Assembly: GCF_002854065.1 (NCBI RefSeq)
Contig: NZ_CP024147.1
Length of the DNA stretch: 64,000 bases
Direction: 5' to 3' (one strand)
Source of the DNA: Escherichia coli
GTDB taxonomy: Bacteria; Pseudomonadota; Gammaproteobacteria; Enterobacterales; Enterobacteriaceae
In this document: positions 1-64,000 of the stretch, one piece after another
How positions within the stretch are numbered: the stretch's first letter is position 1
Layout of the letters: each line of letters opens with the position of its first letter
Notes under the pieces: model-generated
Databases searched by the model: none
What the model saw: the letters and a program-made list of their open reading frames with translations, nothing else
Told to the model about the DNA's origin: nothing
Made by a program: the position numbers and the translations under genes

Positions 1-1
1 G

Positions 2-1324
2 ATGCTGGCGCGCCAGTTAGGCCATGAAGTAACGGGTTCGGACGCCAATGTGTATCCGCCGATGAGCACCTTACTTGAGAAGCAAGGCATTGAGCTGATT
101 CAGGGTTACGATGCCAGCCAGCTCGATCCGCAGCCGGATCTGGTGATTATTGGCAACGCCATGACCCGTGGAAATCCGTGTGTGGAAGCGGTACTGGAAA
201 AAAACATCCCTTATATGTCAGGTCCACAGTGGCTGCACGATTTTGTGCTGCGCGACCGCTGGGTGCTGGCCGTTGCCGGTACACACGGCAAAACTACCAC
301 CGCGGGAATGGCGACCTGGATTCTGGAACAGTGCGGTTACAAACCGGGATTTGTGATCGGCGGTGTGCCGGGGAACTTTGAGGTTTCGGCGCGTCTGGGC
401 GAAAGCGACTTCTTTGTTATCGAAGCGGATGAGTATGACTGCGCCTTCTTCGACAAACGCTCTAAATTTGTCCATTACTGCCCGCGTACGCTGATCCTCA
501 ACAACCTTGAGTTCGATCACGCCGATATCTTTGACGACCTGAAAGCGATCCAGAAACAGTTCCACCATCTGGTGCGTATCGTTCCGGGGCAGGGCCGTAT
601 TATCTGGCCGGAAAATGACATCAACCTGAAACAGACCATGGCGATGGGCTGCTGGAGCGAGCAGGAGCTGGTGGGTGAGCAGGGTCACTGGCAGGCGAAA
701 AAGCTGACCACCGATGCTTCCGAATGGGAAGTTTTGCTGGATGGCGAAAAAGTGGGCGAAGTGAAATGGTCGCTGGTAGGCGAACATAATATGCACAATG
801 GCCTGATGGCGATTGCAGCGGCTCGCCATGTTGGTGTAGCGCCGGCAGATGCCGCTAACGCGCTGGGTTCGTTTATTAATGCTCGTCGCCGTCTGGAGTT
901 GCGTGGTGAAGCGAATGGTGTGACGGTATATGACGATTTTGCCCATCACCCGACGGCGATTCTGGCAACGCTTGCGGCGCTGCGTGGCAAAGTTGGTGGT
1001 ACGGCGCGCATTATTGCTGTGCTGGAACCGCGCTCGAATACCATGAAAATGGGGATCTGCAAAGACGATCTGGCACCTTCATTAGGTCGTGCCGATGAAG
1101 TCTTCCTGCTGCAACCGGCGCATATTCCGTGGCAGGTGGCAGAAGTGGCAGAAGCCTGCGTTCAGCCTGCACACTGGAGTGGCGATGTGGATACGCTGGC
1201 AGATATGGTGGTGAAAACCGCTCAGCCTGGCGACCATATTCTGGTGATGAGCAACGGCGGTTTTGGTGGGATCCATCAGAAACTGCTGGATGGTCTGGCG
1301 AAGAAGGCGGAAGCTGCGCAGTAA
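2..1324 (+). CDS. mpl: UDP-N-acetylmuramate:L-alanyl-gamma-D-glutamyl-meso-diaminopimelate ligase (murein peptide ligase), 5' end truncated by window edge
   Basis: ORF translation recognised as E. coli Mpl (Mur ligase fold, GTHGKTTT P-loop); ORF open to the window start. Confidence 0.9.
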   Translation: MLARQLGHEVTGSDANVYPPMSTLLEKQGIELIQGYDASQLDPQPDLVIIGNAMTRGNPCVEAVLEKNIPYMSGPQWLHDFVLRDRWVLAVAGTHGKTTTAGMATWILEQCGYKPGFVIGGVPGNFEVSARLGESDFFVIEADEYDCAFFDKRSKFVHYCPRTLILNNLEFDHADIFDDLKAIQKQFHHLVRIVPGQGRIIWPENDINLKQTMAMGCWSEQELVGEQGHWQAKKLTTDASEWEVLLDGEKVGEVKWSLVGEHNMHNGLMAIAAARHVGVAPADAANALGSFINARRRLELRGEANGVTVYDDFAHHPTAILATLAALRGKVGGTARIIAVLEPRSNTMKMGICKDDLAPSLGRADEVFLLQPAHIPWQVAEVAEACVQPAHWSGDVDTLADMVVKTAQPGDHILVMSNGGFGGIHQKLLDGLAKKAEAAQ

Positions 1325-1340
1325 TTCGGCCTCAGCCTGA

Positions 1341-1456
1341 TATAGTGTGCGTAGGCCGGATAAGGCATTCACGCCGCATCCGGCATTTGAGCATAGTGCC
1401 TGATGCGACGCTTGATGCGTCTTATCAGGCCTACAGGTGCACCGCATCCGGCAAAC
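1341..1456. repeat. REP/BIME palindromic repeat cluster
   Basis: Motifs such as gcctgatgcgacgct...gtcttatcaggcctac and aggccggataaggc..cgccgcatccggca, typical of enterobacterial REP units. Confidence 0.8.
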
Positions 1457-1479
1457 CATACTCACATCAACAACGAAAA

Positions 1480-2031
1480 TTACCCTTCATTCTCCGCCAG
1501 TTCGCGCAGATACTGGAAAATCTGGCGTGCGGATTTCGGCGGCTTATTCCCTTCTTTCTCTTTCTTCGCGTTGCGGATCAGTGTACGCAGTTGCTGACGA
1601 TCGGCATCGGGCCACAGATTCAATACTTCAGCGATGGCGTCATCACCTTGATCGATCAGACGATCGCGCAGGTTTTCCAGTTTATGGAACAGCACCACCT
1701 GCTGGTTGTGACGGTTTTTCAGCTTATCCAGCGCCTGACGAATAGGCTCTACGTCGCGCTGGCGCAGCATCTTACCGATGAGCTGCAACTGGCGGCGGCG
1801 ACCTTCCATCTTAATACGCTGGGCGAGCTCAATAGCCGCGCGCAGATCCGCATCTAACGGGATCTTATCCAGCGCGTTTTTCCCCAGATCAACAATTTCC
1901 GCGCCAAGGCGTTTTAGCTCCTCGGCATCACGTTTAATTTCACTTTTACTGACCCAGATAATTTCATCGTCTTCGTCTTCGATGTCATCACCGGGAACGT
2001 CGTCGAGCCAGTCTTCGGGCTGCTTAGTCAT
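1480..2031 (-). CDS. yjgA: Ribosome-associated DUF615 protein YjgA (DarP)
   Basis: 183-aa ORF matching E. coli YjgA from memory; acidic N-terminus. Confidence 0.85.
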
Positions 2032-2125
2032 CTCAGGCTCCTTAAAAAAAAGAGGCTAATGTTACCAGTTAAGATGCGCACTGAAAAACGGTTCTCTGTT
2101 AGACTTCAGAGAAACTCTCTACATT

Positions 2126-3478
2126 ATGGCACTTGCAATGAAAGTAATCTCTCAAGTTGAAGCGCAGCGCAAGATTCTGGAAGAAGCAGTTTCCACTGCG
2201 CTGGAGTTGGCCTCAGGCAAATCGGACGGTGCGGAAGTTGCCGTCAGCAAGACCACCGGCATTAGCGTAAGCACGCGTTATGGTGAAGTGGAGAATGTTG
2301 AATTCAATAGCGATGGCGCGCTGGGGATCACTGTTTATCACCAGAACCGCAAAGGTAGCGCATCATCCACCGATTTAAGCCCGCAGGCCATTGCCCGTAC
2401 TGTACAGGCGGCGCTGGATATTGCCCGTTATACCTCGCCAGATCCCTGTGCCGGCCTGGCAGACAAAGAACTGCTGGCCTTTGACGCACCAGATCTCGAC
2501 TTGTTCCACCCTGCTGAAGTTTCCCCGGATGATGCCATTGAACTGGCGGCCCGCGCAGAACAGGCGGCATTGCAGGCGGACAAACGCATTACCAATACCG
2601 AAGGCGGCAGTTTTAACAGCCACTACGGTGTCAAAGTTTTTGGCAACAGCCACGGCATGTTGCAGGGTTACTGCTCTACGCGTCATTCACTCTCCAGCTG
2701 TGTAATTGCCGAAGAAAATGGCGATATGGAGCGTGATTACGCCTACACCATTGGTCGTGCGATGAGCGATCTGCAAACGCCAGAGTGGGTTGGGGCCGAC
2801 TGTGCTCGCCGTACTTTATCGCGCCTGTCACCGCGTAAACTCTCCACCATGAAAGCGCCAGTCATTTTTGCCAATGAAGTGGCAACCGGGCTTTTTGGCC
2901 ATCTGGTGGGGGCGATAGCGGGTGGCTCGGTTTACCGTAAATCTACCTTTCTGCTGGATTCGCTGGGTAAACAAATTCTGCCGGACTGGCTGACCATTGA
3001 AGAGCATCCGCATCTGCTGAAAGGGCTGGCGTCGACGCCATTCGACAGCGAAGGTGTGCGCACCGAGCGTCGCGATATTATTAAAGATGGCATCCTGACT
3101 CAGTGGCTGCTGACCAGCTACTCGGCGCGGAAACTGGGGCTGAAAAGCACCGGACATGCGGGCGGTATTCACAACTGGCGGATTGCCGGACAAGGGCTAA
3201 GCTTCGAACAAATGCTCAAAGAGATGGGCACCGGGCTGGTGGTGACGGAGCTGATGGGCCAGGGCGTGAGTGCCATTACCGGTGATTATTCCCGTGGTGC
3301 AGCGGGCTTCTGGGTAGAGAATGGCGAAATTCAGTATCCCGTTAGTGAAATCACCATCGCAGGTAATTTAAAAGATATGTGGCGCAATATTGTCACCGTC
3401 GGTAACGATATTGAAACACGCAGTAATATACAGTGTGGTTCTGTGCTGTTGCCGGAGATGAAAATCGCCGGGCAGTAA
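2126..3478 (+). CDS. pmbA: Metalloprotease PmbA (TldE)
   Basis: 450-aa ORF, recognised PmbA/TldD family sequence. Confidence 0.9.
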
Positions 3479-3529
3479 AAAACTGGCGCGACCTGCCGCG
3501 CCAAATCTTCATAATAAAAAAGGAAGTGA

Positions 3530-3919
<390 letters not shown>

Positions 3920-3963
3920 TTCCTCATTTCCCTGTTGCCTGCACTCAGGTAACAGGGAACTTA

Positions 3964-4428
3964 TCATCGCAAATGATGCACCACCTGATTGCTGCTGCCG
4001 CGCCAGATCAGGGAAGGGTCTTTTAAATCCTGCACAAATTTGCCGTCGACCAGCACGTTAATCAAATCAACAACCTGCATTTGCGCAGCGTTGAGTTCGT
4101 CGAGTTTATAGCCTGTCCACACCCAGATGTCTTTACCCGGACACTCGGCGCGGATGCGTTGTACCAGTTTCAGAATATCCGGCACGTTTTGCGGATGCAG
4201 CGGATCGCCGCCGGAGAGGGAAATCCCCTGGCGTTTGATACGAGTGTCATTCAGATCGTTAATGATCTGGTCTTCCATTGCTTTGGTAAATGGCTGACCA
4301 GAATTTACCCGCCATGTGCTTTTGTTATAGCAACCGGGGCATTCATGAACACACCCGGAGACAAACAGGGTGCAGCGAGTGCCGGGGCCGTTGACGATGT
4401 CGACAGGATAGTACTGATGATAATTCAT
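3964..4428 (-). CDS. nrdG: Anaerobic ribonucleotide reductase activating protein (radical SAM)
   Basis: 154-aa ORF with CxxxCxxC-type cysteine cluster; immediately downstream of nrdD on the same strand. Confidence 0.9.
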   Translation of the reverse strand: MNYHQYYPVDIVNGPGTRCTLFVSGCVHECPGCYNKSTWRVNSGQPFTKAMEDQIINDLNDTRIKRQGISLSGGDPLHPQNVPDILKLVQRIRAECPGKDIWVWTGYKLDELNAAQMQVVDLINVLVDGKFVQDLKDPSLIWRGSSNQVVHHLR

Positions 4429-4440
4429 TATTTCGCCTGG

Positions 4441-4570
<130 letters not shown>

Positions 4571-4587
4571 TTAGCGCAGAGTGAAGA

Positions 4588-6726
4588 TTAACCTATCTGC
4601 CCATTCCCCAAATGTTTAACGCGGCGCTTAACTTCTTCCTGCTTACCAGCGTTAAACGGACGTGCATCCGGGCTACCTAAATATCCGCACACGCGGCGAG
4701 TTACCGACACACGGGAGGCGTCATGGTTACCACATTTCGGGCAAGTAAAGCCTTTGCTGGTGCACTCGAACTCACCGGTAAAGCCACACTCGTAGCACTC
4801 ATCAATCGGTGTATTGGTGCCGTAATACGGTACATGCTGATAGCTGTAATCCCAGACATCTTCCAGCGCTTTCAGGTTGTGCTGAATGTTTGGATACTCG
4901 CCGTAGCAAATGAAACCACCGTTCGCCAGCGGCGGGTAAGGCGCTTCAAAGTCGATCTTGTCGTACGGGTTAACCTTCTTCTCCACATCAAGGTGGAAAC
5001 TGTTGGTGTAGTAACCTTTATCGGTCACGCCCGGCACCACGCCAAACTCAGCAGTATCGAGACGGCAGAAGCGGTCGCACAGGTTTTCACTCGGCGTGCT
5101 GTAGAGACTGAAACCATAACCCGTTTCTTCTTTCCACTGATCCACTGCCTGACGCAGACGTTCAACAATCGCGATACCTTTCGCGCGGAGCTGCTCGTTG
5201 TCGTAAACATGCTCGCCGCCGAACAGCGCGTTAATGGTTTCGTGGATGCCGATGTAACCCAGCGAAATAGACGCACGACCGTTTTTGAAGATTTCAGAAA
5301 CATCATCGTCAGCATTCAGACGCACGCCACAAGCACCTTCCATATAAAGGATCGGGGCCACGCGCGCTTTCACGCCTTCCAGACGAGCGATACGGGTCAT
5401 CAGCGCCTTACGTGCCAGCACCAGACGTTCATCCAGCAGCTTCCAGAAGGTGGCTTCATCGCCTTTTGCTTCCAGAGCAATACGCGGCAGGTTCAGGCTG
5501 ATCACGCCGAGGTTGTTACGACCATCGTGGATCTGCTCGCCGTTTTCATTTTCCCACACGCCGAGGAAGCTGCGGCAGCCCATCGGGGTTTTAAACGAAC
5601 CGGTGACTTTCACTACCTGATCGTAGTTCAGGATATCCGGATACATGCGCTTGCTTGCGCACTCCAGCGCCAGCTGTTTGATGTCGTAGTTCGGATCGCC
5701 TTTTTTATGGTTCAGACCATCGCGAATCGCAAACACCAGTTTCGGGAACACCGCAGTTTTACGGTTTTTACCGAGACCTGCGATACGGTTACGCAGGATA
5801 GATTCCTGAATCAGGCGCGATTCCCAGCTGGTGCCCAGACCAAAACCAAAAGTTACAAACGGCGTTTGACCGTTGGCGGTATGCAGGGTGTTTACTTCGT
5901 ACTCCAGCGACTGGAAGGCATCGTAGCACTCTTTAATGGTACGAGAGTTAGCGTAGCCTTCTGCGTCCGGGATGCTCCACTCTTCTGCGGTCTTGCGATG
6001 TTTGTTGTAGCTGGCGGTGACAAACGGTGCCAGCACTTCATCGATACGGTTAATGGTGGTGCCGCCATAAATATGGCTGGCAACCTGAGCAATAATCTGC
6101 GCAGTTACCGCGGTTGCCGTTGAGATCGACTTCGGCGGTTCAATCTCGGCGTTCCCCATTTTAAAGCCCTGGGTCAGCATGCCTTTCAGGTCGATCAACA
6201 TGCAGTTGAACATCGGGAAAAACGGTGAGTAATCGAGATCGTGATAGTGAATATCGCCACGCTCATGTGCCTGCACCACGTCACGCGGCAGCAGGTGCTG
6301 ACGTGCATAGTGTTTAGCCACGATCCCGGCCAGCAGGTCGCGCTGGGTTGGAATCACCTTGCTGTCTTTGTTGGCGTTTTCGTTGAGTAACGAGGCGTTG
6401 GTCTGCTCGACCAGACCACGGATCTCCTGGTTCAGGCGACCGCGTTTTTCACGTTCAATGTCGCGATCGTGACGGTACTCGATGTAAGCGCGAGCCAGTT
6501 GTTTGTATGGACCCGACATCAGCTGGTTTTCAACTGCGGTCTGGATCTCGTTGATATCCACCTGGTTGCGGCCCTGCATCTGCTCGCTGACAACCGCGGC
6601 AACAGTGGCGCAATAATCGGCATCATCGACTTCCGCTGCTTTAGCTGCACGCAGAATCGCTTCTTTGATGCGCTCTGATTTAAACGGCACTTTGCAGCCG
6701 TCTCGTTTCATCACATGCGGTGTCAT
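4588..6726 (-). CDS. nrdD: Anaerobic ribonucleoside-triphosphate reductase (class III, glycyl radical enzyme)
   Basis: 712-aa ORF; C-terminal glycyl-radical motif RVCGYLG and Zn-ribbon cysteines. Confidence 0.92.
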   Translation of the reverse strand: MTPHVMKRDGCKVPFKSERIKEAILRAAKAAEVDDADYCATVAAVVSEQMQGRNQVDINEIQTAVENQLMSGPYKQLARAYIEYRHDRDIEREKRGRLNQEIRGLVEQTNASLLNENANKDSKVIPTQRDLLAGIVAKHYARQHLLPRDVVQAHERGDIHYHDLDYSPFFPMFNCMLIDLKGMLTQGFKMGNAEIEPPKSISTATAVTAQIIAQVASHIYGGTTINRIDEVLAPFVTASYNKHRKTAEEWSIPDAEGYANSRTIKECYDAFQSLEYEVNTLHTANGQTPFVTFGFGLGTSWESRLIQESILRNRIAGLGKNRKTAVFPKLVFAIRDGLNHKKGDPNYDIKQLALECASKRMYPDILNYDQVVKVTGSFKTPMGCRSFLGVWENENGEQIHDGRNNLGVISLNLPRIALEAKGDEATFWKLLDERLVLARKALMTRIARLEGVKARVAPILYMEGACGVRLNADDDVSEIFKNGRASISLGYIGIHETINALFGGEHVYDNEQLRAKGIAIVERLRQAVDQWKEETGYGFSLYSTPSENLCDRFCRLDTAEFGVVPGVTDKGYYTNSFHLDVEKKVNPYDKIDFEAPYPPLANGGFICYGEYPNIQHNLKALEDVWDYSYQHVPYYGTNTPIDECYECGFTGEFECTSKGFTCPKCGNHDASRVSVTRRVCGYLGSPDARPFNAGKQEEVKRRVKHLGNGQIG

Positions 6727-6961
6727 GATCGCTCCATATTTTTAAGAACAGGTTATCCACAGAAATTGGGAAAGGCGTTTTCCGGTTTTTTCGTTTCGTT
6801 TTCCGGTGCTTTCCGCAATCGCCATCCGCTTATCCACAACGCCGCACCTTTTTCGTGGGGAGCTGTAGTAGCAATTATAGTCGATTAATACAACATATTG
6901 GGTTGGGACGCATTTTAAAGTCTATATATAGTGCTTTGCATCAAGGATGTTTTAACTTTTT

Positions 6962-6975
6962 TTGATGTAGCTCAA
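6962..6975. promoter_or_regulatory. Candidate FNR-type site (TTGAT-N4-CTCAA) upstream of nrdDG
   Basis: One-mismatch match to the TTGATnnnnATCAA consensus about 240 bp upstream of the nrdD start; nrdDG is known to be FNR-activated. Confidence 0.3.
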
Positions 6976-7119
6976 AGTAAAAAGCAGAGCGTACGGATGA
7001 CGGGCGCTACAGCGTTATGTAAATTTTTTAATGAATTTGCTGGTTGAAAAATCAACAAAAACAACATGCTGACAGACAAAACCCCGGAATGACCGGCATT
7101 ACCGGGGCTTAGGGAAGAT

Positions 7120-8775
7120 TTACTTCTGTAACCACCAGACAGCCTCAAAAGGCCGTAAATTCATGGCACAGGGTTGTGGTGAGGCTTCTTCGTAGTTATG
7201 CATCACAAGCTGCCAGTTGCCGCGCATTTGCCCTGGCTGCCAGGGTTGGATCTCACGGCTAAGGTTGGCAATGACCAGCAAGGTTTGCCCCTTCCATTCA
7301 CGGCGATAGCACCACAATACAGGGCTGTTTGGCAGCAGATCCTGGTAATTGCCCCATGTCAGGATGGCTTCTTGCTTACGCAGTGCGATTAACTTTTGGT
7401 AGGTGTAAAACACCGAGGACTCATCGGCCAGCGCGGCTTCTACGTTGATTTGTTGATAGTTATCGCCCAGGCCAATCCACGGTTCGCCAGCCGTAAACCC
7501 GGCATTATCGCCGTTGCTCCATTGCATGGGCGTGCGGCTGTTGTCACGGGATTTACTGGCGAGGATTGCCAATAACTCGTCGGCATCACGACCATCGTTG
7601 CGCAGCTCGGCAAACATATTGAGGCTCTCCACGTCGCGATAGTCAGTAATGCGCGTGAAATGCGGGTTGGTCATGCCAATCTCTTCGCCCTGGTAGATAT
7701 ACGGCGTTCCCTGCATGCCATGCAGCACCATCGCCAGCATTTTTGCCGCAGGCACGCGGTATTCACCTTCATCACCAAAGCGAGAAATAATGCGCGGCTG
7801 ATCGTGGTTACACCAGAACAAGGCATTCCATGCCACGTTGTGCATTCCTTGTTGCCAGTGGCGGAACAATGTTTTCAACGCCACAAAGTCAGGTTTAGCC
7901 AGCGTCCATTTTTCACCACCGGGATAATCGACCTTCAGGTGATGAAAATTAAAGGTCATCGACAATTCACTGCCTGTCAGTGCCGCGTATCGCTGGCAAT
8001 GCTCAAGGCTGGTGGAGGACATTTCACCTACGGTCATTAACCCGCGTGGCGTAAACACATCGCGGTTCATCTCGTGCAAAAACTCGTGTGCTCGTGGCCC
8101 GTCGGTGTAGAAGCGACGCCCGTCGCCATCCAGGTCATCAGGGAAACGTGGGTCTTTGGAGATCAGATTCACCACATCCAGGCGCAACCCGTCGACCCCA
8201 CGATCGGCCCAGAACTCACAGACTTTTTTCAGCTCTGCGCGTACCGCTGGATTCTCCCAGTTGAGATCCGCCTGCTCTGGTGCAAAGAGATGCAAATAGT
8301 ACTGTTCGCTTTCCGCATGCCAGCGCCACGCACTACCGCCAAATTTTGAACGCCAGTTGTTCGGTGGCGTTTCTGGTTCGCCATCGCGCCAGATATAAAA
8401 CTGGCGGTAAGGGCTTTCTTTGTTCAGCGCCTCGCGAAACCAGGCATGTTGGGTAGAGGTATGGTTAAACACCATATCGAGAATGATACGAATCCCGCGC
8501 GATTTTGCCTGCGTCACCAGTTCGTCAAAATCGTCCAGCGTGCCGTAAGTGGGATCAATCGCCGTATAGTTCGCTACGTCGTAACCGTTATCGACCTGGG
8601 GAGAGACATAAAAGGGGGTTAGCCAGATGGCATCAACGCCCAGTTTATGCAGATAGCCCAGGCGTTGGATAACGCCACGTAAATCGCCGGTGCCGCTACC
8701 CGTGGTGTCCTGAAAACTCTTTGGATAAATCTGGTAGATAACGCCGTTTTGCCACCAGTGGGGAAGATTAGTCAT
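7120..8775 (-). CDS. treC: Trehalose-6-phosphate hydrolase
   Basis: GH13 alpha-glucosidase-like ORF; start placed at the internal Met (MTNLPHWWQNG...) rather than the longest ORF, which would overlap treB. Confidence 0.88.
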   Translation of the reverse strand: MTNLPHWWQNGVIYQIYPKSFQDTTGSGTGDLRGVIQRLGYLHKLGVDAIWLTPFYVSPQVDNGYDVANYTAIDPTYGTLDDFDELVTQAKSRGIRIILDMVFNHTSTQHAWFREALNKESPYRQFYIWRDGEPETPPNNWRSKFGGSAWRWHAESEQYYLHLFAPEQADLNWENPAVRAELKKVCEFWADRGVDGLRLDVVNLISKDPRFPDDLDGDGRRFYTDGPRAHEFLHEMNRDVFTPRGLMTVGEMSSTSLEHCQRYAALTGSELSMTFNFHHLKVDYPGGEKWTLAKPDFVALKTLFRHWQQGMHNVAWNALFWCNHDQPRIISRFGDEGEYRVPAAKMLAMVLHGMQGTPYIYQGEEIGMTNPHFTRITDYRDVESLNMFAELRNDGRDADELLAILASKSRDNSRTPMQWSNGDNAGFTAGEPWIGLGDNYQQINVEAALADESSVFYTYQKLIALRKQEAILTWGNYQDLLPNSPVLWCYRREWKGQTLLVIANLSREIQPWQPGQMRGNWQLVMHNYEEASPQPCAMNLRPFEAVWWLQK

Positions 8776-8824
8776 TACGTTATTCCTGCAAATGCGAGAG
8801 GGCGCAATTGCGCCCCGAAGAAAA

Positions 8825-10246
8825 TTAAACAATGTCCAGCGTGCCCAGGCGGTATTTCCGCTGATAGATAAACGAGGTGAGTACAATCGGGATGATGATG
8901 GCGATAGCCATTGCCAGCGCAAACACCTGCCAGTAGCTCGGTTGAATCGAGAGAATTCCCGGCAGGCCGCCTACGCCGATGCCATTCGCCATAACGCCGT
9001 TCAGGCCGCATAGCAATCCTGCCAGACCAGAACCAATCATCGCGCACAGCATCGGGAAGCGATATTTCAGGTTGATGCCGTACATTGCAGGCTCAGTGAC
9101 CCCAAGCCAGGCGGAGATAGCGGCAGGCACGGAGATCTCGCGTTCATTGTGCTTGCGGCTGGAAATGATAATGCCTATCACGGCGGAGCCCTGAGCGATA
9201 TTCGACAGCGCAATCAGCGGCCACACTGGCGTGCCACCCATGCTTTGAATCATCTGCAAATCAATAGCAAGGGTGGTCTGGTGTACGCCGGTGATCACCA
9301 GCGGCGCGTACAGGAAGCCAAACAATGCCGCACCAATCGGAGCAAAGCTGCCGGTCATCAGGTGACGTACCGCAAAGGCAACGCCATCGCCAATCATGCG
9401 ACCAAACGGACCAATCAGCGCATGGGCGAGGAACACCGCGAGGATCAGCGAACAGACGGGTACCACCACCAGATAGAGGTAATCCGGCACGATGCGTTTA
9501 AGGCGAGTTTCAATAACGCCCAGCGCCAGTCCGGCTAACAGTGCCGGGATCACCTGCGCCTGATAGCCTACTTTGGCGATGCTGAACATGCCAAAGTCCC
9601 ACACTTCCGGCAGCTGCTGCCCGAGCAGATAAGCGTTCATCAGCTGTGGAGAAACCAGTGTCACGCCAAGCACGATACCGAGGATCGGCGTGCCGCCCAT
9701 TTTTTTCACCGCTGACCAGCAAATCCCGACCGGCAGGTAGAAGAAGATCGCTTCACCGATCAACCACAGAAAATCGTAGATCGTTTGCAGGGAAGGGTAC
9801 ATTTGCGCCAGCGTTTGACCGTTGCTCATGGGCAAATCGCCGATCACATTGCGAAAACCGAGGATCAAACCGCCGCTAATCAACGCGGGCAGCAACGGGA
9901 AGAAGATCTCCGCGAAATGAGAGATCAACTGCTCATGCCATTTCATATTCTGCCGGGCGGCTTTTTTTACCTGCTCTTTATCAACCTGCGCCTGTCCGGT
10001 TGACGCTATTAGTGCTTGATAGTAATCACCCACATTGGTGCCAATCACCACCTGAAATTGCCCGGCATTGGTGAAACAGCCTTTCACCATGGGGAGTTGC
10101 TCAATTTCTTTCGGTCTGGCATTGGCCGGTTGGTTGAGGACAAAGCGCAGGCGAGTAATACAGTGGCTCACTGTCGCAATATTGCCGCGCCCGCCGACCA
10201 GTTCAATCAACCGATCGATATCCGTTTGGTTTATTTTGCTCATCAT
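8825..10246 (-). CDS. treB: PTS trehalose-specific EIIBC component
   Basis: 473-aa polytopic membrane ORF with PTS EIIB cysteine motif, directly upstream of treC. Confidence 0.9.
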   Translation of the reverse strand: MMSKINQTDIDRLIELVGGRGNIATVSHCITRLRFVLNQPANARPKEIEQLPMVKGCFTNAGQFQVVIGTNVGDYYQALIASTGQAQVDKEQVKKAARQNMKWHEQLISHFAEIFFPLLPALISGGLILGFRNVIGDLPMSNGQTLAQMYPSLQTIYDFLWLIGEAIFFYLPVGICWSAVKKMGGTPILGIVLGVTLVSPQLMNAYLLGQQLPEVWDFGMFSIAKVGYQAQVIPALLAGLALGVIETRLKRIVPDYLYLVVVPVCSLILAVFLAHALIGPFGRMIGDGVAFAVRHLMTGSFAPIGAALFGFLYAPLVITGVHQTTLAIDLQMIQSMGGTPVWPLIALSNIAQGSAVIGIIISSRKHNEREISVPAAISAWLGVTEPAMYGINLKYRFPMLCAMIGSGLAGLLCGLNGVMANGIGVGGLPGILSIQPSYWQVFALAMAIAIIIPIVLTSFIYQRKYRLGTLDIV

Positions 10247-10364
10247 AAAGCCCCATGGCAGATGACATTTTTGGTTGGCTGCAGAATATATTGCGCGGAA
10301 AAATTTAAAAACGGGAACGTTCCCGAAACGCAGCGAAGATCACAATTTATCGTTCAGGAAACGA

Positions 10365-11312
10365 TCAGGACAGGGTGGCGGGGATGATGATTTGTTGCGG
10401 TTCGCTGCGCCCGGTTACCTGTGCGATCAACTGGCAGGCCGCCTGGCGTCCAGCTTCGGCGTAACCAGGATCTACGGTGACGATCTCCGGATGAAGGAAT
10501 TTCATTAATGGCGTATTACCGACGCTCGCCAGTTGCAAGGTGTCGATGCGTTGCTCTTGCAGGTATTTACTTGCGCCAAGTGCCAGCGTGTCGGTTGCGC
10601 ACAGTAAGGCGGTAGTTTCAGGCGTAATCACTTTTGCTACGTTCTCATAGCCTTGCTTCATAGCAAGGCCTGGCAGAGCGGCAACGGGATGCAGTTTATG
10701 CGCTTTGCAGAACGCCAGGTAGGCTTCGTGACGTCGCTTCCCGGTCGTCACGTCACTATGCGGCACGCCGAGATAACTGATATTACGATGCCCCTGGTCA
10801 TACAGCCGTTGCATCAGGATCTTGATTGCCCCTTCGTCGTCATAACAGACCGAAGCAAAACCTTTTGCGTCACGCGCCAGCAGAACCAGCGATGACTGCC
10901 AGTGGGCTAACATTTCTTCTGTTATGCCAGTAAAACCGAACAGCACTACGCCGTCGATATTACGCCGTTTCAGCACCCCCAAATGTTCGGCAACTAATTG
11001 TGGGGAAAACTGACTTTCCATCATGATTGGGTCGTAACCTTGTTCATAGAACGCTGGCAGCATGGTTTGAACGGCGAGATTTTCTGACAACGAATCCAGA
11101 CGGGTAACAATGATGGCGACCACTTTATCGCTTTGCCCACGCATAGCGCGCGCAGAGCGGGAAGGGGAAAATCCATGCTGATTCATCACTGCTTCAACAC
11201 GCTCGCGGGTGCGCTGGCTCACGCCGCTTTCGTTATTCAGCACCCGGGAAACTGTAGATTTCCCCACGCCGCTTAAGCGTGCGATGTCTTTGATGGTCAG
11301 CCGATTTTGCAT
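10365..11312 (-). CDS. treR: Trehalose operon repressor (LacI family)
   Basis: 315-aa ORF with N-terminal HTH (TIKDIARLSGVGKSTVSRVLN) and periplasmic-binding-protein-like fold. Confidence 0.9.
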   Translation of the reverse strand: MQNRLTIKDIARLSGVGKSTVSRVLNNESGVSQRTRERVEAVMNQHGFSPSRSARAMRGQSDKVVAIIVTRLDSLSENLAVQTMLPAFYEQGYDPIMMESQFSPQLVAEHLGVLKRRNIDGVVLFGFTGITEEMLAHWQSSLVLLARDAKGFASVCYDDEGAIKILMQRLYDQGHRNISYLGVPHSDVTTGKRRHEAYLAFCKAHKLHPVAALPGLAMKQGYENVAKVITPETTALLCATDTLALGASKYLQEQRIDTLQLASVGNTPLMKFLHPEIVTVDPGYAEAGRQAACQLIAQVTGRSEPQQIIIPATLS

Positions 11313-11399
11313 CCTGTTGTCCTGTAACGTGTTGTTTAATTATTTGAGCCTAACTTTACCCGTGCATTCAGCAATGGGTAAAGTCTGGTTTATCGTTGG

Positions 11400-22791: not shown

Positions 22792-23295
22792 TTAGAGTTC
22801 GCGTAGCATCCGCACTTCACAATCGACATGGCCCGTGCAGCCAAGCGCATAGTCGATATGCTCAAAGCCCAAATGCTCATAAAGCGCAATGGCTTCCTTT
22901 AAAAAAGCGGTCGTTTCCAGATAGCAGCGTTTGAAGCCCATCTCTCGTGCTTGCTCCATCGCCATTAAGGCCAGTTTTTTCGCCAGCCCTTTACCGCGAA
23001 TAGCCGGAAGAAAATACATCTTTTGCAGTTCGCAAATGTCCGATTCACTACCTGCTAATGGCGCAATCCCACCGCCGCCGACCACTTCACCCTCGTACTC
23101 AACCACCCAATATGCATGACCAGGCTGACTATACACTTGATACAGCTCGTCAAGATTCGGATCGGCGACGGTGTAGCCTTTATCAGCGGTAAGACCGTAT
23201 TCGGCGGATACCTGACGAATGACGCGGGCGATAGCAGGATTATCCTGCAACGTCAGGCGACGCATTACAGGTGATTGCGGCGCAATGTTATTCAT
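22792..23295 (-). CDS. yjgM: GNAT-family N-acetyltransferase YjgM
   Basis: 167-aa ORF with GNAT acetyl-CoA binding motif (RGKGLAKKL). Confidence 0.8.
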
Positions 23296-23487
23296 AGTTT
23301 AACCCAATAAAAATAAAGTAATTATACATTTGTTTAATACCACTCTCTTCTTACGTGCGCAAGCGTCTTATAAAGCAATAAAGTTTTTGCCAGCCTATTA
23401 CTGATAAGAGTATTGTAACGTGGCAGAACATTTTACTGTCTGTATCTATAAATTATATCAATGGATTTTTTAATTCAGGGGATTTTT

Positions 23488-24684
23488 ATGGCTCAAGTTA
23501 TTAATGAAATGGATGTTCCGTCCCATTCGTTTGTTTTTCATGGTACAGGTGAGAGATATTTTCTTATTTGTGTGGTGAATGTGTTGTTAACGATTATAAC
23601 GCTAGGTATCTATTTACCATGGGCATTAATGAAATGTAAGCGTTATCTCTATGCTAATATGGAAGTTAACGGACAACGATTTTCTTATGGGATTACCGGT
23701 GGGAATGTTTTTGTTAGTTGTCTTGTTTTTGTTTTTTTCTATTTCGCAATCTTAATGACAGTGTCAGCAGATATGCCGCTTGTTGGCTGTGTTTTGACTT
23801 TGTCACTGTTGGTTTTGCTTATATTTATGGCAGCAAAAGGACTGCGTTATCAGGCCTTGATGACTAGTCTCAACGGCGTAAGATTTAGTTTTAATTGCTC
23901 TTTGAAAGGGTTCTGGTGGGTAACCTTTTTCTTGCCGATTTTAATGGCCATTGGGATGGGGACTGTTTTCTTTATCTCGACAAAGATGCTACATGCCAAT
24001 AGTTCAAGTAGTGTTATTATATCTGTGGTTCTGATGGCAATAGTTGGTATTGTTTCCATTGGTATTTTTAATGGTACTTTATATAGTCTGGTAATGAGTT
24101 TTCTCTGGAGCAATACCAGTTTCGGTATACATCGTTTCAAGGTAAAATTAGATACTACGTATTGTATAAAATATGCCATTCTCGCATTTTTAGCTTTATT
24201 ACCTTTTCTCGCTGTTGCTGGTTATATTATCTTCGATCAAATATTAAATGCGTATGATAGTTCTGTGTATGCAAATGATGATATTGAGAATTTACAGCAA
24301 TTTATGGAAATGCAACGTAAAATGATAATCGCGCAGTTAATCTATTATTTTGGGATTGCTGTTAGCACCAGTTATTTAACGGTGTCGTTGCGAAATCATT
24401 TTATGAGCAACCTGTCACTGAATGATGGGCGTATTCGTTTTCGCTCAACTTTAACATACCACGGTATGCTTTATCGCATGTGTGCGTTGGTGGTGATATC
24501 CGGGATTACGGGCGGTCTGGCTTATCCACTGCTGAAAATATGGATGATTGACTGGCAGGCAAAAAATACGTATTTGCTGGGCGATTTGGATGACCTTCCT
24601 TTAATCAATAAAGAAGAACAACCAGATAAAGGCTTCTTAGCCAGTATTTCACGGGGAATTATGCCTTCTTTACCATTTCTGTAA
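23488..24684 (+). CDS. yjgN: Inner-membrane DUF898 protein YjgN
   Basis: Polytopic membrane ORF; start placed at MAQVINEMD. Confidence 0.75.
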   Translation: MAQVINEMDVPSHSFVFHGTGERYFLICVVNVLLTIITLGIYLPWALMKCKRYLYANMEVNGQRFSYGITGGNVFVSCLVFVFFYFAILMTVSADMPLVGCVLTLSLLVLLIFMAAKGLRYQALMTSLNGVRFSFNCSLKGFWWVTFFLPILMAIGMGTVFFISTKMLHANSSSSVIISVVLMAIVGIVSIGIFNGTLYSLVMSFLWSNTSFGIHRFKVKLDTTYCIKYAILAFLALLPFLAVAGYIIFDQILNAYDSSVYANDDIENLQQFMEMQRKMIIAQLIYYFGIAVSTSYLTVSLRNHFMSNLSLNDGRIRFRSTLTYHGMLYRMCALVVISGITGGLAYPLLKIWMIDWQAKNTYLLGDLDDLPLINKEEQPDKGFLASISRGIMPSLPFL

Positions 24685-24690
24685 GAGATA

Positions 24691-24724
24691 AAAAAGGCCG
24701 GAGCATGCTCCGGCCTTCGTTTTC
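24691..24724. terminator. Bidirectional intrinsic terminator between convergent yjgN and valS
   Basis: GGCCGGAGCATGCTCCGGCC perfect hairpin flanked by an A-run and a T-run. Confidence 0.8.
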
Positions 24725-24739
24725 ATCACTGTGTTTTGA

Positions 24740-27595
24740 TTACAGCGCGGCGATAACAGCCTGCTGTTCAATCAGTTTCGCTTTCGCTTCCGCATAGCCT
24801 TCCAGCTTCTCACGCTCTTTCGCGATGACCGCTTCCGGTGCGCGGGCGACAAAGCCTTCGTTCGCCAGTTTGTTCTCGATACGGCTGATTTCACCTTCAA
24901 TCTTCGCCACTTCTTTCGCCAGACGCGCCAGCTCATCTTCTTTGTTGATGAGGCCAGCCATCGGGATCAGCAGCTCTGCACCGTCGATGATCTTCGTAAC
25001 GGAAACCGGACCTTTGTCATCGGCAGGCAGCACGGTGATACTTTCCAGACGCGCCAGGGTTTGCAGGAAGCCACGGTTTTCATTTACGCGACGTTCTGCA
25101 TCCGCGCTGCAACCACGCAGCAGCAGCTCCAGCGGTTTGCCCGGCGCGATGTTCATTTCTGCACGGATGTTACGTACCGCAACGATCGCCTGTTTCAGCC
25201 ATTCGGTGTCGGCCAGTGCGGCTTCATCAACCTGAGATGCATCGTACTGCGGGAACGGCTGCAGCATGATGGTGTCGGCAGTGATACCGCAAAGTACTTT
25301 CACACGCTGCCAGATGGTTTCGGTGATGAACGGAATGATCGGATGCGCGAGGCGCAGCAGACCTTCCAGTACAGTCACCAGCGTATGGCGAGTACCGCGC
25401 AGTTCTGCTTCGGTGCCACCGTTCATTACCGGCTTGGTCAGCTCGAGATACCAGTCACAGAACTGGTTCCAGGTGAACTCATACAGAATGCCTGCGGCGA
25501 TATCGAAGCGGAAGCTGTCCAGCGCTTCGCGGTACGCTTTGATGGTCTGGTTGAACTCCGCCAGAATCCAGCGGTCCGCCAGCGACAGCGTCATTTCGCC
25601 GCCGTTGAAGCCGCAATCCTGACCTTCTGTGTTCATCAGCACAAAGCGGCTGGCGTTCCACAGCTTGTTACAGAAGTTACGGTAACCTTCCAGACGCTTC
25701 ATATCCCAGTTGATGTCACGACCGGTAGACGCCAGCGCCGCCAGGGTGAAGCGCAGCGCGTCAGTACCGTGCGGCTCAATACCGTTCGGGAACTGCTTCT
25801 CGGTGCGCTTACGGATTTTGTCCGCCAGCTGCGGCTGCATCATATTGCCGGTACGTTTTTCCAGCAGTTCTGGCAGCGAAATACCGTCAACCATATCCAG
25901 TGGGTCGATAACGTTACCCTTGGATTTGGACATCTTCTGGCCTTCGTCATCACGAATCAGGCCGGTCATGTAAACGGTGTGGAACGGCACCTGCGGTTTG
26001 CCATTTTCATCTTTGATGAAGTGCATGGTCATCATGATCATGCGGGCAATCCAGAAGAAAATGATGTCGAAACCAGATACCATCACGCTGGTTGGGTGGA
26101 ACTGACGCAGGGCGTCGGTATTTTCCGGCCAGCCAAGGGTAGAGAAGGTCCACAGCGCAGAAGAGAACCAGGTATCGAGAACGTCTTCGTCCTGACGCAG
26201 GACAACATCAGCACCGAGGTTATTTTCTTTACGCACTTCGTCTTCGTTGCGGCCAACATAAACGTTACCCGCTTCGTCATACCATGCCGGGATACGGTGA
26301 CCCCACCACAACTGACGAGAGATACACCAGTCCTGAATATCGCGCATCCAGGAGAAGTACATGTTTTCGTACTGCTTCGGTACGAACTGAATGTCGCCGT
26401 TCTCAACCGCTTCAACCGCCGGTTTCGCCAGGACATCGGCACGCACGTACCACTGGTCGGTCAGCATTGGTTCGATAACTACGCCGCCACGGTCGCCGTA
26501 AGGAACGGTCAGGTCGTGCGGTTTAATTTCTTCCAGCAGGCCAAGCGCGTCAACTGCGGCAACGACTGCTTTACGTGCAGCAAAACGCTCCAGTTTCTGG
26601 AACTCTGCAGGGATTTCGCTGGAATAAACGTCAGATTCGTTACCTTTGGTATCGAACACCTGGGCGCTTTCACGGATATCGCCGTCAAAGGTCAGGATGT
26701 TGATCATCGGCAGGGCGTGACGTTTACCCACTTCATAGTCGTTAAAGTCGTGCGCCGGAGTGATTTTCACGCAGCCGGTGCCTTTTTCCATGTCGGCGTG
26801 TTCGTCGCCAACGATCGGAATACGACGGTTAACCAGCGGCAGAATGACATATTTGCCAATCAGATCTTTGTAACGCGGATCTTCCGGGTTAACGGCTACG
26901 CCAGTATCGCCCAGCAGGGTTTCTGGACGGGTAGTCGCGACCACCAGATAATCTTTACCGTCTGCGGTTTTCGCACCGTCAGCCAGCGGATAGCGGATGT
27001 GCCACATCGAACCTTTCGATTCGCGGTTTTCGACTTCCAGGTCAGAGATAGCGGTGCGCAGTTTCGGATCCCAGTTTACCAGGCGTTTGCCACGGTAAAT
27101 CAGGTCTTCTTTATACAGACGAACGAAAACTTCTTTCACCGCATTGGACAGGCCTTCGTCCATGGTGAAGCGTTCACGCTCCCAGTCGACGGAGTTGCCG
27201 AGACGGCGCATCTGACGGGTAATCGTGCCGCCGGATTCCGCTTTCCATTCCCAAATTTTGTCGATGAAAGCTTCGCGGCCGTAGTCGTGACGGGTTTTAC
27301 CTTCTTCTGCGGCAATCTTGCGCTCAACGACCATCTGGGTAGCGATCCCGGCGTGGTCAGTACCGACCTGCCACAGGGTGTTTTTGCCCTGCATGCGCTG
27401 ATAGCGGATCATGGTATCCATGATGGTTTGCTGGAAGGCGTGACCCATATGCAAACTGCCGGTGACGTTCGGCGGCGGGATCATGATGCAGAAACTTTCC
27501 TGGCTTTCATCGCCATTAGGCTTAAAGTAGCCCTGCTTTTCCCAGTGCTCGTAAAGCGGCTGTTCGATATCTTGTGGGTTGTATGTCTTTTCCAT
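24740..27595 (-). CDS. valS: Valine--tRNA ligase
   Basis: 951-aa class I aaRS with HMGH (HIGH-type) and KMSKS motifs. Confidence 0.95.
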
Positions 27596-28038
27596 TATTT
27601 CCAGGTTGCCGTATTCAGGTTGAAACCAGCCACGCGGTAGGCTTTATAGCGTTCGCGCGCCAGTTGTTTCAGAGAATCTTCATAAGGAACGAAGTCTACC
27701 ACTTCTGTGAAAGCGGTGGCAAAATCTGCAAAGCTTGTTCGCAGACTAATCAATATATCGCGCGGGCTGCTGCTGCGTTTTTGCGGCCAGGCGATCTCCA
27801 CCGGCGCACCGCCGCGCGGTCCTTCTCCCGCTAAATTATGCGGAACAAAGCTTTCTGCCGGACGCGCCCACAGGGCTTCATCCAGCCGGTAAGCCTGCTT
27901 TTCATCTTCACAGGCGATGAGCACGCGCTTACCGCTGCGCCAACGTTCTGCGGCAATTTCACACACCAGTTGCTCAACGGCGCTTAAGCCATCGACGGTG
28001 GTGTCATTGTCCAGAAGGTAGAACGTCGCGTTTTTCAT
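27595..28038 (-). CDS. holC: DNA polymerase III chi subunit
   Basis: 147-aa ORF whose stop overlaps the valS start; recognised HolC sequence. Confidence 0.9.
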
Positions 28039-28079
28039 AAATGGGGCTTCTTGTGGTGGATTTAAATACGCATCAGGTA

Positions 28080-28390
<311 letters not shown>

Positions 28391-28391
28391 A

Positions 28392-29906
<1,515 letters not shown>

Positions 29907-30169
29907 CTACGCTCCTGAATCTTAAAGACAACGGCGGTGGCTACAGATAGAATTGCAAGCTTTCGTAACTCATGTCCGCTGTTGCGATGACTTCGTGTTA
30001 ATCTTAACGTTATTACGGCATTGGCACGTCAGAACAAAATCTGAGAGGTGAATCCGTTGAGTATAATTATCTTAGCGACGATTTCGACGACTCAAGAGAA
30101 TAAATGACGTTTAAGCCATGAAACAAGCTAAAATCCTGCAAAAGACGAGTTTTTACGGGCGTATTTAAA

Positions 30170-31270
30170 GTGATAATCATAAGATATCTGGTGCGGGAGA
30201 CGCTCAAAAGCCAGCTGGCGATACTCTTCATCTTGCTTTTGATCTTCTTCTGTCAAAAGTTAGTGAGGATCCTCGGCGCAGCGGTTGACGGCGATATTCC
30301 GGCGAATCTGGTGCTCTCCCTTCTCGGGTTGGGCGTGCCGGAAATGGCGCAGCTTATCCTGCCATTAAGCCTGTTCCTCGGGCTGCTGATGACGCTGGGC
30401 AAACTGTATACCGAAAGTGAAATTACGGTAATGCATGCCTGCGGCCTGAGCAAAGCGGTTCTGGTGAAAGCGGCAATGATCCTTGCGGTATTCACGGCAA
30501 TCGTCGCGGCGGTTAACGTGATGTGGGCGGGACCGTGGTCATCGCGTCATCAGGATGAAGTGTTAGCAGAAGCGAAAGCGAACCCTGGCATGGCGGCGCT
30601 GGCGCAAGGGCAATTCCAGCAAGCGACTAATGGCAGTTCGGTGCTGTTCATCGAAAGCGTTGACGGCAGCGATTTCAAAGATGTGTTCCTCGCGCAAATT
30701 CGACCAAAAGGTAATGCACGTCCTTCTGTGGTGGTGGCCGATTCCGGACATTTAACCCAGCTGCGCGACGGCTCCCAGGTCGTCACTCTCAATCAGGGAA
30801 CGCGCTTCGAAGGCACTGCACTGTTACGTGATTTCCGCATTACGGATTTCCAGGATTATCAGGCGATCATTGGTCACCAGGCGGTGGCGCTCGACCCGAA
30901 CGATACCGACCAGATGGACATGCGCACATTGTGGAACACTGACACCGATCGTGCCCGCGCAGAACTGAACTGGCGTATCACGTTGGTGTTCACCGTGTTT
31001 ATGATGGCACTTATGGTTGTACCGTTGAGCGTGGTTAACCCGCGTCAGGGACGCGTACTGTCGATGCTGCCAGCCATGCTGCTGTATCTACTTTTCTTCC
31101 TGATCCAGACCTCCCTGAAATCGAACGGCGGTAAAGGTAAGCTGGACCCGACGCTGTGGATGTGGACCGTTAACCTGATTTATCTGGCTTTGGCGATTGT
31201 TCTCAACCTTTGGGACGCCGTGCCGATCCGCCGCCTGCGCGCCAGTTTTTCGCGTAAAGGAGCGGTGTGA
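30170..31270 (+). CDS. lptF: LPS export ABC transporter permease LptF
   Basis: 366-aa membrane ORF recognised as YjgP/LptF. Confidence 0.9.
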   Translation: MIIIRYLVRETLKSQLAILFILLLIFFCQKLVRILGAAVDGDIPANLVLSLLGLGVPEMAQLILPLSLFLGLLMTLGKLYTESEITVMHACGLSKAVLVKAAMILAVFTAIVAAVNVMWAGPWSSRHQDEVLAEAKANPGMAALAQGQFQQATNGSSVLFIESVDGSDFKDVFLAQIRPKGNARPSVVVADSGHLTQLRDGSQVVTLNQGTRFEGTALLRDFRITDFQDYQAIIGHQAVALDPNDTDQMDMRTLWNTDTDRARAELNWRITLVFTVFMMALMVVPLSVVNPRQGRVLSMLPAMLLYLLFFLIQTSLKSNGGKGKLDPTLWMWTVNLIYLALAIVLNLWDAVPIRRLRASFSRKGAV

Positions 31271-32352
31271 TGCAACCTTTTGGCGTACTTGACCGCTATA
31301 TCGGTAAAACTATTTTCACCACTATCATGATGACACTGTTCATGCTGGTGTCGCTGTCGGGCATTATCAAGTTTGTCGATCAGCTGAAAAAAGCCGGGCA
31401 GGGGAGTTACGACGCGTTAGGCGCAGGAATGTATACCTTGCTGAGCGTGCCGAAAGATGTGCAAATCTTCTTCCCGATGGCGGCTCTGCTTGGGGCGTTG
31501 CTTGGTCTTGGGATGCTGGCGCAGCGCAGCGAACTGGTAGTCATGCAGGCTTCTGGTTTTACTCGTATGCAGGTGGCGCTGTCGGTGATGAAAACCGCCA
31601 TTCCGCTGGTCTTGCTGACGATGGCGATTGGTGAATGGGTCGCGCCGCAGGGCGAGCAGATGGCGCGTAACTACCGTGCGCAGGCGATGTACGGCGGCTC
31701 GTTGCTCTCTACCCAGCAAGGTTTATGGGCGAAAGATGGCAACAACTTCGTCTACATTGCGCGGGTTAAAGGTGACGAAGAGTTAGGTGGCATCAGTATC
31801 TATGCCTTTAACGAGAATCGTCGTCTGCAATCCGTACGCTATGCCGCTACCGCGAAGTTTGACCCTGAACATAAAGTCTGGCGTCTGTCGCAGGTTGATG
31901 AATCTGATTTGACCAATCCGAAACAGATCACCGGTTCGCAGACGGTGAGCGGCACCTGGAAAACCAACCTCACGCCAGACAAACTGGGCGTGGTGGCGCT
32001 GGACCCGGATGCACTCTCTATCAGCGGTTTGCACAACTATGTGAAGTATCTGAAGTCGAGCGGTCAGGATGCCGGACGTTATCAGCTCAACATGTGGAGC
32101 AAAATCTTCCAGCCGCTATCCGTGGCGGTGATGATGCTGATGGCGCTGTCGTTCATCTTTGGCCCACTGCGTAGCGTACCGATGGGCGTGCGTGTGGTCA
32201 CTGGTATTAGCTTCGGTTTTGTCTTCTACGTACTGGACCAGATCTTCGGCCCGCTGACGTTGGTTTACGGCATCCCGCCGATCATCGGCGCACTTTTGCC
32301 AAGTGCCAGCTTCTTCTTAATCAGCCTGTGGCTGTTAATGAGAAAATCGTAA
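31270..32352 (+). CDS. lptG: LPS export ABC transporter permease LptG
   Basis: 360-aa membrane ORF translationally coupled to lptF. Confidence 0.9.
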   Translation: MQPFGVLDRYIGKTIFTTIMMTLFMLVSLSGIIKFVDQLKKAGQGSYDALGAGMYTLLSVPKDVQIFFPMAALLGALLGLGMLAQRSELVVMQASGFTRMQVALSVMKTAIPLVLLTMAIGEWVAPQGEQMARNYRAQAMYGGSLLSTQQGLWAKDGNNFVYIARVKGDEELGGISIYAFNENRRLQSVRYAATAKFDPEHKVWRLSQVDESDLTNPKQITGSQTVSGTWKTNLTPDKLGVVALDPDALSISGLHNYVKYLKSSGQDAGRYQLNMWSKIFQPLSVAVMMLMALSFIFGPLRSVPMGVRVVTGISFGFVFYVLDQIFGPLTLVYGIPPIIGALLPSASFFLISLWLLMRKS

Positions 32353-32366
32353 CCTGATGAACGAAT

Positions 32367-32396
32367 AAAGGGAGCGAAAGCTCCCTTTATTATTGT
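32367..32396 (+). terminator. Intrinsic terminator after lptG
   Basis: AAAGGGAGCGAAAGCTCCCTTTA hairpin followed by a T-rich tract. Confidence 0.7.
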
Positions 32397-32512
32397 TAGC
32401 AAAGTGTGCTTCGTTCATGCCTGAAAAATCATGAAAATTCAATATATTGCAGTGGTGTGGGCATGATAAGGCGCGCCAGCGTCGCATCAGGCAAAGACAA
32501 ATCGCACCTGGC

Positions 32513-34015
32513 TTACCTTCTTCTCCCCCCCAGCAAACTCCCCAACATCCCGCGCACAATCTGATTCGTCACCTGGCGGGCGGCGCTTTTTGCCATTGTC
32601 TGCACCACACCATCTTTCTTCCCGCCGCGTGGTCCAGTAGTGCCAAACAAAATATCCTTCAATCCACCGAGAATACCGTCATCCACCGCCACCTCTTTCC
32701 CTTTCGCGGGAGGATTATTTTGCTGCTCGGTACTGGCCTGAAAGCCTTTTTGCAACATCTCATAGGCGGATTCACGGTCCACGTCATCCTCGTACTTGCC
32801 ATACACCGGGGAGTGATTAATCAAGCCGTTACGCTCATCTTCCGTCACCGGCCCCATTCGCGAACAAGGCGCGATAACCATCGCCCGTTCCACCACTGAA
32901 GGACTTCCTTTCGCATCGAGAAACGAGATTAACGCCTCACCGGTCCCCAGTTCCTGGATTGCCTTTTCGGTATCAAACGCCGGATTGGCCCGCATGGTTT
33001 GCGCCGCAGCTTTTACTGCTTTCTGATCTTTGGGCGTAAAAGCCCGCAAAGCGTGTTGAACGCGATTACCTAGCTGCCCGAGCACATTATCCGGAATATC
33101 TGACGGGTTTTGCGAAACGAACCAGACGCCCACGCCTTTTGAGCGAATAAGCCTTATCACCTGCTCAATCTTATCCAGCAGTACCTGTGGCGCATCGTTA
33201 AACAGCAGATGTGCTTCGTCGAAGAAAAACACCAGTTTTGGTTTCTCCAGATCGCCCGCTTCAGGCAATTGTTCATACAACTCTGAAAGCATCCACAGCA
33301 GGCTGGCGGCGTACAGTTTCGGCATCTGATAAAGCTTCTCGGCGCTGAGGATATTGATAACGCCTTTACCGTTGGCATCGGTACGCATCCAGTCTTTGAT
33401 ATCCAGCATCGGCTCACCAAAGAAGTGTGCTGCGCCTTGCTGTTCCAGCGATAACAGCCCGCGCTGGATGGCACCAACCGATGCGCTACTGATATTACCG
33501 TACTGATTCTGGAAGGATTTGGCGTTATCGCCGATGTACTGGGTAATTGCCCGCAGATCTTTAAAGTCGAGCAGTAACAGCCCCTGATCGTCAGCAATGC
33601 GGAAAATGATATTCAGCACGCCAGATTGCACATCGTTGAGATTCAACAGCCGCGCCAGCAACAGCGGCCCCAGATCCGAAACCGTCGCCCGCACCGGATG
33701 GCCCTTCTCGCCAAAGATATCCCACACCACCACCGGATTAGCATGCGGTTGCCAGTCATTTACGCCGATATTTTTAAGCCTTGCGAGCAGTTTTTCCGAC
33801 GCCGTTCCTGCCTGCGCGATGCCGGTCAGATCGCCTTTCACATCGGCCATAAACACCGGAACACCGATTTCCGATAGAGACTCCGCCAGTTTTTGCAGCG
33901 TGACAGTTTTACCCGTCCCCGTTGCGCCAGTAATCAGCCCGTGACGGTTAGCCATTCCCGGCAGTAAAAATAGTTCTGTGTCCGGCGTGCGGGCAATTAA
34001 CAGGGGTTCGCTCAT
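32513..34015 (-). CDS. yjgR: DUF853 P-loop NTPase YjgR (HerA/FtsK-like)
   Basis: 500-aa ORF with Walker A (GATGTGKT) and Walker B motifs. Confidence 0.85.
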
Positions 34016-34092
34016 GAGATATCCTCCAGTTTCCTGCCTGGAGTATAGGCAACGTCCGGCAAAGAGAATACGTGTAATGAAGAGAAAATAAC

Positions 34093-35091
34093 CTAAAGCG
34101 TGTTGCCGTGATAAATCTGATACCCGAGGTCAACAGTGTTGTGGTTGTGATCGTTATTTTTAATTTTGCTCAGCAACATTTGGGCGGCCATCCGACCAAT
34201 ATCAAAACGGGGAGTAATTACGCTGGCGAGGCTTGGGATCATTTGCCTGCCAATCTCCAGCCCATGAAAACCCGCAATGGAAATTTGTTCTGGCACGGCG
34301 AGGTTTCGCTCGCGGCACAGCAGAAGCGCACCCATCGCAATATCGTCATTGGTGCAAAATACACCGTCTAAATCCGGGTTTGCGCTAAGGGCATCACGCA
34401 TTAACTGCATTCCTAAATGAATGGATGAGATGGCGCGTGGATTCATGCGTAATGGGGAAAGATTATGCAGCATCATCGCATCGCAATACCCCTGATAACG
34501 CTGTTCATCGCGGGTGTCATCTTTGGAACCGAGATACAGAATTTTGTGCCTGACTCGCTTCTCCAGCATGGTACACACCATGTCAAAAGCGGCCTGCCGA
34601 TTATCAAAACCGACCTCCATATCCAGCCGTTCTCCCTGTACATCCATCAATTCCACGACCGGAATGGTGGCTGAACGCAGAAATTTCACCGTCCTGATGG
34701 TGTGATATTTTTCCGAAAGTATAATCCCGTCAATGTTATAAGAGAGCAGGTTAATCACCGACTCTTCTTCGGAATCGCGATCGTAATTGTAATTAGCAAT
34801 AAGGGTCTGATAATTATGCTCAGAGGTGACGGATTCTATTCCCGCGAGAATGTCAGCGAAGAGTTGATTTTGAAATGACGGAATCAAGATACCGAGGGTA
34901 TAACTTTGTGCATTCAACAACATGCCGGGAGCGCGATTAGGGATATAATTGATCTCTTCCATAATTTTGGCGATGCGCTCGCCTGTTTCCTTTGCCACCT
35001 TTTTCGGCGAGCGGATATAACGACTCACGGTCATTTTTGTTACGCCAGCCAGCGTAGCGATATCCTGTAAAGAAATTCTGTGATTGCGCAT
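34093..35091 (-). CDS. idnR: LacI-family regulator of L-idonate catabolism
   Basis: LacI-type HTH ([21 protein letters not shown]); start placed at [10 protein letters not shown]. Confidence 0.85.
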
Positions 35092-35157
35092 AACTTCTCC
35101 CAACGTCGGGGGAATCTTCAATCTTCCCCCGAAACTACATCACAATATTTTATTCTT

Positions 35158-36477
35158 TCAGTGCAATACGGCGTTAATGGCTAACACGCCCAGCAAACCC
35201 ATAATAGAAATAAGGGTTTCCATCACCGTCCAGGTACGCAACGTTTCACCAACCGTCAGATTAAAATACCCTTTAAATAGCCAGAAGCCAGGGTCGTTTA
35301 CGTGTGACGCGATCACGCTGCCCGCACCGGTTGCCAGTACCATTAAAGCGGGATCGGCATGGGTAACGTTGATAATCGGCAACACCACACCCGCGGTGGT
35401 AATGGCCGCGACGGTGGCAGAGCCCAGAGCGATACGCAACAGCGCCGCAACAGTCCAGCACATCAATAACGGCGAAAGCGTAGTTCCGGTCATTAAGTGT
35501 GAAATATAGTGCCCGACACCGCTATCTACTAATACCTGCTTAAACGCGCCGCCGCCAGCGATAATAAACACAATCATCGCGATAGCGCCTATAGAATCCC
35601 CAATGATATCCATGATTTGCTCGATGGTGCGTCCATTACGTCGGCCCAGTGTGAAAATCGCAATAACAATGGCAATAAACAGCGCAACGGCAGGGTTACC
35701 GACAAATTCAAAGAAGAGGCGCACGGTGTTAGTTTTCGGTAACGTAATTTCACAAACGGCGGCGATAGCCATCAGGATGACCGGGATCACGGCAGCGAAA
35801 ATACTGTTCCAGAAGGAGGGCATCTCCTCTTCGCTAAACAGATGAGGATTAAATAAGCCTTCCGGTGGTGCTTTCTCAAAGCGAGTTAGCAGTTTAGAAA
35901 ACAGCGGTCCTGCGACAATAACTGTCGGAATGGTAATGATAAATCCATACAGTAAAGTCGTTCCGAGATTAGCCTCAAAGATAGTCGCGATGGCAGTAGG
36001 CCCTGGATGTGGCGGCAGAAAACAGTGGGTTACAGAGAGCGCTGCTACCATTGGTACGCCAACATACAACAGGGGTAATCCTGATGATGCTACGATGGTA
36101 AATACCAACGGCAACAGCAGGACAAAACCCACTTCAAAAAACATGGCGAGGCCCACAACCAGACCAGTGATCACTAGCGCCCATTGCACGCGTTTTTTAC
36201 CAAAAGTAGCAATCAGCGTAGTGGCGATACGTTGTGCCGCACCCGTATCAGAAATCAGCTTGCCTAACATGGCCCCGAAACCGAGGATCATTGCCAGCCC
36301 ACCGAGCGTGCTGCCGATACCATTTTGTATAGAGTGCAGGACGGCCTGTGCATCCATCCCTTCGGCAAATCCGACGACGGCAGCTACCAGAACGAGGGCA
36401 ATAAAGCCGTTAACTTTAAAGCCGATCATCAGGATAAGAAGCAGCGCGACGCCTGCCGCAATAATGATTAATGGCAT
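35158..36477 (-). CDS. idnT: GntP-family L-idonate/5-ketogluconate transporter
   Basis: 439-aa polytopic GntP permease sequence. Confidence 0.88.
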   Translation of the reverse strand: MPLIIIAAGVALLLILMIGFKVNGFIALVLVAAVVGFAEGMDAQAVLHSIQNGIGSTLGGLAMILGFGAMLGKLISDTGAAQRIATTLIATFGKKRVQWALVITGLVVGLAMFFEVGFVLLLPLVFTIVASSGLPLLYVGVPMVAALSVTHCFLPPHPGPTAIATIFEANLGTTLLYGFIITIPTVIVAGPLFSKLLTRFEKAPPEGLFNPHLFSEEEMPSFWNSIFAAVIPVILMAIAAVCEITLPKTNTVRLFFEFVGNPAVALFIAIVIAIFTLGRRNGRTIEQIMDIIGDSIGAIAMIVFIIAGGGAFKQVLVDSGVGHYISHLMTGTTLSPLLMCWTVAALLRIALGSATVAAITTAGVVLPIINVTHADPALMVLATGAGSVIASHVNDPGFWLFKGYFNLTVGETLRTWTVMETLISIMGLLGVLAINAVLH

Positions 36478-36541
36478 AGTCTTTATCTCTTATTAGTGCC
36501 AGAAAAGCAGCGCTTTCGCGCTGCACGTAGGGTAGTAGGTG

Positions 36542-37306
36542 TTAAACAGCCACTAACATGCCGCCATCAACAAACAACAGGTGGCCGTTTACGAAATCAG
36601 AGGCTTTTGAAGAAAGGAACACCGCAGCACCAATCAGTTCCTGCGGATCTCCCCAGCGTGCGGCGGGGGTCCGTTTGCACAACCAGGCGGTGAAGGCTTC
36701 GTCCTCAACCAGTGCTTTAGTCATTTCTGTTTTGAAATAGCCCGGCGCAATACCGTTGACCTGAATATTGTGGCGCGCCAGCTCGACGCACATGCCGCGG
36801 GTGAGCATTTTTACCGCCCCTTTCGATGCGGCATAAGGGGTGATGGTGTCACGTCCCAGTTCGCTTTGCATCGAGCAAATATTAATAACTTTACCTGCCT
36901 TGCGTTCAACCATGTGACGAGTTACTGCTTGCGATACCAGGAACACGGCGGTCTGGTTTACTGCGATCACATCATTCCACTCTTGTTCAGGGAACTCAGT
37001 AAAAGGATGACGGCGCTGGATACCGGCGTTATTCACCAGCACATCAATGGGGCCGATGTCCTTTTCGATATGTTCAACGGCGGCATCAATTTCATGTTTA
37101 TGAGTAACATTAAAAGGTGCGGCAACGGCCTGAATACCCTCCTGGTGGAGTTTTTCTACAGCAAGTTCTGCGCGTTCGGCAGTAATATCATTAATAATTA
37201 TTTGTGCGCCATATTTACCCAGGCCGGTTGCCAGTAAAAAGCCAATGCCCTGTGCTGAACCGGTAATCAAGATATTTTTTCCTGCCAGTGAAAATAGATC
37301 GTTCAT
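36542..37306 (-). CDS. idnO: 5-keto-D-gluconate 5-reductase (SDR)
   Basis: 254-aa SDR with TGSAQGIG Rossmann motif. Confidence 0.88.
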   Translation of the reverse strand: MNDLFSLAGKNILITGSAQGIGFLLATGLGKYGAQIIINDITAERAELAVEKLHQEGIQAVAAPFNVTHKHEIDAAVEHIEKDIGPIDVLVNNAGIQRRHPFTEFPEQEWNDVIAVNQTAVFLVSQAVTRHMVERKAGKVINICSMQSELGRDTITPYAASKGAVKMLTRGMCVELARHNIQVNGIAPGYFKTEMTKALVEDEAFTAWLCKRTPAARWGDPQELIGAAVFLSSKASDFVNGHLLFVDGGMLVAV

Positions 37307-37329
37307 TGTATTATTCCTTTATTTATCTC

Positions 37330-38361
37330 TTAGAAAACAAGCTGGACTTTTGCTGCCTGGGTTTTATCACCGGCGAAACGTAGCGCCTCTTCCAGGTCAG
37401 TGAAGGGATATTCAGCACTCAGTAAAGGCAGTGGATTGATAACGCCATTCGCCAGCCATGACACTGCGGTATTAAATTCGCTGGTAAAACGGAAAGAGCC
37501 TTTGAGTGAAATCTCCTTACCAATCAATGTCATCATTGGGAATTCTGCCATCGCGCCTCCCATACCTACCTGCACCATTACGCCGCGTGCACGAGTGACC
37601 TCCAGACAGGTATTCACTGATGAAGGATGACCGGACACTTCAAAGCTGACATCGAAATAGCCTTTTTCCGCTTTCCAGTGATCCATGTCGTCGTTTTGTG
37701 GGTTTACGAGCACATCCGCCCCCATCTCTTTACCCAGCGAAAGGGAACGGGGACTCACATCGGCACAGACAATTTCCGCGGCCCCCAGTGTTTTCACAGC
37801 ACTGACAATCAGGCAGCCAATGGGCCCAACACCAGAAATAAATACTCGCTTGCCCTGTAACTCGCCGGCCTGATGTGCGGCATGAATCGCGACGGCTAAA
37901 GGTTCGGCAAAAGCCATAACCTTTTCGTCAGCTTTGGCCGGATAAGGGACACATTGCGACGTTTCGACCATTTTATAACGGGTAAAACCACCATCAACAT
38001 GAGGGAAATACATGGCACTGCCAAAAAAACGCATATCTGTACACTGATTCTCGTTATGTTCAATGCAGTATTTGCAGTGACCGCACGGTTTAGACGGATT
38101 AATGGCTACCGTTTGCCCTTCATGTAATTCTGATGAGTCGCTATGAATAACTTTACCGATAACTTCATGACCTAACACCATCGGTGCCTTTATCATGAAA
38201 TTACCTACTTTTCCTTCCTGATAATAATGTAAATCGGAACCGCAAATTCCACCTCGGGTTATTTGTACTAATGTTCCATTATTATTCCAATCTATCGTCT
38301 GCTCGGTAACGGCAACAGTTTTCTTGCCCGCAACAACGCAGGACTGTGTTTTCACTTGCAT
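37330..38361 (-). CDS. idnD: L-idonate 5-dehydrogenase (Zn-dependent MDR)
   Basis: 343-aa MDR with GHE and Zn-cysteine cluster (CGHCKYC). Confidence 0.88.
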   Translation of the reverse strand: MQVKTQSCVVAGKKTVAVTEQTIDWNNNGTLVQITRGGICGSDLHYYQEGKVGNFMIKAPMVLGHEVIGKVIHSDSSELHEGQTVAINPSKPCGHCKYCIEHNENQCTDMRFFGSAMYFPHVDGGFTRYKMVETSQCVPYPAKADEKVMAFAEPLAVAIHAAHQAGELQGKRVFISGVGPIGCLIVSAVKTLGAAEIVCADVSPRSLSLGKEMGADVLVNPQNDDMDHWKAEKGYFDVSFEVSGHPSSVNTCLEVTRARGVMVQVGMGGAMAEFPMMTLIGKEISLKGSFRFTSEFNTAVSWLANGVINPLPLLSAEYPFTDLEEALRFAGDKTQAAKVQLVF

Positions 38362-38577
38362 AAATTCCTCACTGGTCAGGTAGACACCTCGGAAGCATTT
38401 AAGCGGTTTTAATTGTTATTATTTGTGATGAAGATCACGTCAGAAAATTGTTACATTACTATGTTACGCATAACGTGATGTGCCTTGTAATTCTTATCAG
38501 CAGAAATAAAAAAACGTGAAATTATTATGCCACCAGGCGTAGTATCGCAGCAGGTAAGATGATTCAGGAGATTTTAA

Positions 38578-39141
38578 ATGGCGGGTGAAAGCTTTATTTT
38601 GATGGGCGTTTCAGGGAGTGGTAAAACATTAATTGGTAGCAAGGTTGCCGCGTTATTATCTGCTAAATTTATTGATGGTGACGATCTTCATCCAGCCAAA
38701 AATATAGATAAAATGTCGCAGGGTATTCCATTATCTGATGAAGATCGACTTCCCTGGCTGGAACGCTTAAATGATGCTTCATACAGTCTTTATAAAAAGA
38801 ATGAAACAGGATTTATTGTCTGTTCATCATTAAAAAAACAGTATCGTGATATTTTACGCAAGGGTAGCCCCCATGTTCATTTCCTCTGGTTAGATGGCGA
38901 CTATGAAACTATTCTCGCGCGAATGCAGCGTCGGGCTGGGCATTTTATGCCGGTAGCGTTACTAAAAAGTCAGTTTGAGGCACTGGAGCGTCCACAAGAA
39001 GATGAACAGGATATTGTGCGCATTGATATCAACCATGATATTGCCAATGTCACTGAACAATGTCGGCAGGCTGTGCTGGCGATACGACAAAACAGAATAT
39101 GTGCGAAAGAGGGCAGCGCCTCAGATCAGCGCTGCGAATGA
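38578..39141 (+). CDS. idnK: Gluconate kinase (thermosensitive isoform)
   Basis: 187-aa P-loop kinase (GVSGSGKT). Confidence 0.88.
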   Translation: MAGESFILMGVSGSGKTLIGSKVAALLSAKFIDGDDLHPAKNIDKMSQGIPLSDEDRLPWLERLNDASYSLYKKNETGFIVCSSLKKQYRDILRKGSPHVHFLWLDGDYETILARMQRRAGHFMPVALLKSQFEALERPQEDEQDIVRIDINHDIANVTEQCRQAVLAIRQNRICAKEGSASDQRCE

Positions 39142-39144
39142 TTT

Positions 39145-40164
39145 TCAAAAATCGGCTTTCAACACCACGCGGTAACGCGCCTTACCGTCGCGCACATGCT
39201 GGATGGCGTCGTTAATTTTCGACATCGGGAACAATTCGGTAGTCGGCGCAACCTTGCTGCGGGCGGCAAAACGCATCAGCTTACGCAACTCATAAGGCGT
39301 GCCAGTAGCAGAGCCAGAGACACTGCGATCGCCCGCAATTAACGTAAAGGCCGGAACAGACAGCGGCGTGAGAACCGCACCGACCGTATGGAAATTACCG
39401 CCATACGTCAGCGCCTCAAAATAAGGCTGCCAGTCGAGGCTGACGTTCACAGTATTGATAATGAGATCAAACTGCCCCGCCAGAGTTTTCAGTGCCTGCG
39501 GATCGCGGCTATTCACCACTTTATCGGCACCCATCGCCAGTACTTCCTGCTCTTTCGCCGGATTTGAACTAAAGGCTGTCACCTCGCATCCCATTGCGTG
39601 CAGAAGTTTTATAGCGATATGCCCCAGCCCGCCAATACCAATTACCCCAACGCGGCTGGTAGCAGTGATATGGTGCATCAATAGTGGTTTAAAGACCGTG
39701 ATACCGCCGCACAACAGCGGCCCGGCGGACTCGATATCAATATTTTCTGGCAGTGGAATCACCCATTGCCAGTCCGCACGCAACTTCTCGGCAAAGCCAC
39801 CGCGATTCATAATCGTCGGCACCGCACCTTGCTCGCAGTTGATCTGATTACCGCTAATACAGGCGTCGCAGTGACCACAGCTACGCGCCGTCCAGCCAAT
39901 CCCGACACGCTGACCGACCTGCAAACCTTTATCCTGCGCGGCGCTCCCGAGTGCCACCACGCGCCCAATCACCTCATGCCCGGCAACCAGCGGATACTGT
40001 GAAAATCCCCATTCGTTATCGATCATCGACAGATCGGAATGGCAGATCCCGCAGTAATCCACCTGCACTTCAATATCTTGTGGCTTCAGCTCACCGGGAT
40101 CGTACTCATAAACTTCCAGTTCGCCGCCCGCTTCTTTTGCGGCATAGCTTTTTATCATCGACAT
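39145..40164 (-). CDS. ahr: NADPH-dependent aldehyde reductase Ahr (YjgB), Zn-dependent MDR
   Basis: MDR motifs GHEVIG and CGHCDAC; start placed at [11 protein letters not shown]. Confidence 0.85.
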
Positions 40165-40359
40165 TTTTTGGTCCTTCTCTGGTGTTGTCTGGGAAGTGTA
40201 GAGCATGGCAGGGCGGGGTGCCTGGAGTGTGACAAAGGTTACACATCGCGGTATGCAATGCTGAAAATTTCAGCACTTAGCGAGGTGCGAGCAAGCTGGC
40301 GCTTGCATGGTGGTGCGTGACAGGTATAATTCACAACGTTTTCCGCATACCTCTTCAGT

Positions 40360-40444
40360 GCCGAAGTGGCGAAATCGGTAGACGCAGTTGATTCAAAATC
40401 AACCGTAGAAATACGTGCCGGTTCGAGTCCGGCCTTCGGCACCA
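40360..40444 (+). tRNA. leuX: tRNA-Leu (anticodon CAA)
   Basis: GCCGAAGTGGCGAAATCGGTAGACGCAGTTGATTCAAAATCAACCGTAGAAATACGTGCCGGTTCGAGTCCGGCCTTCGGCACCA: cloverleaf with long variable arm, anticodon loop tTCAAaa, 3' CCA. Confidence 0.95.
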
Positions 40445-40457
40445 TCGGAACATTAAT

Positions 40458-40481
40458 AGACGTCAACGGACGTCTTTTTTT
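40458..40481 (+). terminator. Intrinsic terminator after leuX
   Basis: AGACGTCAACGGACGTCT hairpin followed by T7. Confidence 0.8.
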
Positions 40482-40642
40482 GTGCCTGAAATCCAGTATC
40501 CGCAAGGCTTTCCTCGCTTTTTCACTCAACCTAAGTCAACCTGATTCAATTTACATCAACTTACTGATGCGGGTACAACTGCGGGTATATCGCGGTTCGA
40601 TAATGTTTGTACCCACACAGAACCCTTGAAAGGATACTCATC

Positions 40643-41899
40643 ATGGCTCTGAGTGATGTGAAGGTTCGTTCGGCTAAGCCTGAAGCAAAAGCCTATAAAC
40701 TTACTGATGGTGACGGTTTGGTTTTGCTGGTTCACCCGAATGGCTCAAAATACTGGCGGCTGCGTTATCGTTTTGGCGGTAAGGAGAAGATGCTGGCGCT
40801 TGGGAAATACCCTGAAGTGTCGCTGGCGGATGCCCGGGCACGCCGGGATGAAGCTCGTAAGCTGTTAGCTAATGGCGTCGATCCCAGTGAGAACAAGAAA
40901 GCCGTTAAGGTAGAGCAGGAGCAAGAGGCGATAACGTTTGAATTGGTTGCCAGAGACTGGCACGCCAGCAATCAGAAGTGGTCTGCATCGCATAGAGCTC
41001 GAGTATTGAAAAGCCTCGAAGATAATCTCTTTGCTGCTATCGGTAAGCGGAACATTGCAGAACTGAAAACGCGAGACCTACTTGTACCCATCAAAGCGGT
41101 GGAATCATCCGGGCGACTCGAAGTCGCCGCCCGTTTACAGCAGCGAACTACTGCGATTATGCGCTTTGCCGTTCAGAGCGGCTTAATCGACTATAACCCC
41201 GCACAAGAGATTGCCGGTGCGGTAGCTACGGCGAAAAGACAACATCGTGCTGCTCTGGAACTTAATCGCATTCCTGAATTACTTCACCGCATTGATCACT
41301 ATTCTGGCAGGCCGTTAACTCGACTGGCGGTTGAACTCACTTTGTTGGTTTTCATCCGTTCAAGCGAGCTGCGTTTTGCTCGCTGGTCAGAAGTGGATTT
41401 TGATACTGCCATGTGGACGATTCCAGGGGAGCGTGAACCGCTGGAAGGCGTTAAACATTCTCAGCGTGGTTCAAAGATGCGGACTCCCCATCTTGTTCCT
41501 TTGTCGCGGCAGGCTCTGGCTATTTTGGAAAAGATCAAAAGCATGAATGGGAGCCGTGACCTGATCTTCGTAGGAGATCACGATCCGCGTAAGCCAATGA
41601 GTGAGAATACGCTTAATAAGGCCTTGCGAGTAATGGGCTATGACACGAAAACGGAAGTGTGTGGGCATGGTTTCAGGACGATGGCGTGTAGCTCATTGAT
41701 TGAATCGGGTTTGTGGTCGAGAGATGCGGTGGAAAGGCAGATGAGCCATCAAGAGCGTAGCTCTGTGCGTGCGGCGTATATTCATAAGGCGGAACATTTG
41801 GGAGAACGCAGGTTGATGCTGCAGTGGTGGGCTGATTTTCTTGATGCAAATCGTGAGAAGGCGATGAGTCCATTTGATTTTGCCAAACTTAGGCGGTGA
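40643..41899 (+). CDS. intB: P4-type (IntB-like) tyrosine integrase at the leuX island border
   Basis: About 418-aa ORF with N-terminal DUF4102-like region (KAYKLTDGDGLVLLVHPNGSKYWRLRYRFGGKEK) and C-terminal HGFR/Tyr recombinase motifs; immediately 3' of a tRNA gene. Confidence 0.88.
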   Translation: MALSDVKVRSAKPEAKAYKLTDGDGLVLLVHPNGSKYWRLRYRFGGKEKMLALGKYPEVSLADARARRDEARKLLANGVDPSENKKAVKVEQEQEAITFELVARDWHASNQKWSASHRARVLKSLEDNLFAAIGKRNIAELKTRDLLVPIKAVESSGRLEVAARLQQRTTAIMRFAVQSGLIDYNPAQEIAGAVATAKRQHRAALELNRIPELLHRIDHYSGRPLTRLAVELTLLVFIRSSELRFARWSEVDFDTAMWTIPGEREPLEGVKHSQRGSKMRTPHLVPLSRQALAILEKIKSMNGSRDLIFVGDHDPRKPMSENTLNKALRVMGYDTKTEVCGHGFRTMACSSLIESGLWSRDAVERQMSHQERSSVRAAYIHKAEHLGERRLMLQWWADFLDANREKAMSPFDFAKLRR

Positions 41900-42229
41900 T
41901 TAATTGCGGTTTCTCCCACATTATGCGGAGGGGGACGATGTATTGGTTAAAGCGGTCCATCCGAAGGAGACCAGTAGTGCCAGCAGTAATGCTGTTACTG
42001 CTGGTTAATGACATGCTTTTTTTTGTCTATTTTTCAATCTGCGTTATGTCTCTCGGAGGTAACTCTGTGTTAAATATTGATAGGGCTAGTTTGCACAATG
42101 AAGAACCGAACAAAGTATTGATTTAACATTAGTATTTACTTAGCTGTTCTGACCGGTTTCTGCGATACAATGCTACCAAGTATGTAACTAATTCTAAGCA
42201 AAGGTGCTTTATAATCGAGAGGCGATTGA

Positions 42230-45200
42230 ATGGATGCTTTAAGGGCTACAACATCGACAAATTTCAGTTTTCTCGCTGAACATGACCCGCTGTTTCTACA
42301 AATCGCCACTGCTGCAGAAAACGCCTTCTCAGGCGATCCCAACACCACCTTGATTAAGTTGCGCCAACTAGGTGAAGCCTTAGCACAACATATTGCTGCG
42401 CTGGTCGGGATCACGTTTGATGAACCGCCCACTCAGGCTGATTTACTCTACCGCCTCAATCGCGAGCTAAAATTTGAACCCACGGTACTCGAGCTATTTC
42501 ATCTATTGCGGATAGAGGGCAACAAGGCCACTCACCAGTTCAAAACCAAGCACAAAGAGGCGCTAGATGGCTTAAAAGTGGCGCGAGCGCTAGCTATCTG
42601 GTTCCACCAATCTTTCGGCAAGCAGGGCGCGGCCTTTAAACCCGGCGCTTTTATTGCTCCTCCAGACCCGAGCAATCAGCTTAGGCAACTCCAAACGGAA
42701 ATCGATCGCCTCAAAAGTGAGCTCACTACCGCCAACATACAGCTAGATTCCAGCCAACAGCTGCAAAATTTGCTGGTGCAGGAAAAGAGTGAATATGAAG
42801 CGCTGGCGTTAGCCATGGATGATGAAACTAAGGTGTTAGCATCGCAGGCGAAAGAGCAGGAAATTGCACTCGAACAGCTTCGACAGCAATACGAAGAAAA
42901 ATTAAAAATCCTGCAAGCGCAACTGACCGAAAAAGATGAAAAGCAGGCCCGAACACAACGGCGAGAGTTTGCCCAGAAGAGCCGCCGTGCCAGCCAACAT
43001 ATCGCGTTAAATGAAGAACTCACCCGTATATTGATTGACCAAAACTTAAATGATGCGGGCTGGCTTGCTGACAGTCAGGAACTGACCTGGGCTAACGGAA
43101 CTCGCCCTGAAAAGGGGATAAACAAAGCCATTGCCGAATGGCCTACGGAGTATCAGGGTAAAAAAGGTCGCGCTGATTACGTTCTATTTTGCGGCTTAAC
43201 TCCGCTGGCCACGGTCGAAGCCAAAAAAGAAAACACCGATGTTGCGGGAAAAATTCCGCAGGCAGAACGCTACAGCAAAGGCTTCAAAATCACGTCCCCC
43301 ATGATTGGCGCATGGGAGCGGGAAGGCCGAACCATTGCATGGGCGGATGAGACTGACGGGCATTATATTATCCCGTTTGTATACTCCTGCAACGGTCGCC
43401 CCTACGTGCCACAGTTGGCTGAGTCATCAGGAACTTGGTTCCGGGACGTGCGCGAACCGTCCAACATCCGCCGTGCGCTGCAAAAGTTTCATACCCCGCA
43501 AGGCTTGCTGGATAAACTCGAACGCAGCAAAGACAGCGCCGAACAGAAGCTAAAGCAAGAAGGCTTCGCTTACCTCCGGTTACGCGATTATCAGCAAAAG
43601 GCCATTCTCGCCGTTGAAAGCACATTGGCGCAAAACATCCGCAATGCCCTTCTGGCGATGGCGACCGGCACCGGGAAAACACGCACCATTGTTGGTCTAA
43701 TGTACCGTTTTCTGAAAACTGAACGCTTCAAGCGCATCCTCTTTCTGGTTGACCGTACGGCTTTGGGCGAGCAAGCCACGGACACCTTCAAAGAAGCGCC
43801 GTTGGAGCAAAACCAGACGCTGTCTCAGATTTACAATATCGCTGAGCTCGGCGATATGGCTACACAGGCAGAAACCCGAGTACAGGTCGCGACGGTACAG
43901 GCCATGGTTAGCCGCATTTTTTCCTCGGACACACCACCGCCGGTGGATGAATTTGACTGCATCATCGTTGATGAAGCCCACCGAGGCTACACCTTAGATC
44001 AGGAAATGACTGAAGGGGAACTCTCGACCCGCGACGCCAGCCAATATCTCTCCAGCTACCGTCGGGTGCTCGATTATTTCGACGCGGTAAAAATCGGCCT
44101 TACCGCCACTCCGGCGAAACATACCAGCGATATCTTCGGCAAACCGATTTACATCTACTCCTACCGTGAAGCCGTGGCGGATGATTGGCTTATCGATCAT
44201 GAACCTCCAATCCGTTATGAAACGCTGCTGACGCAAAATGGCATCCACTTTGACAAAGGGAGCCAGGTGCATGCCATTAATATCCACACCGGAGAGGTTG
44301 AGATTGATCAGCTAGAAGACGAAGTGGATTTCAACGTTGATGCATTTAACCGTGGCGTCATCAGTGAAAACTTTAATCGGGTTATTTGCCAACAGCTCGT
44401 GAAAGAGCTCGATCCCTTTGGCGAAGAGAAAACGCTGGTTTTCTGCGTTACAGACAAACATGCCGACATGGTCAAACGCTTGCTGGATGAAGCGTTCTCT
44501 GCTGAATATGAAAACTATAATCAAGCGGCCGTCGAGAAAATCACCGGTGAAAGTGACAAAGTCAAACAGTTGATCAAACAGTATAAAAATGAACGCTATC
44601 CGAATATTGCAATCACCGTTGATTTGCTTAGCACCGGCATTGACGTGCCGAAGATTTGTAATCTGGTTTTCATGCGTCGGGTGAAGTCACGTATTTTATT
44701 TGAACAGATGATAGGCCGCGCAACACGCCGCTGTGATGACATTGGCAAAACGGTCTTCCGTATTTACGATCCAGTAGATATTTATGAGGCTCTCAGTGAC
44801 GTTAACACCATGAAACCGCTGGTCAAAGACCCCAATATCACACTTGAACAATTGGTCGGCGAGCTAACCGATACTGAACAGCTCGAAAAAGCGCTCAACA
44901 GCCCCGGTGAACATACAGGTGAAACTCAGGCTGATGTGGTGCTCAGCCAGTTAAGCCAAAAGGTGATGCGCATCCTACGTAAGGCGGAGAAACGGGCAGA
45001 AAATCGCCCAGTGGTGAAACAAAAATTGGCTGACCTCCATCAACTGTGGGGCGTTGAGCCAAAACAGCTGCATCAACATCTGCATCACTTAGGGCCGCGT
45101 CAGGCGGCAGCCTTCATCCAACAACAGCAAGGGCTAATCTGCCAGCTCAACGAGATAGCTACATTACTCGGAAGTGAATACCGGCCGATTATTTCTGAGC

Positions 45201-45754
45201 ATCATGACCAACTACAGGAACGTAACCAGAGCTACGGTAGCCATCAGCGGCCAGAAGATTACCTGGAAAGCTTTGCGGATTTTATTCAGCAGCAGCTTAA
45301 CCAATCCACTGCGCTGGCCGTGGTTGTCAACAAACCCCGCGACCTCACTCGTGAACAGCTTAAAGAGATCCGCTTATTATTAGACGGTGCGGGCTATTCC
45401 GAAGCTAATCTACAAACCGCCGTGCGTAATCAAACCAATCAGGATATCGCCGCCAGCATTGTCGGCCACATTCGCCGTGCTGCACTAGGGGAGCCTCTTG
45501 TGCCTTTTGCACAGCGCGTATCACAGGCAATGATCAACATTTATAACAGCCGCGCATGGACAACCCAGCAACGAAAATGGCTGGATCGTCTGGCAAAACA
45601 GCTGGTTCATGAAGTGATCATTGATCACCAATTTATTAACAATAGTTTTGCTGATGATGGCGGCGTAAAACAGCTCAATAAGATATTGGTAGACCAACTG
45701 GACAGCGTGCTGGATGAACTTAACGGTGCGATATGGCCACAACAAAGCGCCTGA
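42230..45754 (+). CDS. hsdR: Type I restriction enzyme R subunit (nuclease/helicase)
   Basis: 1174-aa ORF; PD-(D/E)xK-type motif (RADYVLF...VEAKK), SF2 helicase motif I (AMATGTGKT) and motif II (IIVDEAHRG); N-terminal coiled-coil segment. Confidence 0.9.
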   Translation: MDALRATTSTNFSFLAEHDPLFLQIATAAENAFSGDPNTTLIKLRQLGEALAQHIAALVGITFDEPPTQADLLYRLNRELKFEPTVLELFHLLRIEGNKATHQFKTKHKEALDGLKVARALAIWFHQSFGKQGAAFKPGAFIAPPDPSNQLRQLQTEIDRLKSELTTANIQLDSSQQLQNLLVQEKSEYEALALAMDDETKVLASQAKEQEIALEQLRQQYEEKLKILQAQLTEKDEKQARTQRREFAQKSRRASQHIALNEELTRILIDQNLNDAGWLADSQELTWANGTRPEKGINKAIAEWPTEYQGKKGRADYVLFCGLTPLATVEAKKENTDVAGKIPQAERYSKGFKITSPMIGAWEREGRTIAWADETDGHYIIPFVYSCNGRPYVPQLAESSGTWFRDVREPSNIRRALQKFHTPQGLLDKLERSKDSAEQKLKQEGFAYLRLRDYQQKAILAVESTLAQNIRNALLAMATGTGKTRTIVGLMYRFLKTERFKRILFLVDRTALGEQATDTFKEAPLEQNQTLSQIYNIAELGDMATQAETRVQVATVQAMVSRIFSSDTPPPVDEFDCIIVDEAHRGYTLDQEMTEGELSTRDASQYLSSYRRVLDYFDAVKIGLTATPAKHTSDIFGKPIYIYSYREAVADDWLIDHEPPIRYETLLTQNGIHFDKGSQVHAINIHTGEVEIDQLEDEVDFNVDAFNRGVISENFNRVICQQLVKELDPFGEEKTLVFCVTDKHADMVKRLLDEAFSAEYENYNQAAVEKITGESDKVKQLIKQYKNERYPNIAITVDLLSTGIDVPKICNLVFMRRVKSRILFEQMIGRATRRCDDIGKTVFRIYDPVDIYEALSDVNTMKPLVKDPNITLEQLVGELTDTEQLEKALNSPGEHTGETQADVVLSQLSQKVMRILRKAEKRAENRPVVKQKLADLHQLWGVEPKQLHQHLHHLGPRQAAAFIQQQQGLICQLNEIATLLGSEYRPIISEHHDQLQERNQSYGSHQRPEDYLESFADFIQQQLNQSTALAVVVNKPRDLTREQLKEIRLLLDGAGYSEANLQTAVRNQTNQDIAASIVGHIRRAALGEPLVPFAQRVSQAMINIYNSRAWTTQQRKWLDRLAKQLVHEVIIDHQFINNSFADDGGVKQLNKILVDQLDSVLDELNGAIWPQQSA

Positions 45755-45833
45755 TTCTGGTAAAATTCGCTAGCGAAACACGCCTTTTTAATCGCGCTTG
45801 CGGCATATTTCGCGAGCGAATGCAGGAAAAATA

Positions 45834-47402
45834 ATGAGTAATAATAACGATATCGTACAAAAACTGTGGAACCTGTGTGATGTACTGCGTGATGACGGCA
45901 TCAACTACAGCGATTACGTCACCGAACTAGTGCTACTACTGTTTATCAAAATGGTGCATGAAAATACCGAAGCAGAATTATTAGATCAGCACACTTTACC
46001 GCAGGGCTGCCGCTGGAGCGATCTCAACAGTTTATCGGGCCTCAACTTGCTTAACCATTACAAACAAATGCTGTTGAAGCTCTCCAGCGGCAAAGACGCT
46101 GAAGGTAATTCGGTTCATGCTGACCCGCTGATTAGCGCCATTTATGACGATGCGCAGACCCGCCTGCGTGAGCCTCGTCATCTCGAACAGATGATCCGCA
46201 CCCTCGACCAAATTGACTGGTTTAGTGCTAAAAAAGACGGTCTCGGTGATCTTTATGAAGGTCTGCTGGAGAAAAACGCCGGAGAAACAAAATCTGGCGC
46301 AGGTCAATATTTTACGCCGCGGGCCTTAATTAACAGCATGGTACGCTGCATTAAGCCACAGGCTGGAGAAGTGATCCAAGATCCCGCTGCGGGCACCGCA
46401 GGGTTTTTGATTGCCGCCGATCAATACATCAAGCAACAAACTGACAACCTCTACGACCTTACTGCCAAAGCGAGAACCTTTCAAAAAAATAAAGCCTTTA
46501 TTGGTGTGGAACTGGTTCCGTCTACGCGCCGCCTGGCACTGATGAACTGCCTGCTACACGGCATCGAAGGGGATGACGAAGGCGTCGTGCATCAGGGCAA
46601 CGCGTTGGGCATGGTGGGTGCTAGCTTGCCCAAGGCCGATATCATTCTTGCTAACCCGCCGTTCGGTACGGCGAAAGGCGGTGAAGCCAGCATTACTCGT
46701 GATGACTTAACCTACCCAACTAGTAACAAACAGCTAGCGTTTTTACAGCATATCTACCGTAACTTAAAACCGGGTGGCCGTGCAGCTGTGGTGCTACCCG
46801 ACAACGTCCTGTTTGAAGCGGGTGTTGGCACCGATGTACGCCGCGACCTTATGAACAAATGTAACCTGCACACCATTTTACGTTTACCCACCGGGATTTT
46901 TTACGCCCAAGGGGTGAAAACCAACGTTTTGTTCTTCACCAAAGGCAGCGCCAACAACAAACATCAGGATGAAAATTGTACCGAAAACGTCTGGATCTAT
47001 GATCTGCGTAGTAACATGCCAAGCTTTGGCAAACGCACCCCGTTTGGTGAGCAACATTTAAAACCCTTTGAAGCGGTTTACGGCGACGATGCCAACGGTC
47101 AAAGCCCACGCAGTGAAGGGGAATGGAGTTTTAACTCCGACAAACTTGACGTGCCCGATAACGCCGAAAATCAGCACGTTGACAACCGCATGGCGACCAG
47201 CCGTTGGCGCACATTCAGCCGTGAATGGATCCGCGATGTTAAAGGTGATTCATTAGATATTGCATGGCTGAAAGATAACAACAGCGTTGATGTGACTAAC
47301 CTGCCTGAACCTAGTGTATTAGCGATTGAAGCAAAAGAAGAATTAACCACTGCTTTAGCAGAACTGGATGCTTTATTGACTTTATTAGGAGCAACTCGCT
47401 GA
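45834..47402 (+). CDS. hsdM: Type I restriction-modification N6-adenine DNA methyltransferase subunit
   Basis: N-terminal HsdM_N-like sequence (DIVQKLWNLCDVLRDDG), motif I DPAAGTAGFL, catalytic NPPF; start at the ATG with AGGA RBS. Confidence 0.9.
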   Translation: MSNNNDIVQKLWNLCDVLRDDGINYSDYVTELVLLLFIKMVHENTEAELLDQHTLPQGCRWSDLNSLSGLNLLNHYKQMLLKLSSGKDAEGNSVHADPLISAIYDDAQTRLREPRHLEQMIRTLDQIDWFSAKKDGLGDLYEGLLEKNAGETKSGAGQYFTPRALINSMVRCIKPQAGEVIQDPAAGTAGFLIAADQYIKQQTDNLYDLTAKARTFQKNKAFIGVELVPSTRRLALMNCLLHGIEGDDEGVVHQGNALGMVGASLPKADIILANPPFGTAKGGEASITRDDLTYPTSNKQLAFLQHIYRNLKPGGRAAVVLPDNVLFEAGVGTDVRRDLMNKCNLHTILRLPTGIFYAQGVKTNVLFFTKGSANNKHQDENCTENVWIYDLRSNMPSFGKRTPFGEQHLKPFEAVYGDDANGQSPRSEGEWSFNSDKLDVPDNAENQHVDNRMATSRWRTFSREWIRDVKGDSLDIAWLKDNNSVDVTNLPEPSVLAIEAKEELTTALAELDALLTLLGATR

Positions 47403-48778
47403 TGAGTAAGATTATTCTACCTGAAGGGTGGTCCAATTGTACTCTTGCAGATATTGCTGAAGTTAACCCTAAAAAAATAGAGGCTGAACCTGACATAATT
47501 GCAGGCTTTGTTCCTATGTCTCATGCCCCAACAAACTATTACGGGAAATTAGAGTTTGAAGAAAAGACTTGGGGTGAAATTGGTAAATCTTACACTAACT
47601 TTAAAAATGATGATGTGATTTTTGCAAAAGTAACGCCTTGTTTTGAAAATGGTAAAGCAGCAATTGTAAAAGATATGCCAAATAATATCGGTGCAGGCAG
47701 CTCTGAATTTTATGTTCTACGCGCTCGTAATCAAGAGATACCAGCCAGTTATTTACTTGGGATTATTAAGACCAGAAAATTTATGCAGGAAGGTGCAGAA
47801 AATATGACAGGTGCTGTTGGTCTGCGCCGTGTTCCAAGGGCTTTCGTTGAAAGCTTTCCTTTGATACTTCCCCCTCTTGCAGAACATAAAATCATCGCCG
47901 ATAAACTCGATATTCTGTTAGCACAGGTCGAAAGCGCCAAAGCACGCCTTGAGCAAATACCACAAATCCTGAAGCGTTTTCGTCAAGCGGTGTTGGCATC
48001 TGCGGTGAGTGGAAAATTAATACCAAAGGATCAAAAGTCCAATGTACGATTTGATGTCTCAGTTGGTTCACTTTGTATAACTTCGTTTGATGGCCCTTTT
48101 GGGTCAAAATTAAAAACGGCTGATTATACAAATGCGGGTGTTCGTGTCGCTCGACTAGAAAATATTGGTCATTTAACATTTAATGATGAAAAAGAAACGT
48201 ATATCAGCGATACAAAATTTAATAGCCTAAAAGGAAATAAGCTCGAAAAGGATGATGTGTTATTCTCATCATTTGTAGATGAAGATGTTCGTGTATGTCT
48301 TTTTCCACATAACGATAAAATTTTTATAAACAAGGCAGATTGTTTTTGTTTAAGGATCAATCAAGAAATAGCATCACCAAAATATGTAGCTTTAACATTA
48401 GCAAGCAGAACTTCGTATGAACAAATTAAAGCACAGGTTCAAGGTGTAACACGACCTCGTATTAATTTAAAGACGTTAAGGTCTTTGTCGTTTACGTTTC
48501 CTTCTCTACAAGAACAAAACGAAATTGTTCGCCGCGTAGAACAACTCTTCGCCTATGCTGATGGCATCGAAAAGCAGGTACACAACGCCCTTGAGTGCGT
48601 CAACAACCTCACACAGTCGATTCTGGCTAAAGCATTTCGTGGGGAACTCACGGCGCAATGGCGTGCAGAAAATCCCGATTTAATTAGTGGTGAAAATAGC
48701 GCACAAGCATTACTGGTGAAAATTCAACAGCAGCGCAAAAACATAAAAAATATCAAACGCAACAAGGGTAATAATTGA
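47402..48778 (+). CDS. hsdS: Type I restriction-modification specificity subunit
   Basis: 458-aa ORF, start overlaps the hsdM stop (TGATG); two target-recognition-domain halves separated by conserved helical spacers. Confidence 0.85.
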   Translation: MSKIILPEGWSNCTLADIAEVNPKKIEAEPDIIAGFVPMSHAPTNYYGKLEFEEKTWGEIGKSYTNFKNDDVIFAKVTPCFENGKAAIVKDMPNNIGAGSSEFYVLRARNQEIPASYLLGIIKTRKFMQEGAENMTGAVGLRRVPRAFVESFPLILPPLAEHKIIADKLDILLAQVESAKARLEQIPQILKRFRQAVLASAVSGKLIPKDQKSNVRFDVSVGSLCITSFDGPFGSKLKTADYTNAGVRVARLENIGHLTFNDEKETYISDTKFNSLKGNKLEKDDVLFSSFVDEDVRVCLFPHNDKIFINKADCFCLRINQEIASPKYVALTLASRTSYEQIKAQVQGVTRPRINLKTLRSLSFTFPSLQEQNEIVRRVEQLFAYADGIEKQVHNALECVNNLTQSILAKAFRGELTAQWRAENPDLISGENSAQALLVKIQQQRKNIKNIKRNKGNN

Positions 48779-50481
48779 TGCGACTGATTTCTTTAGATTT
48801 GAGAGGCAGCTACAAAGGCTTGAAAGATCAATTCTTTGACTTCAGTTATGCCCAAGATAATATAATTGCATTGATTGGCCTTAATGGTTCTGGTAAATCT
48901 CAATTGCTTGAGTTAATCGGAGAAACTTTTGCTTATCTAGAGCGATGGCAACGTGCAGAGTTCAAAAATAAAACATCGTTAGGTTTTAGCGTCGCGGTAC
49001 ACTATCAATGGGATCTTAGAAATGATAGTGCTGTTATATCTTACCCAGACGAGCTCATGAATCATGGTGAGAGCATTGAGCTAAAGGTAACTATTGAGCT
49101 TGACGGCGATGTGTTTTTAAATGTTCGTGGTACTTATGAGTGGCATGTAATACAGCTTGGTGAGCGCCATTTCCCCATCCCTCTCGTGGTTGGTTATGCT
49201 TCGGGGCTAAACGAAAATTTACAGCGAAGTTTTATGAAAAATGCTGTGCAATATTTTGAAGTCCGTCGAATTAGTAGCCAGCGTCTAAAAATGCTATCAC
49301 GAGAAATTAATGATGAACAGTTGGCTGAAATCAATAAGAAGTATCTTAAAAAATACCCACACATATTTGATCCTTTATCAGAAGGTGATTTTTTTCCAAA
49401 TTATCACCTGAATTTGAGAGAAGTGAATCCTGCCCCTAGCAATTTTAACTATCTTGATTACGATAATATTGGGCTCTTAATTTTATCGCTATCGATTCTT
49501 CCGGCTGGGACAGTATTTCAACTATTAGATGAAATAACATATAAACATCCTGTCAAAGCTGTACTTCATTACGACTTTCGTTCTGGCATCATAGAAGATG
49601 ATGCCATTCGTGATGTGAAAATGTTGATCCGTATAGCAGGCTCCGATCAAGTAAGGCCAACAGGAGGCCGAACTACAGATAACCAGTATGAACTTTATGA
49701 GTTAGAATATCTGTCTGGAGAAATCACTCTCGAATTAAGTGATGAGGCTGTTTTAAACCGACTTCGTGAAGATAACTACTTTGATTCTTTCGCATTATTT
49801 AAAAGACTTAATAATATTCAACAGCTTGGCATAAAGAACTGGGATCGTACATCTCGTTTGAAATTGATGAAAGATGATTTTATAGGTACGGTAAAAAAAC
49901 CGCTTCAGTCAAGGTTACCTTTATCTGTTGTTGAGTTATTAATGGCTAATGAACAGGGCGATACCGTGAAGTTTGATGATTTATCTGACGGTGAAGCTCA
50001 ATTGATTCAGGTTGTTGCCGCAACAAGGATATTCAGTCAGGTTCAAGCGCTATTTCTTTTTGATGAGCCAGAAACACACCTTAATCCGTCTTGGCGTACC
50101 TATTTTCATCAGCGTTTAACTGAAGCATTTACACCTGGAAATGAGAGGAAAGGTCAATCGCAATTCTTTCTATCTACTCACTCACCATTCATGATTTCCT
50201 CGCTCAAACGCGAGAATGTATTTTTCTTCGAGCGTAGTGATATGGGTTGTATCAGTATGGAACCGGTGTCCAGCCAGACTTATGGCACATCATTTGATGT
50301 CTTGGTTAAGAACCACTACGGTCTGCGTTCCCTTATTTCACAGACAGTGGTGAAGGATGTTAAAAATCGATTACCAGAAGATAATAATCCTGAAGCAGTT
50401 ATAGCTGCGCGACTCTGGATTGAGGAAAATCTGGGAGAATCAATGGAAAAGGCTTATCTGCTAAGGAAACTAGATAGCTAA
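48778..50481 (+). CDS. ABC/SMC-like P-loop ATPase (AAA_15/AAA_21-like), candidate defence ATPase (Septu PtuA-like)
   Basis: Walker A GLNGSGKS near the N-terminus; signature-like LSDGEAQL, Walker B LFLFDEPETHLNP and H-loop STHSP near the C-terminus; start overlaps the hsdS stop. Confidence 0.7.
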   Translation: MRLISLDLRGSYKGLKDQFFDFSYAQDNIIALIGLNGSGKSQLLELIGETFAYLERWQRAEFKNKTSLGFSVAVHYQWDLRNDSAVISYPDELMNHGESIELKVTIELDGDVFLNVRGTYEWHVIQLGERHFPIPLVVGYASGLNENLQRSFMKNAVQYFEVRRISSQRLKMLSREINDEQLAEINKKYLKKYPHIFDPLSEGDFFPNYHLNLREVNPAPSNFNYLDYDNIGLLILSLSILPAGTVFQLLDEITYKHPVKAVLHYDFRSGIIEDDAIRDVKMLIRIAGSDQVRPTGGRTTDNQYELYELEYLSGEITLELSDEAVLNRLREDNYFDSFALFKRLNNIQQLGIKNWDRTSRLKLMKDDFIGTVKKPLQSRLPLSVVELLMANEQGDTVKFDDLSDGEAQLIQVVAATRIFSQVQALFLFDEPETHLNPSWRTYFHQRLTEAFTPGNERKGQSQFFLSTHSPFMISSLKRENVFFFERSDMGCISMEPVSSQTYGTSFDVLVKNHYGLRSLISQTVVKDVKNRLPEDNNPEAVIAARLWIEENLGESMEKAYLLRKLDS

Positions 50482-51647
50482 TGTTATTTTCACTTAATCC
50501 ACAGACGCCTCAATGTTCGGTATTTGCATTTCTTAATGCTGAATTTCTTCATTTTTTGCAAGCTACTATTAATGCTGATGTATTCTCAGAAAACTTATTC
50601 CGCACTTTTCCTGAGATGATTGAAGATACAGAAGTACTTGTCCCTAGTGTATGTTGGAGTAATGAGCCCACAAGAGAGAAATTTCTTGGGTTATGGGAAG
50701 CGCGGCCTACGACCGTTGCGCAGCGACGGGAGTTGTCAGACCAAATAAGTCAGGCTCAGGATATTAATGTATTTTTCAACAATACCCAAGCTGTATTGCC
50801 GCAATTAGTACCAGCCTCTTTATTCGAAGCATGTAAGGCGTTAACAACTCATTTGTTTACACGTACCAAAGATCTAGCTCAAGCAAAGTCACAATCCAAT
50901 AGTTCTATTGAAAAACATTATCAGAATTTCGTCAGAGAAAATAATAATAGCCATCTATGTCCTATTTGTGGCACTGCACTTCTCTCTCAAAATCGAGAAA
51001 GCGTAGCAGAGGAAGAACAATGGCGATCAGATTATGACCACATTCTTTGCAAAGATAAATATCCAGTTTACAGTGTCCATCCAGGAAACTTCATTCCGAC
51101 TTGCCATATTTGTAATAGTAAAGCTAAAGGGGCAAGGGACTTACTGAATACTGTTGGTCTCCAGAGACGATTAGCATTTTATCCACTTCCCCCATCACAA
51201 GAGTCATGTGAGCAATTTGTTGTGGTATCGCTTCACCTCAGTGACCGTAGAGATTTAATTGTGAATAGTTGGGAAACACCGTTGGAGTCAGCATCCATTT
51301 TATTCCCCAGAGCTCCAGCTGACATAGTAGATAAAATAGGTGTATGGAAAGAAGTTTATAAAGTACCAGAAAGAGTTGAACAGCATCTTAAGGTCAACTT
51401 TTGCGAGCGTATAGCCGCTGATCTACGACCAGTAAGCTTTGATGATTTCTGTGAGCAATTACATAGATATTCGAGACAAATGCCAGCAGACTATAGAAAA
51501 TCGGAATGGAGGTTTTGGTGGCAGAAAGTCTATGAATTCTTATCAGATCAAAATAGAGACTATTTACACGATGTGTGGATATTAATTGCCTGGAAATTAA
51601 GGTTATCAAATGATGCTGATATGGCTGATACGTTTAATCAAATTTAA
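50481..51647 (+). CDS. HNH-endonuclease-domain protein, partner of the upstream ATPase (Septu PtuB-like)
   Basis: Central motif CPICG...DYDHILCKDKYP...NFIPTCHICNSKAKG (CxxC...DH...N...CxxCN); start overlaps the ATPase stop (TAATG). Confidence 0.65.
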   Translation: MLFSLNPQTPQCSVFAFLNAEFLHFLQATINADVFSENLFRTFPEMIEDTEVLVPSVCWSNEPTREKFLGLWEARPTTVAQRRELSDQISQAQDINVFFNNTQAVLPQLVPASLFEACKALTTHLFTRTKDLAQAKSQSNSSIEKHYQNFVRENNNSHLCPICGTALLSQNRESVAEEEQWRSDYDHILCKDKYPVYSVHPGNFIPTCHICNSKAKGARDLLNTVGLQRRLAFYPLPPSQESCEQFVVVSLHLSDRRDLIVNSWETPLESASILFPRAPADIVDKIGVWKEVYKVPERVEQHLKVNFCERIAADLRPVSFDDFCEQLHRYSRQMPADYRKSEWRFWWQKVYEFLSDQNRDYLHDVWILIAWKLRLSNDADMADTFNQI

Positions 51648-51661
51648 ATTTTACTTCAACA

Positions 51662-51691
51662 GGGTGAGAGTATTGTTACTCTCCCTTTTTA
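51662..51691. terminator. Hairpin plus T-run between convergent HNH gene and nuclease-motif gene
   Basis: GGGTGAGAGTAttgtTACTCTCCC followed by TTTTT; overlaps the last codons of the minus-strand gene. Confidence 0.5.
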
Positions 51692-52848
51692 AAATACATT
51701 GTAGAAGGTGCGCTTATTACTACGCAACCATCAATGCCTTTTATCTTCAATACCCCTTCCTTGAATTTAACATGTTCTTGTGTTGCTCGAGTGCAGTCCC
51801 ACAGGAAGCTGATGATATACGAATCCTTATATTTTTCGTCGACACGATAAAGTGACGCATCTTCTGCAATTTCTCCTATTAGTGCAGGAAACGATTTTTT
51901 TGTATCTTTTCGGTATTTTACTTCAATAATTGTGTGCAGTGATGGCAGATAAAGGTCTATGCGGGGGTTTTTTTGTCCGACAGGCTGAAGATTCACCTCA
52001 TCTGCAATATCGTTGAATATTGGCGCAAGTAGGATATAAAGCAGATTCTGAACATGATATTCATTTTCAACTTGCCACTTTACGGGCTCTGCGCCTCTGG
52101 TTCGACCTGAGTCCTCCCATGTCCATCGTTTTAACCCTGCAGGGATATGTTCCAGAAATCCTAGCAGGTCATCCAGTGTCCATCCAGACGGTGGAGCAAT
52201 GGCAATTTCCTGATTAATTTGATTAAAAACGTAAAGCATTACACACAAGAGAGTAACTGAAGGATTTTCTGTAGCTTGTGCTTGAAATTCGCTCATGAAA
52301 CGTCCGACAAGAGAAAGTCGGTTCTGATGACTATTGATCTTCAATAACTTTCGATAATGAAGGAAGAGTGGTATGCAGGCACTACTAAAGGAGGCTGATT
52401 CGCTGTTACCGACATATGCCGCGATATCTTTCTCGAAGATACTTAGATGGTTGCTTTCAATTTGCTGAGCCAGAAACCCTGAAATCCACTTTTCGAACTC
52501 GTGATTTATGCTCTCATCTTGCATCTGTGCCGTTAGCCATTTCACTGCCATTACACCGAACATATCCGATACCCAAGGTCTCGGTGTTGAATCAATCTTG
52601 GGAGCTTGTCCGAGCAGGCGAGAGACATCCTGGACCGAGACAGTTTCATCTAGAATACCTAAACCTGAAATTGCACAGCGTTGGTATAAAGATAGGTCCG
52701 CAAAGCTAAAATTCGTAATGCAGCTTTTATCTCCTTCCAGGAGACTAAAAAAGCAGGACTTAAATGGATCAATGTGAGCGGATTCGATCACCTTACTGTG
52801 AAAATAGTCGCGTAGCTGATAAACGTTTTCTTTCTCTATAGGAACCAT
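51676..52848 (-). CDS. Predicted PD-(D/E)xK-motif nuclease, candidate effector partner of the upstream Argonaute
   Basis: 390-aa ORF; C-terminal motif ...RIDLYLPSLHTIIEVKY (D-x(n)-E-x-K) preceded by a helix with conserved Glu; start overlaps the pAgo stop by 13 nt. Confidence 0.55.
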   Translation of the reverse strand: MVPIEKENVYQLRDYFHSKVIESAHIDPFKSCFFSLLEGDKSCITNFSFADLSLYQRCAISGLGILDETVSVQDVSRLLGQAPKIDSTPRPWVSDMFGVMAVKWLTAQMQDESINHEFEKWISGFLAQQIESNHLSIFEKDIAAYVGNSESASFSSACIPLFLHYRKLLKINSHQNRLSLVGRFMSEFQAQATENPSVTLLCVMLYVFNQINQEIAIAPPSGWTLDDLLGFLEHIPAGLKRWTWEDSGRTRGAEPVKWQVENEYHVQNLLYILLAPIFNDIADEVNLQPVGQKNPRIDLYLPSLHTIIEVKYRKDTKKSFPALIGEIAEDASLYRVDEKYKDSYIISFLWDCTRATQEHVKFKEGVLKIKGIDGCVVISAPSTMYFKKGE

Positions 52849-53175
52849 TGTGAATGCCCTATTTTTCCAATCATGACTGAGTCACTCCAGCCCGGAAGCT
52901 GATTCAACCATCCTAAATTATGGGCGATAAGATCGGAATAAGTGATGGTAACTGGCATGGGATTGGGGAAGTAACTACGCCAGGAGTGTGATGCGAAACT
53001 GTAGAGCTGAGCACTCAAATACTTAATATCTTTGAAGGTCGAGTCTTTATGAACGTTGACGATCACACCACGTGGATGACCGTCCGTTTCTTGTCGTAAT
53101 TCACGTTGGCCGATCAGGTAAACAAGCATTTCGTTTTTAGAAAGCTTAAACGTATTTCCGCGATGTGTCGCCAGG

Positions 53176-53180
53176 CGTCC
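53176..53180. repeat. IS2 target-site duplication, left copy (CGTCC)
   Basis: Identical 5 bp directly flanking both IS2 ends. Confidence 0.85.
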
Positions 53181-53271
53181 TAGACTGGCCCCCTGAATCT
53201 CCAGACAACCAATATCACTTAAATAAGTGATAGTCTTAATACTAGTTTTTAGACTAGTCATTGGAGAACAG

Positions 53272-53637
53272 ATGATTGATGTCTTAGGGCCGGAGAAACG
53301 CAGACGGCGTACCACACAGGAAAAGATCGCAATTGTTCAGCAGAGCTTTGAACCGGGGATGACGGTCTCCCTCGTTGCCCGGCAACATGGTGTAGCAGCC
53401 AGCCAGTTATTTCTCTGGCGTAAGCAATACCAGGAAGGAAGTCTTACTGCTGTCGCCGCCGGAGAACAGGTTGTTCCTGCCTCTGAACTTGCTGCCGCCA
53501 TGAAGCAGATTAAAGAACTCCAGCGCCTGCTCGGCAAGAAAACGATGGAAAATGAACTCCTCAAAGAAGCCGTTGAATATGGACGGGCAAAAAAGTGGAT
53601 AGCGCACGCGCCCTTATTGCCCGGGGATGGGGAGTAA
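53272..53637 (+). CDS. insC: IS2 OrfA (InsC, HTH protein)
   Basis: 121-aa sequence [26 protein letters not shown]... recognised as IS2 InsC. Confidence 0.9.
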
Positions 53638-54500
53638 GCTTAGTCAGCCGTTGTCTCCGGGTGTCGCGTGCGCAGTTGCACGTCATTCTCAGACGAACCG
53701 ATGACTGGATGGATGGCCGCCGCAGTCGTCACACTGATGATACGGATGTGCTTCTCCGTATACACCATGTTATCGGAGAGCTGCCCACGTATGGTTATCG
53801 TCGGGTATGGGCGCTGCTTCGCAGACAGGCAGAACTTGATGGTATGCCTGCGATCAATGCCAAACGTGTTTACCGGATCATGCGCCAGAATGCGCTGTTG
53901 CTTGAGCGAAAACCTGCTGTACCGCCATCGAAACGGGCACATACAGGCAGAGTGGCCGTGAAAGAAAGCAATCAGCGATGGTGCTCTGACGGGTTCGAGT
54001 TCTGCTGTGATAACGGAGAGAGACTGCGTGTCACGTTCGCGCTGGACTGCTGTGATCGTGAGGCACTGCACTGGGCGGTCACTACCGGCGGCTTCAACAG
54101 TGAAACAGTACAGGACGTCATGCTGGGAGCGGTGGAACGCCGCTTCGGCAACGATCTTCCGTCGTCTCCAGTGGAGTGGCTGACGGATAATGGTTCATGC
54201 TACCGGGCTAATGAAACACGCCAGTTCGCCCGGATGTTGGGACTTGAACCGAAGAACACGGCGGTGCGGAGTCCGGAGAGTAACGGAATAGCAGAGAGCT
54301 TCGTGAAAACGATAAAGCGTGACTACATCAGTATCATGCCCAAACCAGACGGGTTAACGGCAGCAAAGAACCTTGCAGAGGCGTTCGAGCATTATAACGA
54401 ATGGCATCCGCATAGTGCGCTGGGTTATCGCTCGCCACGGGAATATCTGCGGCAGCGGGCTTGTAATGGGTTAAGTGATAACAGATGTCTGGAAATATAG
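53595..54500 (+). CDS. insD: IS2 OrfB (InsD, DDE transposase; expressed as an OrfAB fusion by -1 frameshift)
   Basis: 301-aa ORF overlapping insC in the -1 frame; DDE integrase-core-like sequence. Confidence 0.9.
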
Positions 54501-54511
54501 GGGCAAATCCA

Positions 54512-54516
54512 CGTCC
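54512..54516. repeat. IS2 target-site duplication, right copy (CGTCC)
   Basis: Identical 5 bp directly flanking both IS2 ends. Confidence 0.85.

Positions 54517-64000: not shown

Follow-up and report, generated by a model that had tools for sequence, protein, structure and literature searches.

The DNA studied here raises the question of what stands in front of the nuclease domain of a Type I restriction subunit, and what it is for. The window, which is the whole stretch of 64,000 nucleotides of Escherichia coli DNA that was analysed, contains an hsdR gene whose product has about 260 residues N-terminal to its PD-(D/E)xK nuclease domain. A first-pass annotation had described them as a helical domain followed by a Gln/Glu/Leu-rich, heptad-like segment (for example LRQLQTEIDRLKSELTTANIQLDSSQQLQNLLVQEKSEYEALALA, which is HsdR residues 151-195), and had regarded the enzyme as a probably conventional member of the EcoKI-type (IA/IB) family.

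The hsd locus

The genes of the locus are as follows.

40360..41899, plus strand: leuX tRNA-Leu(CAA) (40360-40444) and tyrosine integrase (40607-41899), from ARAGORN and Pfam
42230..45754, plus strand: hsdR, 1174-aa restriction subunit of an EcoKI-like Type I restriction-modification (R-M) system, from the ORF list, profiles and the EcoKI alignment
45834..47402, plus strand: hsdM, 522 aa from the RefSeq start, with the ORF open from TTG 45798; Pfam N6_Mtase (261 bits) and HsdM_N
47402..48778, plus strand: hsdS, 458 aa, IA-type S1-D1-S2-D2 order; Pfam Methylase_S in two stretches

The hsdR gene is a single uninterrupted ORF of 3525 nt. Its ATG start is also the RefSeq start in an identical copy of the protein, and GAGAGG lies 8-13 nt upstream of it. 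Promoter and terminator scans of 41850-45900 gave nothing above chance. The long N-terminal segment ahead of the nuclease motif is real and belongs to this plus-strand frame, as had been annotated. RADYVLF begins at residue 314 and VEAKK at residue 329, and they had rightly been read as the PD-(D/E)xK motif, since D316, E330 and K332 align with D298, E312 and K314 of EcoKI.

The probability that the long N-terminus is an artefact of annotation or assembly, with a separate upstream gene for a stand-alone DUF4145 protein wrongly joined to hsdR, is practically nil. Many database entries for the N-terminal part are indeed short (150-490 aa) and carry the label "DUF4145 domain-containing protein", but most of them are flagged partial or come from short metagenome contigs, while the exact 1174-aa HsdR is found on 224 contigs in several enterobacterial genera. 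Also, 16 full-length relatives (1124-1199 aa) and EcoKI keep the same domain order, and the artefact is ruled out by the continuous ORF together with the collinear homologues. The homologue search with the N-terminal 278 residues gave only fragments of less than 500 aa, and the architectures were taken from a separate representative search.

The genes hsdM and hsdS adjoin hsdR downstream on the same strand. HsdM is 59% identical to EcoKI HsdM. HsdS has the IA-type organisation, S1-D1-S2-D2 as defined in PMC3874165, where the IB order is D2-S1-D1-S2. Its central conserved region is 84% identical to that of EcoKI HsdS without indels, and its C-terminal region is 84-100% identical. From the length of the central conserved region, which equals that of EcoKI, a distance of 8 bp between the methylated adenines (N6 spacer) is predicted. 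The comparison of TRDs that had been proposed in the first-pass annotation was made with EcoKI only; the TRDs are unrelated (12-20% identity), and so the specificity differs from that of EcoKI.

The leuX gene and the tyrosine integrase (Pfam domains Arm-DNA-bind_3, Phage_int_M and Phage_integrase, with the RefSeq context of the identical copy in agreement) anchor a defence island carrying hsdRMS, and a Septu-like ATPase pair lies downstream of the hsd locus. In E. coli the hsd system occurs only rarely, in 1 of 5426 complete genomes, but it is found across Enterobacterales. The EcoKI-like Type I system of this locus, placed in the leuX defence hotspot, is intact and horizontally mobile, and its specificity is new.

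Family assignment of HsdR

The domains of HsdR, in order along the gene, are listed below.

42254..42634, plus strand: HEPN-fold DUF4145 domain, residues 9-135 (Pfam, AlphaFold2)
42509..42535, plus strand: HEPN signature R94-IEG-N98-KAT-H102, R-x7-H with N four residues before H (conservation, RAZR spacing)
42668..42994, plus strand: predicted helical stalk, residues 147-255, with helices 147-171, 175-233 and 237-255 (AlphaFold2, pLDDT 70-96)
43013..43549, plus strand: PD-(D/E)xK nuclease domain, residues 262-440, catalytic D316, E330 and K332 at nt 43175-43225 (EcoKI alignment)
43574..44779, plus strand: SF2 translocase motor, residues 449-850, Walker A GTGKT at 480 (K483) and DEAH at 581 (Pfam)
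45254..45733, plus strand: EcoEI_R_C domain, residues 1009-1168 (Pfam PF08463, 116.7 bits)

HsdR is collinear with K-12 EcoKI HsdR over residues 10-1169 at 40% identity, with the N-terminal domain and the helical segment included. The EcoKI-type equivalog NF008521 of NCBIfam scores 1615.7 bits against a cut-off of 729 bits, and residues 9-1172 fall on profile positions 3-1122 of 1123. The EcoKI-length PADLOC model REase_I PDLC03042 scores 894 bits over profile positions 4-1167 of 1170. The equivalog for EcoAI (IB), NF046051, reaches only 249.7 bits, below its cut-off of 550 bits, and Type IB membership is rejected on this score. Since the EcoKI-type equivalog is passed and the EcoAI model is failed, HsdR is IA-like rather than "IA/IB": the EcoKI half of the earlier label holds and the IB half has to be given up. 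The best stretch of NF046051 starts from profile position 92 of 768, aligned to HsdR residue 381, and therefore an IB-type HsdR has no room for the 260-residue N-terminal module. The extension had been taken as a trait of the EcoKI-type family, and K-12 EcoKI HsdR does align through it. Types ID and IE are excluded only indirectly, in that the full-length profile matches are to EcoKI-type models alone.

Under the classical rule, members of one Type I family share over 90% identity in HsdR and in HsdM (PMC2481252). With 40% for HsdR and 59% for HsdM against EcoKI the system falls far short of this, and judged by these identities the system is no close Type IA member. Nevertheless, both values are above the interfamily range (17-26% for HsdR and 25-33% for HsdM) and comparable to those of the Lactococcus systems that still complement at 42%/37% identity, complementation being the most important family rule (PMC2481252).

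The rest of the protein has the parts of a Type I HsdR, namely the nuclease motif, Walker A, DEAH and the C-terminal domain. The nuclease domain has a weak Pfam HSDR_N match and a beta-sheet core predicted by AlphaFold2. The SF2 motor matches Pfam ResIII (119 bits) and Helicase_C (38 bits), its K483 aligns with K477 of EcoKI, and a variable middle region separates it from the EcoEI_R_C domain. The HsdR fragment of V. vulnificus, 3h1t, aligns from residue 250 (250-350) and over 449-847. HsdR is shown to be the R subunit of a Type I R-M system that belongs to the EcoKI clade and is IA-affiliated, and for that family the enzyme looks as conventional as had been expected.

A HEPN domain at the N-terminus

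DUF4145 (PF13643) matches the isolated domain with 26.2 bits against a gathering score of 23.1; in full-length HsdR the match has 22.3 bits, just under this Pfam cut-off of 23.1. The profile matches 95 of 100 relatives. The AlphaFold2 model of residues 1-147 (pLDDT 94.3) has six helices and is predicted to be an all-alpha HEPN fold. On this model, the "helical domain" of the first-pass annotation is HEPN/DUF4145, an identity that had been missed, and its R...N...H motif is intact and almost invariant. DUF4145 belongs to the HEPN superfamily and is fused to REase and SF-II helicase modules (PMC3710099).

The motif was counted in about 250 relatives of 27-68% identity, in which R94 is retained in 249 of 254, G97 in 246 of 252, N98 in 250 of 253 and H102 in 251 of 253. 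R94, N98 and H102 are invariant in both alignments, A1 and A2, while E30, R45, E49 and W124 of the domain are also nearly invariant. The domain overall has 39% identity among relatives, although R, N and H are kept in about 98%. The canonical HEPN motif is Rx4-6H, and the R-x7-H of HsdR lies outside it, being longer. The R94-to-H102 spacing equals that of R146 to H154 in RAZR, a DUF4145 protein that cleaves ssRNA and needs both of these residues (PMC13017515). We regard the HsdR motif as a candidate catalytic R-x(n)-H.

The original reading of the N-terminal 260 residues, a generic helical or coiled-coil IA/IB extension for subunit contacts with no distinct domain, thus becomes very improbable and is contradicted by the fold and motif evidence. 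It is true that the segment is helical, partly heptad and present in EcoKI, but residues 9-135 are modelled as a globular HEPN-fold domain with a near-invariant signature, and IB-type HsdR is without the extension (NF046051). PMC2777439 also counts against this reading.

The helical stalk

The stalk helices predicted behind the HEPN domain are joined by 3-residue turns, and residues 146-265 contain one Pro and no Gly, with Q, L and E together making up 44%. In one fixed register over residues 148-234, the hydrophobic a/d excess is 0.45 compared with 0.16 +/- 0.07 in shuffles (p = 0.0008), and for residues 148-182 p is 0.0016. Significance is reached neither by residues 190-234 taken alone (p = 0.26) nor by a global Fourier test of residues 146-262 for a periodicity of 3.5 residues (p about 0.24). 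The heptad test on 23 homologues was inconsistent, and strict heptads were not regularly found in them. The helicity claimed earlier therefore agrees with the AlphaFold2 model and the heptads are present but uneven, while a canonical coiled coil is not borne out. Because of this unevenness we prefer the description of a helical stalk with partial heptad character, and "conserved canonical coiled coil" was dropped for "conserved helical stalk" on account of the inconsistent homologue tests.

Mean identity of the stalk among relatives is 21%, yet its length is 130-149 aa in 22 of 24: conservation of the sequence is poor, and the length is constrained. That the stalk helices pack antiparallel is predicted only from their lengths and the 3-residue turns, as would be any contact of the HEPN domain with the nuclease domain. 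A sequence search of the PDB with residues 1-250 matched no chain, and Foldseek of the 445-residue model against the PDB gave no global match (E > 0.1), which confirms that no solved structure in the PDB has the three-part N-terminal architecture of HsdR.

The cassette as a probable functional module

The HEPN-stalk cassette, with its motif, is also found on proteins with an SF1 helicase and TBP-TOTE, a UvrD helicase or a Ser/Thr kinase, and on nuclease-only proteins; it matches the PADLOC candidate PDC-M16A. Because R94, N98 and H102 are almost invariant and the cassette is attached to unrelated payloads, it appears to be a self-contained functional module under strong selection and not padding.

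In EcoKI, two HsdR bind the M2S1 core, and at an unmethylated target DNA is pumped with ATP and cut by the PD-(D/E)xK site. The HsdR studied here would be expected to act likewise, the TRDs of its own system giving a new specificity, and its DNA restriction is probably conventional. On balance we favour the explanation as a whole, that of an EcoKI-clade HsdR whose HEPN-stalk cassette is a selected functional module and perhaps a repressed RNase head. For the cassette taken by itself, we tentatively hold a catalytically competent, normally repressed RNase head to be the most likely reading, by analogy with RAZR. HEPN active sites are usually completed by dimerisation, and so the putative RNase head may become active once the N-termini of two HsdR come together; a stalled or blocked motor could be another trigger. 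The stalk, with its fixed length, would be a spacer or lever linking the HEPN domain to the DNA nuclease, and an RNA-directed second layer would be added to DNA restriction, as Anantharaman et al. proposed in 2013 for R-M-fused HEPN domains (PMC3710099).

In the literature searched, no RNase activity of EcoKI is reported, and no title or abstract brings HEPN together with EcoKI or HsdR. HEPN is also absent from the 2025 EcoSal Plus review, which describes the N-terminal extension of EcoKI as "required", protease-sensitive and missing from EcoR124I (PMC12707154). An extension that is required is more in keeping with a structural or regulatory part in DNA restriction than with a second effector that is optional. 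These points, with the silence on EcoKI RNase activity, favour a HEPN domain that is a dimerisation, assembly or regulatory module and not an RNase, with R, N and H at an interface or binding a ligand, which we consider somewhat unlikely. In that case the R-subunit-dependent dimerisation of EcoKI-type enzymes on DNA would run through the cassette, or the cassette would gate the nuclease and motor and ClpXP-dependent restriction alleviation, and the stalk would set the reach. EcoKI was seen by AFM to dimerise at its targets before translocation, strongly only with complete R2M2S1 and not with the M2S1 core (PMC2665228), and the ClpX degron of EcoKI HsdR was found at neither terminus and may be internal or conformational (PMC4231737). 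Several of the top structural neighbours of the HsdR HEPN domain are also non-catalytic HEPN domains, e.g. Roquin and sacsin. However, non-catalytic HEPN families generally lack the R/H motif, and for HsdR about 98% or more of the roughly 250 relatives retain each of R, N and H. The family table of PMC3710099 has several such families without the motif. In addition, the cassette occurs on kinases and SF1 helicases unrelated to EcoKI-type dimerisation, and RAZR, whose DUF4145 motif has this spacing too, is a proven RNase (PMC13017515).

The repressed RNase head could be taken further, so that EcoKI-clade enzymes, textbook EcoKI included, would be dual DNA/RNA nucleases activated by meeting N-termini or by stalling or blocking; this we think unlikely. 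The N-termini of two HsdR could meet by complex dimerisation or by collision of converging motors, and the stalk, being of fixed length, would pass the state of the motor on to the HEPN head. The outcome would be an abortive-infection-like back-up inside the restriction subunit, and helicases and kinases of other conflict systems would carry the same cassette as a portable effector. T7 is able to grow on K-12 while expressing Ocr, and so a simple release of an RNase by Ocr binding seems unlikely for EcoKI.

The HEPN-type N-terminus is a family-wide feature of EcoKI-type HsdR with a putative function. The restriction-enzyme literature has treated the EcoKI N-terminus only as the extension described above, comparative genomics put it under HEPN in 2013, and DUF4145 is now shown as an RNase (2026), a link to the EcoKI N-terminus that is under-used. 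If the RNase reading is true, an RNA-directed activity joins one of the oldest model enzymes of molecular biology. A domain without RNase activity would point instead to a function in dimerisation or restriction alleviation.

Comparison with known systems

EcoKI is the closest of the systems compared. Its HsdR has 1170 aa against 1174 aa here, with the same order of HEPN, stalk, PD-(D/E)xK, SF2 and EcoEI_R_C, and is described by full-length models of its own type (NCBIfam NF008521 / PRK11448). Its HEPN motif is RRIGNQAVH, compared with RIEGNKATH here, and its HsdS shares the domain order and the conserved regions (84-100% identity). The two differ in the modest identity of HsdR and HsdM, in the unrelated TRDs and in location: EcoKI lies in the immigration control region by mrr and mcrBC and is followed by symE, whereas the present genes lie in the leuX integrase island and are followed by the Septu-like ATPase pair.

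The HsdR of EcoAI/EcoEI (IB) shares the SF2 motor and EcoEI_R_C, but the HEPN-stalk module is absent. EcoR124I HsdR (IC, PDB 2W00) and the V. vulnificus fragment (PDB 3H1T) likewise have the PD-(D/E)xK domain and two RecA-like motor domains; unlike in our HsdR, their nuclease domain is at the very N-terminus, without HEPN-stalk.

The HEPN side of the comparison leads to other defence systems. In PrrC/RloC (EcoprrI), the second line of defence behind a Type I restriction enzyme is a HEPN RNase functionally coupled to it, an analogy used by Anantharaman et al. for R-M-fused HEPN domains (PMC3710099). PrrC/RloC are, however, separate ABC-ATPase-HEPN proteins within or beside the hsd genes and belong to a different HEPN family. 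RAZR / PD-T7-4, compared by motif spacing, resembles HsdR in its DUF4145-type HEPN domain, R-x7-H and anti-phage context (PMC13017515). It is a small stand-alone zinc-finger and DUF4145 protein that forms 24-mer rings around phage proteins, with RNase activity shown (Nature 2026, PMC13017515), whereas the HEPN domain of HsdR forms the N-terminal end of a DNA motor-nuclease of 1174 aa and is a putative RNase only.

The hsdR gene and its domains

The ORF assigned to hsdR in the first-pass annotation was recovered with exactly the same coordinates. The gene and the Pfam matches obtained with the full-length protein are listed below.

Features of hsdR and of its product
42230-45754, plus strand: hsdR, ATG start with GAGAGG upstream, 1174 aa
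HsdR residues 28-117: DUF4145, just below cut-off
HsdR residues 209-351: HSDR_N, weak match, above cut-off
HsdR residues 449-629: ResIII, above cut-off
HsdR residues 724-833: Helicase_C, above cut-off
HsdR residues 1009-1168: EcoEI_R_C, above cut-off

A perfect TATAAT hexamer was also observed at 42211-42216, 14 nt 5' of the start codon; scanning for consensus promoters yielded no complete one at this position, and matches in the region did not exceed chance frequency.

The N-terminal HEPN domain

The N-terminus had been described simply as a helical domain. This description holds, since the AlphaFold2 model of residues 1-147, built from an alignment of 100 relatives, consists of six helices (pLDDT 94.3, pTM 0.88), and an identity that the annotation lacked can be added: judged by profile match and predicted fold, it is a HEPN domain. 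When residues 1-147 were scanned alone, DUF4145 scored 26.2 bits and passed the Pfam cut-off of 23.1, and the same profile was matched by 95 of 100 relatives. DUF4145 has been placed in the HEPN superfamily by a study that also listed proteins joining it to REase and SF-II helicase modules (Anantharaman et al. 2013, PMC3710099). The assignment is thus not new, being already available from Pfam and from that study, and it is unmentioned in the restriction-enzyme reviews searched.

The motif R94-IEG-N98-KAT-H102 of this domain is almost invariant among about 250 relatives (R in 249/254, N in 250/253 and H in 251/253), while the overall identity of the domain among full-length relatives is 39%. 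EcoKI HsdR has RRIGNQAVH at the corresponding position, where R85 and H93 align with R94 and H102. The DUF4145 domain of RAZR cuts ssRNA and needs R146 and H154 for it (2026, PMC13017515), and their spacing equals that of R94 and H102.

The helical stalk

Residues 146-265 contain one Pro and no Gly, and Q, L and E together make up 44%. In a model of residues 1-445 (pLDDT 92.3, pTM 0.87), helices are predicted at 147-171, 175-233 (59 residues) and 237-255, and the nuclease domain begins at residue 262. Because the turns between the helices are only 3 residues long, we infer antiparallel packing into a rod of about 90 Å. The segment had been called coiled-coil or heptad-like, of which the helical part stands and the heptad part does so only locally: the heptad test was significant over residues 148-234 (p = 0.0008, strongest at 148-182), whereas the global Fourier test for heptad periodicity of the stalk was non-significant and heptad character was inconsistently present across homologues. 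What is conserved is a helical segment poor in Pro and Gly. The stalk sequence is only 21% identical among relatives while its length, taken from W124 to D270, is 130-149 residues in 22 of 24, and this variable sequence with constrained length suggests a spacer or lever.

Distribution of the HEPN-stalk cassette and its possible roles

A search with residues 1-278 against 1.84 billion cluster representatives gave 1785 clusters at E <= 1e-3, of which 712 reached E <= 1e-10. In the best 150 of the 1785, the match was nearly always N-terminal, and at least 16 full-length partners (1124-1199 aa) share the HsdR architecture. In a search with the N-terminal part, the closest relatives from other species belonged to marine gammaproteobacteria, for example Marinobacter, Halomonas and Vibrio. 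The cassette, that is, the HEPN domain with the stalk, is also carried on other payloads with the motif intact. It is fused to an SF1 helicase and a TBP-TOTE domain in P0206, to a UvrD helicase in P0261 and to a Ser/Thr kinase in P0227, while P0181 and P0200 bear a nuclease and lack an SF2 motor. All five proteins retain R..GN..H, and their helical linkers span roughly 110-150 residues, the shortest being that of P0261. Since the payloads are so unlike, and since HsdR residues 9-268 match the PADLOC candidate PDC-M16A, the cassette acts as a module that can be moved between conflict systems. Residues 1-250 have no sequence match among PDB chains, and the three-part N-terminal architecture is likewise absent from the PDB.

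HEPN domains fused to R-M systems have been proposed to be RNases freed upon failed restriction (Anantharaman et al. 2013, PMC3710099). On the near-invariant R/N/H, the unrelated payloads and the RAZR precedent, we put real RNase activity of the HsdR domain at a little short of an even chance. A non-catalytic role of the cassette, in dimerisation or regulation, would fit several reports on EcoKI, whose N-terminal extension is called required and protease-sensitive (PMC12707154) and whose dimerisation on DNA depends on the R subunits (PMC2665228). It would also fit the failure to locate the ClpX degron of HsdR (PMC4231737) and the fact that the literature searched gives EcoKI neither RNase activity nor a HEPN connection. 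Such a role seems to us somewhat less likely than RNase activity. Other or mixed roles take up the remaining probability. HEPN active sites are normally completed through dimerisation, so catalytic and structural or regulatory roles are compatible. The role of HEPN in HsdR is now open to direct testing.

Genomic context

The genes hsdR, hsdM and hsdS follow one another just within an island anchored at leuX, a known E. coli defence site ('hotspot 37', PMC12707154).

Features of the island
40360-40444: tRNA-Leu(CAA) leuX, island anchor together with a separate tyrosine integrase gene
48775-50481, plus strand: AAA/ABC-type ATPase gene (sub-threshold match of 170 bits to TIGR04435, 'restriction system-associated AAA ATPase'; match of 149 bits to PADLOC PtuA)
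50481-51647, plus strand: gene for a 388-aa protein (weak PtuB, PDC-M62B and PDC-M01B matches at residues 140-225)
51676-52848, minus strand: PD-(D/E)XK 'Aga Helical-REase', pAgo partner (PADLOC PDLC02404, 439 bits)
52836-56403, minus strand: class II prokaryotic Argonaute gene, interrupted from 53182 to about 54512

The ATPase gene and the next lie directly 3' of hsdS, where stop codons overlap the start codons that follow, and look like a Septu-like pair within the hsd operon. Their GC content (0.38-0.40) falls below that of hsdRMS (0.47-0.50), which suggests a separate origin. Another low-GC stretch occurs well upstream of the island, at 18000-24000 (0.40-0.45, compared with about 0.52 on either side).

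The Aga Helical-REase gene is intact and its partner pAgo is broken. From its end and the InsC sequence we take the insertion to be IS2, its end point being estimated from the 1331-bp IS2 length. E. coli VTB96935v has an intact 743-aa pAgo (PADLOC pAgo_II, 971 bits); apart from the insertion, hsdR and the flank up to it are identical in the segments compared. The window therefore comes from a different strain.

An identical HsdR is encoded on 224 contigs, under the label 'MULTISPECIES Enterobacteriaceae', and its 90% cluster has 247 members from E. coli, Enterobacter, Klebsiella, Pantoea, Serratia, Yersinia and Cronobacter. Among 5426 complete E. coli genomes, one has this hsdR and 797 have the classical IA gene.

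Comparison with EcoKI

The first-pass annotation placed HsdR in the EcoKI-type (IA/IB) family. The EcoKI part was borne out, as NF008521, the NCBIfam EcoKI-type equivalog, matches end to end with 1616 bits (cut-off 729). Type IB is ruled out: the EcoAI/IB equivalog scored 250 bits of the 550 required, with its best stretch only from residue 381.

With the hsd region of K-12 as the EcoKI reference, HsdR is collinear over residues 10-1169 at 40% identity, the nuclease residues D316/E330/K332 align with D298/E312/K314, and the Walker lysine K483 aligns with K477. HsdM is 59% identical. Comparison of the HsdS TRDs, also proposed earlier, found them unrelated to those of EcoKI (12-20% identity). 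The conserved regions at the centre and the C-terminus of HsdS share 84-100% identity with those of EcoKI, without any indel, and the order is therefore the IA-type S1-D1-S2-D2. An IA system would be expected to have an adenine spacing of 8 bp. These regions of HsdS (gene at 47402-48778) are far closer to EcoKI than HsdM and HsdR are, a mosaic pattern which suggests that segments of hsdS recombined between lineages.

Within a Type I family HsdR and HsdM are >90% identical, and between families 17-26% and 25-33%, respectively; Lactococcus systems at 42%/37% (HsdR/HsdM) complement all the same (PMC2481252). From the profile scores, subunit identities and these thresholds, the system is, as far as architecture and sequence indicate, IA-affiliated and not a close IA allele. 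The identities permit no confident prediction of complementation.

EcoKI assembles as R2M2S1, translocates DNA at the expense of ATP and cuts it with its PD-(D/E)xK nuclease. All relevant motifs are present in HsdR, so conventional restriction of this kind is expected by analogy.

What the first reader, a model, noticed from the sequence alone, without database searches (positions are those of the whole stretch)
45834..51647. Four-gene translationally coupled operon: hsdM, hsdS, ATPase, HNH
Each junction overlaps stop and start codons: hsdM/hsdS (TGATG-type), hsdS/ATPase (TGATG) and ATPase/HNH (TAATG). Such tight coupling suggests co-expression and possibly functional linkage between type I modification and the ATPase-HNH module, for example a restriction-alleviation-proof second line or an R-M-associated abortive system, rather than chance adjacency.
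Basis: seen in the sequence. Interest (0 to 1): 0.55.

Follow-up and report, generated by a model that had tools for sequence, protein, structure and literature searches.

The report
Restriction operon carrying Septu-like nuclease pair
A type I restriction-modification operon on an E. coli genomic island ends with an ATPase and an HNH nuclease related to the Septu anti-phage system. Comparison with other bacteria, including natural fusions of this ATPase to the DNA-specificity subunit, indicates that the pair works with the restriction system rather than merely next to it.

Summary
hsdM (45834-47402), hsdS (47402-48778), an ABC-type ATPase (48778-50481) and an HNH protein (50481-51647) are joined by TGATG, TGATG and TAATG overlaps. 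hsdR lies 79 nt upstream, and a terminator-like hairpin follows the last gene.

The two extra genes resemble the Septu pair PtuA/PtuB. The ATPase matches PtuA profiles, and PtuA chains are its best structural neighbours. The HNH protein has no Pfam match, but its confident model matches PtuB and nothing else comparably.

The linkage is not chance. All 24 loci carrying this HNH family have hsdS upstream on the same strand. Distant relatives in five phyla repeat the arrangement beside unrelated type I families.

In at least 15 protein clusters HsdS is fused to this ATPase. Four such loci read [HsdS-ATPase]-partner-hsdM with no hsdR in the fetched DNA; in three the partner belongs to this HNH family.

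The pair is optional for the restriction system: sister hsdRMS cassettes carry other defence genes at the same position.

Best reading: a PtuAB-type effector recruited by the HsdM/HsdS core. The trigger and the substrate are unknown. I rate it a new variant of a known kind, of moderately high interest.

The parts
40360..40444 (+). tRNA-Leu(CAA) (leuX), the integration site of the island that carries the cassette (context)
   Evidence: ARAGORN, Rfam tRNA, and the annotation of the twin locus
40607..41899 (+). Tyrosine integrase of the island (context)
   Evidence: NCBIfam NF007246 integrase domain, E 1e-77, 261.5 bits, below the curated cut-off of 434. Annotated as tyrosine-type recombinase/integrase in NZ_CP178662.1
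42230..45754 (+). hsdR, the type I restriction endonuclease/translocase subunit (1174 aa), first gene of the conserved five-gene cassette
   Evidence: NCBIfam NF008521: 1615.7 bits against a cut-off of 729. PADLOC REase_I 2e-269. 40% identical to EcoKI HsdR. Present upstream in 22 of 23 core-family loci with enough DNA
45755..45833 (+). 79-nt hsdR-hsdM spacer, the presumed site of the promoter for hsdM-hsdS-ATPase-HNH (inferred by analogy with EcoKI Pmod). Contains two near-palindromes, TTCGCTAGCGAA (45766-45777) and TTCGCGAGCGAA (45809-45820)
   Evidence: Sequence. A spacer of 16-150 nt is present in 18 of 25 loci. The palindromes are kept only approximately in Phytobacter and Buttiauxella and not in other genera. 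The consensus scan found no sigma-70 match here
45834..47402 (+). hsdM, N6-adenine DNA methyltransferase subunit (522 aa, NPPF motif)
   Evidence: PADLOC MTase_I 2e-223. 59% identical to EcoKI HsdM over the full length. Sequence ...ILANPPFG...
47402..48778 (+). hsdS, specificity subunit (458 aa). Its start overlaps the hsdM stop by 1 nt
   Evidence: PADLOC Specificity_I 1.9e-151. NCBIfam NF007278: 318 bits, below the cut-off of 662, as expected for variable target-recognition domains. Junction sequence
48778..50481 (+). ABC-type (Rad50/SMC-like) ATPase, PtuA-like, 567 aa. Walker A G34-x-N36-G37-x-G39-K40-S41, signature S403-D404-G405, Walker B D429-E430, H-loop H468. Its start overlaps the hsdS stop by 1 nt
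50481..51647 (+). PtuB-fold HNH nuclease with extra N- and C-terminal regions, 388 aa. Motif C160-x2-C163 ... D186-H187 ... N203 ... C208-x2-C211-N212. Its start overlaps the ATPase stop by 1 nt
51666..51693 (+). Terminator-like hairpin (GAGAGTATTGTTACTCTC) followed by a T-run, the probable end of the operon. It lies between convergent genes
   Evidence: Consensus scan and sequence

Best explanation
The four genes are one transcription unit. Together with hsdR 79 nt upstream they form a mobile five-gene cassette on a leuX island.

hsdR, hsdM and hsdS encode a complete type I restriction-modification enzyme of an EcoKI-like but distinct lineage. The last two genes encode an ABC ATPase and an HNH nuclease of the PtuA/PtuB (Septu) type.

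I propose that this pair is not an autonomous neighbour. I read it as an effector arm recruited by the methyltransferase core (HsdM2-HsdS), most likely by the ATPase docking on HsdS. This would parallel type I-A retrons, which recruited PtuAB as the effector of a reverse-transcriptase/msDNA sensor.

In this reading the M-S core supplies the signal that separates foreign from self. The more likely signal is engagement of unmethylated recognition sites; the alternative is blockage of the core by an anti-restriction DNA mimic. The ATPase acts as the nucleotide-controlled switch, and the HNH nuclease carries out the damage. The target could be DNA, or a tRNA as shown for Septu and Retron-Eco7.

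Shown here: gene content, junctions, homology and fold, conserved synteny, purifying selection, the existence of HsdS-ATPase fusions, and loci without hsdR in the fetched DNA.

Inferred: co-transcription, physical docking, the trigger and the substrate.
For: 1. Identity of the pair.
- PtuA profile 5e-44.
- PDB sequence hits only to PtuA chains.
- Catalytic motifs of both proteins are invariant.

2. Exclusive linkage.
- 24 of 24 core-family loci have hsdS upstream on the same strand. hsdM is present wherever the DNA reaches, and hsdR in 22 of 23. HNH identity falls to 29% across these loci.
- The two exceptions (L023, L038) are deletion remnants still abutting hsd fragments.

3. The same order recurs with unrelated type I families (HsdR 27-30% identical) in Phormidium, Syntrophorhabdus and Viridilinea. 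It also appears in a marine metagenome contig and in Priestia and Sphingobium plasmids.

4. Fusion evidence.
- At least 15 clusters of 984-1180 aa combine Methylase_S with AAA_15/AAA_21. Identity falls to 24%, and they come from four data sources.
- The window ATPase aligns over its full length to their ATPase half, E 7e-40 and 4e-35.
- The partners in L043, L046 and L048 belong to the window's HNH family, E 1e-33 to 1e-39.

5. In L043, L046, L047 and L048 the order is [S-ATPase]-partner-hsdM, with no HsdR-like sequence in up to 8-9 kb on either side. All four hsdM copies keep NPPF. L011 and the Priestia plasmid have hsdM-hsdS-ATPase-HNH without hsdR nearby.

6. Divergence of HsdR and HsdM tracks that of the ATPase and HNH (Mantel r about 0.9, p <= 0.0005). 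One locus (L035) combines lineages, so the association was rebuilt after an exchange.

7. Published precedent.
- PtuAB is co-opted by retrons and cleaves tRNA-Tyr (PMC12673091, PMC13096335, PMC11555353).
- PrrC is held by a type I enzyme (PMC12707154).
- ABC-ATPase defence systems are triggered by anti-restriction proteins (bioRxiv 10.1101/2024.01.29.577857).
Against: - Canonical Septu works as a two-gene system without any R-M genes (PMC13096335), so autonomy is the default expectation for a PtuAB-like pair.
- The position 3' of hsdS is a general cargo site. Sister cassettes with HsdR 64-73% identical carry other genes there: canonical Septu plus PDC-S02 in L032, and a GIY-YIG candidate (PDC-S14) in L033. 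The third, L034 (Caballeronia), has no match to this ATPase or HNH family downstream of hsdS, and its ORFs there were not searched against any family library.
- In 5 of 27 loci other genes are inserted between hsdS and the ATPase, and two more have gaps of 76-122 nt.
- G+C falls from about 0.50 (hsdR, hsdM) to about 0.38-0.40 (3' part of hsdS, ATPase, HNH). Synonymous divergence among enterobacterial copies is ten-fold higher in the HNH gene than in hsdR. The cassette is therefore a mosaic.
- 'No hsdR' rests on limited flanks of metagenome contigs; hsdR could lie elsewhere.
- The loci are related by descent, so the counts overstate independent events, and host phylogeny confounds the Mantel test.
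- No experiment, transcript or protein-protein prediction was available.
Confidence: 0.6

Rival explanations
1. Autonomous Septu-like system that hitch-hikes. The ATPase-HNH pair senses infection and acts on its own, as canonical Septu does. It sits at the 3' end of the hsdMS operon only because that position is a recombination and cargo hotspot, and because it borrows the hsdM promoter and the cassette's mobility. There is no physical or signalling link to the type I enzyme.
For: - Septu works as two genes (PMC13096335).
- The same slot holds canonical Septu or PDC-S14 in sister cassettes. PDC-M04 is inserted between hsdS and the pair in L005, and SoFic lies between hsdR and hsdM in L006 and L009.
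- Insertions or gaps separate hsdS from the ATPase in 7 of 27 loci.
- The G+C shift and the mosaic synonymous divergence point to separate histories.
- Payne et al. describe frequent embedding of independent systems in type I loci (bioRxiv 10.1101/2024.01.29.577857).
Against: - Every intact member of the family found is next to hsdS. Payne et al. report that only 0.7% of Septu systems are embedded in Hma, but give no Septu figure for type I loci.
- The association recurs with unrelated type I families in several phyla.
- Repeated HsdS-ATPase fusions are hard to explain without a joint function.
- Compact [S-ATPase]-HNH-hsdM loci lack any other nuclease.
Confidence: 0.25
2. PrrC/PARIS-like guardian. 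The pair is held inactive by the intact type I complex, or uses the M-S core as bait. It is released when a phage anti-restriction protein (Ocr, ArdA or Stp-like) blocks the enzyme. The HNH nuclease then cleaves a tRNA or DNA and aborts the infection. This is a sub-case of functional coupling and is the reader's 'second line' idea.
For: - PrrC, an ABC-ATPase-type anticodon nuclease, is found almost only inside type I loci and is triggered by Stp.
- PARIS and Gabija, which are ABC ATPase plus nuclease systems, are triggered by Ocr.
- Septu and Retron-Eco7 PtuAB cleave tRNA-Tyr.
- The ATPase also matches AriA profiles, 1e-20.
- The linkage and the fusions described above.
Against: - In loci where no hsdR was found there is no restriction activity to guard, yet hsdM keeps its catalytic NPPF motif in 4 of 4. 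That fits a methylation-dependent self/non-self role better than a pure bait.
- No trigger data exist.
- The HNH partner is not a HEPN or Toprim effector like those of PrrC or PARIS.
Confidence: 0.25
3. Chance adjacency of unrelated genes in a defence island, with overlapping codons arising only from genome compaction.
For: The island is a defence island: a pAgo system is convergent just downstream. One-base overlaps are common in bacterial operons.
Against: Conserved order and junction geometry in more than 30 loci across phyla, co-divergence, and fusions.
Confidence: 0.02

Closest known systems
Septu (PtuA ATPase + PtuB HNH nuclease; Doron et al. 2018; structures 8EE4/8EE7) and the PtuAB effectors of type I-A retrons (Ec78/Eco7, Ec83)
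   Same: - A two-gene ATPase-then-HNH module with overlapping codons.
- An ABC/SMC-like ATPase with intact Walker A/B, signature and H-loop.
- PtuA chains are the best PDB matches by sequence and by fold.
- The HNH partner has the PtuB fold.
- As in retrons, the pair is attached to a separate sensor-like module.
   Different: - Sequence similarity to canonical PtuA is limited to the N- and C-terminal ATPase motifs: 32% over 152 aa against the PDLC00293-type PtuA of L032.
- NCBIfam PtuA scores 44 bits against a cut-off of 500.
- The nuclease is 388 aa against about 210-290 aa. It matches PtuB profiles only at 1e-7 and does not align with the PtuB of L032.
- It was never found without hsdS.
- Some relatives are fused to HsdS.
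TIGR04435 'restriction system-associated AAA family ATPase' (NCBIfam hypothetical equivalog)
   Same: - Same length (568-position profile) and collinear over the C-terminal 260 residues.
- Proteins that sources name this way sit directly after hsdS and before a 340-380 aa unnamed protein of the window's HNH family.
- They include HsdS fusions that align over the full length with the window ATPase.
   Different: The window ATPase scores 170 bits, below the curated cut-off of 300, so it is a sister subfamily and PGAP names it only 'AAA family ATPase'. The family name records an association, not a function. I found no paper on it.
PrrC / EcoprrI (anticodon nuclease embedded in a type IC locus)
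   Same: An ABC-ATPase-based effector encoded within a type I hsd locus and found almost only there. It offers a model of an R-M-held latent nuclease.
   Different: - PrrC is one polypeptide (ATPase fused to a HEPN-type anticodon nuclease) placed between hsdS and hsdR.
- Here there are two proteins with an HNH nuclease, placed after hsdS.
- There is no sequence relationship beyond the ATPase class.
- The trigger here is unknown.
PADLOC candidate systems PDC-M01 and PDC-M62 (ATPase + HNH-like pairs found by 'guilt-by-embedding', untested)
   Same: The same two-gene logic. The window's HNH motif region matches PDC-M62B (3e-12) and PDC-M01B (1e-9). The candidates were derived from cassettes embedded in BREX, DISARM or type I loci.
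   Different: - The matches cover only about 70-85 residues around the HNH motif. The ATPase matches PDC-M62A at 6e-16, against 5e-44 for PtuA.
- True PDC-M01 pairs (L027, L030) had no hsd genes nearby.
- The window pair is appended after hsdS rather than embedded between hsd genes.
EcoKI-type (type IA) restriction-modification systems
   Same: Gene order hsdR-hsdM-hsdS with a spacer before hsdM. HsdR meets the NF008521 equivalog cut-off. HsdM is 59% identical to EcoKI HsdM.
   Different: - HsdR is only 40% identical to EcoKI HsdR.
- The cassette is on a leuX island, not in the K-12 immigration control region.
- It carries two extra genes.
- It is present in 1 of 5,426 complete E. coli genomes.

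Membership tests
Type I restriction-modification system | HsdR with helicase/translocase and nuclease domains | tested here: met
   NF008521: 1615.7 bits against a cut-off of 729. PADLOC REase_I 2e-269 over the full length
Type I restriction-modification system | HsdM N6-adenine methyltransferase with the NPPF/Y catalytic motif | tested here: met
   PADLOC MTase_I 2e-223, NPPF in the sequence, 59% identity to EcoKI HsdM
Type I restriction-modification system | HsdS with two target-recognition domains and conserved regions | tested here: met
   PADLOC Specificity_I 1.9e-151 over 1-455. The NCBIfam equivalog NF007278 scores below its cut-off (318 against 662), as expected for variable recognition domains
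Type I restriction-modification system | Assignment to a complementation family (IA-IE) | not testable with these tools
   Only similarity is available: EcoKI-like gene order, HsdR 40% and HsdM 59% identical to EcoKI
Septu (PtuA/PtuB) | ABC-type ATPase PtuA with intact nucleotide-binding motifs | tested here: met
Septu (PtuA/PtuB) | PtuB HNH nuclease encoded immediately downstream | tested here: met
Septu (PtuA/PtuB) | The two genes suffice for defence (autonomous system) | not testable with these tools
   Genomic context argues against autonomy: always next to hsdS, and HsdS fusions exist. No experiment was possible
TIGR04435 restriction system-associated AAA family ATPase | Score at or above the curated cut-off (300 bits) | tested here: not met
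   170.3 bits, two stretches, residues 305-565. Full-length BLASTP homology to proteins that carry this name, E 4e-35
PrrC-type R-M guardian | Single polypeptide: ABC ATPase fused to an anticodon-nuclease (HEPN-type) domain | tested here: not met
   Two separate proteins. The effector has the PtuB/HNH fold. There is no PrrC hit among the PADLOC matches listed
PrrC-type R-M guardian | Held latent by the type I enzyme and released by an anti-restriction factor | not testable with these tools
   Only indirect evidence: exclusive linkage to hsdS and HsdS fusions
PARIS (AriA/AriB) | AriA ATPase paired with the AriB Toprim (DUF4435) nuclease | tested here: not met
   AriA profile 1.3e-20, weaker than PtuA. 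The partner is an HNH protein, not Toprim
MADS (methylation-associated defence system) | MAD2, MAD3 and MAD5 equivalogs at curated cut-offs, plus the further mad genes | tested here: not met
   MAD2 92 against 720 bits, MAD3 20.7 against 420, MAD5 21 against 400
PADLOC PDC-M62 / PDC-M01 | Full-length matches of both proteins to the A and B profiles | tested here: not met
   The B profiles match only residues 137-226 around the HNH motif. PDC-M62A matches at 6e-16 and only partially. Genuine PDC-M01 pairs score 1e-40 to 1e-94

The most novel reading that the evidence does not exclude
The ATPase-HNH pair is a second, HsdR-independent nuclease arm that docks on HsdS and is directed by the methyltransferase core.

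The compact [HsdS::ABC-ATPase]-HNH-HsdM loci would then be a previously undescribed class of restriction-modification-like systems, in which a PtuAB-type module replaces the HsdR motor-nuclease. The window's five-gene cassette would be a type I system with two different effectors sharing one specificity subunit.
Probability: 0.35. Interest if true: 0.8.

Novelty: new variant of a known kind. Interest (0 to 1): 0.6.

Why it matters
Septu-type ATPase-nuclease pairs are known as autonomous systems and as effectors captured by retrons. Type I enzymes are known to hold one guardian, PrrC.

If the coupling holds, a whole family of PtuAB-like pairs is dedicated to the type I methyltransferase core and is sometimes fused to its specificity subunit. 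That would add a second example of Septu effectors being co-opted by a different sensor. It would also give a candidate for R-M-like systems in which no HsdR was found nearby.

It offers a simple testable system: five genes from E. coli, with clear point mutants. It could address how ABC ATPases switch nucleases on in immunity, and how restriction systems are backed up against anti-restriction proteins.

For annotation, it gives a name to a 'hypothetical protein' that follows 'restriction system-associated AAA family ATPase' genes in several phyla.

Tried and rejected
- MADS, PARIS, PDC-M62 and PDC-M01 were considered because of profile hits. I rejected them as memberships on score, coverage or partner type.
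- The promoter/terminator consensus scan found nothing above shuffles inside the operon. It cannot exclude weak or non-sigma-70 promoters.
- The two near-palindromes in the hsdR-hsdM spacer looked like an operator. They are conserved only loosely in Phytobacter and Buttiauxella and not elsewhere. I did not pursue them.
- Rfam found no RNA family in the region.
- Searches of E. coli genomes, including distant blastn, found the pair in one genome only, so no within-species comparison was possible.
- A plasmid tblastn with the HNH protein found only three weak hits. This proved useful as a control, because three plasmids carry the sister hsdR without this pair.
- The look-up of P0113 failed because the exact sequence is not on record.
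- Literature: no paper mentions TIGR04435 or the two WP accessions. Krishnan et al. 2020 on ABC ATPases (PMC7544218) is not held. It may already describe R-M-linked ABC ATPases or HsdS fusions, so prior description there cannot be excluded.
- The Mantel test supports co-inheritance, but host phylogeny confounds it.

Full report
**1. The observation**

The window region holds five co-directional genes:
- hsdR, 42230-45754
- hsdM, 45834-47402
- hsdS, 47402-48778
- an ATPase, 48778-50481
- a 388-aa protein, 50481-51647

Each shares one base between stop and start, and each start is preceded by a purine-rich Shine-Dalgarno-like run inside the upstream gene. ATG 45834 is the right hsdM start because it aligns with residue 1 of EcoKI HsdM.

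A 79-nt spacer separates hsdR from hsdM. A hairpin with a T-run at 51666-51683 follows the last stop and faces a convergent gene. A consensus scan found fewer promoter-like sites than in shuffled sequence and no convincing terminator inside the operon. This is a weak test, and co-transcription and translational coupling remain inferences. No Rfam family lies in the region.

**2. Where it sits**

The stretch 45700-52000 is essentially identical to the chromosome of E. coli VTB96935v. It is found in only 1 of 5,426 complete E. coli genomes, even with distant blastn.

The cassette lies on an island at tRNA-Leu(CAA) with a tyrosine integrase. Directly downstream and convergent is a pAgo gene with a PD-(D/E)XK partner. 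G+C drops from about 0.50 in hsdR and hsdM to about 0.38-0.40 from the 3' part of hsdS onward.

**3. What the proteins are**

hsdR, hsdM and hsdS are a complete type I system.
- HsdR meets the NF008521 equivalog cut-off.
- HsdM and HsdS give full-length PADLOC matches.
- They belong to a lineage distinct from EcoKI: HsdM is 59% and HsdR 40% identical.

The ATPase is an ABC/SMC-type ATPase with invariant Walker A, signature, Walker B and H-loop motifs.
- Its best profile is a PtuA model (PDLC00293, 5e-44).
- Its only PDB sequence hits are PtuA chains.

The 388-aa protein has no Pfam or NCBIfam match.
- It carries an invariant CxxC...DH...N...CxxCN motif.
- Its model is confident (pLDDT 91.9).

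The pair is therefore PtuAB-like in architecture and fold, but divergent in sequence. It also has about 150-180 residues more than the solved PtuB chains.

**4. Is the linkage more than adjacency?**

I collected relatives of the HNH protein without reference to context: 125 clusters in the protein database, 29 genome loci and several metagenome contigs.

In all 24 loci with an intact pair of the core family, hsdS lies upstream on the same strand.
- hsdM is present wherever the DNA reaches, and hsdR in 22 of 23.
- The hosts range from Enterobacteriaceae through Vibrio, Marinobacter, Aeromonas, Shewanella and Acinetobacter to Betaproteobacteria.
- HNH identity falls to 29% while HsdR stays at 57-60%.
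- The two exceptions are deletion remnants still fused to hsd fragments (L023 and L038).

Junction geometry is conserved.
- ATPase>HNH overlaps or is within 2 nt in 25 of 27 loci.
- hsdS>ATPase overlaps in 18 of 27.

Pairwise divergence of HsdR and HsdM tracks that of the ATPase and HNH (Mantel r about 0.9, p <= 0.0005). One locus (L035) combines an hsd lineage with a distant ATPase-HNH lineage. This test is confounded by host relatedness.

All four genes are under purifying selection (dN/dS 0.05-0.15). Synonymous divergence among three enterobacterial copies rises from 0.09-0.15 in hsdR to 1.2-1.8 in the HNH gene, so the cassette is a recombination mosaic.

**5. Controls**

The pair is not needed by this type I lineage. 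Three plasmids carry HsdR 64-73% identical to the window's but lack this HNH family.
- One has a canonical Septu pair plus PDC-S02 after hsdS (PtuA 3e-157, PtuB 1e-60).
- One has a GIY-YIG candidate system.
- In the third (L034, Caballeronia) tblastn found no relative of this ATPase or HNH after hsdS. Its downstream ORFs were only listed by length, not searched against family libraries.

Other loci have PDC-M04 or unknown genes inserted between hsdS and the ATPase, or SoFic between hsdR and hsdM. The 3' end of hsdS is therefore a general cargo site. This is the main support for the rival view that the pair merely hitch-hikes.

True PDC-M01 pairs in Bacteroidales, retrieved only through the shared HNH motif, had no hsd genes nearby.

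**6. Deeper relatives and fusions**

A profile search of 1.84 billion representative proteins found 82 clusters at E <= 1e-30 and 822 at <= 1e-10. I sampled distant members.
- hsdR-hsdM-hsdS-ATPase-HNH recurs beside type I families only 27-30% identical to the window's in Phormidium, Syntrophorhabdus and Viridilinea. The Syntrophorhabdus HNH is homologous beyond the motif. The same order occurs in a marine contig.
- hsdM-hsdS-ATPase-HNH occurs on a short contig.
- On annotated plasmids of Priestia (Bacillota) and Sphingobium, PGAP names the ATPase 'restriction system-associated AAA family ATPase' and the partner 'hypothetical protein'. The partners match the HNH profile at 99.4% and 97.4% probability.

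One sampled locus encodes a 984-aa HsdS-ATPase fusion. Searching with it returned at least 15 clusters of 984-1180 aa that carry both Methylase_S and AAA_15/AAA_21 domains. Identity among them falls to 24% and they come from four data sources.

The window ATPase aligns over its full length to the ATPase half of these fusions (E 7e-40 and 4e-35). That is better than its alignment to canonical PtuA.

Four fusion loci read [S-ATPase]-partner-hsdM.
- In three the partner belongs to the window's HNH family, with an intact motif.
- All four hsdM copies keep NPPF.
- tblastn with six diverse HsdR proteins found nothing in the fetched flanks.
- Rheinheimera (L011) and the Priestia plasmid likewise lack hsdR near hsdM-hsdS-ATPase-HNH.

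**7. Interpretation**

Gene fusion of the ATPase to HsdS, exclusive co-location, and compact loci in which the HNH protein is the only nuclease found all point the same way. Together they argue that the ATPase-HNH pair acts with the HsdM-HsdS core.

Published work gives the frame.
- PtuAB is an ATP-controlled nuclease complex.
- It acts alone in Septu, and in type I-A retrons it is the effector held by an RT-msDNA sensor.
- In both cases it cleaves tRNA-Tyr (PMC13096335, PMC12673091, PMC11555353).
- PrrC is held latent by a type I enzyme and released by an anti-restriction peptide. PARIS and Gabija respond to Ocr (bioRxiv 10.1101/2024.01.29.577857, PMC12707154).

I therefore read the window's operon as a type I system whose methyltransferase core has recruited a PtuAB-type effector. 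Two modes remain open: firing on unmethylated target DNA, or firing on blockage of the core by a DNA mimic. Retention of catalytic HsdM in loci where no hsdR was found favours the first slightly. Neither the trigger nor the substrate is shown.

**8. Novelty**

The general ideas are known.
- Defence genes nest in type I loci (Payne et al.).
- An NCBIfam model already records that this ATPase class is 'restriction system-associated'.

I did not find the following described in the searchable literature:
- identification of the unnamed partner as a PtuB-fold nuclease;
- strict dedication of the family to hsdS;
- HsdS-ATPase fusions;
- three-gene loci in which no hsdR was found in the fetched DNA.

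One relevant paper (Krishnan et al. 2020) could not be read. I classify the finding as a new variant of a known kind.

**9. Limits**

- All functional statements are inferred from sequence, predicted structure and context.
- The loci share ancestry, so counts are not independent events.
- The genome scan used peptide patterns from the HNH motif.
- Absence of hsdR is limited to the DNA fetched.
- Fusion calls come mostly from metagenome assemblies, although their number and divergence make artefact unlikely.

Noticed in passing
window 53182-54511, within 52836-56403 (- strand): A 1,330-bp IS2 copy interrupts the argonaute gene of the convergent pAgo system. Its transposase ORF at 53595-54500 scores 727 bits on the IS2 TnpB model NF006918. 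The gene is intact (743 aa) in E. coli VTB96935v, so the window comes from a close relative in which this defence system is probably inactivated.
   Followed up: partly
window 51676-52848 (- strand): A 390-aa PD-(D/E)XK protein matches PADLOC 'Aga_Helical-REase Class II' (3.7e-132). It overlaps the pAgo gene start by 13 nt. This is an Argonaute-associated nuclease system directly abutting the type I/Septu-like operon.
   Followed up: no
L043 410-3364; L046 7036-10215; L047 8001-11441; L048 4134-7262: Natural HsdS-ABC ATPase fusion proteins of 984-1146 aa, followed by a 282-381 aa partner and then hsdM. No HsdR-like sequence was found in the fetched flanks. They look like compact three-gene R-M-like systems.
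   Followed up: partly
L032 12750-20501; L033 12689-13606; L005 6766-7964; L006 4323-5393; L009 3179-4345: Sister cassettes of the same hsdRMS lineage carry different defence cargo:
- an Abi-family gene or SoFic between hsdR and hsdM;
- canonical Septu plus PDC-S02, PDC-S14 (GIY-YIG) or PDC-M04 after hsdS.
This type I lineage acts as a scaffold with two insertion hotspots.
   Followed up: partly
window 45766-45777 and 45809-45820: Two 12-nt near-palindromes (TTCGCTAGCGAA and TTCGCGAGCGAA), 31 nt apart, lie in the hsdR-hsdM spacer and could be an operator. They are only loosely conserved in Phytobacter and Buttiauxella and absent in other genera.
   Followed up: partly
L001-L003 (window 42230-51647 equivalents): Synonymous divergence among three enterobacterial copies rises about ten-fold along the cassette: hsdR 0.09-0.15, ATPase 0.29-0.39, HNH 1.2-1.8. 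All dN/dS values are below 0.16. This indicates recombinational replacement of parts of the cassette.
   Followed up: partly
window 34054-39145: About 5 kb is present in the window but absent from the otherwise collinear E. coli VTB96935v chromosome, between the yjgR and ahr equivalents. It contains several ORFs of 250-440 aa on the - strand and a low-G+C kilobase at 38001-39000 (0.40).
   Followed up: no
window 19000-25000: A strongly low-G+C stretch (down to 0.31 at 20001-21000) against a background of about 0.52, suggesting another horizontally acquired segment.
   Followed up: no
L011 5315-12112: A Rheinheimera sp. locus has hsdM-hsdS-ATPase-HNH followed by an Mrr-type type IV enzyme. There is no hsdR within 5 kb upstream or 10 kb downstream.
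   Followed up: partly

What the first reader, a model, noticed from the sequence alone, without database searches (positions are those of the whole stretch)
48778..51647. ABC-like ATPase plus HNH nuclease pair appended to the type I R-M operon (Septu-like candidate defence module)
Two overlapping ORFs follow hsdS. The first (567 aa) has Walker A GLNGSGKS at the N-terminus and signature-like LSDGE, Walker B LFLFDEPETH and an H-loop at the C-terminus, an ABC/SMC-type fold. The second (388 aa) has a central HNH motif (CPICG...DYDHIL...NFIPTCHICN). ATPase-plus-HNH pairs are the defining architecture of Septu (PtuA/PtuB), but the HNH partner here is longer than I recall for PtuB, with about 160 unassigned residues on each side, so it may be a divergent or distinct family.
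Basis: partly seen in the sequence, partly recalled or inferred. Interest (0 to 1): 0.8.

Follow-up and report, generated by a model that had tools for sequence, protein, structure and literature searches.

The report
Restriction-operon-linked Septu-like ATPase–HNH nuclease pair
Two genes at the end of a type I restriction-modification operon encode a Septu-like ATPase and HNH nuclease that always travel with the restriction genes and are sometimes fused to one of them, so they look like an untested built-in second nuclease arm of the restriction system.

Summary
ORF A (48778-50481, 567 aa) is an ABC-type ATPase with all its motifs. ORF B (50481-51647, 388 aa) carries an invariant Zn-finger HNH/HNN motif. 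Both follow hsdS with 1-nt overlaps.

It is not a casual appendage. All 20 β/γ-proteobacterial loci with enough flank have hsdM-hsdS-A-B in this order, and 19 also have the same EcoKI-like hsdR. All eight distant B relatives examined, including Bacillota, Cyanobacteria and Chloroflexota plasmids, follow an hsdS or HsdS domain plus an ATPase. Most of those ATPases are bona fide TIGR04435 "restriction system-associated AAA family ATPase". At least 15 protein clusters are HsdS–ATPase fusions.

My best reading is a PtuAB-class effector docked on the HsdS/methylase core. It would act as a guardian or backup nuclease. This is inferred, and nothing has been tested experimentally.

It is a new variant of a known kind, of moderate to high interest.

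The parts
42230..45754 (+). hsdR, type I restriction subunit (1174 aa), EcoKI-like
   Evidence: NF008521 scores 1615.7 bits against a cut-off of 729. It is 40% identical and colinear with EcoKI HsdR, and the PD-(D/E)xK motif ADYVLF…VEAKK is intact.
45834..47402 (+). hsdM, type I methyltransferase (522 aa; RefSeq start)
   Evidence: PADLOC MTase_I 2.3e-223. It is 59% identical to EcoKI HsdM. The start is taken from the identical RefSeq locus.
47402..48778 (+). hsdS, specificity subunit (458 aa); its stop overlaps the start of A by 1 nt
   Evidence: PADLOC Specificity_I 1.9e-151. The junction sequence is TGATG.
48778..50481 (+). Gene A: PtuA-like / TIGR04435-related ABC ATPase (567 aa)
   Evidence: PADLOC PtuA PDLC00293 5e-44 and TIGR04435 170 bits, below the 300 cut-off. 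The AF2 model has pLDDT 84.7, and the top 25 Foldseek PDB hits are all PtuA chains, best 8eea_D at 2e-12.
48877..48900 (+). Walker A GLNGSGKS (A res 34-41)
   Evidence: Translation. G34, N36, G37, G39, K40 and S41 are invariant in 21 homologues.
49981..50187 (+). ABC signature LSDGE (402-406), Walker B LFLFDEPETH (425-434) and H-loop LSTHSP (465-470)
   Evidence: Translation. S403, D404, G405, D429, E430, H434 and H468 are invariant.
50293..50478 (+). C-terminal helical extension of A (res ~506-566), the candidate B-binding element by analogy with the PtuA C-terminal extension
   Evidence: The AF2 model has helices at 506-513, 522-531, 538-551 and 556-566. G553, S555, E557 and L561 are nearly invariant. 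The PtuA C-terminal extension binds the PtuB C-terminal domain (PMC12819146). The assignment here is an inference.
50481..51647 (+). Gene B: 388-aa HNH nuclease with a PtuB-like core
50481..50945 (+). N-terminal domain of B (res 1-~155), helical with a β-hairpin. No counterpart was identified in the ~224-aa PtuB. It is conserved across the wider family.
50958..51128 (+). ββα-Me (HNH/HNN) nuclease motif with a CCCC zinc site (B res 160-216)
   Evidence: C160, C163, Y185, D186, H187, N203, C208, C211, N212, S213 and K214 are invariant in 29 sequences. The PADLOC and PHROG HNH-type hits cover res 138-226.
51666..51683 (.). Hairpin between the convergent B and REase genes; terminator-like and possibly bidirectional
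   Evidence: The consensus scan finds GAGAGTATTGTTACTCTC followed by a T-run (sequence). This is a pattern match only.
40360..41899 (+). tRNA-Leu(CAA) (40360-40444) and a tyrosine integrase (40607-41899): the left boundary of the island that carries the cassette
   Evidence: ARAGORN, integrase NF007246 1e-77 and the RefSeq annotation of the identical locus.

Best explanation
A and B form a Septu-class (PtuA/PtuB-type) ATPase–HNH nuclease complex. It is an integral accessory of this EcoKI-like type I R-M system, not an independent neighbour.

Shown:
- hsdM, hsdS, A and B lie on one strand, and the hsdM/hsdS, hsdS/A and A/B junctions each overlap by 1 nt.
- The order hsdS→A→B is kept from Enterobacteria to Burkholderiales, and in distant relatives from three other phyla.
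- In at least 15 protein clusters HsdS and the ATPase are one polypeptide.
- ATPase and nuclease catalytic residues are invariant, and both genes are under purifying selection.

Inferred:
- An A dimer or oligomer docks on HsdS, that is on the M2S1 methylase/recognition core.
- A holds B through its C-terminal helical extension, as PtuA holds PtuB.
- B is latent until the R-M core is perturbed, most plausibly by anti-restriction DNA mimics such as Ocr or ArdA, which bind exactly that core. Engagement of unmodified target DNA is an alternative trigger.
- ATP-dependent rearrangement then frees or activates the HNH nuclease. It cuts nucleic acid (DNA nicking or a tRNA, as reported for PtuAB) and gives a second-line, probably abortive, defence.

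In this reading HsdS/M2S1 plays the role that the RT–msDNA plays for retron-bound PtuAB.

The confidence of 0.55 is for physical and functional coupling to the R-M core. The specific 'guardian of restriction' trigger I put at about 0.35-0.4.
For: Homology and fold:
- The A profile against PDB puts PtuA first (1.4e-17, 7e-14), then AriA (6e-11).
- The top 25 Foldseek hits for A are PtuA chains.

Linkage:
- There are 23 loci in a scan of 100,044 species' genomes. All 20 with enough flank have hsdM-hsdS-A-B, 19 of them with the same hsdR family, down to 29-31% B identity.
- A/B overlap by 1 nt in 17 of 22 loci, and hsdS/A overlap by 1 or 4 nt in 15 of 21.
- Divergence of B tracks that of hsdR (Spearman 0.93, n=19).
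- Additional Serratia, E. coli and Acinetobacter contexts are the same.
- All eight distant B relatives examined follow an hsdS or HsdS domain plus an ATPase.
- Five of those ATPases score 344-799 bits on TIGR04435 (cut-off 300).

Rosetta-stone fusions:
- L039 and L034 encode HsdS(8-424)+ATPase(477-947) and are only 36% identical to each other.
- At least 15 distinct fused clusters of 984-1180 aa exist.

Other support:
- In L005 another candidate system (PDC-M04AB) is embedded between hsdS and A, as happens inside multi-gene systems.
- dN/dS is 0.12-0.16 for A and 0.10-0.13 for B.

Precedents from the literature:
- PrrC and PARIS are described as R-M guardians (PMC12707154).
- PtuAB is sequestered by a partner and released on perturbation, and the PtuB C-terminal domain binds the PtuA C-terminal extension (PMC12819146).
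Against: - There is no experimental datum for any member, and no paper on this family was found.
- The window's own HsdS and A are separate proteins. Their contact is inferred from fusions in distant lineages.
- Other type I-embedded systems act on their own. The tgvAB genes protect when expressed without the type I genes (PMC11411939). DarTG2 is an independently characterised toxin-antitoxin defence that is also embedded in a type I system (PMC12255303).
- The cassette is mosaic. Among enterobacterial copies dS rises from 0.13-0.15 (hsdR) to 0.99-1.31 (B) and GC drops from ~0.49-0.52 to ~0.38-0.40. The 3' part is therefore exchanged between cassettes and not strictly co-inherited.
- In L005, L009 and L010 there are 0.8-1.5 kb between hsdS and A, so tight translational coupling is not obligatory.
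- The trigger and the substrate are pure analogy.
Confidence: 0.55

Rival explanations
1. Alternative restriction arm. HsdS/M2S1 directs the A–B complex to unmethylated target sites, and the HNH nuclease cuts foreign DNA directly. This would be an 'ABC-ATPase-anchored R-M-like system' working in parallel with, or instead of, HsdR. It would give restriction that survives inhibitors or loss of HsdR.
For: - The HsdS–ATPase fusions put the ATPase on the DNA-recognition subunit.
- Two loci show hsdM-hsdS-A-B with no hsdR nearby: Rheinheimera L011 within ±10 kb and the Priestia plasmid within the 40.6 kb of annotated sequence examined (record 21393-62000).
- OLD/ABC-ATPase + HNH dyads linked to R-M and BREX are described as auxiliary effectors in comparative genomics (PMC12839542).
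- PtuAB nicks plasmid DNA in vitro (PMC12819146).
Against: - In the window's clade hsdR is present in 19 of 20 loci with an intact nuclease motif, so a second DNA nuclease is not needed to complete the system.
- 'No hsdR' in the two loci rests on limited flanks and on an incomplete plasmid gene table.
- Characterised PtuAB acts through host-directed toxicity or tRNA-Tyr cleavage (PMC12673091 and PMC13096335 abstracts), not through site-specific restriction.
Confidence: 0.25
2. Independent Septu-like abortive-infection system that merely shares the transcript of the R-M operon. This would be defence-island economy or co-regulation, with its own unrelated phage trigger and no physical contact with Hsd proteins.
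For: - Defence genes embedded in type I R-M, BREX and Hma loci are co-oriented in 96.7% of cases and often work alone (Payne et al., bioRxiv 10.1101/2024.01.29.577857; TgvAB).
- The mosaic dS pattern shows the A–B segment recombines as a unit.
- A and B have everything a PtuAB pair needs.
Against: - Canonical Septu is overwhelmingly stand-alone; for example, only 0.7% is embedded in Hma. This family was next to hsdS in every informative locus: 20 of 20 close and 8 of 8 distant.
- Repeated HsdS–ATPase gene fusions are hard to explain without a shared complex.
- NCBI curators named the sister family by this association (TIGR04435).
Confidence: 0.15
3. Post-segregational or addiction module. A–B kills cells that lose or silence the R-M operon, or controls restriction alleviation. 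It would stabilise the island and not fight phage.
For: - The latent-nuclease-plus-ATPase architecture resembles AbiEii/AAA_21-type toxin annotations (Pfam AAA_21).
- The pair sits on an integrase-bearing island at tRNA-Leu.
Against: - No antitoxin-like partner was found.
- The family is chromosomal and plasmid-borne in many phyla, always with hsdS specifically.
- Nothing links it to maintenance.
Confidence: 0.05

Closest known systems
Septu (PtuA/PtuB) and the PtuAB effector of type I-A retrons (Ec78/Eco7, Ec83)
   Different: - Sequence similarity is marginal. NF041760 PtuA scores 44 bits against a cut-off of 500, NCBIfam returned no family for B at E ≤ 0.01, and PADLOC PtuB hits at 1e-7 over only 82 residues.
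- B is 388 aa against ~210-235 aa, with an extra conserved ~150-aa N-terminal domain.
- The pair is never seen stand-alone here; it always follows hsdS, and A is sometimes fused to HsdS.
- There is no retron RT or ncRNA.
NCBIfam TIGR04435 'restriction system-associated AAA family ATPase' (hypothetical equivalog, function unknown)
   Same: The length (568-position model against 567 aa) and the C-terminal half are colinear, at E 7e-50. True members (344-799 bits) sit after hsdS and are followed by homologues of B. The architecture is the same.
   Different: The window protein scores 170 bits, below the 300-bit cut-off, so it is a divergent sister clade that PGAP labels only 'AAA family ATPase'. 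The family's partner protein has no model or name, and no published function was found.
PADLOC phage-defence candidates PDC-M62 and PDC-M01 (ATPase + HNH-like pairs found embedded in BREX/DISARM/type I R-M)
   Same: They are the same kind of dyad and were found in the same kind of genomic setting. B's best PADLOC hits are PDC-M62B (3e-12) and PDC-M01B (1e-9), and A hits PDC-M62A (6e-16). PDC-M62B models are of similar length (328-401).
   Different: The hits are weak and cover only the HNH core of B (res 138-224). A matches a PtuA submodel far better. These PDCs were defined computationally, and I found no test of PDC-M01 or PDC-M62 in the passages of the preprint I read.
PrrC/EcoprrI and PARIS (AriA/AriB): 'R-M guardian' systems
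   Same: This is a functional analogy. An ABC-type ATPase is coupled to a latent nuclease, is genetically (PrrC) or functionally (PARIS) tied to type I restriction, and is activated when restriction is inhibited (PMC12707154). A hits AriA models (1.3e-20; PDB AriA 6e-11).
   Different: PrrC is one polypeptide with an anticodon-nuclease domain and sits between hsdS and hsdR of a type IC system. AriB is a Toprim nuclease. B is an HNH protein unrelated to either. No trigger is known here.

Membership tests
Septu (PtuA/PtuB) | PtuA: ABC/SMC-type ATPase of the PtuA family | tested here: inconclusive
   Fold and profile say PtuA-like: PADLOC PDLC00293 5e-44, PDB profile 1.4e-17, and the top 25 Foldseek hits are PtuA chains. 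The curated equivalog NF041760 gives only 44 bits against a cut-off of 500, and TM-scores are 0.33-0.49.
Septu (PtuA/PtuB) | PtuB: ~210-235-aa HNH nuclease (TIGR02646-type) | tested here: not met
Septu (PtuA/PtuB) | Self-contained two-gene system, normally stand-alone | tested here: not met
   The pair follows hsdS in 20 of 20 close and 8 of 8 distant informative loci, and there are HsdS–ATPase fusions.
Septu (PtuA/PtuB) | PtuA oligomer binding PtuB; ATP-regulated nuclease; anti-phage activity | not testable with these tools
   This needs biochemistry and phage assays. No complex prediction tool was available.
TIGR04435 restriction system-associated AAA family ATPase | Whole-protein score ≥ 300 bits | tested here: not met
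   170.3 bits, E 7e-50, in 2 stretches, the best covering 305-565 of the protein. True members scored 344-799 bits in the same test.
TIGR04435 restriction system-associated AAA family ATPase | Encoded next to restriction-system genes | tested here: met
   It lies directly after hsdS with a 1-nt overlap, and this is conserved in all related loci.
PADLOC PDC-M62 / PDC-M01 candidates | Both proteins match the A and B models over most of their length | tested here: not met
   A hits PDC-M62A at 6e-16, with the best stretch at res 395-509. B hits PDC-M62B at 3e-12 and PDC-M01B at 1e-9, over res 137-224 only.
PARIS (AriA/AriB) | AriA ATPase paired with the Toprim nuclease AriB | tested here: not met
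   AriA models hit A (1.3e-20), but the partner is an HNH protein. No Toprim or AriB hit appeared among B's 25 best PADLOC matches, out of 37 in all.
PrrC anticodon nuclease | Single polypeptide with an ABC-ATPase domain and a C-terminal anticodon nuclease, embedded in a type IC hsd locus | tested here: not met
   There are two separate proteins, an HNH nuclease and a type IA-like R-M system. No PrrC model appeared among the PADLOC hits listed (best 25 per protein).
MADS (methylation-associated defence system) | MAD3 ATPase equivalog (NF047739, cut-off 420) with the other mad genes | tested here: not met
   NF047739 gives 20.7 bits, and PADLOC mad3 gives 8.9e-15 only. HsdM and HsdS hit MAD2 and MAD5 far below their cut-offs.
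Type I R-M, EcoKI-like (type IA-related) | HsdR, HsdM and HsdS all present, with HsdR helicase and nuclease motifs intact | tested here: met
   NF008521 scores 1615.7 bits (cut-off 729). PADLOC gives REase_I 2e-269, MTase_I 2e-223 and Specificity_I 2e-151. HsdR and HsdM are 40% and 59% identical to EcoKI, and the D…EAK motif is kept.

The most novel reading that the evidence does not exclude
The ATPase–HNH pair is a Septu-class sensor-effector physically mounted on HsdS. It monitors the type I methylase/recognition core and fires when that core is blocked by phage anti-restriction DNA mimics such as Ocr or ArdA. This would be a third, mechanistically distinct 'restriction guardian' after PrrC and PARIS, and it would be widespread across bacterial phyla. 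In HsdR-less loci the same M2S1–A–B assembly would act as a new kind of sequence-directed restriction enzyme that uses an SMC-like ATPase and an HNH nuclease.
Probability: 0.35. Interest if true: 0.8.

Novelty: new variant of a known kind. Interest (0 to 1): 0.6.

Why it matters
Type I R-M systems are the classic target of phage anti-restriction proteins. Only two backup solutions, PrrC and PARIS, are understood.

This is a native E. coli example of a family that has about 2,000 50%-identity clusters at E ≤ 1e-3 in the profile search and occurs in at least five phyla. In it a PtuAB-type ATPase–nuclease is hard-wired to HsdS and is even fused to it.

If the coupling is real, it shows a third way that the Septu effector platform has been co-opted, after stand-alone Septu and retrons. 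It also gives a directly testable model for how restriction complexes are guarded or extended.

It would in addition give a name and a function to the partner of TIGR04435, which is annotated only as 'hypothetical protein', and to a conserved ~150-residue domain for which no sequence-family match was found.

Tried and rejected
- Pfam on B gave nothing (best hit Fe_hyd_SSU, E 0.23), and NCBIfam on B and on three B homologues gave nothing.
- The B-family profile against PDB sequences found no PtuB hit even at E ≤ 1.
- I tested whether HNH replaces a dead HsdR nuclease. I rejected this because the PD-(D/E)xK motif is intact.
- I tested whether the pair is common in E. coli. Only 1 of 5,426 complete genomes has it, and the same single genome has this hsdR.
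- I tested for a phage-borne origin. There was no tblastn hit in 50,697 phage genomes.
- In plasmids there were only three distant hits, which turned out to be informative contexts.
- Literature searches for TIGR04435, 'restriction system-associated AAA', PDC-M62, and PtuA/PtuB together with hsd genes found no study of this family. Two of the searches were spoiled by prefix matches ('rloA', 'septu' matching 'septum').
- Krishnan et al. 2020 (the ABC ATPase classification, probably the most relevant comparative paper) is not held.
- I did not run the metagenome-contig scan or viral-contig scans. The contexts already gathered were consistent.

Full report
**1. Observation**

The two ORFs exist exactly as described. 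A lies at 48778-50481 (567 aa) and B at 50481-51647 (388 aa), both on the + strand directly after hsdS (47402-48778).

- In A: Walker A GLNGSGKS, LSDGE, LFLFDEPETH and LSTHSP.
- In B: CPIC…YDH…N…CHICN.

The hsdS/A and A/B junctions read TGATG and TAATG, which are 1-nt overlaps typical of translational coupling. A terminator-like hairpin lies in the 28-nt gap between B and the convergent downstream gene. The scan found no more promoter-like or terminator-like sites in the region than shuffled sequence gives.

Profile searches confirm A:
- PADLOC PtuA submodel PDLC00293, 5e-44
- NCBIfam TIGR04435 'restriction system-associated AAA family ATPase', 7e-50
- Pfam AAA_21 and AAA_15

B is invisible to Pfam and NCBIfam. 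Its central 85 residues do hit PADLOC PDC-M62B (3e-12), PDC-M01B (1e-9) and PtuB (1e-7), and a PHROG HNH family (4e-6).

**2. Setting**

The window matches one E. coli complete genome out of 5,426 (NZ_CP178662.1, chicken, South Africa). The pair is 100% identical there and is annotated 'AAA family ATPase' and 'hypothetical protein'.

The cassette lies on an island that begins at tRNA-Leu(CAA) with a tyrosine integrase. The gene order is hsdR, hsdM, hsdS, A, B. A PD-(D/E)XK 'Aga helical-REase' gene and a pAgo gene then converge from the other strand.

HsdR and HsdM are 40% and 59% identical to EcoKI and colinear with it. The HsdR nuclease motif is intact. This is a complete type IA-like system, and the HNH protein is not compensating for a dead HsdR.

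**3. What the proteins are**

*Protein A.* An alignment of 21 A homologues keeps every ATPase motif invariant. Its profile finds PtuA chains first in the PDB (retron I-A PtuA 1.4e-17, Septu PtuA 7e-14), then AriA (6e-11). The AF2 model of A has pLDDT 84.7. Its top 25 Foldseek hits are all PtuA chains, followed by SMC heads and AriA.

*Protein B.* B's family is compact, at about 125 clusters at 90% identity. All are 360-390 aa, all are 'hypothetical', and they come from γ- and β-proteobacteria. The following residues are invariant:
- CxxC…YDH…N…CxxCNSK
- several N-terminal residues (N61, T64, L121, L125, T129)
- several C-terminal residues (R229, R230, W289, R298, W346)

B is therefore a PtuB-like HNH protein carrying roughly 195 extra residues. 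From the lengths and the position of the HNH motif (res 160-216 in B, about 34-110 in PtuB models), I infer two things. The conserved ~150-residue N-terminal domain is the main addition. [quoted passage not shown] A has such a conserved helical C-terminus.

**4. Linkage to the R-M system**

*Close relatives.* A scan of one genome for each of 100,044 species found 23 loci. tblastn with the window's proteins showed hsdM-hsdS-A-B colinear on one strand in all 20 loci with enough flank. Nineteen of them also have the same ~1,170-aa hsdR family. This holds down to 29-31% B identity in Burkholderiales, Zoogloea and Propionivibrio. The other three loci:
- two are cut by contig ends;
- one is a deletion remnant.

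A/B overlap by 1 nt in 17 of 22 loci, and hsdS/A overlap by 1 or 4 nt in 15 of 21. B's divergence tracks hsdR's (Spearman 0.93). Serratia, a second E. coli lineage and Acinetobacter show the same order.

*Distant relatives.* A profile search of 1.84 billion representatives shows a much larger superfamily of ~350-380-aa proteins. These share the N-terminal domain and HNH core: 1,982 representatives at E ≤ 1e-3 and 581 at E ≤ 1e-10. I examined eight distant members with usable context:
- five metagenomic loci;
- plasmids of Priestia (Bacillota), Kovacikia (Cyanobacteria) and Herpetosiphon (Chloroflexota).

All eight follow an hsdS or HsdS domain plus an ATPase. Five of those ATPases are bona fide TIGR04435 members at 344-799 bits, whereas the window's A scores 170 bits and is a divergent sister.

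*Fusions.* In L039 and L034 HsdS and the ATPase are a single ~980-aa polypeptide. The two are only 36% identical to each other. A homologue search finds at least 15 distinct fused clusters of 984-1180 aa, down to 24% identity. One of them, from Pyrinomonadaceae, carries the TIGR04435 name. Recurrent, old gene fusions of this kind are classical evidence that the two proteins act in one complex.

*Nuances.*
- Other candidate systems can be inserted inside the cassette: PDC-M04AB between hsdS and A in L005, SoFic between hsdR and hsdM in L006, and PDC-S26 in L035.
- Two loci (Rheinheimera L011 and the Priestia plasmid) have hsdM-hsdS-A-B but no hsdR in the flanks examined.
- Among enterobacterial copies synonymous divergence climbs along the cassette: hsdR 0.13-0.15, hsdM 0.17-0.35, A 0.27-0.61, B 0.99-1.31. 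GC drops from ~0.49-0.52 to ~0.38-0.40 at hsdS.

The cassette is therefore mosaic, and its 3' part is exchanged among cassettes of the same architecture. dN/dS of 0.10-0.16 shows that A and B are under purifying selection.

**5. Mechanism**

Shown:
- homology to PtuA and PtuB;
- intact catalytic motifs;
- co-transcription geometry;
- obligate adjacency to hsdS;
- HsdS–ATPase fusions.

Inferred: A docks on HsdS/M2S1 and holds B in a latent state, and a change at the R-M core activates the nuclease.

I favour a guardian or backup role, for four reasons:
- PtuAB is a platform that is sequestered by a partner and released on perturbation in retrons.
- The related ATPase AriA senses Ocr.
- PrrC is a latent nuclease masked by a type I enzyme.
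- Ocr and ArdA bind precisely the M2S1 core (established knowledge of those proteins).

The main rival is that M2S1 targets A–B to unmodified DNA as an additional or alternative restriction nuclease. The HsdR-less loci and the 'ABC-ATPase-anchored R-M-like systems' mentioned in PMC12839542 favour that reading.

A third possibility is an independent Septu-like system sharing a transcript, as tgvAB does when expressed without the type I genes; DarTG2 is a second defence system embedded in a type I system. The fusions and the invariable adjacency argue against it.

**6. Comparison and novelty**

It works like Septu/PtuAB but fails membership on three counts: the curated PtuA score, the size and architecture of PtuB, and stand-alone organisation. 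It is a sub-threshold relative of TIGR04435, whose name records the association but whose function is unknown. It is only weakly related to the computationally defined PADLOC candidates PDC-M62 and PDC-M01.

I found no experimental work on this family in the held literature.

Verdict: a real feature and a new variant of a known kind, namely an R-M-integrated Septu-class ATPase–HNH module with an enlarged nuclease subunit. It is ordinary in its parts and interesting in its wiring. Interest is 0.6.

Noticed in passing
window 53181-54512: An IS2 copy splits the pAgo gene in the window (InsC-like ORF 53227-53637; TnpB 53595-54500, NF006918 727 bits). The gene is intact (743 aa) in E. coli NZ_CP178662.1, so the Argonaute system next to the cassette is probably inactivated here.
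   Followed up: partly
window 51676-56403 (- strand): A pAgo gene plus a PD-(D/E)XK 'Aga helical-REase' gene (PADLOC 3.7e-132; Pfam DpnII-MboI in homologues) converge on gene B. The same pAgo pair sits downstream of the cassette in Serratia and a second E. coli lineage, and the REase gene does in Phytobacter. The two systems therefore travel together in Enterobacteria.
   Followed up: partly
window 34054-39145: A ~5.1-kb stretch between yjgR and ahr is absent from the otherwise 95-99.7% identical E. coli VTB96935v chromosome. It contains ORFs at 37330-38361 (-) and 38578-39141 (+) and has low GC (~0.40-0.45). I did not examine it.
   Followed up: no
window 47000-52000: GC falls from ~0.49-0.52 in hsdR/hsdM to 0.37-0.40 across hsdS, A and B. 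Among enterobacterial copies dS rises about 8-fold from hsdR to B. The cassette is a recombination mosaic whose 3' half is swapped between cassettes.
   Followed up: yes
L039 410-3364; L034 3-2948: These are natural HsdS–ATPase fusion proteins (~980-1180 aa; at least 15 clusters in the protein database) followed by a B homologue. In L039 hsdM lies downstream of B, a different gene order.
   Followed up: yes
L005 6766-7964; L006 4323-5393; L035 3135-4361: Other defence candidates are embedded inside related cassettes: PDC-M04A/B between hsdS and A (1.8e-100 and 5.4e-74), SoFic between hsdR and hsdM (1.2e-118), and PDC-S26 (PDDEXK_4) between hsdR and hsdM (1.2e-131).
   Followed up: partly
L041 10062-11141; L038 5197-7068: Some distant cassettes carry extra genes. 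L041 has a 359-aa ORF overlapping the stop of the B homologue, with no PADLOC or Pfam hit. The Herpetosiphon plasmid has a second MTase-like gene (623 aa) between hsdS and the ATPase.
   Followed up: no
L023 8882-10507; L024 10001-10733; L027 5650-10780: Several cassettes are decayed or rearranged. In Methyloversatilis hsdM abuts a B fragment, so S, A and half of B are deleted. In Ahniella B matches in two pieces and may be frameshifted. In an A. baumannii chromosome two integrase genes lie directly upstream of hsdS-A-B where hsdR and hsdM would be expected.
   Followed up: no
L011 623-3691: In Rheinheimera sp. UJ63 a 1022-aa ORF with no PADLOC hit lies upstream, where hsdR would be expected. 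No hsdR was found within ±10 kb of hsdM-hsdS-A-B.
   Followed up: partly

Follow-up and report, generated by a model that had tools for sequence, protein, structure and literature searches.

The Argonaute locus in the analysed stretch of Escherichia coli DNA (64,000 nucleotides, hereafter the window) is very probably a BPAN system whose sensor was disabled by IS2 so recently that the nuclease bAgaN persists unaltered, though with nothing left to activate it. [quoted passage not shown] An earlier note on this DNA had placed the gene pair among the abortive-infection pAgo systems built from a sensor and a nuclease. That reading was borne out, as the locus is the published EcBPAN system; the interpretation is supported, yet already known.

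Identity of the bAgaN nuclease

The bAgaN gene occupies positions 51676–52848 on the minus strand. Both the open reading frame listing and direct reading of the sequence confirm that this 390-codon frame starts 13 nt ahead of the pAgo stop on the same strand. The pAgo frame ends with ...CAA TGG TTC CTA TAG at position 52836, and the ATG of bAgaN, at 52848, lies inside it. The segment common to both frames, ATGGTTCCTATAG (52836–52848, minus strand), comprises 13 nt with the stop codon included. A weak AGGG element resembling a Shine–Dalgarno sequence is present 9 nt 5' of this ATG. Short plus-strand frames located within or over bAgaN (51610–51855, 52020–52217, 52416–52709, and 52508–52777) are taken to be shadows of the coding strand.

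The C-terminal domain of bAgaN (residues 234–382) is a PD-(D/E)xK nuclease in which the D-EVK catalytic motif is present. The nuclease fold, proposed from the letters and open to a Pfam check, was recovered as a match to REase_DpnII-MboI (PF18742, 5.5e-43, residues 234–382), and also through the PADLOC profile Aga_Helical-REase (PDLC02404, 3.7e-132; protein residues 8–384 on profile positions 2–367 of 368) and PDB entry 23wq. The motif that had been read as a glutamate-bearing helix followed by RIDLYLP and TIIEVKY corresponds to E263 in the helix preceding the other elements, D298 in RIDLYLP, and E309 and K311 in TIIEVKY. This E263...D298...E309-x-K311 arrangement is invariant at all four residues in an alignment of 71 homologues. 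One detail requires correction: because the Pfam nuclease domain spans residues 234–382, the unassigned N-terminal part covers about 230 residues rather than the approximately 270 given in the earlier note. An AlphaFold2 model built from the 71-sequence alignment (mean pLDDT 89) consists of an all-helical N-terminal domain (residues ~9–215) and an alpha/beta C-terminal domain.

A sequence search of the PDB with bAgaN returned one match, chain 23wq_1 'EcbAgaN', which covers residues 1–390 of 390 (E=1.9e-260). The two proteins share 379 of 390 residues (97.2%) and differ by 11 substitutions (E7G, D40V, N115D, I137V, G147S, N176D, I211T, K317R, A322L, Y385S, and G389K), none of which falls at a column invariant in the 71 homologues. 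With 8 EcAgo and 8 EcbAgaN chains, entry 23wq is a deposited structure containing both proteins. A literature search for a paper on 23wq or for later structural work on BPAN found none in the library searched.

Function of the characterised EcBPAN system

EcBPAN consists of EcAgo and EcbAgaN of E. coli (Song et al., Nat Commun 2023, PMC10620215). EcAgo takes small RNAs with a 5'-phosphate from the transcriptome as guides and targets single-stranded DNA, and the study reports no DNA cleavage by this protein (PMC10620215). EcbAgaN, a dimer, cleaves single- and double-stranded DNA, though not RNA, in an Mn2+-dependent manner, and the D298A and E309A-K311A mutants are dead (PMC10620215). Basal DNase activity is seen in vitro without EcAgo and is inhibited at ~200 mM salt, while the EcAgo–guide RNA–target complex stimulates non-specific DNA degradation by EcbAgaN even at 200 mM salt; a stable complex of the two proteins was not recovered by pull-down (PMC10620215).

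In cells, expression of EcAgo and EcbAgaN together lowers viability ~279-fold with degradation of the chromosome, the trigger being a plasmid with a CloDF13 origin (PMC10620215). No protection was observed against phages T5, T7, and lambda-vir (PMC10620215), and the natural targets of EcBPAN are therefore still poorly defined. By analogy with these experiments, the catalytically inactive EcAgo of an intact system would load 5'-phosphorylated small RNAs from the transcriptome, and the guide would pair with single-stranded target DNA, in the experiments that of the CloDF13-origin plasmid. The resulting complex of EcAgo, guide, and target would stimulate the dimeric Mn2+-dependent DNase bAgaN, which, once activated, would degrade DNA indiscriminately, including the chromosome. 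Death of the plasmid-bearing cell would purge the plasmid from the population.

Disruption of the Argonaute gene by IS2

The sensor gene is broken and the effector frame is intact, as had been claimed: a complete IS2 lies in pAgo, and bAgaN retains its 390 codons. The element (53181–54511, plus strand) is 1331 bp long, runs from TAGACTGG to AAATCCA, carries orfA/orfB, and is 99.6–99.9% identical to annotated IS2 copies; its transposase genes, on the plus strand, are antiparallel to pAgo. It is flanked by a 5-bp target duplication, CGTCC, at 53176–53180 and 54512–54516, with a boundary ambiguous by 1 nt. On one side, the first 630 codons of the long-B pAgo, EcAgo (54512–56403, minus strand), match positions 2–612 of the 724 in the PADLOC pAgo_II profile (5e-231). 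On the other side, the C-terminal remnant (52836–53180, minus strand) holds the last ~112 codons, the PIWI end, matches pAgo_II positions 608–724 (2.9e-56), and is colinear with the intact gene of locus L001.

In silico removal of IS2 together with one copy of CGTCC yields an open reading frame of 2232 nt encoding 743 amino acids, identical at 743 of 743 residues to WP_197986481.1 of E. coli VTB96935v. Because removal restores this protein completely, IS2 is the only lesion of pAgo, situated after codon 630 of 743 and inside PIWI. The restored protein aligns over 731 residues with the chain 'EcAgo' of PDB 23wq (E=0); its next solved relatives are the entries of RsAgo (5awh/6d8a, ~1e-70), which is inactive. 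A functional BPAN requires an intact full-length long-B pAgo (N-L1-PAZ*-L2-MID-PIWI), and the window carries an interrupted one. By taking the last ~112 PIWI residues out of the reading frame, the insertion after codon 630 would disable the system.

Whether the effector left behind is toxic or silent on its own had been posed as a question, and the answer is in print. EcAgo or EcbAgaN expressed singly has little effect on viability, killing depends on EcAgo together with a 5'-phosphorylated RNA guide and single-stranded target DNA, and the discussion of that work states explicitly that EcbAgaN causes no cell death by itself, as tested with an allele that has 11 amino acid differences from the bAgaN of the window and was over-expressed from plasmids (PMC10620215). 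The bAgaN of the window, which would not be activatable without EcAgo, is expected to be silent, because the nuclease is non-toxic without EcAgo and because its transcription would depend on read-through across the antisense IS2. Promoter-like sites on the bAgaN strand were found only upstream of pAgo (56446–56418) and at the IS2 junction (54522–54494), which is weak evidence. An outward promoter running from IS2 toward bAgaN was also considered and rejected: a consensus promoter scan of the minus strand between the two (52848–53181) found no site, although such scans carry little weight in either direction. The known outward -35 element of IS2 presumably lies at the other end (IRR) and points away from bAgaN.

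Age and rarity of the insertion

The intact locus of E. coli VTB96935v provides a close reference for dating the insertion. It is uninterrupted, and its annotation lists an 'argonaute/piwi family protein' of 743 amino acids followed by a 'PD-(D/E)XK nuclease domain-containing protein'. Between the two strains, bAgaN shows 0 differences in 1173 nt (100% DNA identity), and pAgo, IS2 aside, shows a single difference, which is synonymous. The flanks of IS2 are colinear with the VTB96935v sequence (NZ_CP178662.1), with 4 mismatches across 10,782 aligned nucleotides of one flank and 2 across 9,489 of the other. Since bAgaN is identical in DNA and pAgo has acquired one synonymous change only, the insertion is judged to be very recent. 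It is too recent for decay, so the intact effector frame is no evidence of selection.

The lesion is also rare. The locus was found in one of 5,426 complete E. coli genomes (VTB96935v), where it is intact. On all 24 other contigs that were read and encode exactly the same bAgaN, the neighbourhood is the same and includes an intact pAgo of 743 aa, and the exact 689-aa truncated pAgo–IS2 fusion protein, sought in public assemblies, is not on record. On these grounds, the pAgo::IS2 lesion appears to be strain-specific.

The surrounding defence island

The BPAN locus lies on a defence island beside an integrase and tRNA-Leu (leuX). The same island carries a type I restriction-modification operon (hsdR, hsdM, hsdS) and a PtuA/PtuB-like pair of ATPase and HNH proteins, convergent with bAgaN. 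The island (39145–64000) is 99.97% identical to that of VTB96935v, and the adjacent core genes (1–39144) are ~98.4% identical. This difference is consistent with recent horizontal spread and suggests that the island moved between lineages recently.

Within the restriction-modification operon (47402–51647, plus strand), hsdS is followed by a gene for a 568-aa AAA ATPase, with overlapping stop and start codons. The ATPase matches PADLOC PtuA (5e-44) and, under the cut-off, NCBIfam TIGR04435 'restriction system-associated AAA ATPase'. The 388-aa protein encoded after it contains an HNH-like stretch of the PtuB/PDC-M62B type (residues ~140–225), and the two would form a Septu-like pair within the type I operon. 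The stop of the 388-aa gene is 28 nt from that of bAgaN, and a hairpin (51666–51683) is found between these convergent genes. In addition, a segment of ~5.1 kb between yjgR and ahr (34055–39144) is present in the window and absent from VTB96935v; we take it to be the site of the idn (L-idonate) genes on the K-12 map.

Linkage of bAgaN to pAgo in other species

The association of bAgaN with Argonaute genes extends well beyond the window. A tblastn search of plasmids found bAgaN homologues in 6 records, of which 5 were read (Shewanella, Fibrella, Roseomonas sp. OT10, Alicycliphilus, and Methylococcus) and Roseomonas gilardii (H30) was left out. A PADLOC pAgo_II gene or fragment stands directly 5' of the homologue in all 5 plasmids read. 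The conjugative Shewanella putrefaciens plasmid pSA70-2 encodes a full-length long-B pAgo (L002, 1821–4013; pAgo_II 3.1e-293), for which the GenBank label 'lipase chaperone' is apparently wrong. The bAgaN of this plasmid shares 72.7% identity with the E. coli protein, and the 13-nt overlap is the same. Among clusters built at 90% identity, bAgaN and pAgo occur in E. coli, Klebsiella, Enterobacter, Cronobacter, Yersinia, Hafnia, and Pectobacterium.

A species survey was seeded on the bAgaN motif, with one genome per species, and the frames at its 79 loci were classified by HMM searches. Both genes are intact at 62 loci. The pAgo gene is broken and bAgaN intact at 2 (L018, L049), and pAgo is intact with bAgaN broken or partly matching at 3 (L024, L086, L087). 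Two loci (L057, L073), both cyanobacterial and matching by the nuclease domain only, have no pAgo within 8 kb; the remaining 10 are at contig edges, where a pAgo fragment is cut off by the end of the contig in 5 cases. A long-B pAgo gene or fragment is therefore found directly upstream of bAgaN at 67 of the 69 informative loci, which, together with the five plasmids, upholds the co-occurrence of the two genes on which the earlier note had made its reading depend. The note had also proposed translational coupling. The overlap measures 13 nt in 33 of the 62 intact pairs of other species and 4 nt in 19 more, so tight coupling of pAgo and bAgaN is a conserved feature.

Several loci combine a broken pAgo with an intact bAgaN. 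On the Roseomonas sp. OT10 plasmid (L008, 3783–7707), pAgo is split by IS1380 into parts matching profile positions 2–404 and 407–724. In Oculatella sp. LEGE 06141 (L049, 4005–7719), a transposase of the IS4 family splits it between profile positions 267 and 265. The Alicycliphilus denitrificans plasmid pDP3 (L005, 3000–4687) holds a 145-aa C-terminal pAgo fragment and then bAgaN, with an oxidoreductase as the upstream neighbour. In Methylomonas fluvii (L018, 5257–9170), pAgo lacks the first ~210 profile positions and abuts a gene for an RHS-repeat protein. Three cyanobacterial proteins (L057, 7578–8516; L073, 7914–8408; L054, 70–912) match only the nuclease half (profile ~221–391). The first two have no pAgo within the 8 kb upstream, and the third lies at a contig edge that hides its upstream side. 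Such proteins may represent a pAgo-independent branch of the nuclease family.

These cases bear on the possibility that an orphan bAgaN keeps a role independent of pAgo, as a basal DNase against incoming DNA or as the partner of another sensor, and is retained for that reason. The recurrence of an intact bAgaN beside a broken pAgo at the four loci above, the two or three cyanobacterial loci with a nuclease domain and no pAgo nearby, and the basal activity of EcbAgaN without EcAgo (PMC10620215) would all accord with it. However, that activity is inhibited at ~200 mM salt, and expression of EcbAgaN alone leaves viability and plasmid retention unaffected (PMC10620215). In the window, the nuclease gene is 100% identical in DNA to that of an intact locus, and its retention reflects lack of time, not selection. 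Moreover, the reverse state, in which bAgaN is broken and pAgo intact (L024, L086), is about as frequent as the state in question (L018, L049), in a survey whose seed biases it toward intact bAgaN. A retained independent role is consequently regarded as very unlikely, and bAgaN is better read as the silent remainder of a disabled BPAN.

Also unlikely is the idea that the insertions in BPAN pAgo genes (IS2, IS1380, and the IS4-family element, three independent cases) record a recurrent, selected disarming of the sensor when a cell acquires a trigger plasmid. If this were true, each event would leave the nuclease gene harmless, with loss of the element or recombination as a way to re-arm it, and the window would be a natural 'effector-only' genotype. 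A bias toward broken sensors and intact effectors was considered as a general pattern and set aside: the survey has 2 such loci against 2 to 3 of the reverse kind, and no support for preferential sensor loss was seen, in a data set that is an unfair test of such a bias because it was seeded on the bAgaN motif. Truncated bAgaN variants of 282–295 aa occur on many contigs (for instance 291 aa in Klebsiella pneumoniae, 92 contigs; 295 aa in E. coli, 17), showing that effector-side lesions also circulate in Enterobacteriaceae.

State of the interrupted sensor

A further alternative is that the Argonaute still works as a split protein, with the 630-residue N-terminal fragment, extended by its IS2-encoded tail, and the 112-residue C-terminal fragment reassembling to leave the system armed. 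Natural split architectures exist, such as short pAgo with APAZ and AfAgo with an N-L1-L2 partner (PMC10954474). The C-terminal fragment also lies in frame with a GTG inside IS2 (53315), which opens a 159-aa frame (52836–53315). The break, however, falls inside PIWI (profile position ~610 of 724) and not at a domain boundary. The frame of the N-terminal part (54334–56403, 689 aa) ends in 58 foreign codons from IS2, with its stop at 54334, and the C-terminal fragment has no evident promoter or ribosome-binding site. No such split occurs in any of the 62 intact loci. Reassembly into a working sensor is thus extremely unlikely. An assembly or cloning artefact in a strain with an intact BPAN would agree with the intact pAgo on all 24 contigs and with the absence of the exact fusion protein from public records, but its probability is practically negligible, given that the 1331-bp IS2 is complete, has the correct ends, and is flanked by a clean 5-bp duplication, as genuine transposition would leave it. 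The reading of a BPAN locus disarmed by a real and recent transposition is therefore retained.

Comparison with known systems

For annotation, the gene can be named bAgaN (BPAN effector nuclease) and the locus 'BPAN, pAgo::IS2, inactive'. Beyond this, the significance is small, as the system is known and experimentally characterised, structure included. For an allele 97% identical, published work already covers the fold assignment, the toxicity of the nuclease in the presence and absence of pAgo, interference with plasmids, and challenge with phages. The sole local novelty is a natural pAgo::IS2 allele with the effector untouched, which might serve as a ready-made control and opens no new question.

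The closest counterpart is EcBPAN itself, which shares with the window the species, the gene order, the 390-aa length, residues D298, E309, and K311, and 97.2% identity in bAgaN. The window locus differs from it by 11 substitutions in bAgaN and by a pAgo cut by IS2, which makes it an effector-only remnant. The wider group includes BPAS (with Sir2), BPAM (with a membrane protein), and SPARTA, SPARSA, and SPARDA, in which an inactive Argonaute with 5'-phosphorylated RNA guides likewise senses invader single-stranded DNA and turns on a toxic effector, leading to abortive infection. In BPAN, the effector is a separate PD-(D/E)xK DNase, whereas the other systems employ a Sir2 or TIR NADase, a membrane protein, or an APAZ-fused DREN nuclease. 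EcbAgaN is non-toxic alone, unlike GbbAgaS (PMC10620215). Also among the closest known systems are the ancillary nucleases of type III CRISPR, Can2 and Card1, and PD-(D/E)xK restriction enzymes such as N.BspD6I and the DpnII/MboI family.

Follow-up and report, generated by a model that had tools for sequence, protein, structure and literature searches.

A putative one-way intrinsic terminator between convergent HNH and pAgo-nuclease operons of Escherichia coli

Two convergent defence operons almost touch in the 64,000-nucleotide stretch of E. coli DNA analysed here (contig NZ_CP024147.1, hereafter the window), and a short hairpin followed by five uridines is located at their junction. We consider it probable that this hairpin and its U-tract constitute a canonical Rho-independent terminator of the plus-strand hsdR/hsdM-hsdS-ATPase-HNH operon, with a predicted strength on this strand that is borderline to moderate. 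The initial annotation had suggested that the element may serve both operons as a bidirectional terminator insulating one from the other. A role on the plus strand is plausible, while canonical features do not support one on the minus strand. As a structure the hairpin looks routine, with nothing new in kind, rather than like a special two-way insulator.

Organization of the junction and of the flanking operons

The features of the junction and its surroundings are listed in Table 1. Profile searches agreed with the gene labels given initially, namely an HNH gene closing the restriction-modification (R-M)/ATPase operon on the plus strand and the nuclease gene of a pAgo operon on the minus strand. 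Neighboring genes in the series hsdM, hsdS, ATPase and HNH overlap by 1 nt, stop to start. The hairpin thus comes after the final gene of a single operon, and it is the first terminator-like site after this translationally coupled run of genes. The stop codons of the two convergent genes lie at 51645-51647 (plus strand) and 51676-51678 (minus strand), leaving a gap of 28 bp. The hairpin starts 13 nt past the HNH stop codon, shortly after the last stop of the transcription unit as expected for a terminator. ORF coordinates also bear out the earlier statement that the repeat sits in this gap and overlaps the last codons of the minus-strand gene: the nuclease stop codon falls inside the loop and 3' arm, and the 3' arm together with the T-run covers this stop and the last four codons (K387 K388 G389 E390). 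Read on the minus strand, the U5 tract provides the codons for K387-K388.

The C-terminal tail of the nuclease encoded here (51679-51690, minus-strand codons 387-390) is variable. It reads KKGE in the window, KKKE in EcbAgaN and, from translation of the junction, KKRE in K. pneumoniae; a KKxE-type tail is absent from the 386-aa homologues, which end ...MNF. Rather than conserved protein, the tail thus appears to be junction sequence translated by read-through.

Upstream in the minus-strand operon the pAgo gene is split by IS2, which is inserted in the opposite orientation to the gene. In E. coli VTB96935v a collinear island with 99.7-99.98% identity carries an intact pAgo of 743 codons. Judged from its sequence, the strain of the window probably has an inactive BPAN system, and because the pAgo operon is broken by IS2, little minus-strand transcription may need insulating. 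The island adjoins tRNA-Leu, with an integrase alongside. A segment of ~5 kb lying between the homologues of yjgR and ahr (34054-39145), which may be the idn operon to judge by the K-12 gene order, is missing from VTB96935v.

Table 1. Features of the convergent junction and the neighboring genes (window coordinates).
Feature	Position	Strand	Basis or remarks
hsdR (type I R-M)	42230-45754	+	domain/profile searches
hsdM (type I R-M)	ORF from 45798, annotated start 45834, to 47402	+	
hsdS (type I R-M)	47402-48778	+	
PtuA-like ATPase, AAA_21/AAA_15	48778-50481	+	1-nt overlaps of start with hsdS stop and of stop with HNH start
HNH protein, 388 aa, PtuB/PDC-M62B-like	50481-51647	+	last gene of plus-strand operon
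Hairpin, candidate terminator	51661-51687	+	RNA fold; consensus terminator scan match 51666-51683
U5 tract, then AAAAU	51686-51690	+	nT 3.78; T-run in 10/10 aligned junctions
bAgaN-type PD-(D/E)XK nuclease, 390 aa, DpnII-MboI domain	51676-52848	-	97% identical to EcbAgaN
Long-B pAgo, C-terminal fragment	52836-53180	-	pAgo_II profile positions 608-724
IS2, 1331 bp, inside pAgo	53181-54511	+	rve/HTH_21; 5-bp target duplication CGTCC at 53176-53180 and 54512-54516
Long-B (class II) pAgo, N-terminal part	54512-56403	-	pAgo_II profile positions 2-612

Folding of the junction hairpin

The sequence of positions 51662-51691 is GGGTGAGAGTATTGTTACTCTCCCTTTTTA, and the imperfect inverted repeat followed by TTTTT that had been noticed there is present in the sequence and in its predicted fold. 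On the plus-strand RNA the lower stem pairs A51661-G51664 with C51684-U51687 (2 G-C, 1 G.U and 1 A-U), U51665 forms a 1-nt bulge, and the upper stem pairs GAGAGUA (51666-51672) with UACUCUC (51677-51683), closed by the tetraloop UUGU at 51673-51676. The stem comprises 11 bp in total, 5 G-C, 1 G.U and 5 A-U, and thereby combines a stable stem, a short loop and basal G-C pairs in the manner of a terminator.

The calculation of folding energies, which had been suggested as a check, gave a minimum free energy of -13.7 kcal/mol for the plus-strand RNA in a 41-nt context, compared to a mean of -5.9 kcal/mol for shuffled sequences (z -3.66), and only 1 of 200 shuffles folded as stably. The minus-strand RNA also folds, at -11.9 kcal/mol with z -2.98. 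A second copy of the hairpin was not found within the window at up to 3 mismatches, and an Rfam scan returned no match at E<=1. We therefore discarded the idea of a repeat or REP element or of a known RNA family.

Strand asymmetry of the terminator features

We compared both strands using a d score of the d'Aubenton-Carafa 1990 type with modern energy parameters; the values serve for comparison within the window only. The plus-strand tail UUUUUAAAAU constitutes a U-tract with nT 3.78, within the range of 3.4-4.8 that other gene 3'-end sites of the window show. With d -2.5 the plus strand scores borderline, between two comparable same-strand gene 3'-end sites on the minus strand at 7081 (-0.2) and 22760 (-5.4). 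The plus-strand sequence upstream of the hairpin is UUCAACA. On the minus strand a U-tract is absent: the tail CUGUUGAAG (also given as CUGUUGAAGU) contains 3 U in 8 positions, nT is 1.13 and d is -54, so that the U-tract expected on both strands of a bidirectional intrinsic terminator is found on one only.

Three symmetrical bidirectional terminators in the window served as internal controls (24695/24720, 22760/22787 and 15007/15034). All of them score on both strands, whereas the junction hairpin was scored on the plus strand only in the same scan. The control regions (24670-24725, 22735-22795 and 14980-15040) are each composed of an A-tract, a G+C-rich stem and a T-tract.

A further asymmetry concerns translation. 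A hairpin free of ribosomes is not available on both transcripts, the stop codon of the minus-strand gene being located within the stem. In a published study, repression exceeded 90% when a terminator lay within a few bp of a stop codon, and tR2 was partly to strongly repressed by ribosomes at spacings including 13 nt (PMC4824070). From this principle strong repression on the minus strand is predicted whenever the nuclease is translated, because its stop lies inside the stem and the terminating ribosome would cover the 3' arm; on the plus strand the spacing of 13 nt between stop and hairpin predicts partial repression.

We regard a true bidirectional terminator, as initially proposed, as unlikely. 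Its favorable points are that the hairpin is the sole stable structure between the convergent operons, that the minus-strand RNA still folds, that an A5 run is found upstream of the hairpin on this strand, and that both scans revealed no other convincing minus-strand terminator in the HNH antisense region. In addition, for bidirectional terminators of the collision type a stem-loop in a convergent overlap has been reported to suffice, canonical intrinsic features being unneeded (bioRxiv 10.1101/2022.10.23.513370). These points are opposed by the missing minus-strand U-tract, the stop codon in the stem, the detection on one strand where the controls were detected on both, and the loss of minus-strand pairing in Klebsiella described below; the IS2 insertion in the upstream pAgo, moreover, probably reduces minus-strand traffic. 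A function in both directions would consequently be conceivable, at the same low probability, through non-canonical routes only.

Frequency of comparable sites in the window

The junction hairpin was matched by a consensus terminator scan. Terminator-like patterns were not enriched in the 16-kb region scanned, 11 being found where 16.4 were expected from shuffled sequences. Since there was no enrichment at the level of the pattern, we used a scan based on energy and position, which collected all hairpins ending at a run of T4 or longer on both strands of the whole window (349 sites).

By stability the junction hairpin ranks 21st among these 349 sites. Among the 21 sites of equal or higher stability, at least 7 are found no further than 80 nt past a stop codon on the same strand; such space makes up 3.7% of positions. 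Same-strand 3' ends in the window therefore carry at least 9 times as many hairpin and T-run sites of this stability as their share of positions would give. At the background density found elsewhere, a 90-nt stretch following any given stop would contain about 0.01 such sites, and for this reason the position of the hairpin argues for a function.

Energy alone is no proof, because the coding region of hsdM contains a hairpin with a T5 run (46387-46410, scored at 46404 on the plus strand, CTGCGGGCACCGCAGGGTTTTT; about -11 to -13 kcal/mol) that surpasses the junction hairpin on the d measure. This internal site may be a chance site or an internal terminator masked by translation.

The comparable site in hsdM and the lack of pattern enrichment would both fit a repeat that has arisen by chance and is without function, an AT-rich leftover between juxtaposed mobile defence modules whose transcripts end by Rho, by collisions or elsewhere. 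The minus-strand RNA downstream is richer in C than in G (40 C and 26 G over 200 nt), a composition consistent with Rho action. We judge such a leftover to be improbable, though a real possibility, given the low expectation for a T5 site this stable so close behind a given stop and the direction of the substitutions discussed in the next section.

Comparison of orthologous junctions

The junction between the HNH gene and the convergent nuclease-pAgo operon was found in eight Enterobacterales lineages, E. coli and seven further ones (K. pneumoniae, K. aerogenes, Serratia fonticola, Enterobacter hormaechei, Phytobacter ursingii, Dryocola and one metagenome lineage). HNH identity across the seven ranges from 96% to 77%. 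A stable stem is formed only in E. coli (-12.8 kcal/mol), K. pneumoniae (-10.2 kcal/mol) and K. aerogenes (-8.8 kcal/mol). The junctions of Serratia, Phytobacter, Dryocola and Enterobacter contain weak hairpins of -0.8 to -4.7 kcal/mol with the operon intact; the junction L035, which resembles L036, was judged weak by eye only, and its computed row is left out. A run of T5-T8 is retained at junctions with weak hairpins. Conservation of the T-run is ambiguous, because it also encodes the Lys-Lys of the nuclease.

Covariation was not detected in the alignment of ten junctions, in which 69.7% of cells are paired in comparison to 70.6% when the structure is slid by +2. As the structure performs no better than such slid controls, we dropped conservation beyond the close clade as an argument. 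The restriction of the stable stem to one shallow subclade, most orthologous junctions being without it, and the missing covariation would again agree with a chance origin. Against this, comparison with the outgroup junctions revealed several one-sided changes and one two-sided change (A-U to G-C, alignment columns 47/56), all of which raise pairing in E. coli and Klebsiella.

Within the close clade only two changes at paired positions were observed in Klebsiella, A51672G and C51684T. Both result in G.U in the plus-strand RNA and in an A.C mismatch in the minus-strand RNA. In K. aerogenes G51664T additionally loses one pair of the lower stem. For E. coli and the two Klebsiella junctions the plus-strand fold amounts to -16.9/-14.9/-12.5 in comparison to -15.8/-11.0/-8.5 for the minus-strand fold, which decays faster. 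This substitution pattern, in a small sample, points to the plus strand.

We also considered loci in which one of the two operons has other neighbors. The hairpin is absent from pAgo-nuclease loci adjoining different genes, that is the EcBPAN/CAP29-type loci (L038-L041) and L011, and we could thus rule out that it travels with the pAgo-nuclease operon. In two loci, L007 (7174-7250) and L008 (7162-7230), close bAgaN homologues are followed by 45-70 nt left over from the 3' end of the HNH gene, with the stem decayed. Judging from this relic, the R-M/ATPase/HNH operon was once adjacent in both and was later deleted or replaced. HNH operons without pAgo (L023 and L033) diverge right after the HNH stop. 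No common terminator was found past the HNH stop in 11 genome loci ranging from Phytobacter to a Burkholderiales MAG; the distant hsdRMS-ATPase-HNH operons among those lacking it include Vibrio, Marinobacter and Shewanella. This comparison rules out the hairpin as a family-wide feature of the HNH operon. A stable hairpin was seen only alongside the HNH operon of the E. coli/Klebsiella type, and we regard it, on comparative grounds, as a young, clade-specific feature of the junction and not as an ancient conserved structure.

The same comparison bears on two further explanations. The hairpin could be a 3'-end stabilizer or processing barrier of the pAgo-nuclease mRNA, in which case 3'-5' exonucleases would trim minus-strand read-through transcripts back to it and the stop codon would be kept, or it could be a recombination or junction scar between the modules. 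Its location exactly at the nuclease stop would suit either, as would the ~40-nt segment 51648-51690, which is common only to loci with a present or past joined configuration; homology on the HNH side stops at the HNH stop (L023, L033) and on the pAgo side at the T-run (L011, L038). Other pAgo-nuclease operons including the characterized EcBPAN locus do without the hairpin, however, a repeat family, a second copy or features of a recombinase site were not found, and the substitutions favor the plus-strand RNA. We consider both explanations very improbable.

Proposed function of the junction hairpin

We infer termination, its efficiency and the position of the 3' ends for the plus-strand terminator, which we favor, as follows. 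RNA polymerase leaving the HNH gene would pause within the U-run (about 51688-51693), the bulged stem of 11 bp would fold, and the RNA would come off some 15-18 nt into the nuclease ORF, counted from its 3' end. The outcome would be less antisense transcription across the pAgo-nuclease operon. Efficiency is predicted to be moderate, because the U-run is short and the hairpin is located 13 nt past the stop, where a trailing ribosome may partly repress it. On the minus strand the hairpin might at most act as a weak pause or as a barrier to 3' exonucleases. It would have been built in the E. coli/Klebsiella subclade on an older AT-rich junction sequence that already carried the T-run.

A more speculative idea, to which we assign little probability, is that the convergence of the operons in at least eight Enterobacterales lineages is itself functional, and that the hairpin might tune mutual interference or a 3'-overlapping antisense RNA, for example as a collision-type stop.

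The plus-strand terminator would mark the likely 3' boundary of the defence operon and present the two operons as separate transcription units, which helps in annotating and cloning the native loci. The importance of the hairpin itself is small. Its surroundings are more useful, namely an EcBPAN orthologue probably inactivated by IS2 and a type I R-M operon with a permanently attached ATPase-HNH pair, of which the HNH protein is the fastest-diverging component other than hsdS. With 75-96% identity it is the most diverged gene of the island apart from hsdS, in comparison to identities of >=92% for hsdM, pAgo and the C-terminal part of hsdR (the portion present in the loci).

Comparison with known systems

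The junction shares with intrinsic terminators of E. coli such as lambda tR2 a stem-loop closed by a tetraloop, basal G-C pairs, a U-run following at once and a site past the last stop of the operon, and its stability of -11 to -14 kcal/mol is within their usual range. It differs in its short U-run (U5 then A4), in a stem with only 5 of 11 pairs being G-C and a 1-nt bulge, in its distance of 13 nt from the stop codon, at which ribosome repression is possible (PMC4824070), and in overlapping the 3' end of a convergent ORF.

With bidirectional terminators, either symmetrical ones with A-tract, hairpin and U-tract or those of the collision type (Ju et al. 2019; Wang et al. 2022), it has in common that one stem-loop is shared between nearly touching convergent 3' ends. 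Unlike the symmetrical ones, it has no minus-strand U-tract, contains the minus-strand stop inside the stem and scores on one strand. To the collision type the geometry of the junction fits, as far as can be read from sequence alone.

The minus-strand operon is orthologous to EcBPAN, an experimentally characterized long-B pAgo-nuclease system (Song et al. 2023, PMC10620215). Its nuclease shares 97% identity with EcbAgaN (WP_250844864), and pAgo is about 100% identical in CAP29-type loci. In both systems pAgo precedes the nuclease gene and overlaps it by 13 nt. In contrast to the window, where pAgo is split by IS2, the CAP29-type loci (L038-L041) adjoin a different type I R-M/UvrD island and are without the hairpin.

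The last two genes of the plus-strand operon match the PtuA, PtuB and PDC-M62B models and thus resemble Septu (PtuA ATPase and PtuB HNH) and the PADLOC candidates PDC-M62 and PDC-M01. In the alignment of homologues the HNH protein shows the invariant columns CxxC...H...CHxCN. It differs from Septu and PDC-M62 in that its matches to the PtuB/PDC-M62B models are partial (residues about 140-225, E about 1e-12) and a Pfam match is lacking. A second difference is that in all loci examined the ATPase-HNH pair is built into a type I R-M operon: the five-gene unit hsdR-hsdM-hsdS-ATPase-HNH was present in all loci found via an HNH homologue (L012-L037), in Gammaproteobacteria and one Burkholderiales MAG, down to an HNH identity of 31%.

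Follow-up and report, generated by a model that had tools for sequence, protein, structure and literature searches.

A complete IS2 element interrupts the Argonaute gene of an EcBPAN-type locus in the leuX defence island of Escherichia coli

The inserted IS2 element and its target site

The window analysed here is a 64,000-nucleotide stretch of Escherichia coli DNA, and it carries a complete copy of IS2, a member of the IS3 family. The element is 1331 bp long and occupies positions 53181–54511 on the + strand, as read directly and checked by script; its first letters are TAGACTGGCCCCCTGAATCTCC and its last letters are GGAAATATAGGGGCAAATCCA. Alignment of the two ends defines a 42-bp left inverted repeat (IRL, 53181–53222, +) and a 41-bp right inverted repeat (IRR, 54471–54511, +), which are imperfect and pair with one 1-base gap. 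The IRL is the published site of P-IRL, the weak native IS2 promoter. Two intact reading frames lie between the ends. The first, orfA (InsC, the IS2 TnpA repressor; 121 aa; 53272–53637, +), scores 276.4 bits against NCBIfam NF006928, for which the curated cut-off is 229, and its place within the element matches that of K-12 insC1. The second, orfB (InsD, IS2 TnpB; 301 aa; 53595–54500, +), scores 727.6 bits against NF006918, with a curated cut-off of 597. The programmed −1 frameshift window A AAA AAG, which gives the OrfAB transposase, is found at 53589–53595 (+), and both its motif and its phase are correct. The 42/41-bp imperfect ends and the A6G frameshift window agree with those described for IS2 (PMC3299598).

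We compared this copy with IS2A of E. coli K-12 MG1655 (NC_000913.3, 381260–382590). The calculated identity is 1330 of 1331 nucleotides, and the sole mismatch, at element position 606, is a synonymous CCC/CCA change in the proline codon 64 of orfB. The two elements are alike in their length of 1331 bp, in their 42/41-bp ends, which are identical, in the orfA/orfB arrangement with the A6G window and in the 5-bp duplication that flanks them. They differ in location: IS2A sits in yaiX between ATTAC and ATTAC, whereas the copy in the window sits in a prokaryotic Argonaute (pAgo) gene between CGTCC and CGTCC. Copies that are 100% identical to the window element occur on many E. coli chromosomes and plasmids. 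Near-full-length IS2 is present in 4058 of 5426 complete E. coli genomes, at a median of four places per genome, and a search of the 64-kb window found no second IS2 sequence. An earlier note on this DNA had described the element as full length, 1331 bp, with both terminal repeats and both reading frames intact; the coordinates, the end alignment and the NCBIfam scores all agree with that description, and the comparison with reference copies that it proposed places the element one synonymous base from IS2A, with exact copies elsewhere and with ends that show no degeneration. Judged by its sequence determinants, all of which are intact, the element is apparently transposition-competent.

The IS2 copy is flanked by two copies of the pentamer CGTCC, at 53176–53180 on the left and at 54512–54516 on the right, again by direct reading and by script. 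The pentamer corresponds to nucleotides 1888–1892 of the pAgo reading frame, within codons Gly630–Arg631. The empty site has it only once, and a 5-bp match would arise at random with a chance of about 1/1024. On re-inspection the two flanks are identical, and the sequence left after excision equals a naturally occurring empty site, so that the simple transposition proposed in the earlier note holds. The opposite orientation of the element and the gene is also borne out, since the transposase is encoded on the + strand and pAgo on the − strand. IS2 would have entered by the usual IS3-family route, in which the element is copied out via a minicircle and then pasted in with a 5-bp staggered cut.

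The interrupted pAgo gene, its effector partner and the leuX island

The insertion divides pAgo into two fragments on the − strand. The 5′ fragment (54512–56403) encodes residues 1–630 and two bases of codon 631, and the 3′ fragment (52836–53180) encodes residues 630–743 and the stop codon, thereby comprising the C-terminus together with the last third of the Piwi domain. The reading frame of the 5′ fragment runs into IS2 and stops at 54334–54336. Its 689-aa product is a pAgo–IS2 chimera that includes 58 IS-encoded residues and lacks the last 112 residues of pAgo. A further open reading frame of 159 aa (52836–53315, −) begins inside IS2 and enters the 3′ fragment. When IS2 and one copy of CGTCC are deleted in silico, a 743-aa reading frame is restored on the − strand (52836–56403 without the insert). 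The restored protein matches the PADLOC model pAgo_II (class II, long-B) with 971 bits over residues 16–743 (E about 1e-292), and its Pfam Piwi domain spans residues 444–718. Against the EcAgo chain of PDB 23wq it is identical at 728 of 731 positions, and the next match is RsAgo. EcAgo has been described as catalytically inactive (PMC10620215), and from this near-identity the restored protein would likewise carry an inactive PIWI domain without a DEDX tetrad.

Two further observations concern the surroundings of the gene. A consensus scan for an outward promoter directed toward the downstream gene gave one junction match only, a 9/12 sigma-70-like sequence TCGAAA-17-TATATT (54494–54522, −) that crosses the IRR junction; it reads from 54522 to 54494 into IS2, antisense to the transposase, and was rejected as a candidate, being at chance level for the region. 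Just upstream of pAgo lies a VOC-family gene (about 56988–57380), for which the annotation of the reference island (E. coli VTB96935v, locus 22772–23164) gives a pseudogene, interrupted by an internal stop; the window has the same sequence.

Immediately downstream of pAgo, and overlapping its stop by 13 nt, is an intact bAgaN gene (51676–52848, −) encoding a PD-(D/E)XK effector nuclease (PADLOC Aga_Helical-REase, E = 3.7e-132). Its product matches the EcbAgaN chain of PDB 23wq over the full length, residues 1–390 (E = 1.9e-260), and the exact sequence occurs on 179 public contigs. Because the restored pAgo is nearly EcAgo and the downstream gene is EcbAgaN, the disrupted locus is, by sequence, an allele of EcBPAN, an abortive-infection system already published (Song et al., Nat Commun 2023, PMC10620215; PDB 23wq), with which it shares the overlapping operon architecture. 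In that system, EcAgo binds 5′-phosphorylated small RNAs and recognizes complementary single-stranded DNA, and target-bound EcAgo activates the DNase EcbAgaN, which leads to degradation of genomic DNA (PMC10620215). A plasmid with a CloDF13 origin provokes cell death and plasmid depletion, and there is no protection against phage infection by T5, T7 or lambda-vir; neither EcAgo nor EcbAgaN alone reduces viability, and EcbAgaN is inactive in vivo without EcAgo (PMC10620215). The published EcBPAN is functional, whereas in the window only one of the two genes is intact: IS2 divides pAgo at codons 630–631, which would make the locus a natural knock-out. The PADLOC and PDB 23wq matches thus bear out the suggestion in the earlier note that the insertion hits the sensor of a defence or abortive-infection system with a downstream effector.

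The locus is part of the leuX island. Positions 39145–64000 of the window are collinear with the leuX region of VTB96935v, a chicken isolate from South Africa (NZ_CP178662.1). Starting at the tRNA gene, no more than eight substitutions separate the two sequences, and structurally they differ in IS2 alone. The island starts at the tRNA-Leu gene leuX (about 40360–40444), which is followed by a tyrosine integrase, the type I restriction–modification genes hsdR, hsdM and hsdS, a PtuA-like ATPase, a PtuB-like partner and the convergent bAgaN–pAgo pair. The PtuA-like AAA ATPase (48775–50481) matches TIGR04435, 'restriction system-associated AAA ATPase', below its cut-off, and its partner is a 388-aa PtuB/PDC-M62B-like protein (50481–51647). 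The type I operon continues, with overlapping start and stop codons, into the PtuA-like ATPase and the 388-aa gene (42230–51647), and this block was conserved without damage in each of the islands examined. The hsdRMS-linked PtuA/PtuB-like pair may be a Septu-like module linked to restriction–modification.

The core flank of the window (1–40600) is 100% identical to that of phylogroup-A-like strains, for example E. coli CUWW06 (NZ_CP182139.1). The leuX island of CUWW06 is entirely different and carries several very large DEAD/DEAH helicases and a type II Zorya system. On these comparisons, leuX is a variable, swap-prone defence hotspot, and the BPAN island has moved between backgrounds whose core genes are about 2–5% divergent. 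Smaller differences were also seen in the core region. CUWW06 has an IS1 in bdcA that is lacking in the window. The idnRTODK (L-idonate) operon, at 34054–39145 between yjgR and ahr, is absent from VTB96935v (locus 6174–6265), and the adjoining yjgR is only 94.8% identical between the window and VTB96935v. In the holC–pepA intergenic region (28079–28386), staggered BLAST self-matches mark about three tandem diverged copies (89–95% identity) of a unit of about 100 bp, which are probably REP/BIME-type repeats.

Empty, occupied and damaged copies of the locus

We compared the occupied site with its empty counterparts. The reconstructed empty site, 600 bp in length, is 100% identical in VTB96935v, and the target is uninterrupted in all other fetched loci that span it, more than 25 in number; the empty site that the earlier note proposed to look for in related strains is thus found. 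The exact restored 743-aa protein occurs on 355 public contigs in a collection of 15 billion proteins, and the 689-aa chimera occurs on exactly one. A 200-bp query across the flank–IS2 junction, at a coverage of at least 80%, gave no hit among the 5426 complete E. coli genomes, a set that does not include the source genome; sibling isolates with the same junction could exist outside this set. The BPAN operon itself was found in one of the 5426 genomes (VTB96935v), with a distant-mode search included, and a plasmid search gave no BPAN copies on plasmids. Since only one genome was found even in the distant-mode search and plasmid copies were lacking, the system is rare and chromosomal.

The window is also identical over 8463 bp to a locus of GCA_900449205.1 (L007), and this stretch takes in the target together with the complete 5′ part of pAgo and the region upstream of the gene. 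No second lesion was seen in the pAgo region. Because there is no other lesion and the occupied form is on one contig only, the insertion is, as far as these sequences can date it, recent, simple and strain-specific. The absence of secondary changes serves as a loose clock and limits its age only roughly from above. The earlier note had also called the insertion recent, and this agrees with the lack of secondary lesions, with the restored protein on 355 contigs against the truncated form on one, and with the junction count of 0 of 5426.

Other BPAN copies in leuX islands carry lesions of different kinds. In GCA_900449205.1 (L007, L015 and L027), a 1.26-kb IS3-type element lies in bAgaN at operon nucleotide 2463. 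CP024667.1 (L016 and L036) and others carry a derivative of this IS3-split allele, in which an IS66 has been added and pAgo has been deleted. An IS21-associated deletion in GCA_040813265.1 (L030) leaves the last 376 nt of bAgaN, and an IS1-associated deletion in GCA_045623545.1 (L034) leaves 57 nt. Smaller changes in bAgaN are a nonsense codon in L011 (G2944A) and a 1-nt deletion in L012 (nt 2839), and L017 and L018 are also among the leuX-island copies with lesions. Two apparent forms of decay were rejected. The 291-aa bAgaN calls (92 contigs, Klebsiella) are start-codon calls on intact DNA in every locus checked, unlike the 295-aa form, which is the real IS3 split. The 731-aa pAgo calls similarly reflect alternative start codons of intact reading frames (L022, L023, L025 and L031, checked for both forms).

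Regarding intact copies, BPAN is undamaged in all 25 contigs anchored on the VTB96935v allele of a neighbouring gene and in all but 4 of the 23 contigs of a second neighbour-anchored sample, and none of the 24 contigs anchored on an intact bAgaN has a damaged pAgo. In a set of 26 contigs in which pAgo is intact, damage to bAgaN occurs three times and damage to the three neighbouring genes never. Fisher's test on this damage gives p of about 0.014 against the pooled neighbours and 0.24 against a single neighbour, and the comparison is underpowered. The samples behind these lesion counts overlap, are small and lack phylogenetic control.

Predicted consequences and the cause of the loss

The Argonaute C-terminus helps to form the pocket that binds the 5′-phosphate of the guide. 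Since the PIWI fold has lost its final third and the C-terminus is missing, we infer loss of function of the 689-aa product, which would be unable to act as an RNA-guided DNA sensor. The effector gene would be affected as well. The new pAgo stop lies 1485 nt from the bAgaN ATG, antisense to the transposase, and transcripts from the pAgo promoter would have to pass through some 1.5 kb of IS2, antisense and untranslated, to reach bAgaN. Rho-dependent polarity is textbook behaviour of IS2 insertions, and with such an untranslated stretch ahead of it, bAgaN is probably under-expressed through polarity. A consensus scan of the − strand from the IS2 left end to bAgaN gave no sigma-70-like promoter match. 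The 159-aa reading frame could in principle allow some coupled translation of bAgaN, which counts against full polarity. The net effect would be a clean loss of plasmid-triggered abortive infection, with bAgaN non-toxic and not activated without EcAgo.

By default, we read the insertion as a neutral or mildly beneficial loss of BPAN. An adaptive inactivation, as the earlier note suggested, in which EcBPAN killed or cured cells that gained a useful ColE1/CloDF13-type plasmid or imposed an autoimmune cost, seems unlikely, although it is mechanistically plausible and several observations point in its direction. EcBPAN kills cells and depletes a plasmid with a CloDF13 origin and does not protect the cells from T5, T7 or lambda-vir (PMC10620215), and independent BPAN lesions in other E. 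coli islands involve IS3, IS21, IS1, a nonsense codon and a frameshift. Insertions of IS1, IS2, IS5 and IS10 into cas genes are the usual escape in E. coli under conflict between CRISPR–Cas and a selected plasmid (Nat Commun 2023, PMC10359306). There too, a resident E. coli IS element, IS2 included, disrupts a defence gene, which relieves the defence–plasmid conflict, and the event is of the same kind; however, the target in that study is CRISPR–Cas and selection was shown experimentally, whereas the target in the window is an Argonaute and selection is conjectured. The threefold damage to bAgaN against none in its neighbours also leans this way, but the contrast is weak and is not relied on here. 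One event in one genome cannot show selection, and drift alone is expected to give IS hits in accessory genes. Moreover, most islands are intact, as the anchored samples show for pAgo (24/24) and BPAN (25/25), and the sampling has the limits of size, overlap and phylogenetic control given above. A broader form of the idea is slightly less probable still: EcBPAN would be inactivated recurrently under selection, by IS insertions and IS-mediated deletions, in lineages that need ColE1/CloDF13-type plasmids, with the effector or the sensor lost preferentially over the neighbouring genes.

The occupied allele is on one contig only and IS2 is multicopy in E. coli, which could suggest a mis-assembly of the repeat or a transposition in laboratory culture before sequencing. 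We consider such an artefact very improbable. Both junctions are present, with an exact 5-bp duplication of a target that the empty site has once; this is the signature of a real transposition and not of a collapse or mis-join. An origin in laboratory culture would still be a genuine insertion. Even less credible is a regulatory role, in which IS2 acts as a switch, either through an outward promoter that drives bAgaN or through precise excision that restores pAgo. Outward or hybrid promoter parts are common at the ends of IS3-family elements (PMC12095673), and the perfect duplication would in principle permit precise excision. However, bAgaN is situated on the far side of the IRL end and is encoded on the other strand from the transposase, and no promoter-like match faces it; the right end of IS2 is without detectable promoter activity (PMC12095673) and points away from bAgaN. 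The nuclease is in any case inactive in vivo without EcAgo (PMC10620215). As for restoration of pAgo, IS elements seldom excise precisely.

Neutral or mildly beneficial loss thus remains our default reading of the cause. We hold the account as a whole with high confidence: a complete IS2 lies in codons 630–631 of the pAgo gene of EcBPAN, in a leuX defence island, and the insertion is recent, simple and strain-specific and has probably cost the strain the system. It reveals no new biology, being a textbook IS2 insertion in a system that is already known and structurally solved. The practical use lies mainly in annotation: both genes remain recognizable, yet the source strain is to be counted as BPAN-negative. 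The locus is a natural, isogenic-style knock-out of a characterized Argonaute defence, and it could serve to ask if EcBPAN, in its native chromosome, restricts CloDF13/ColE1-type plasmids. It is also one more example of the known way in which IS elements wear down defence genes in islands with fast turnover.
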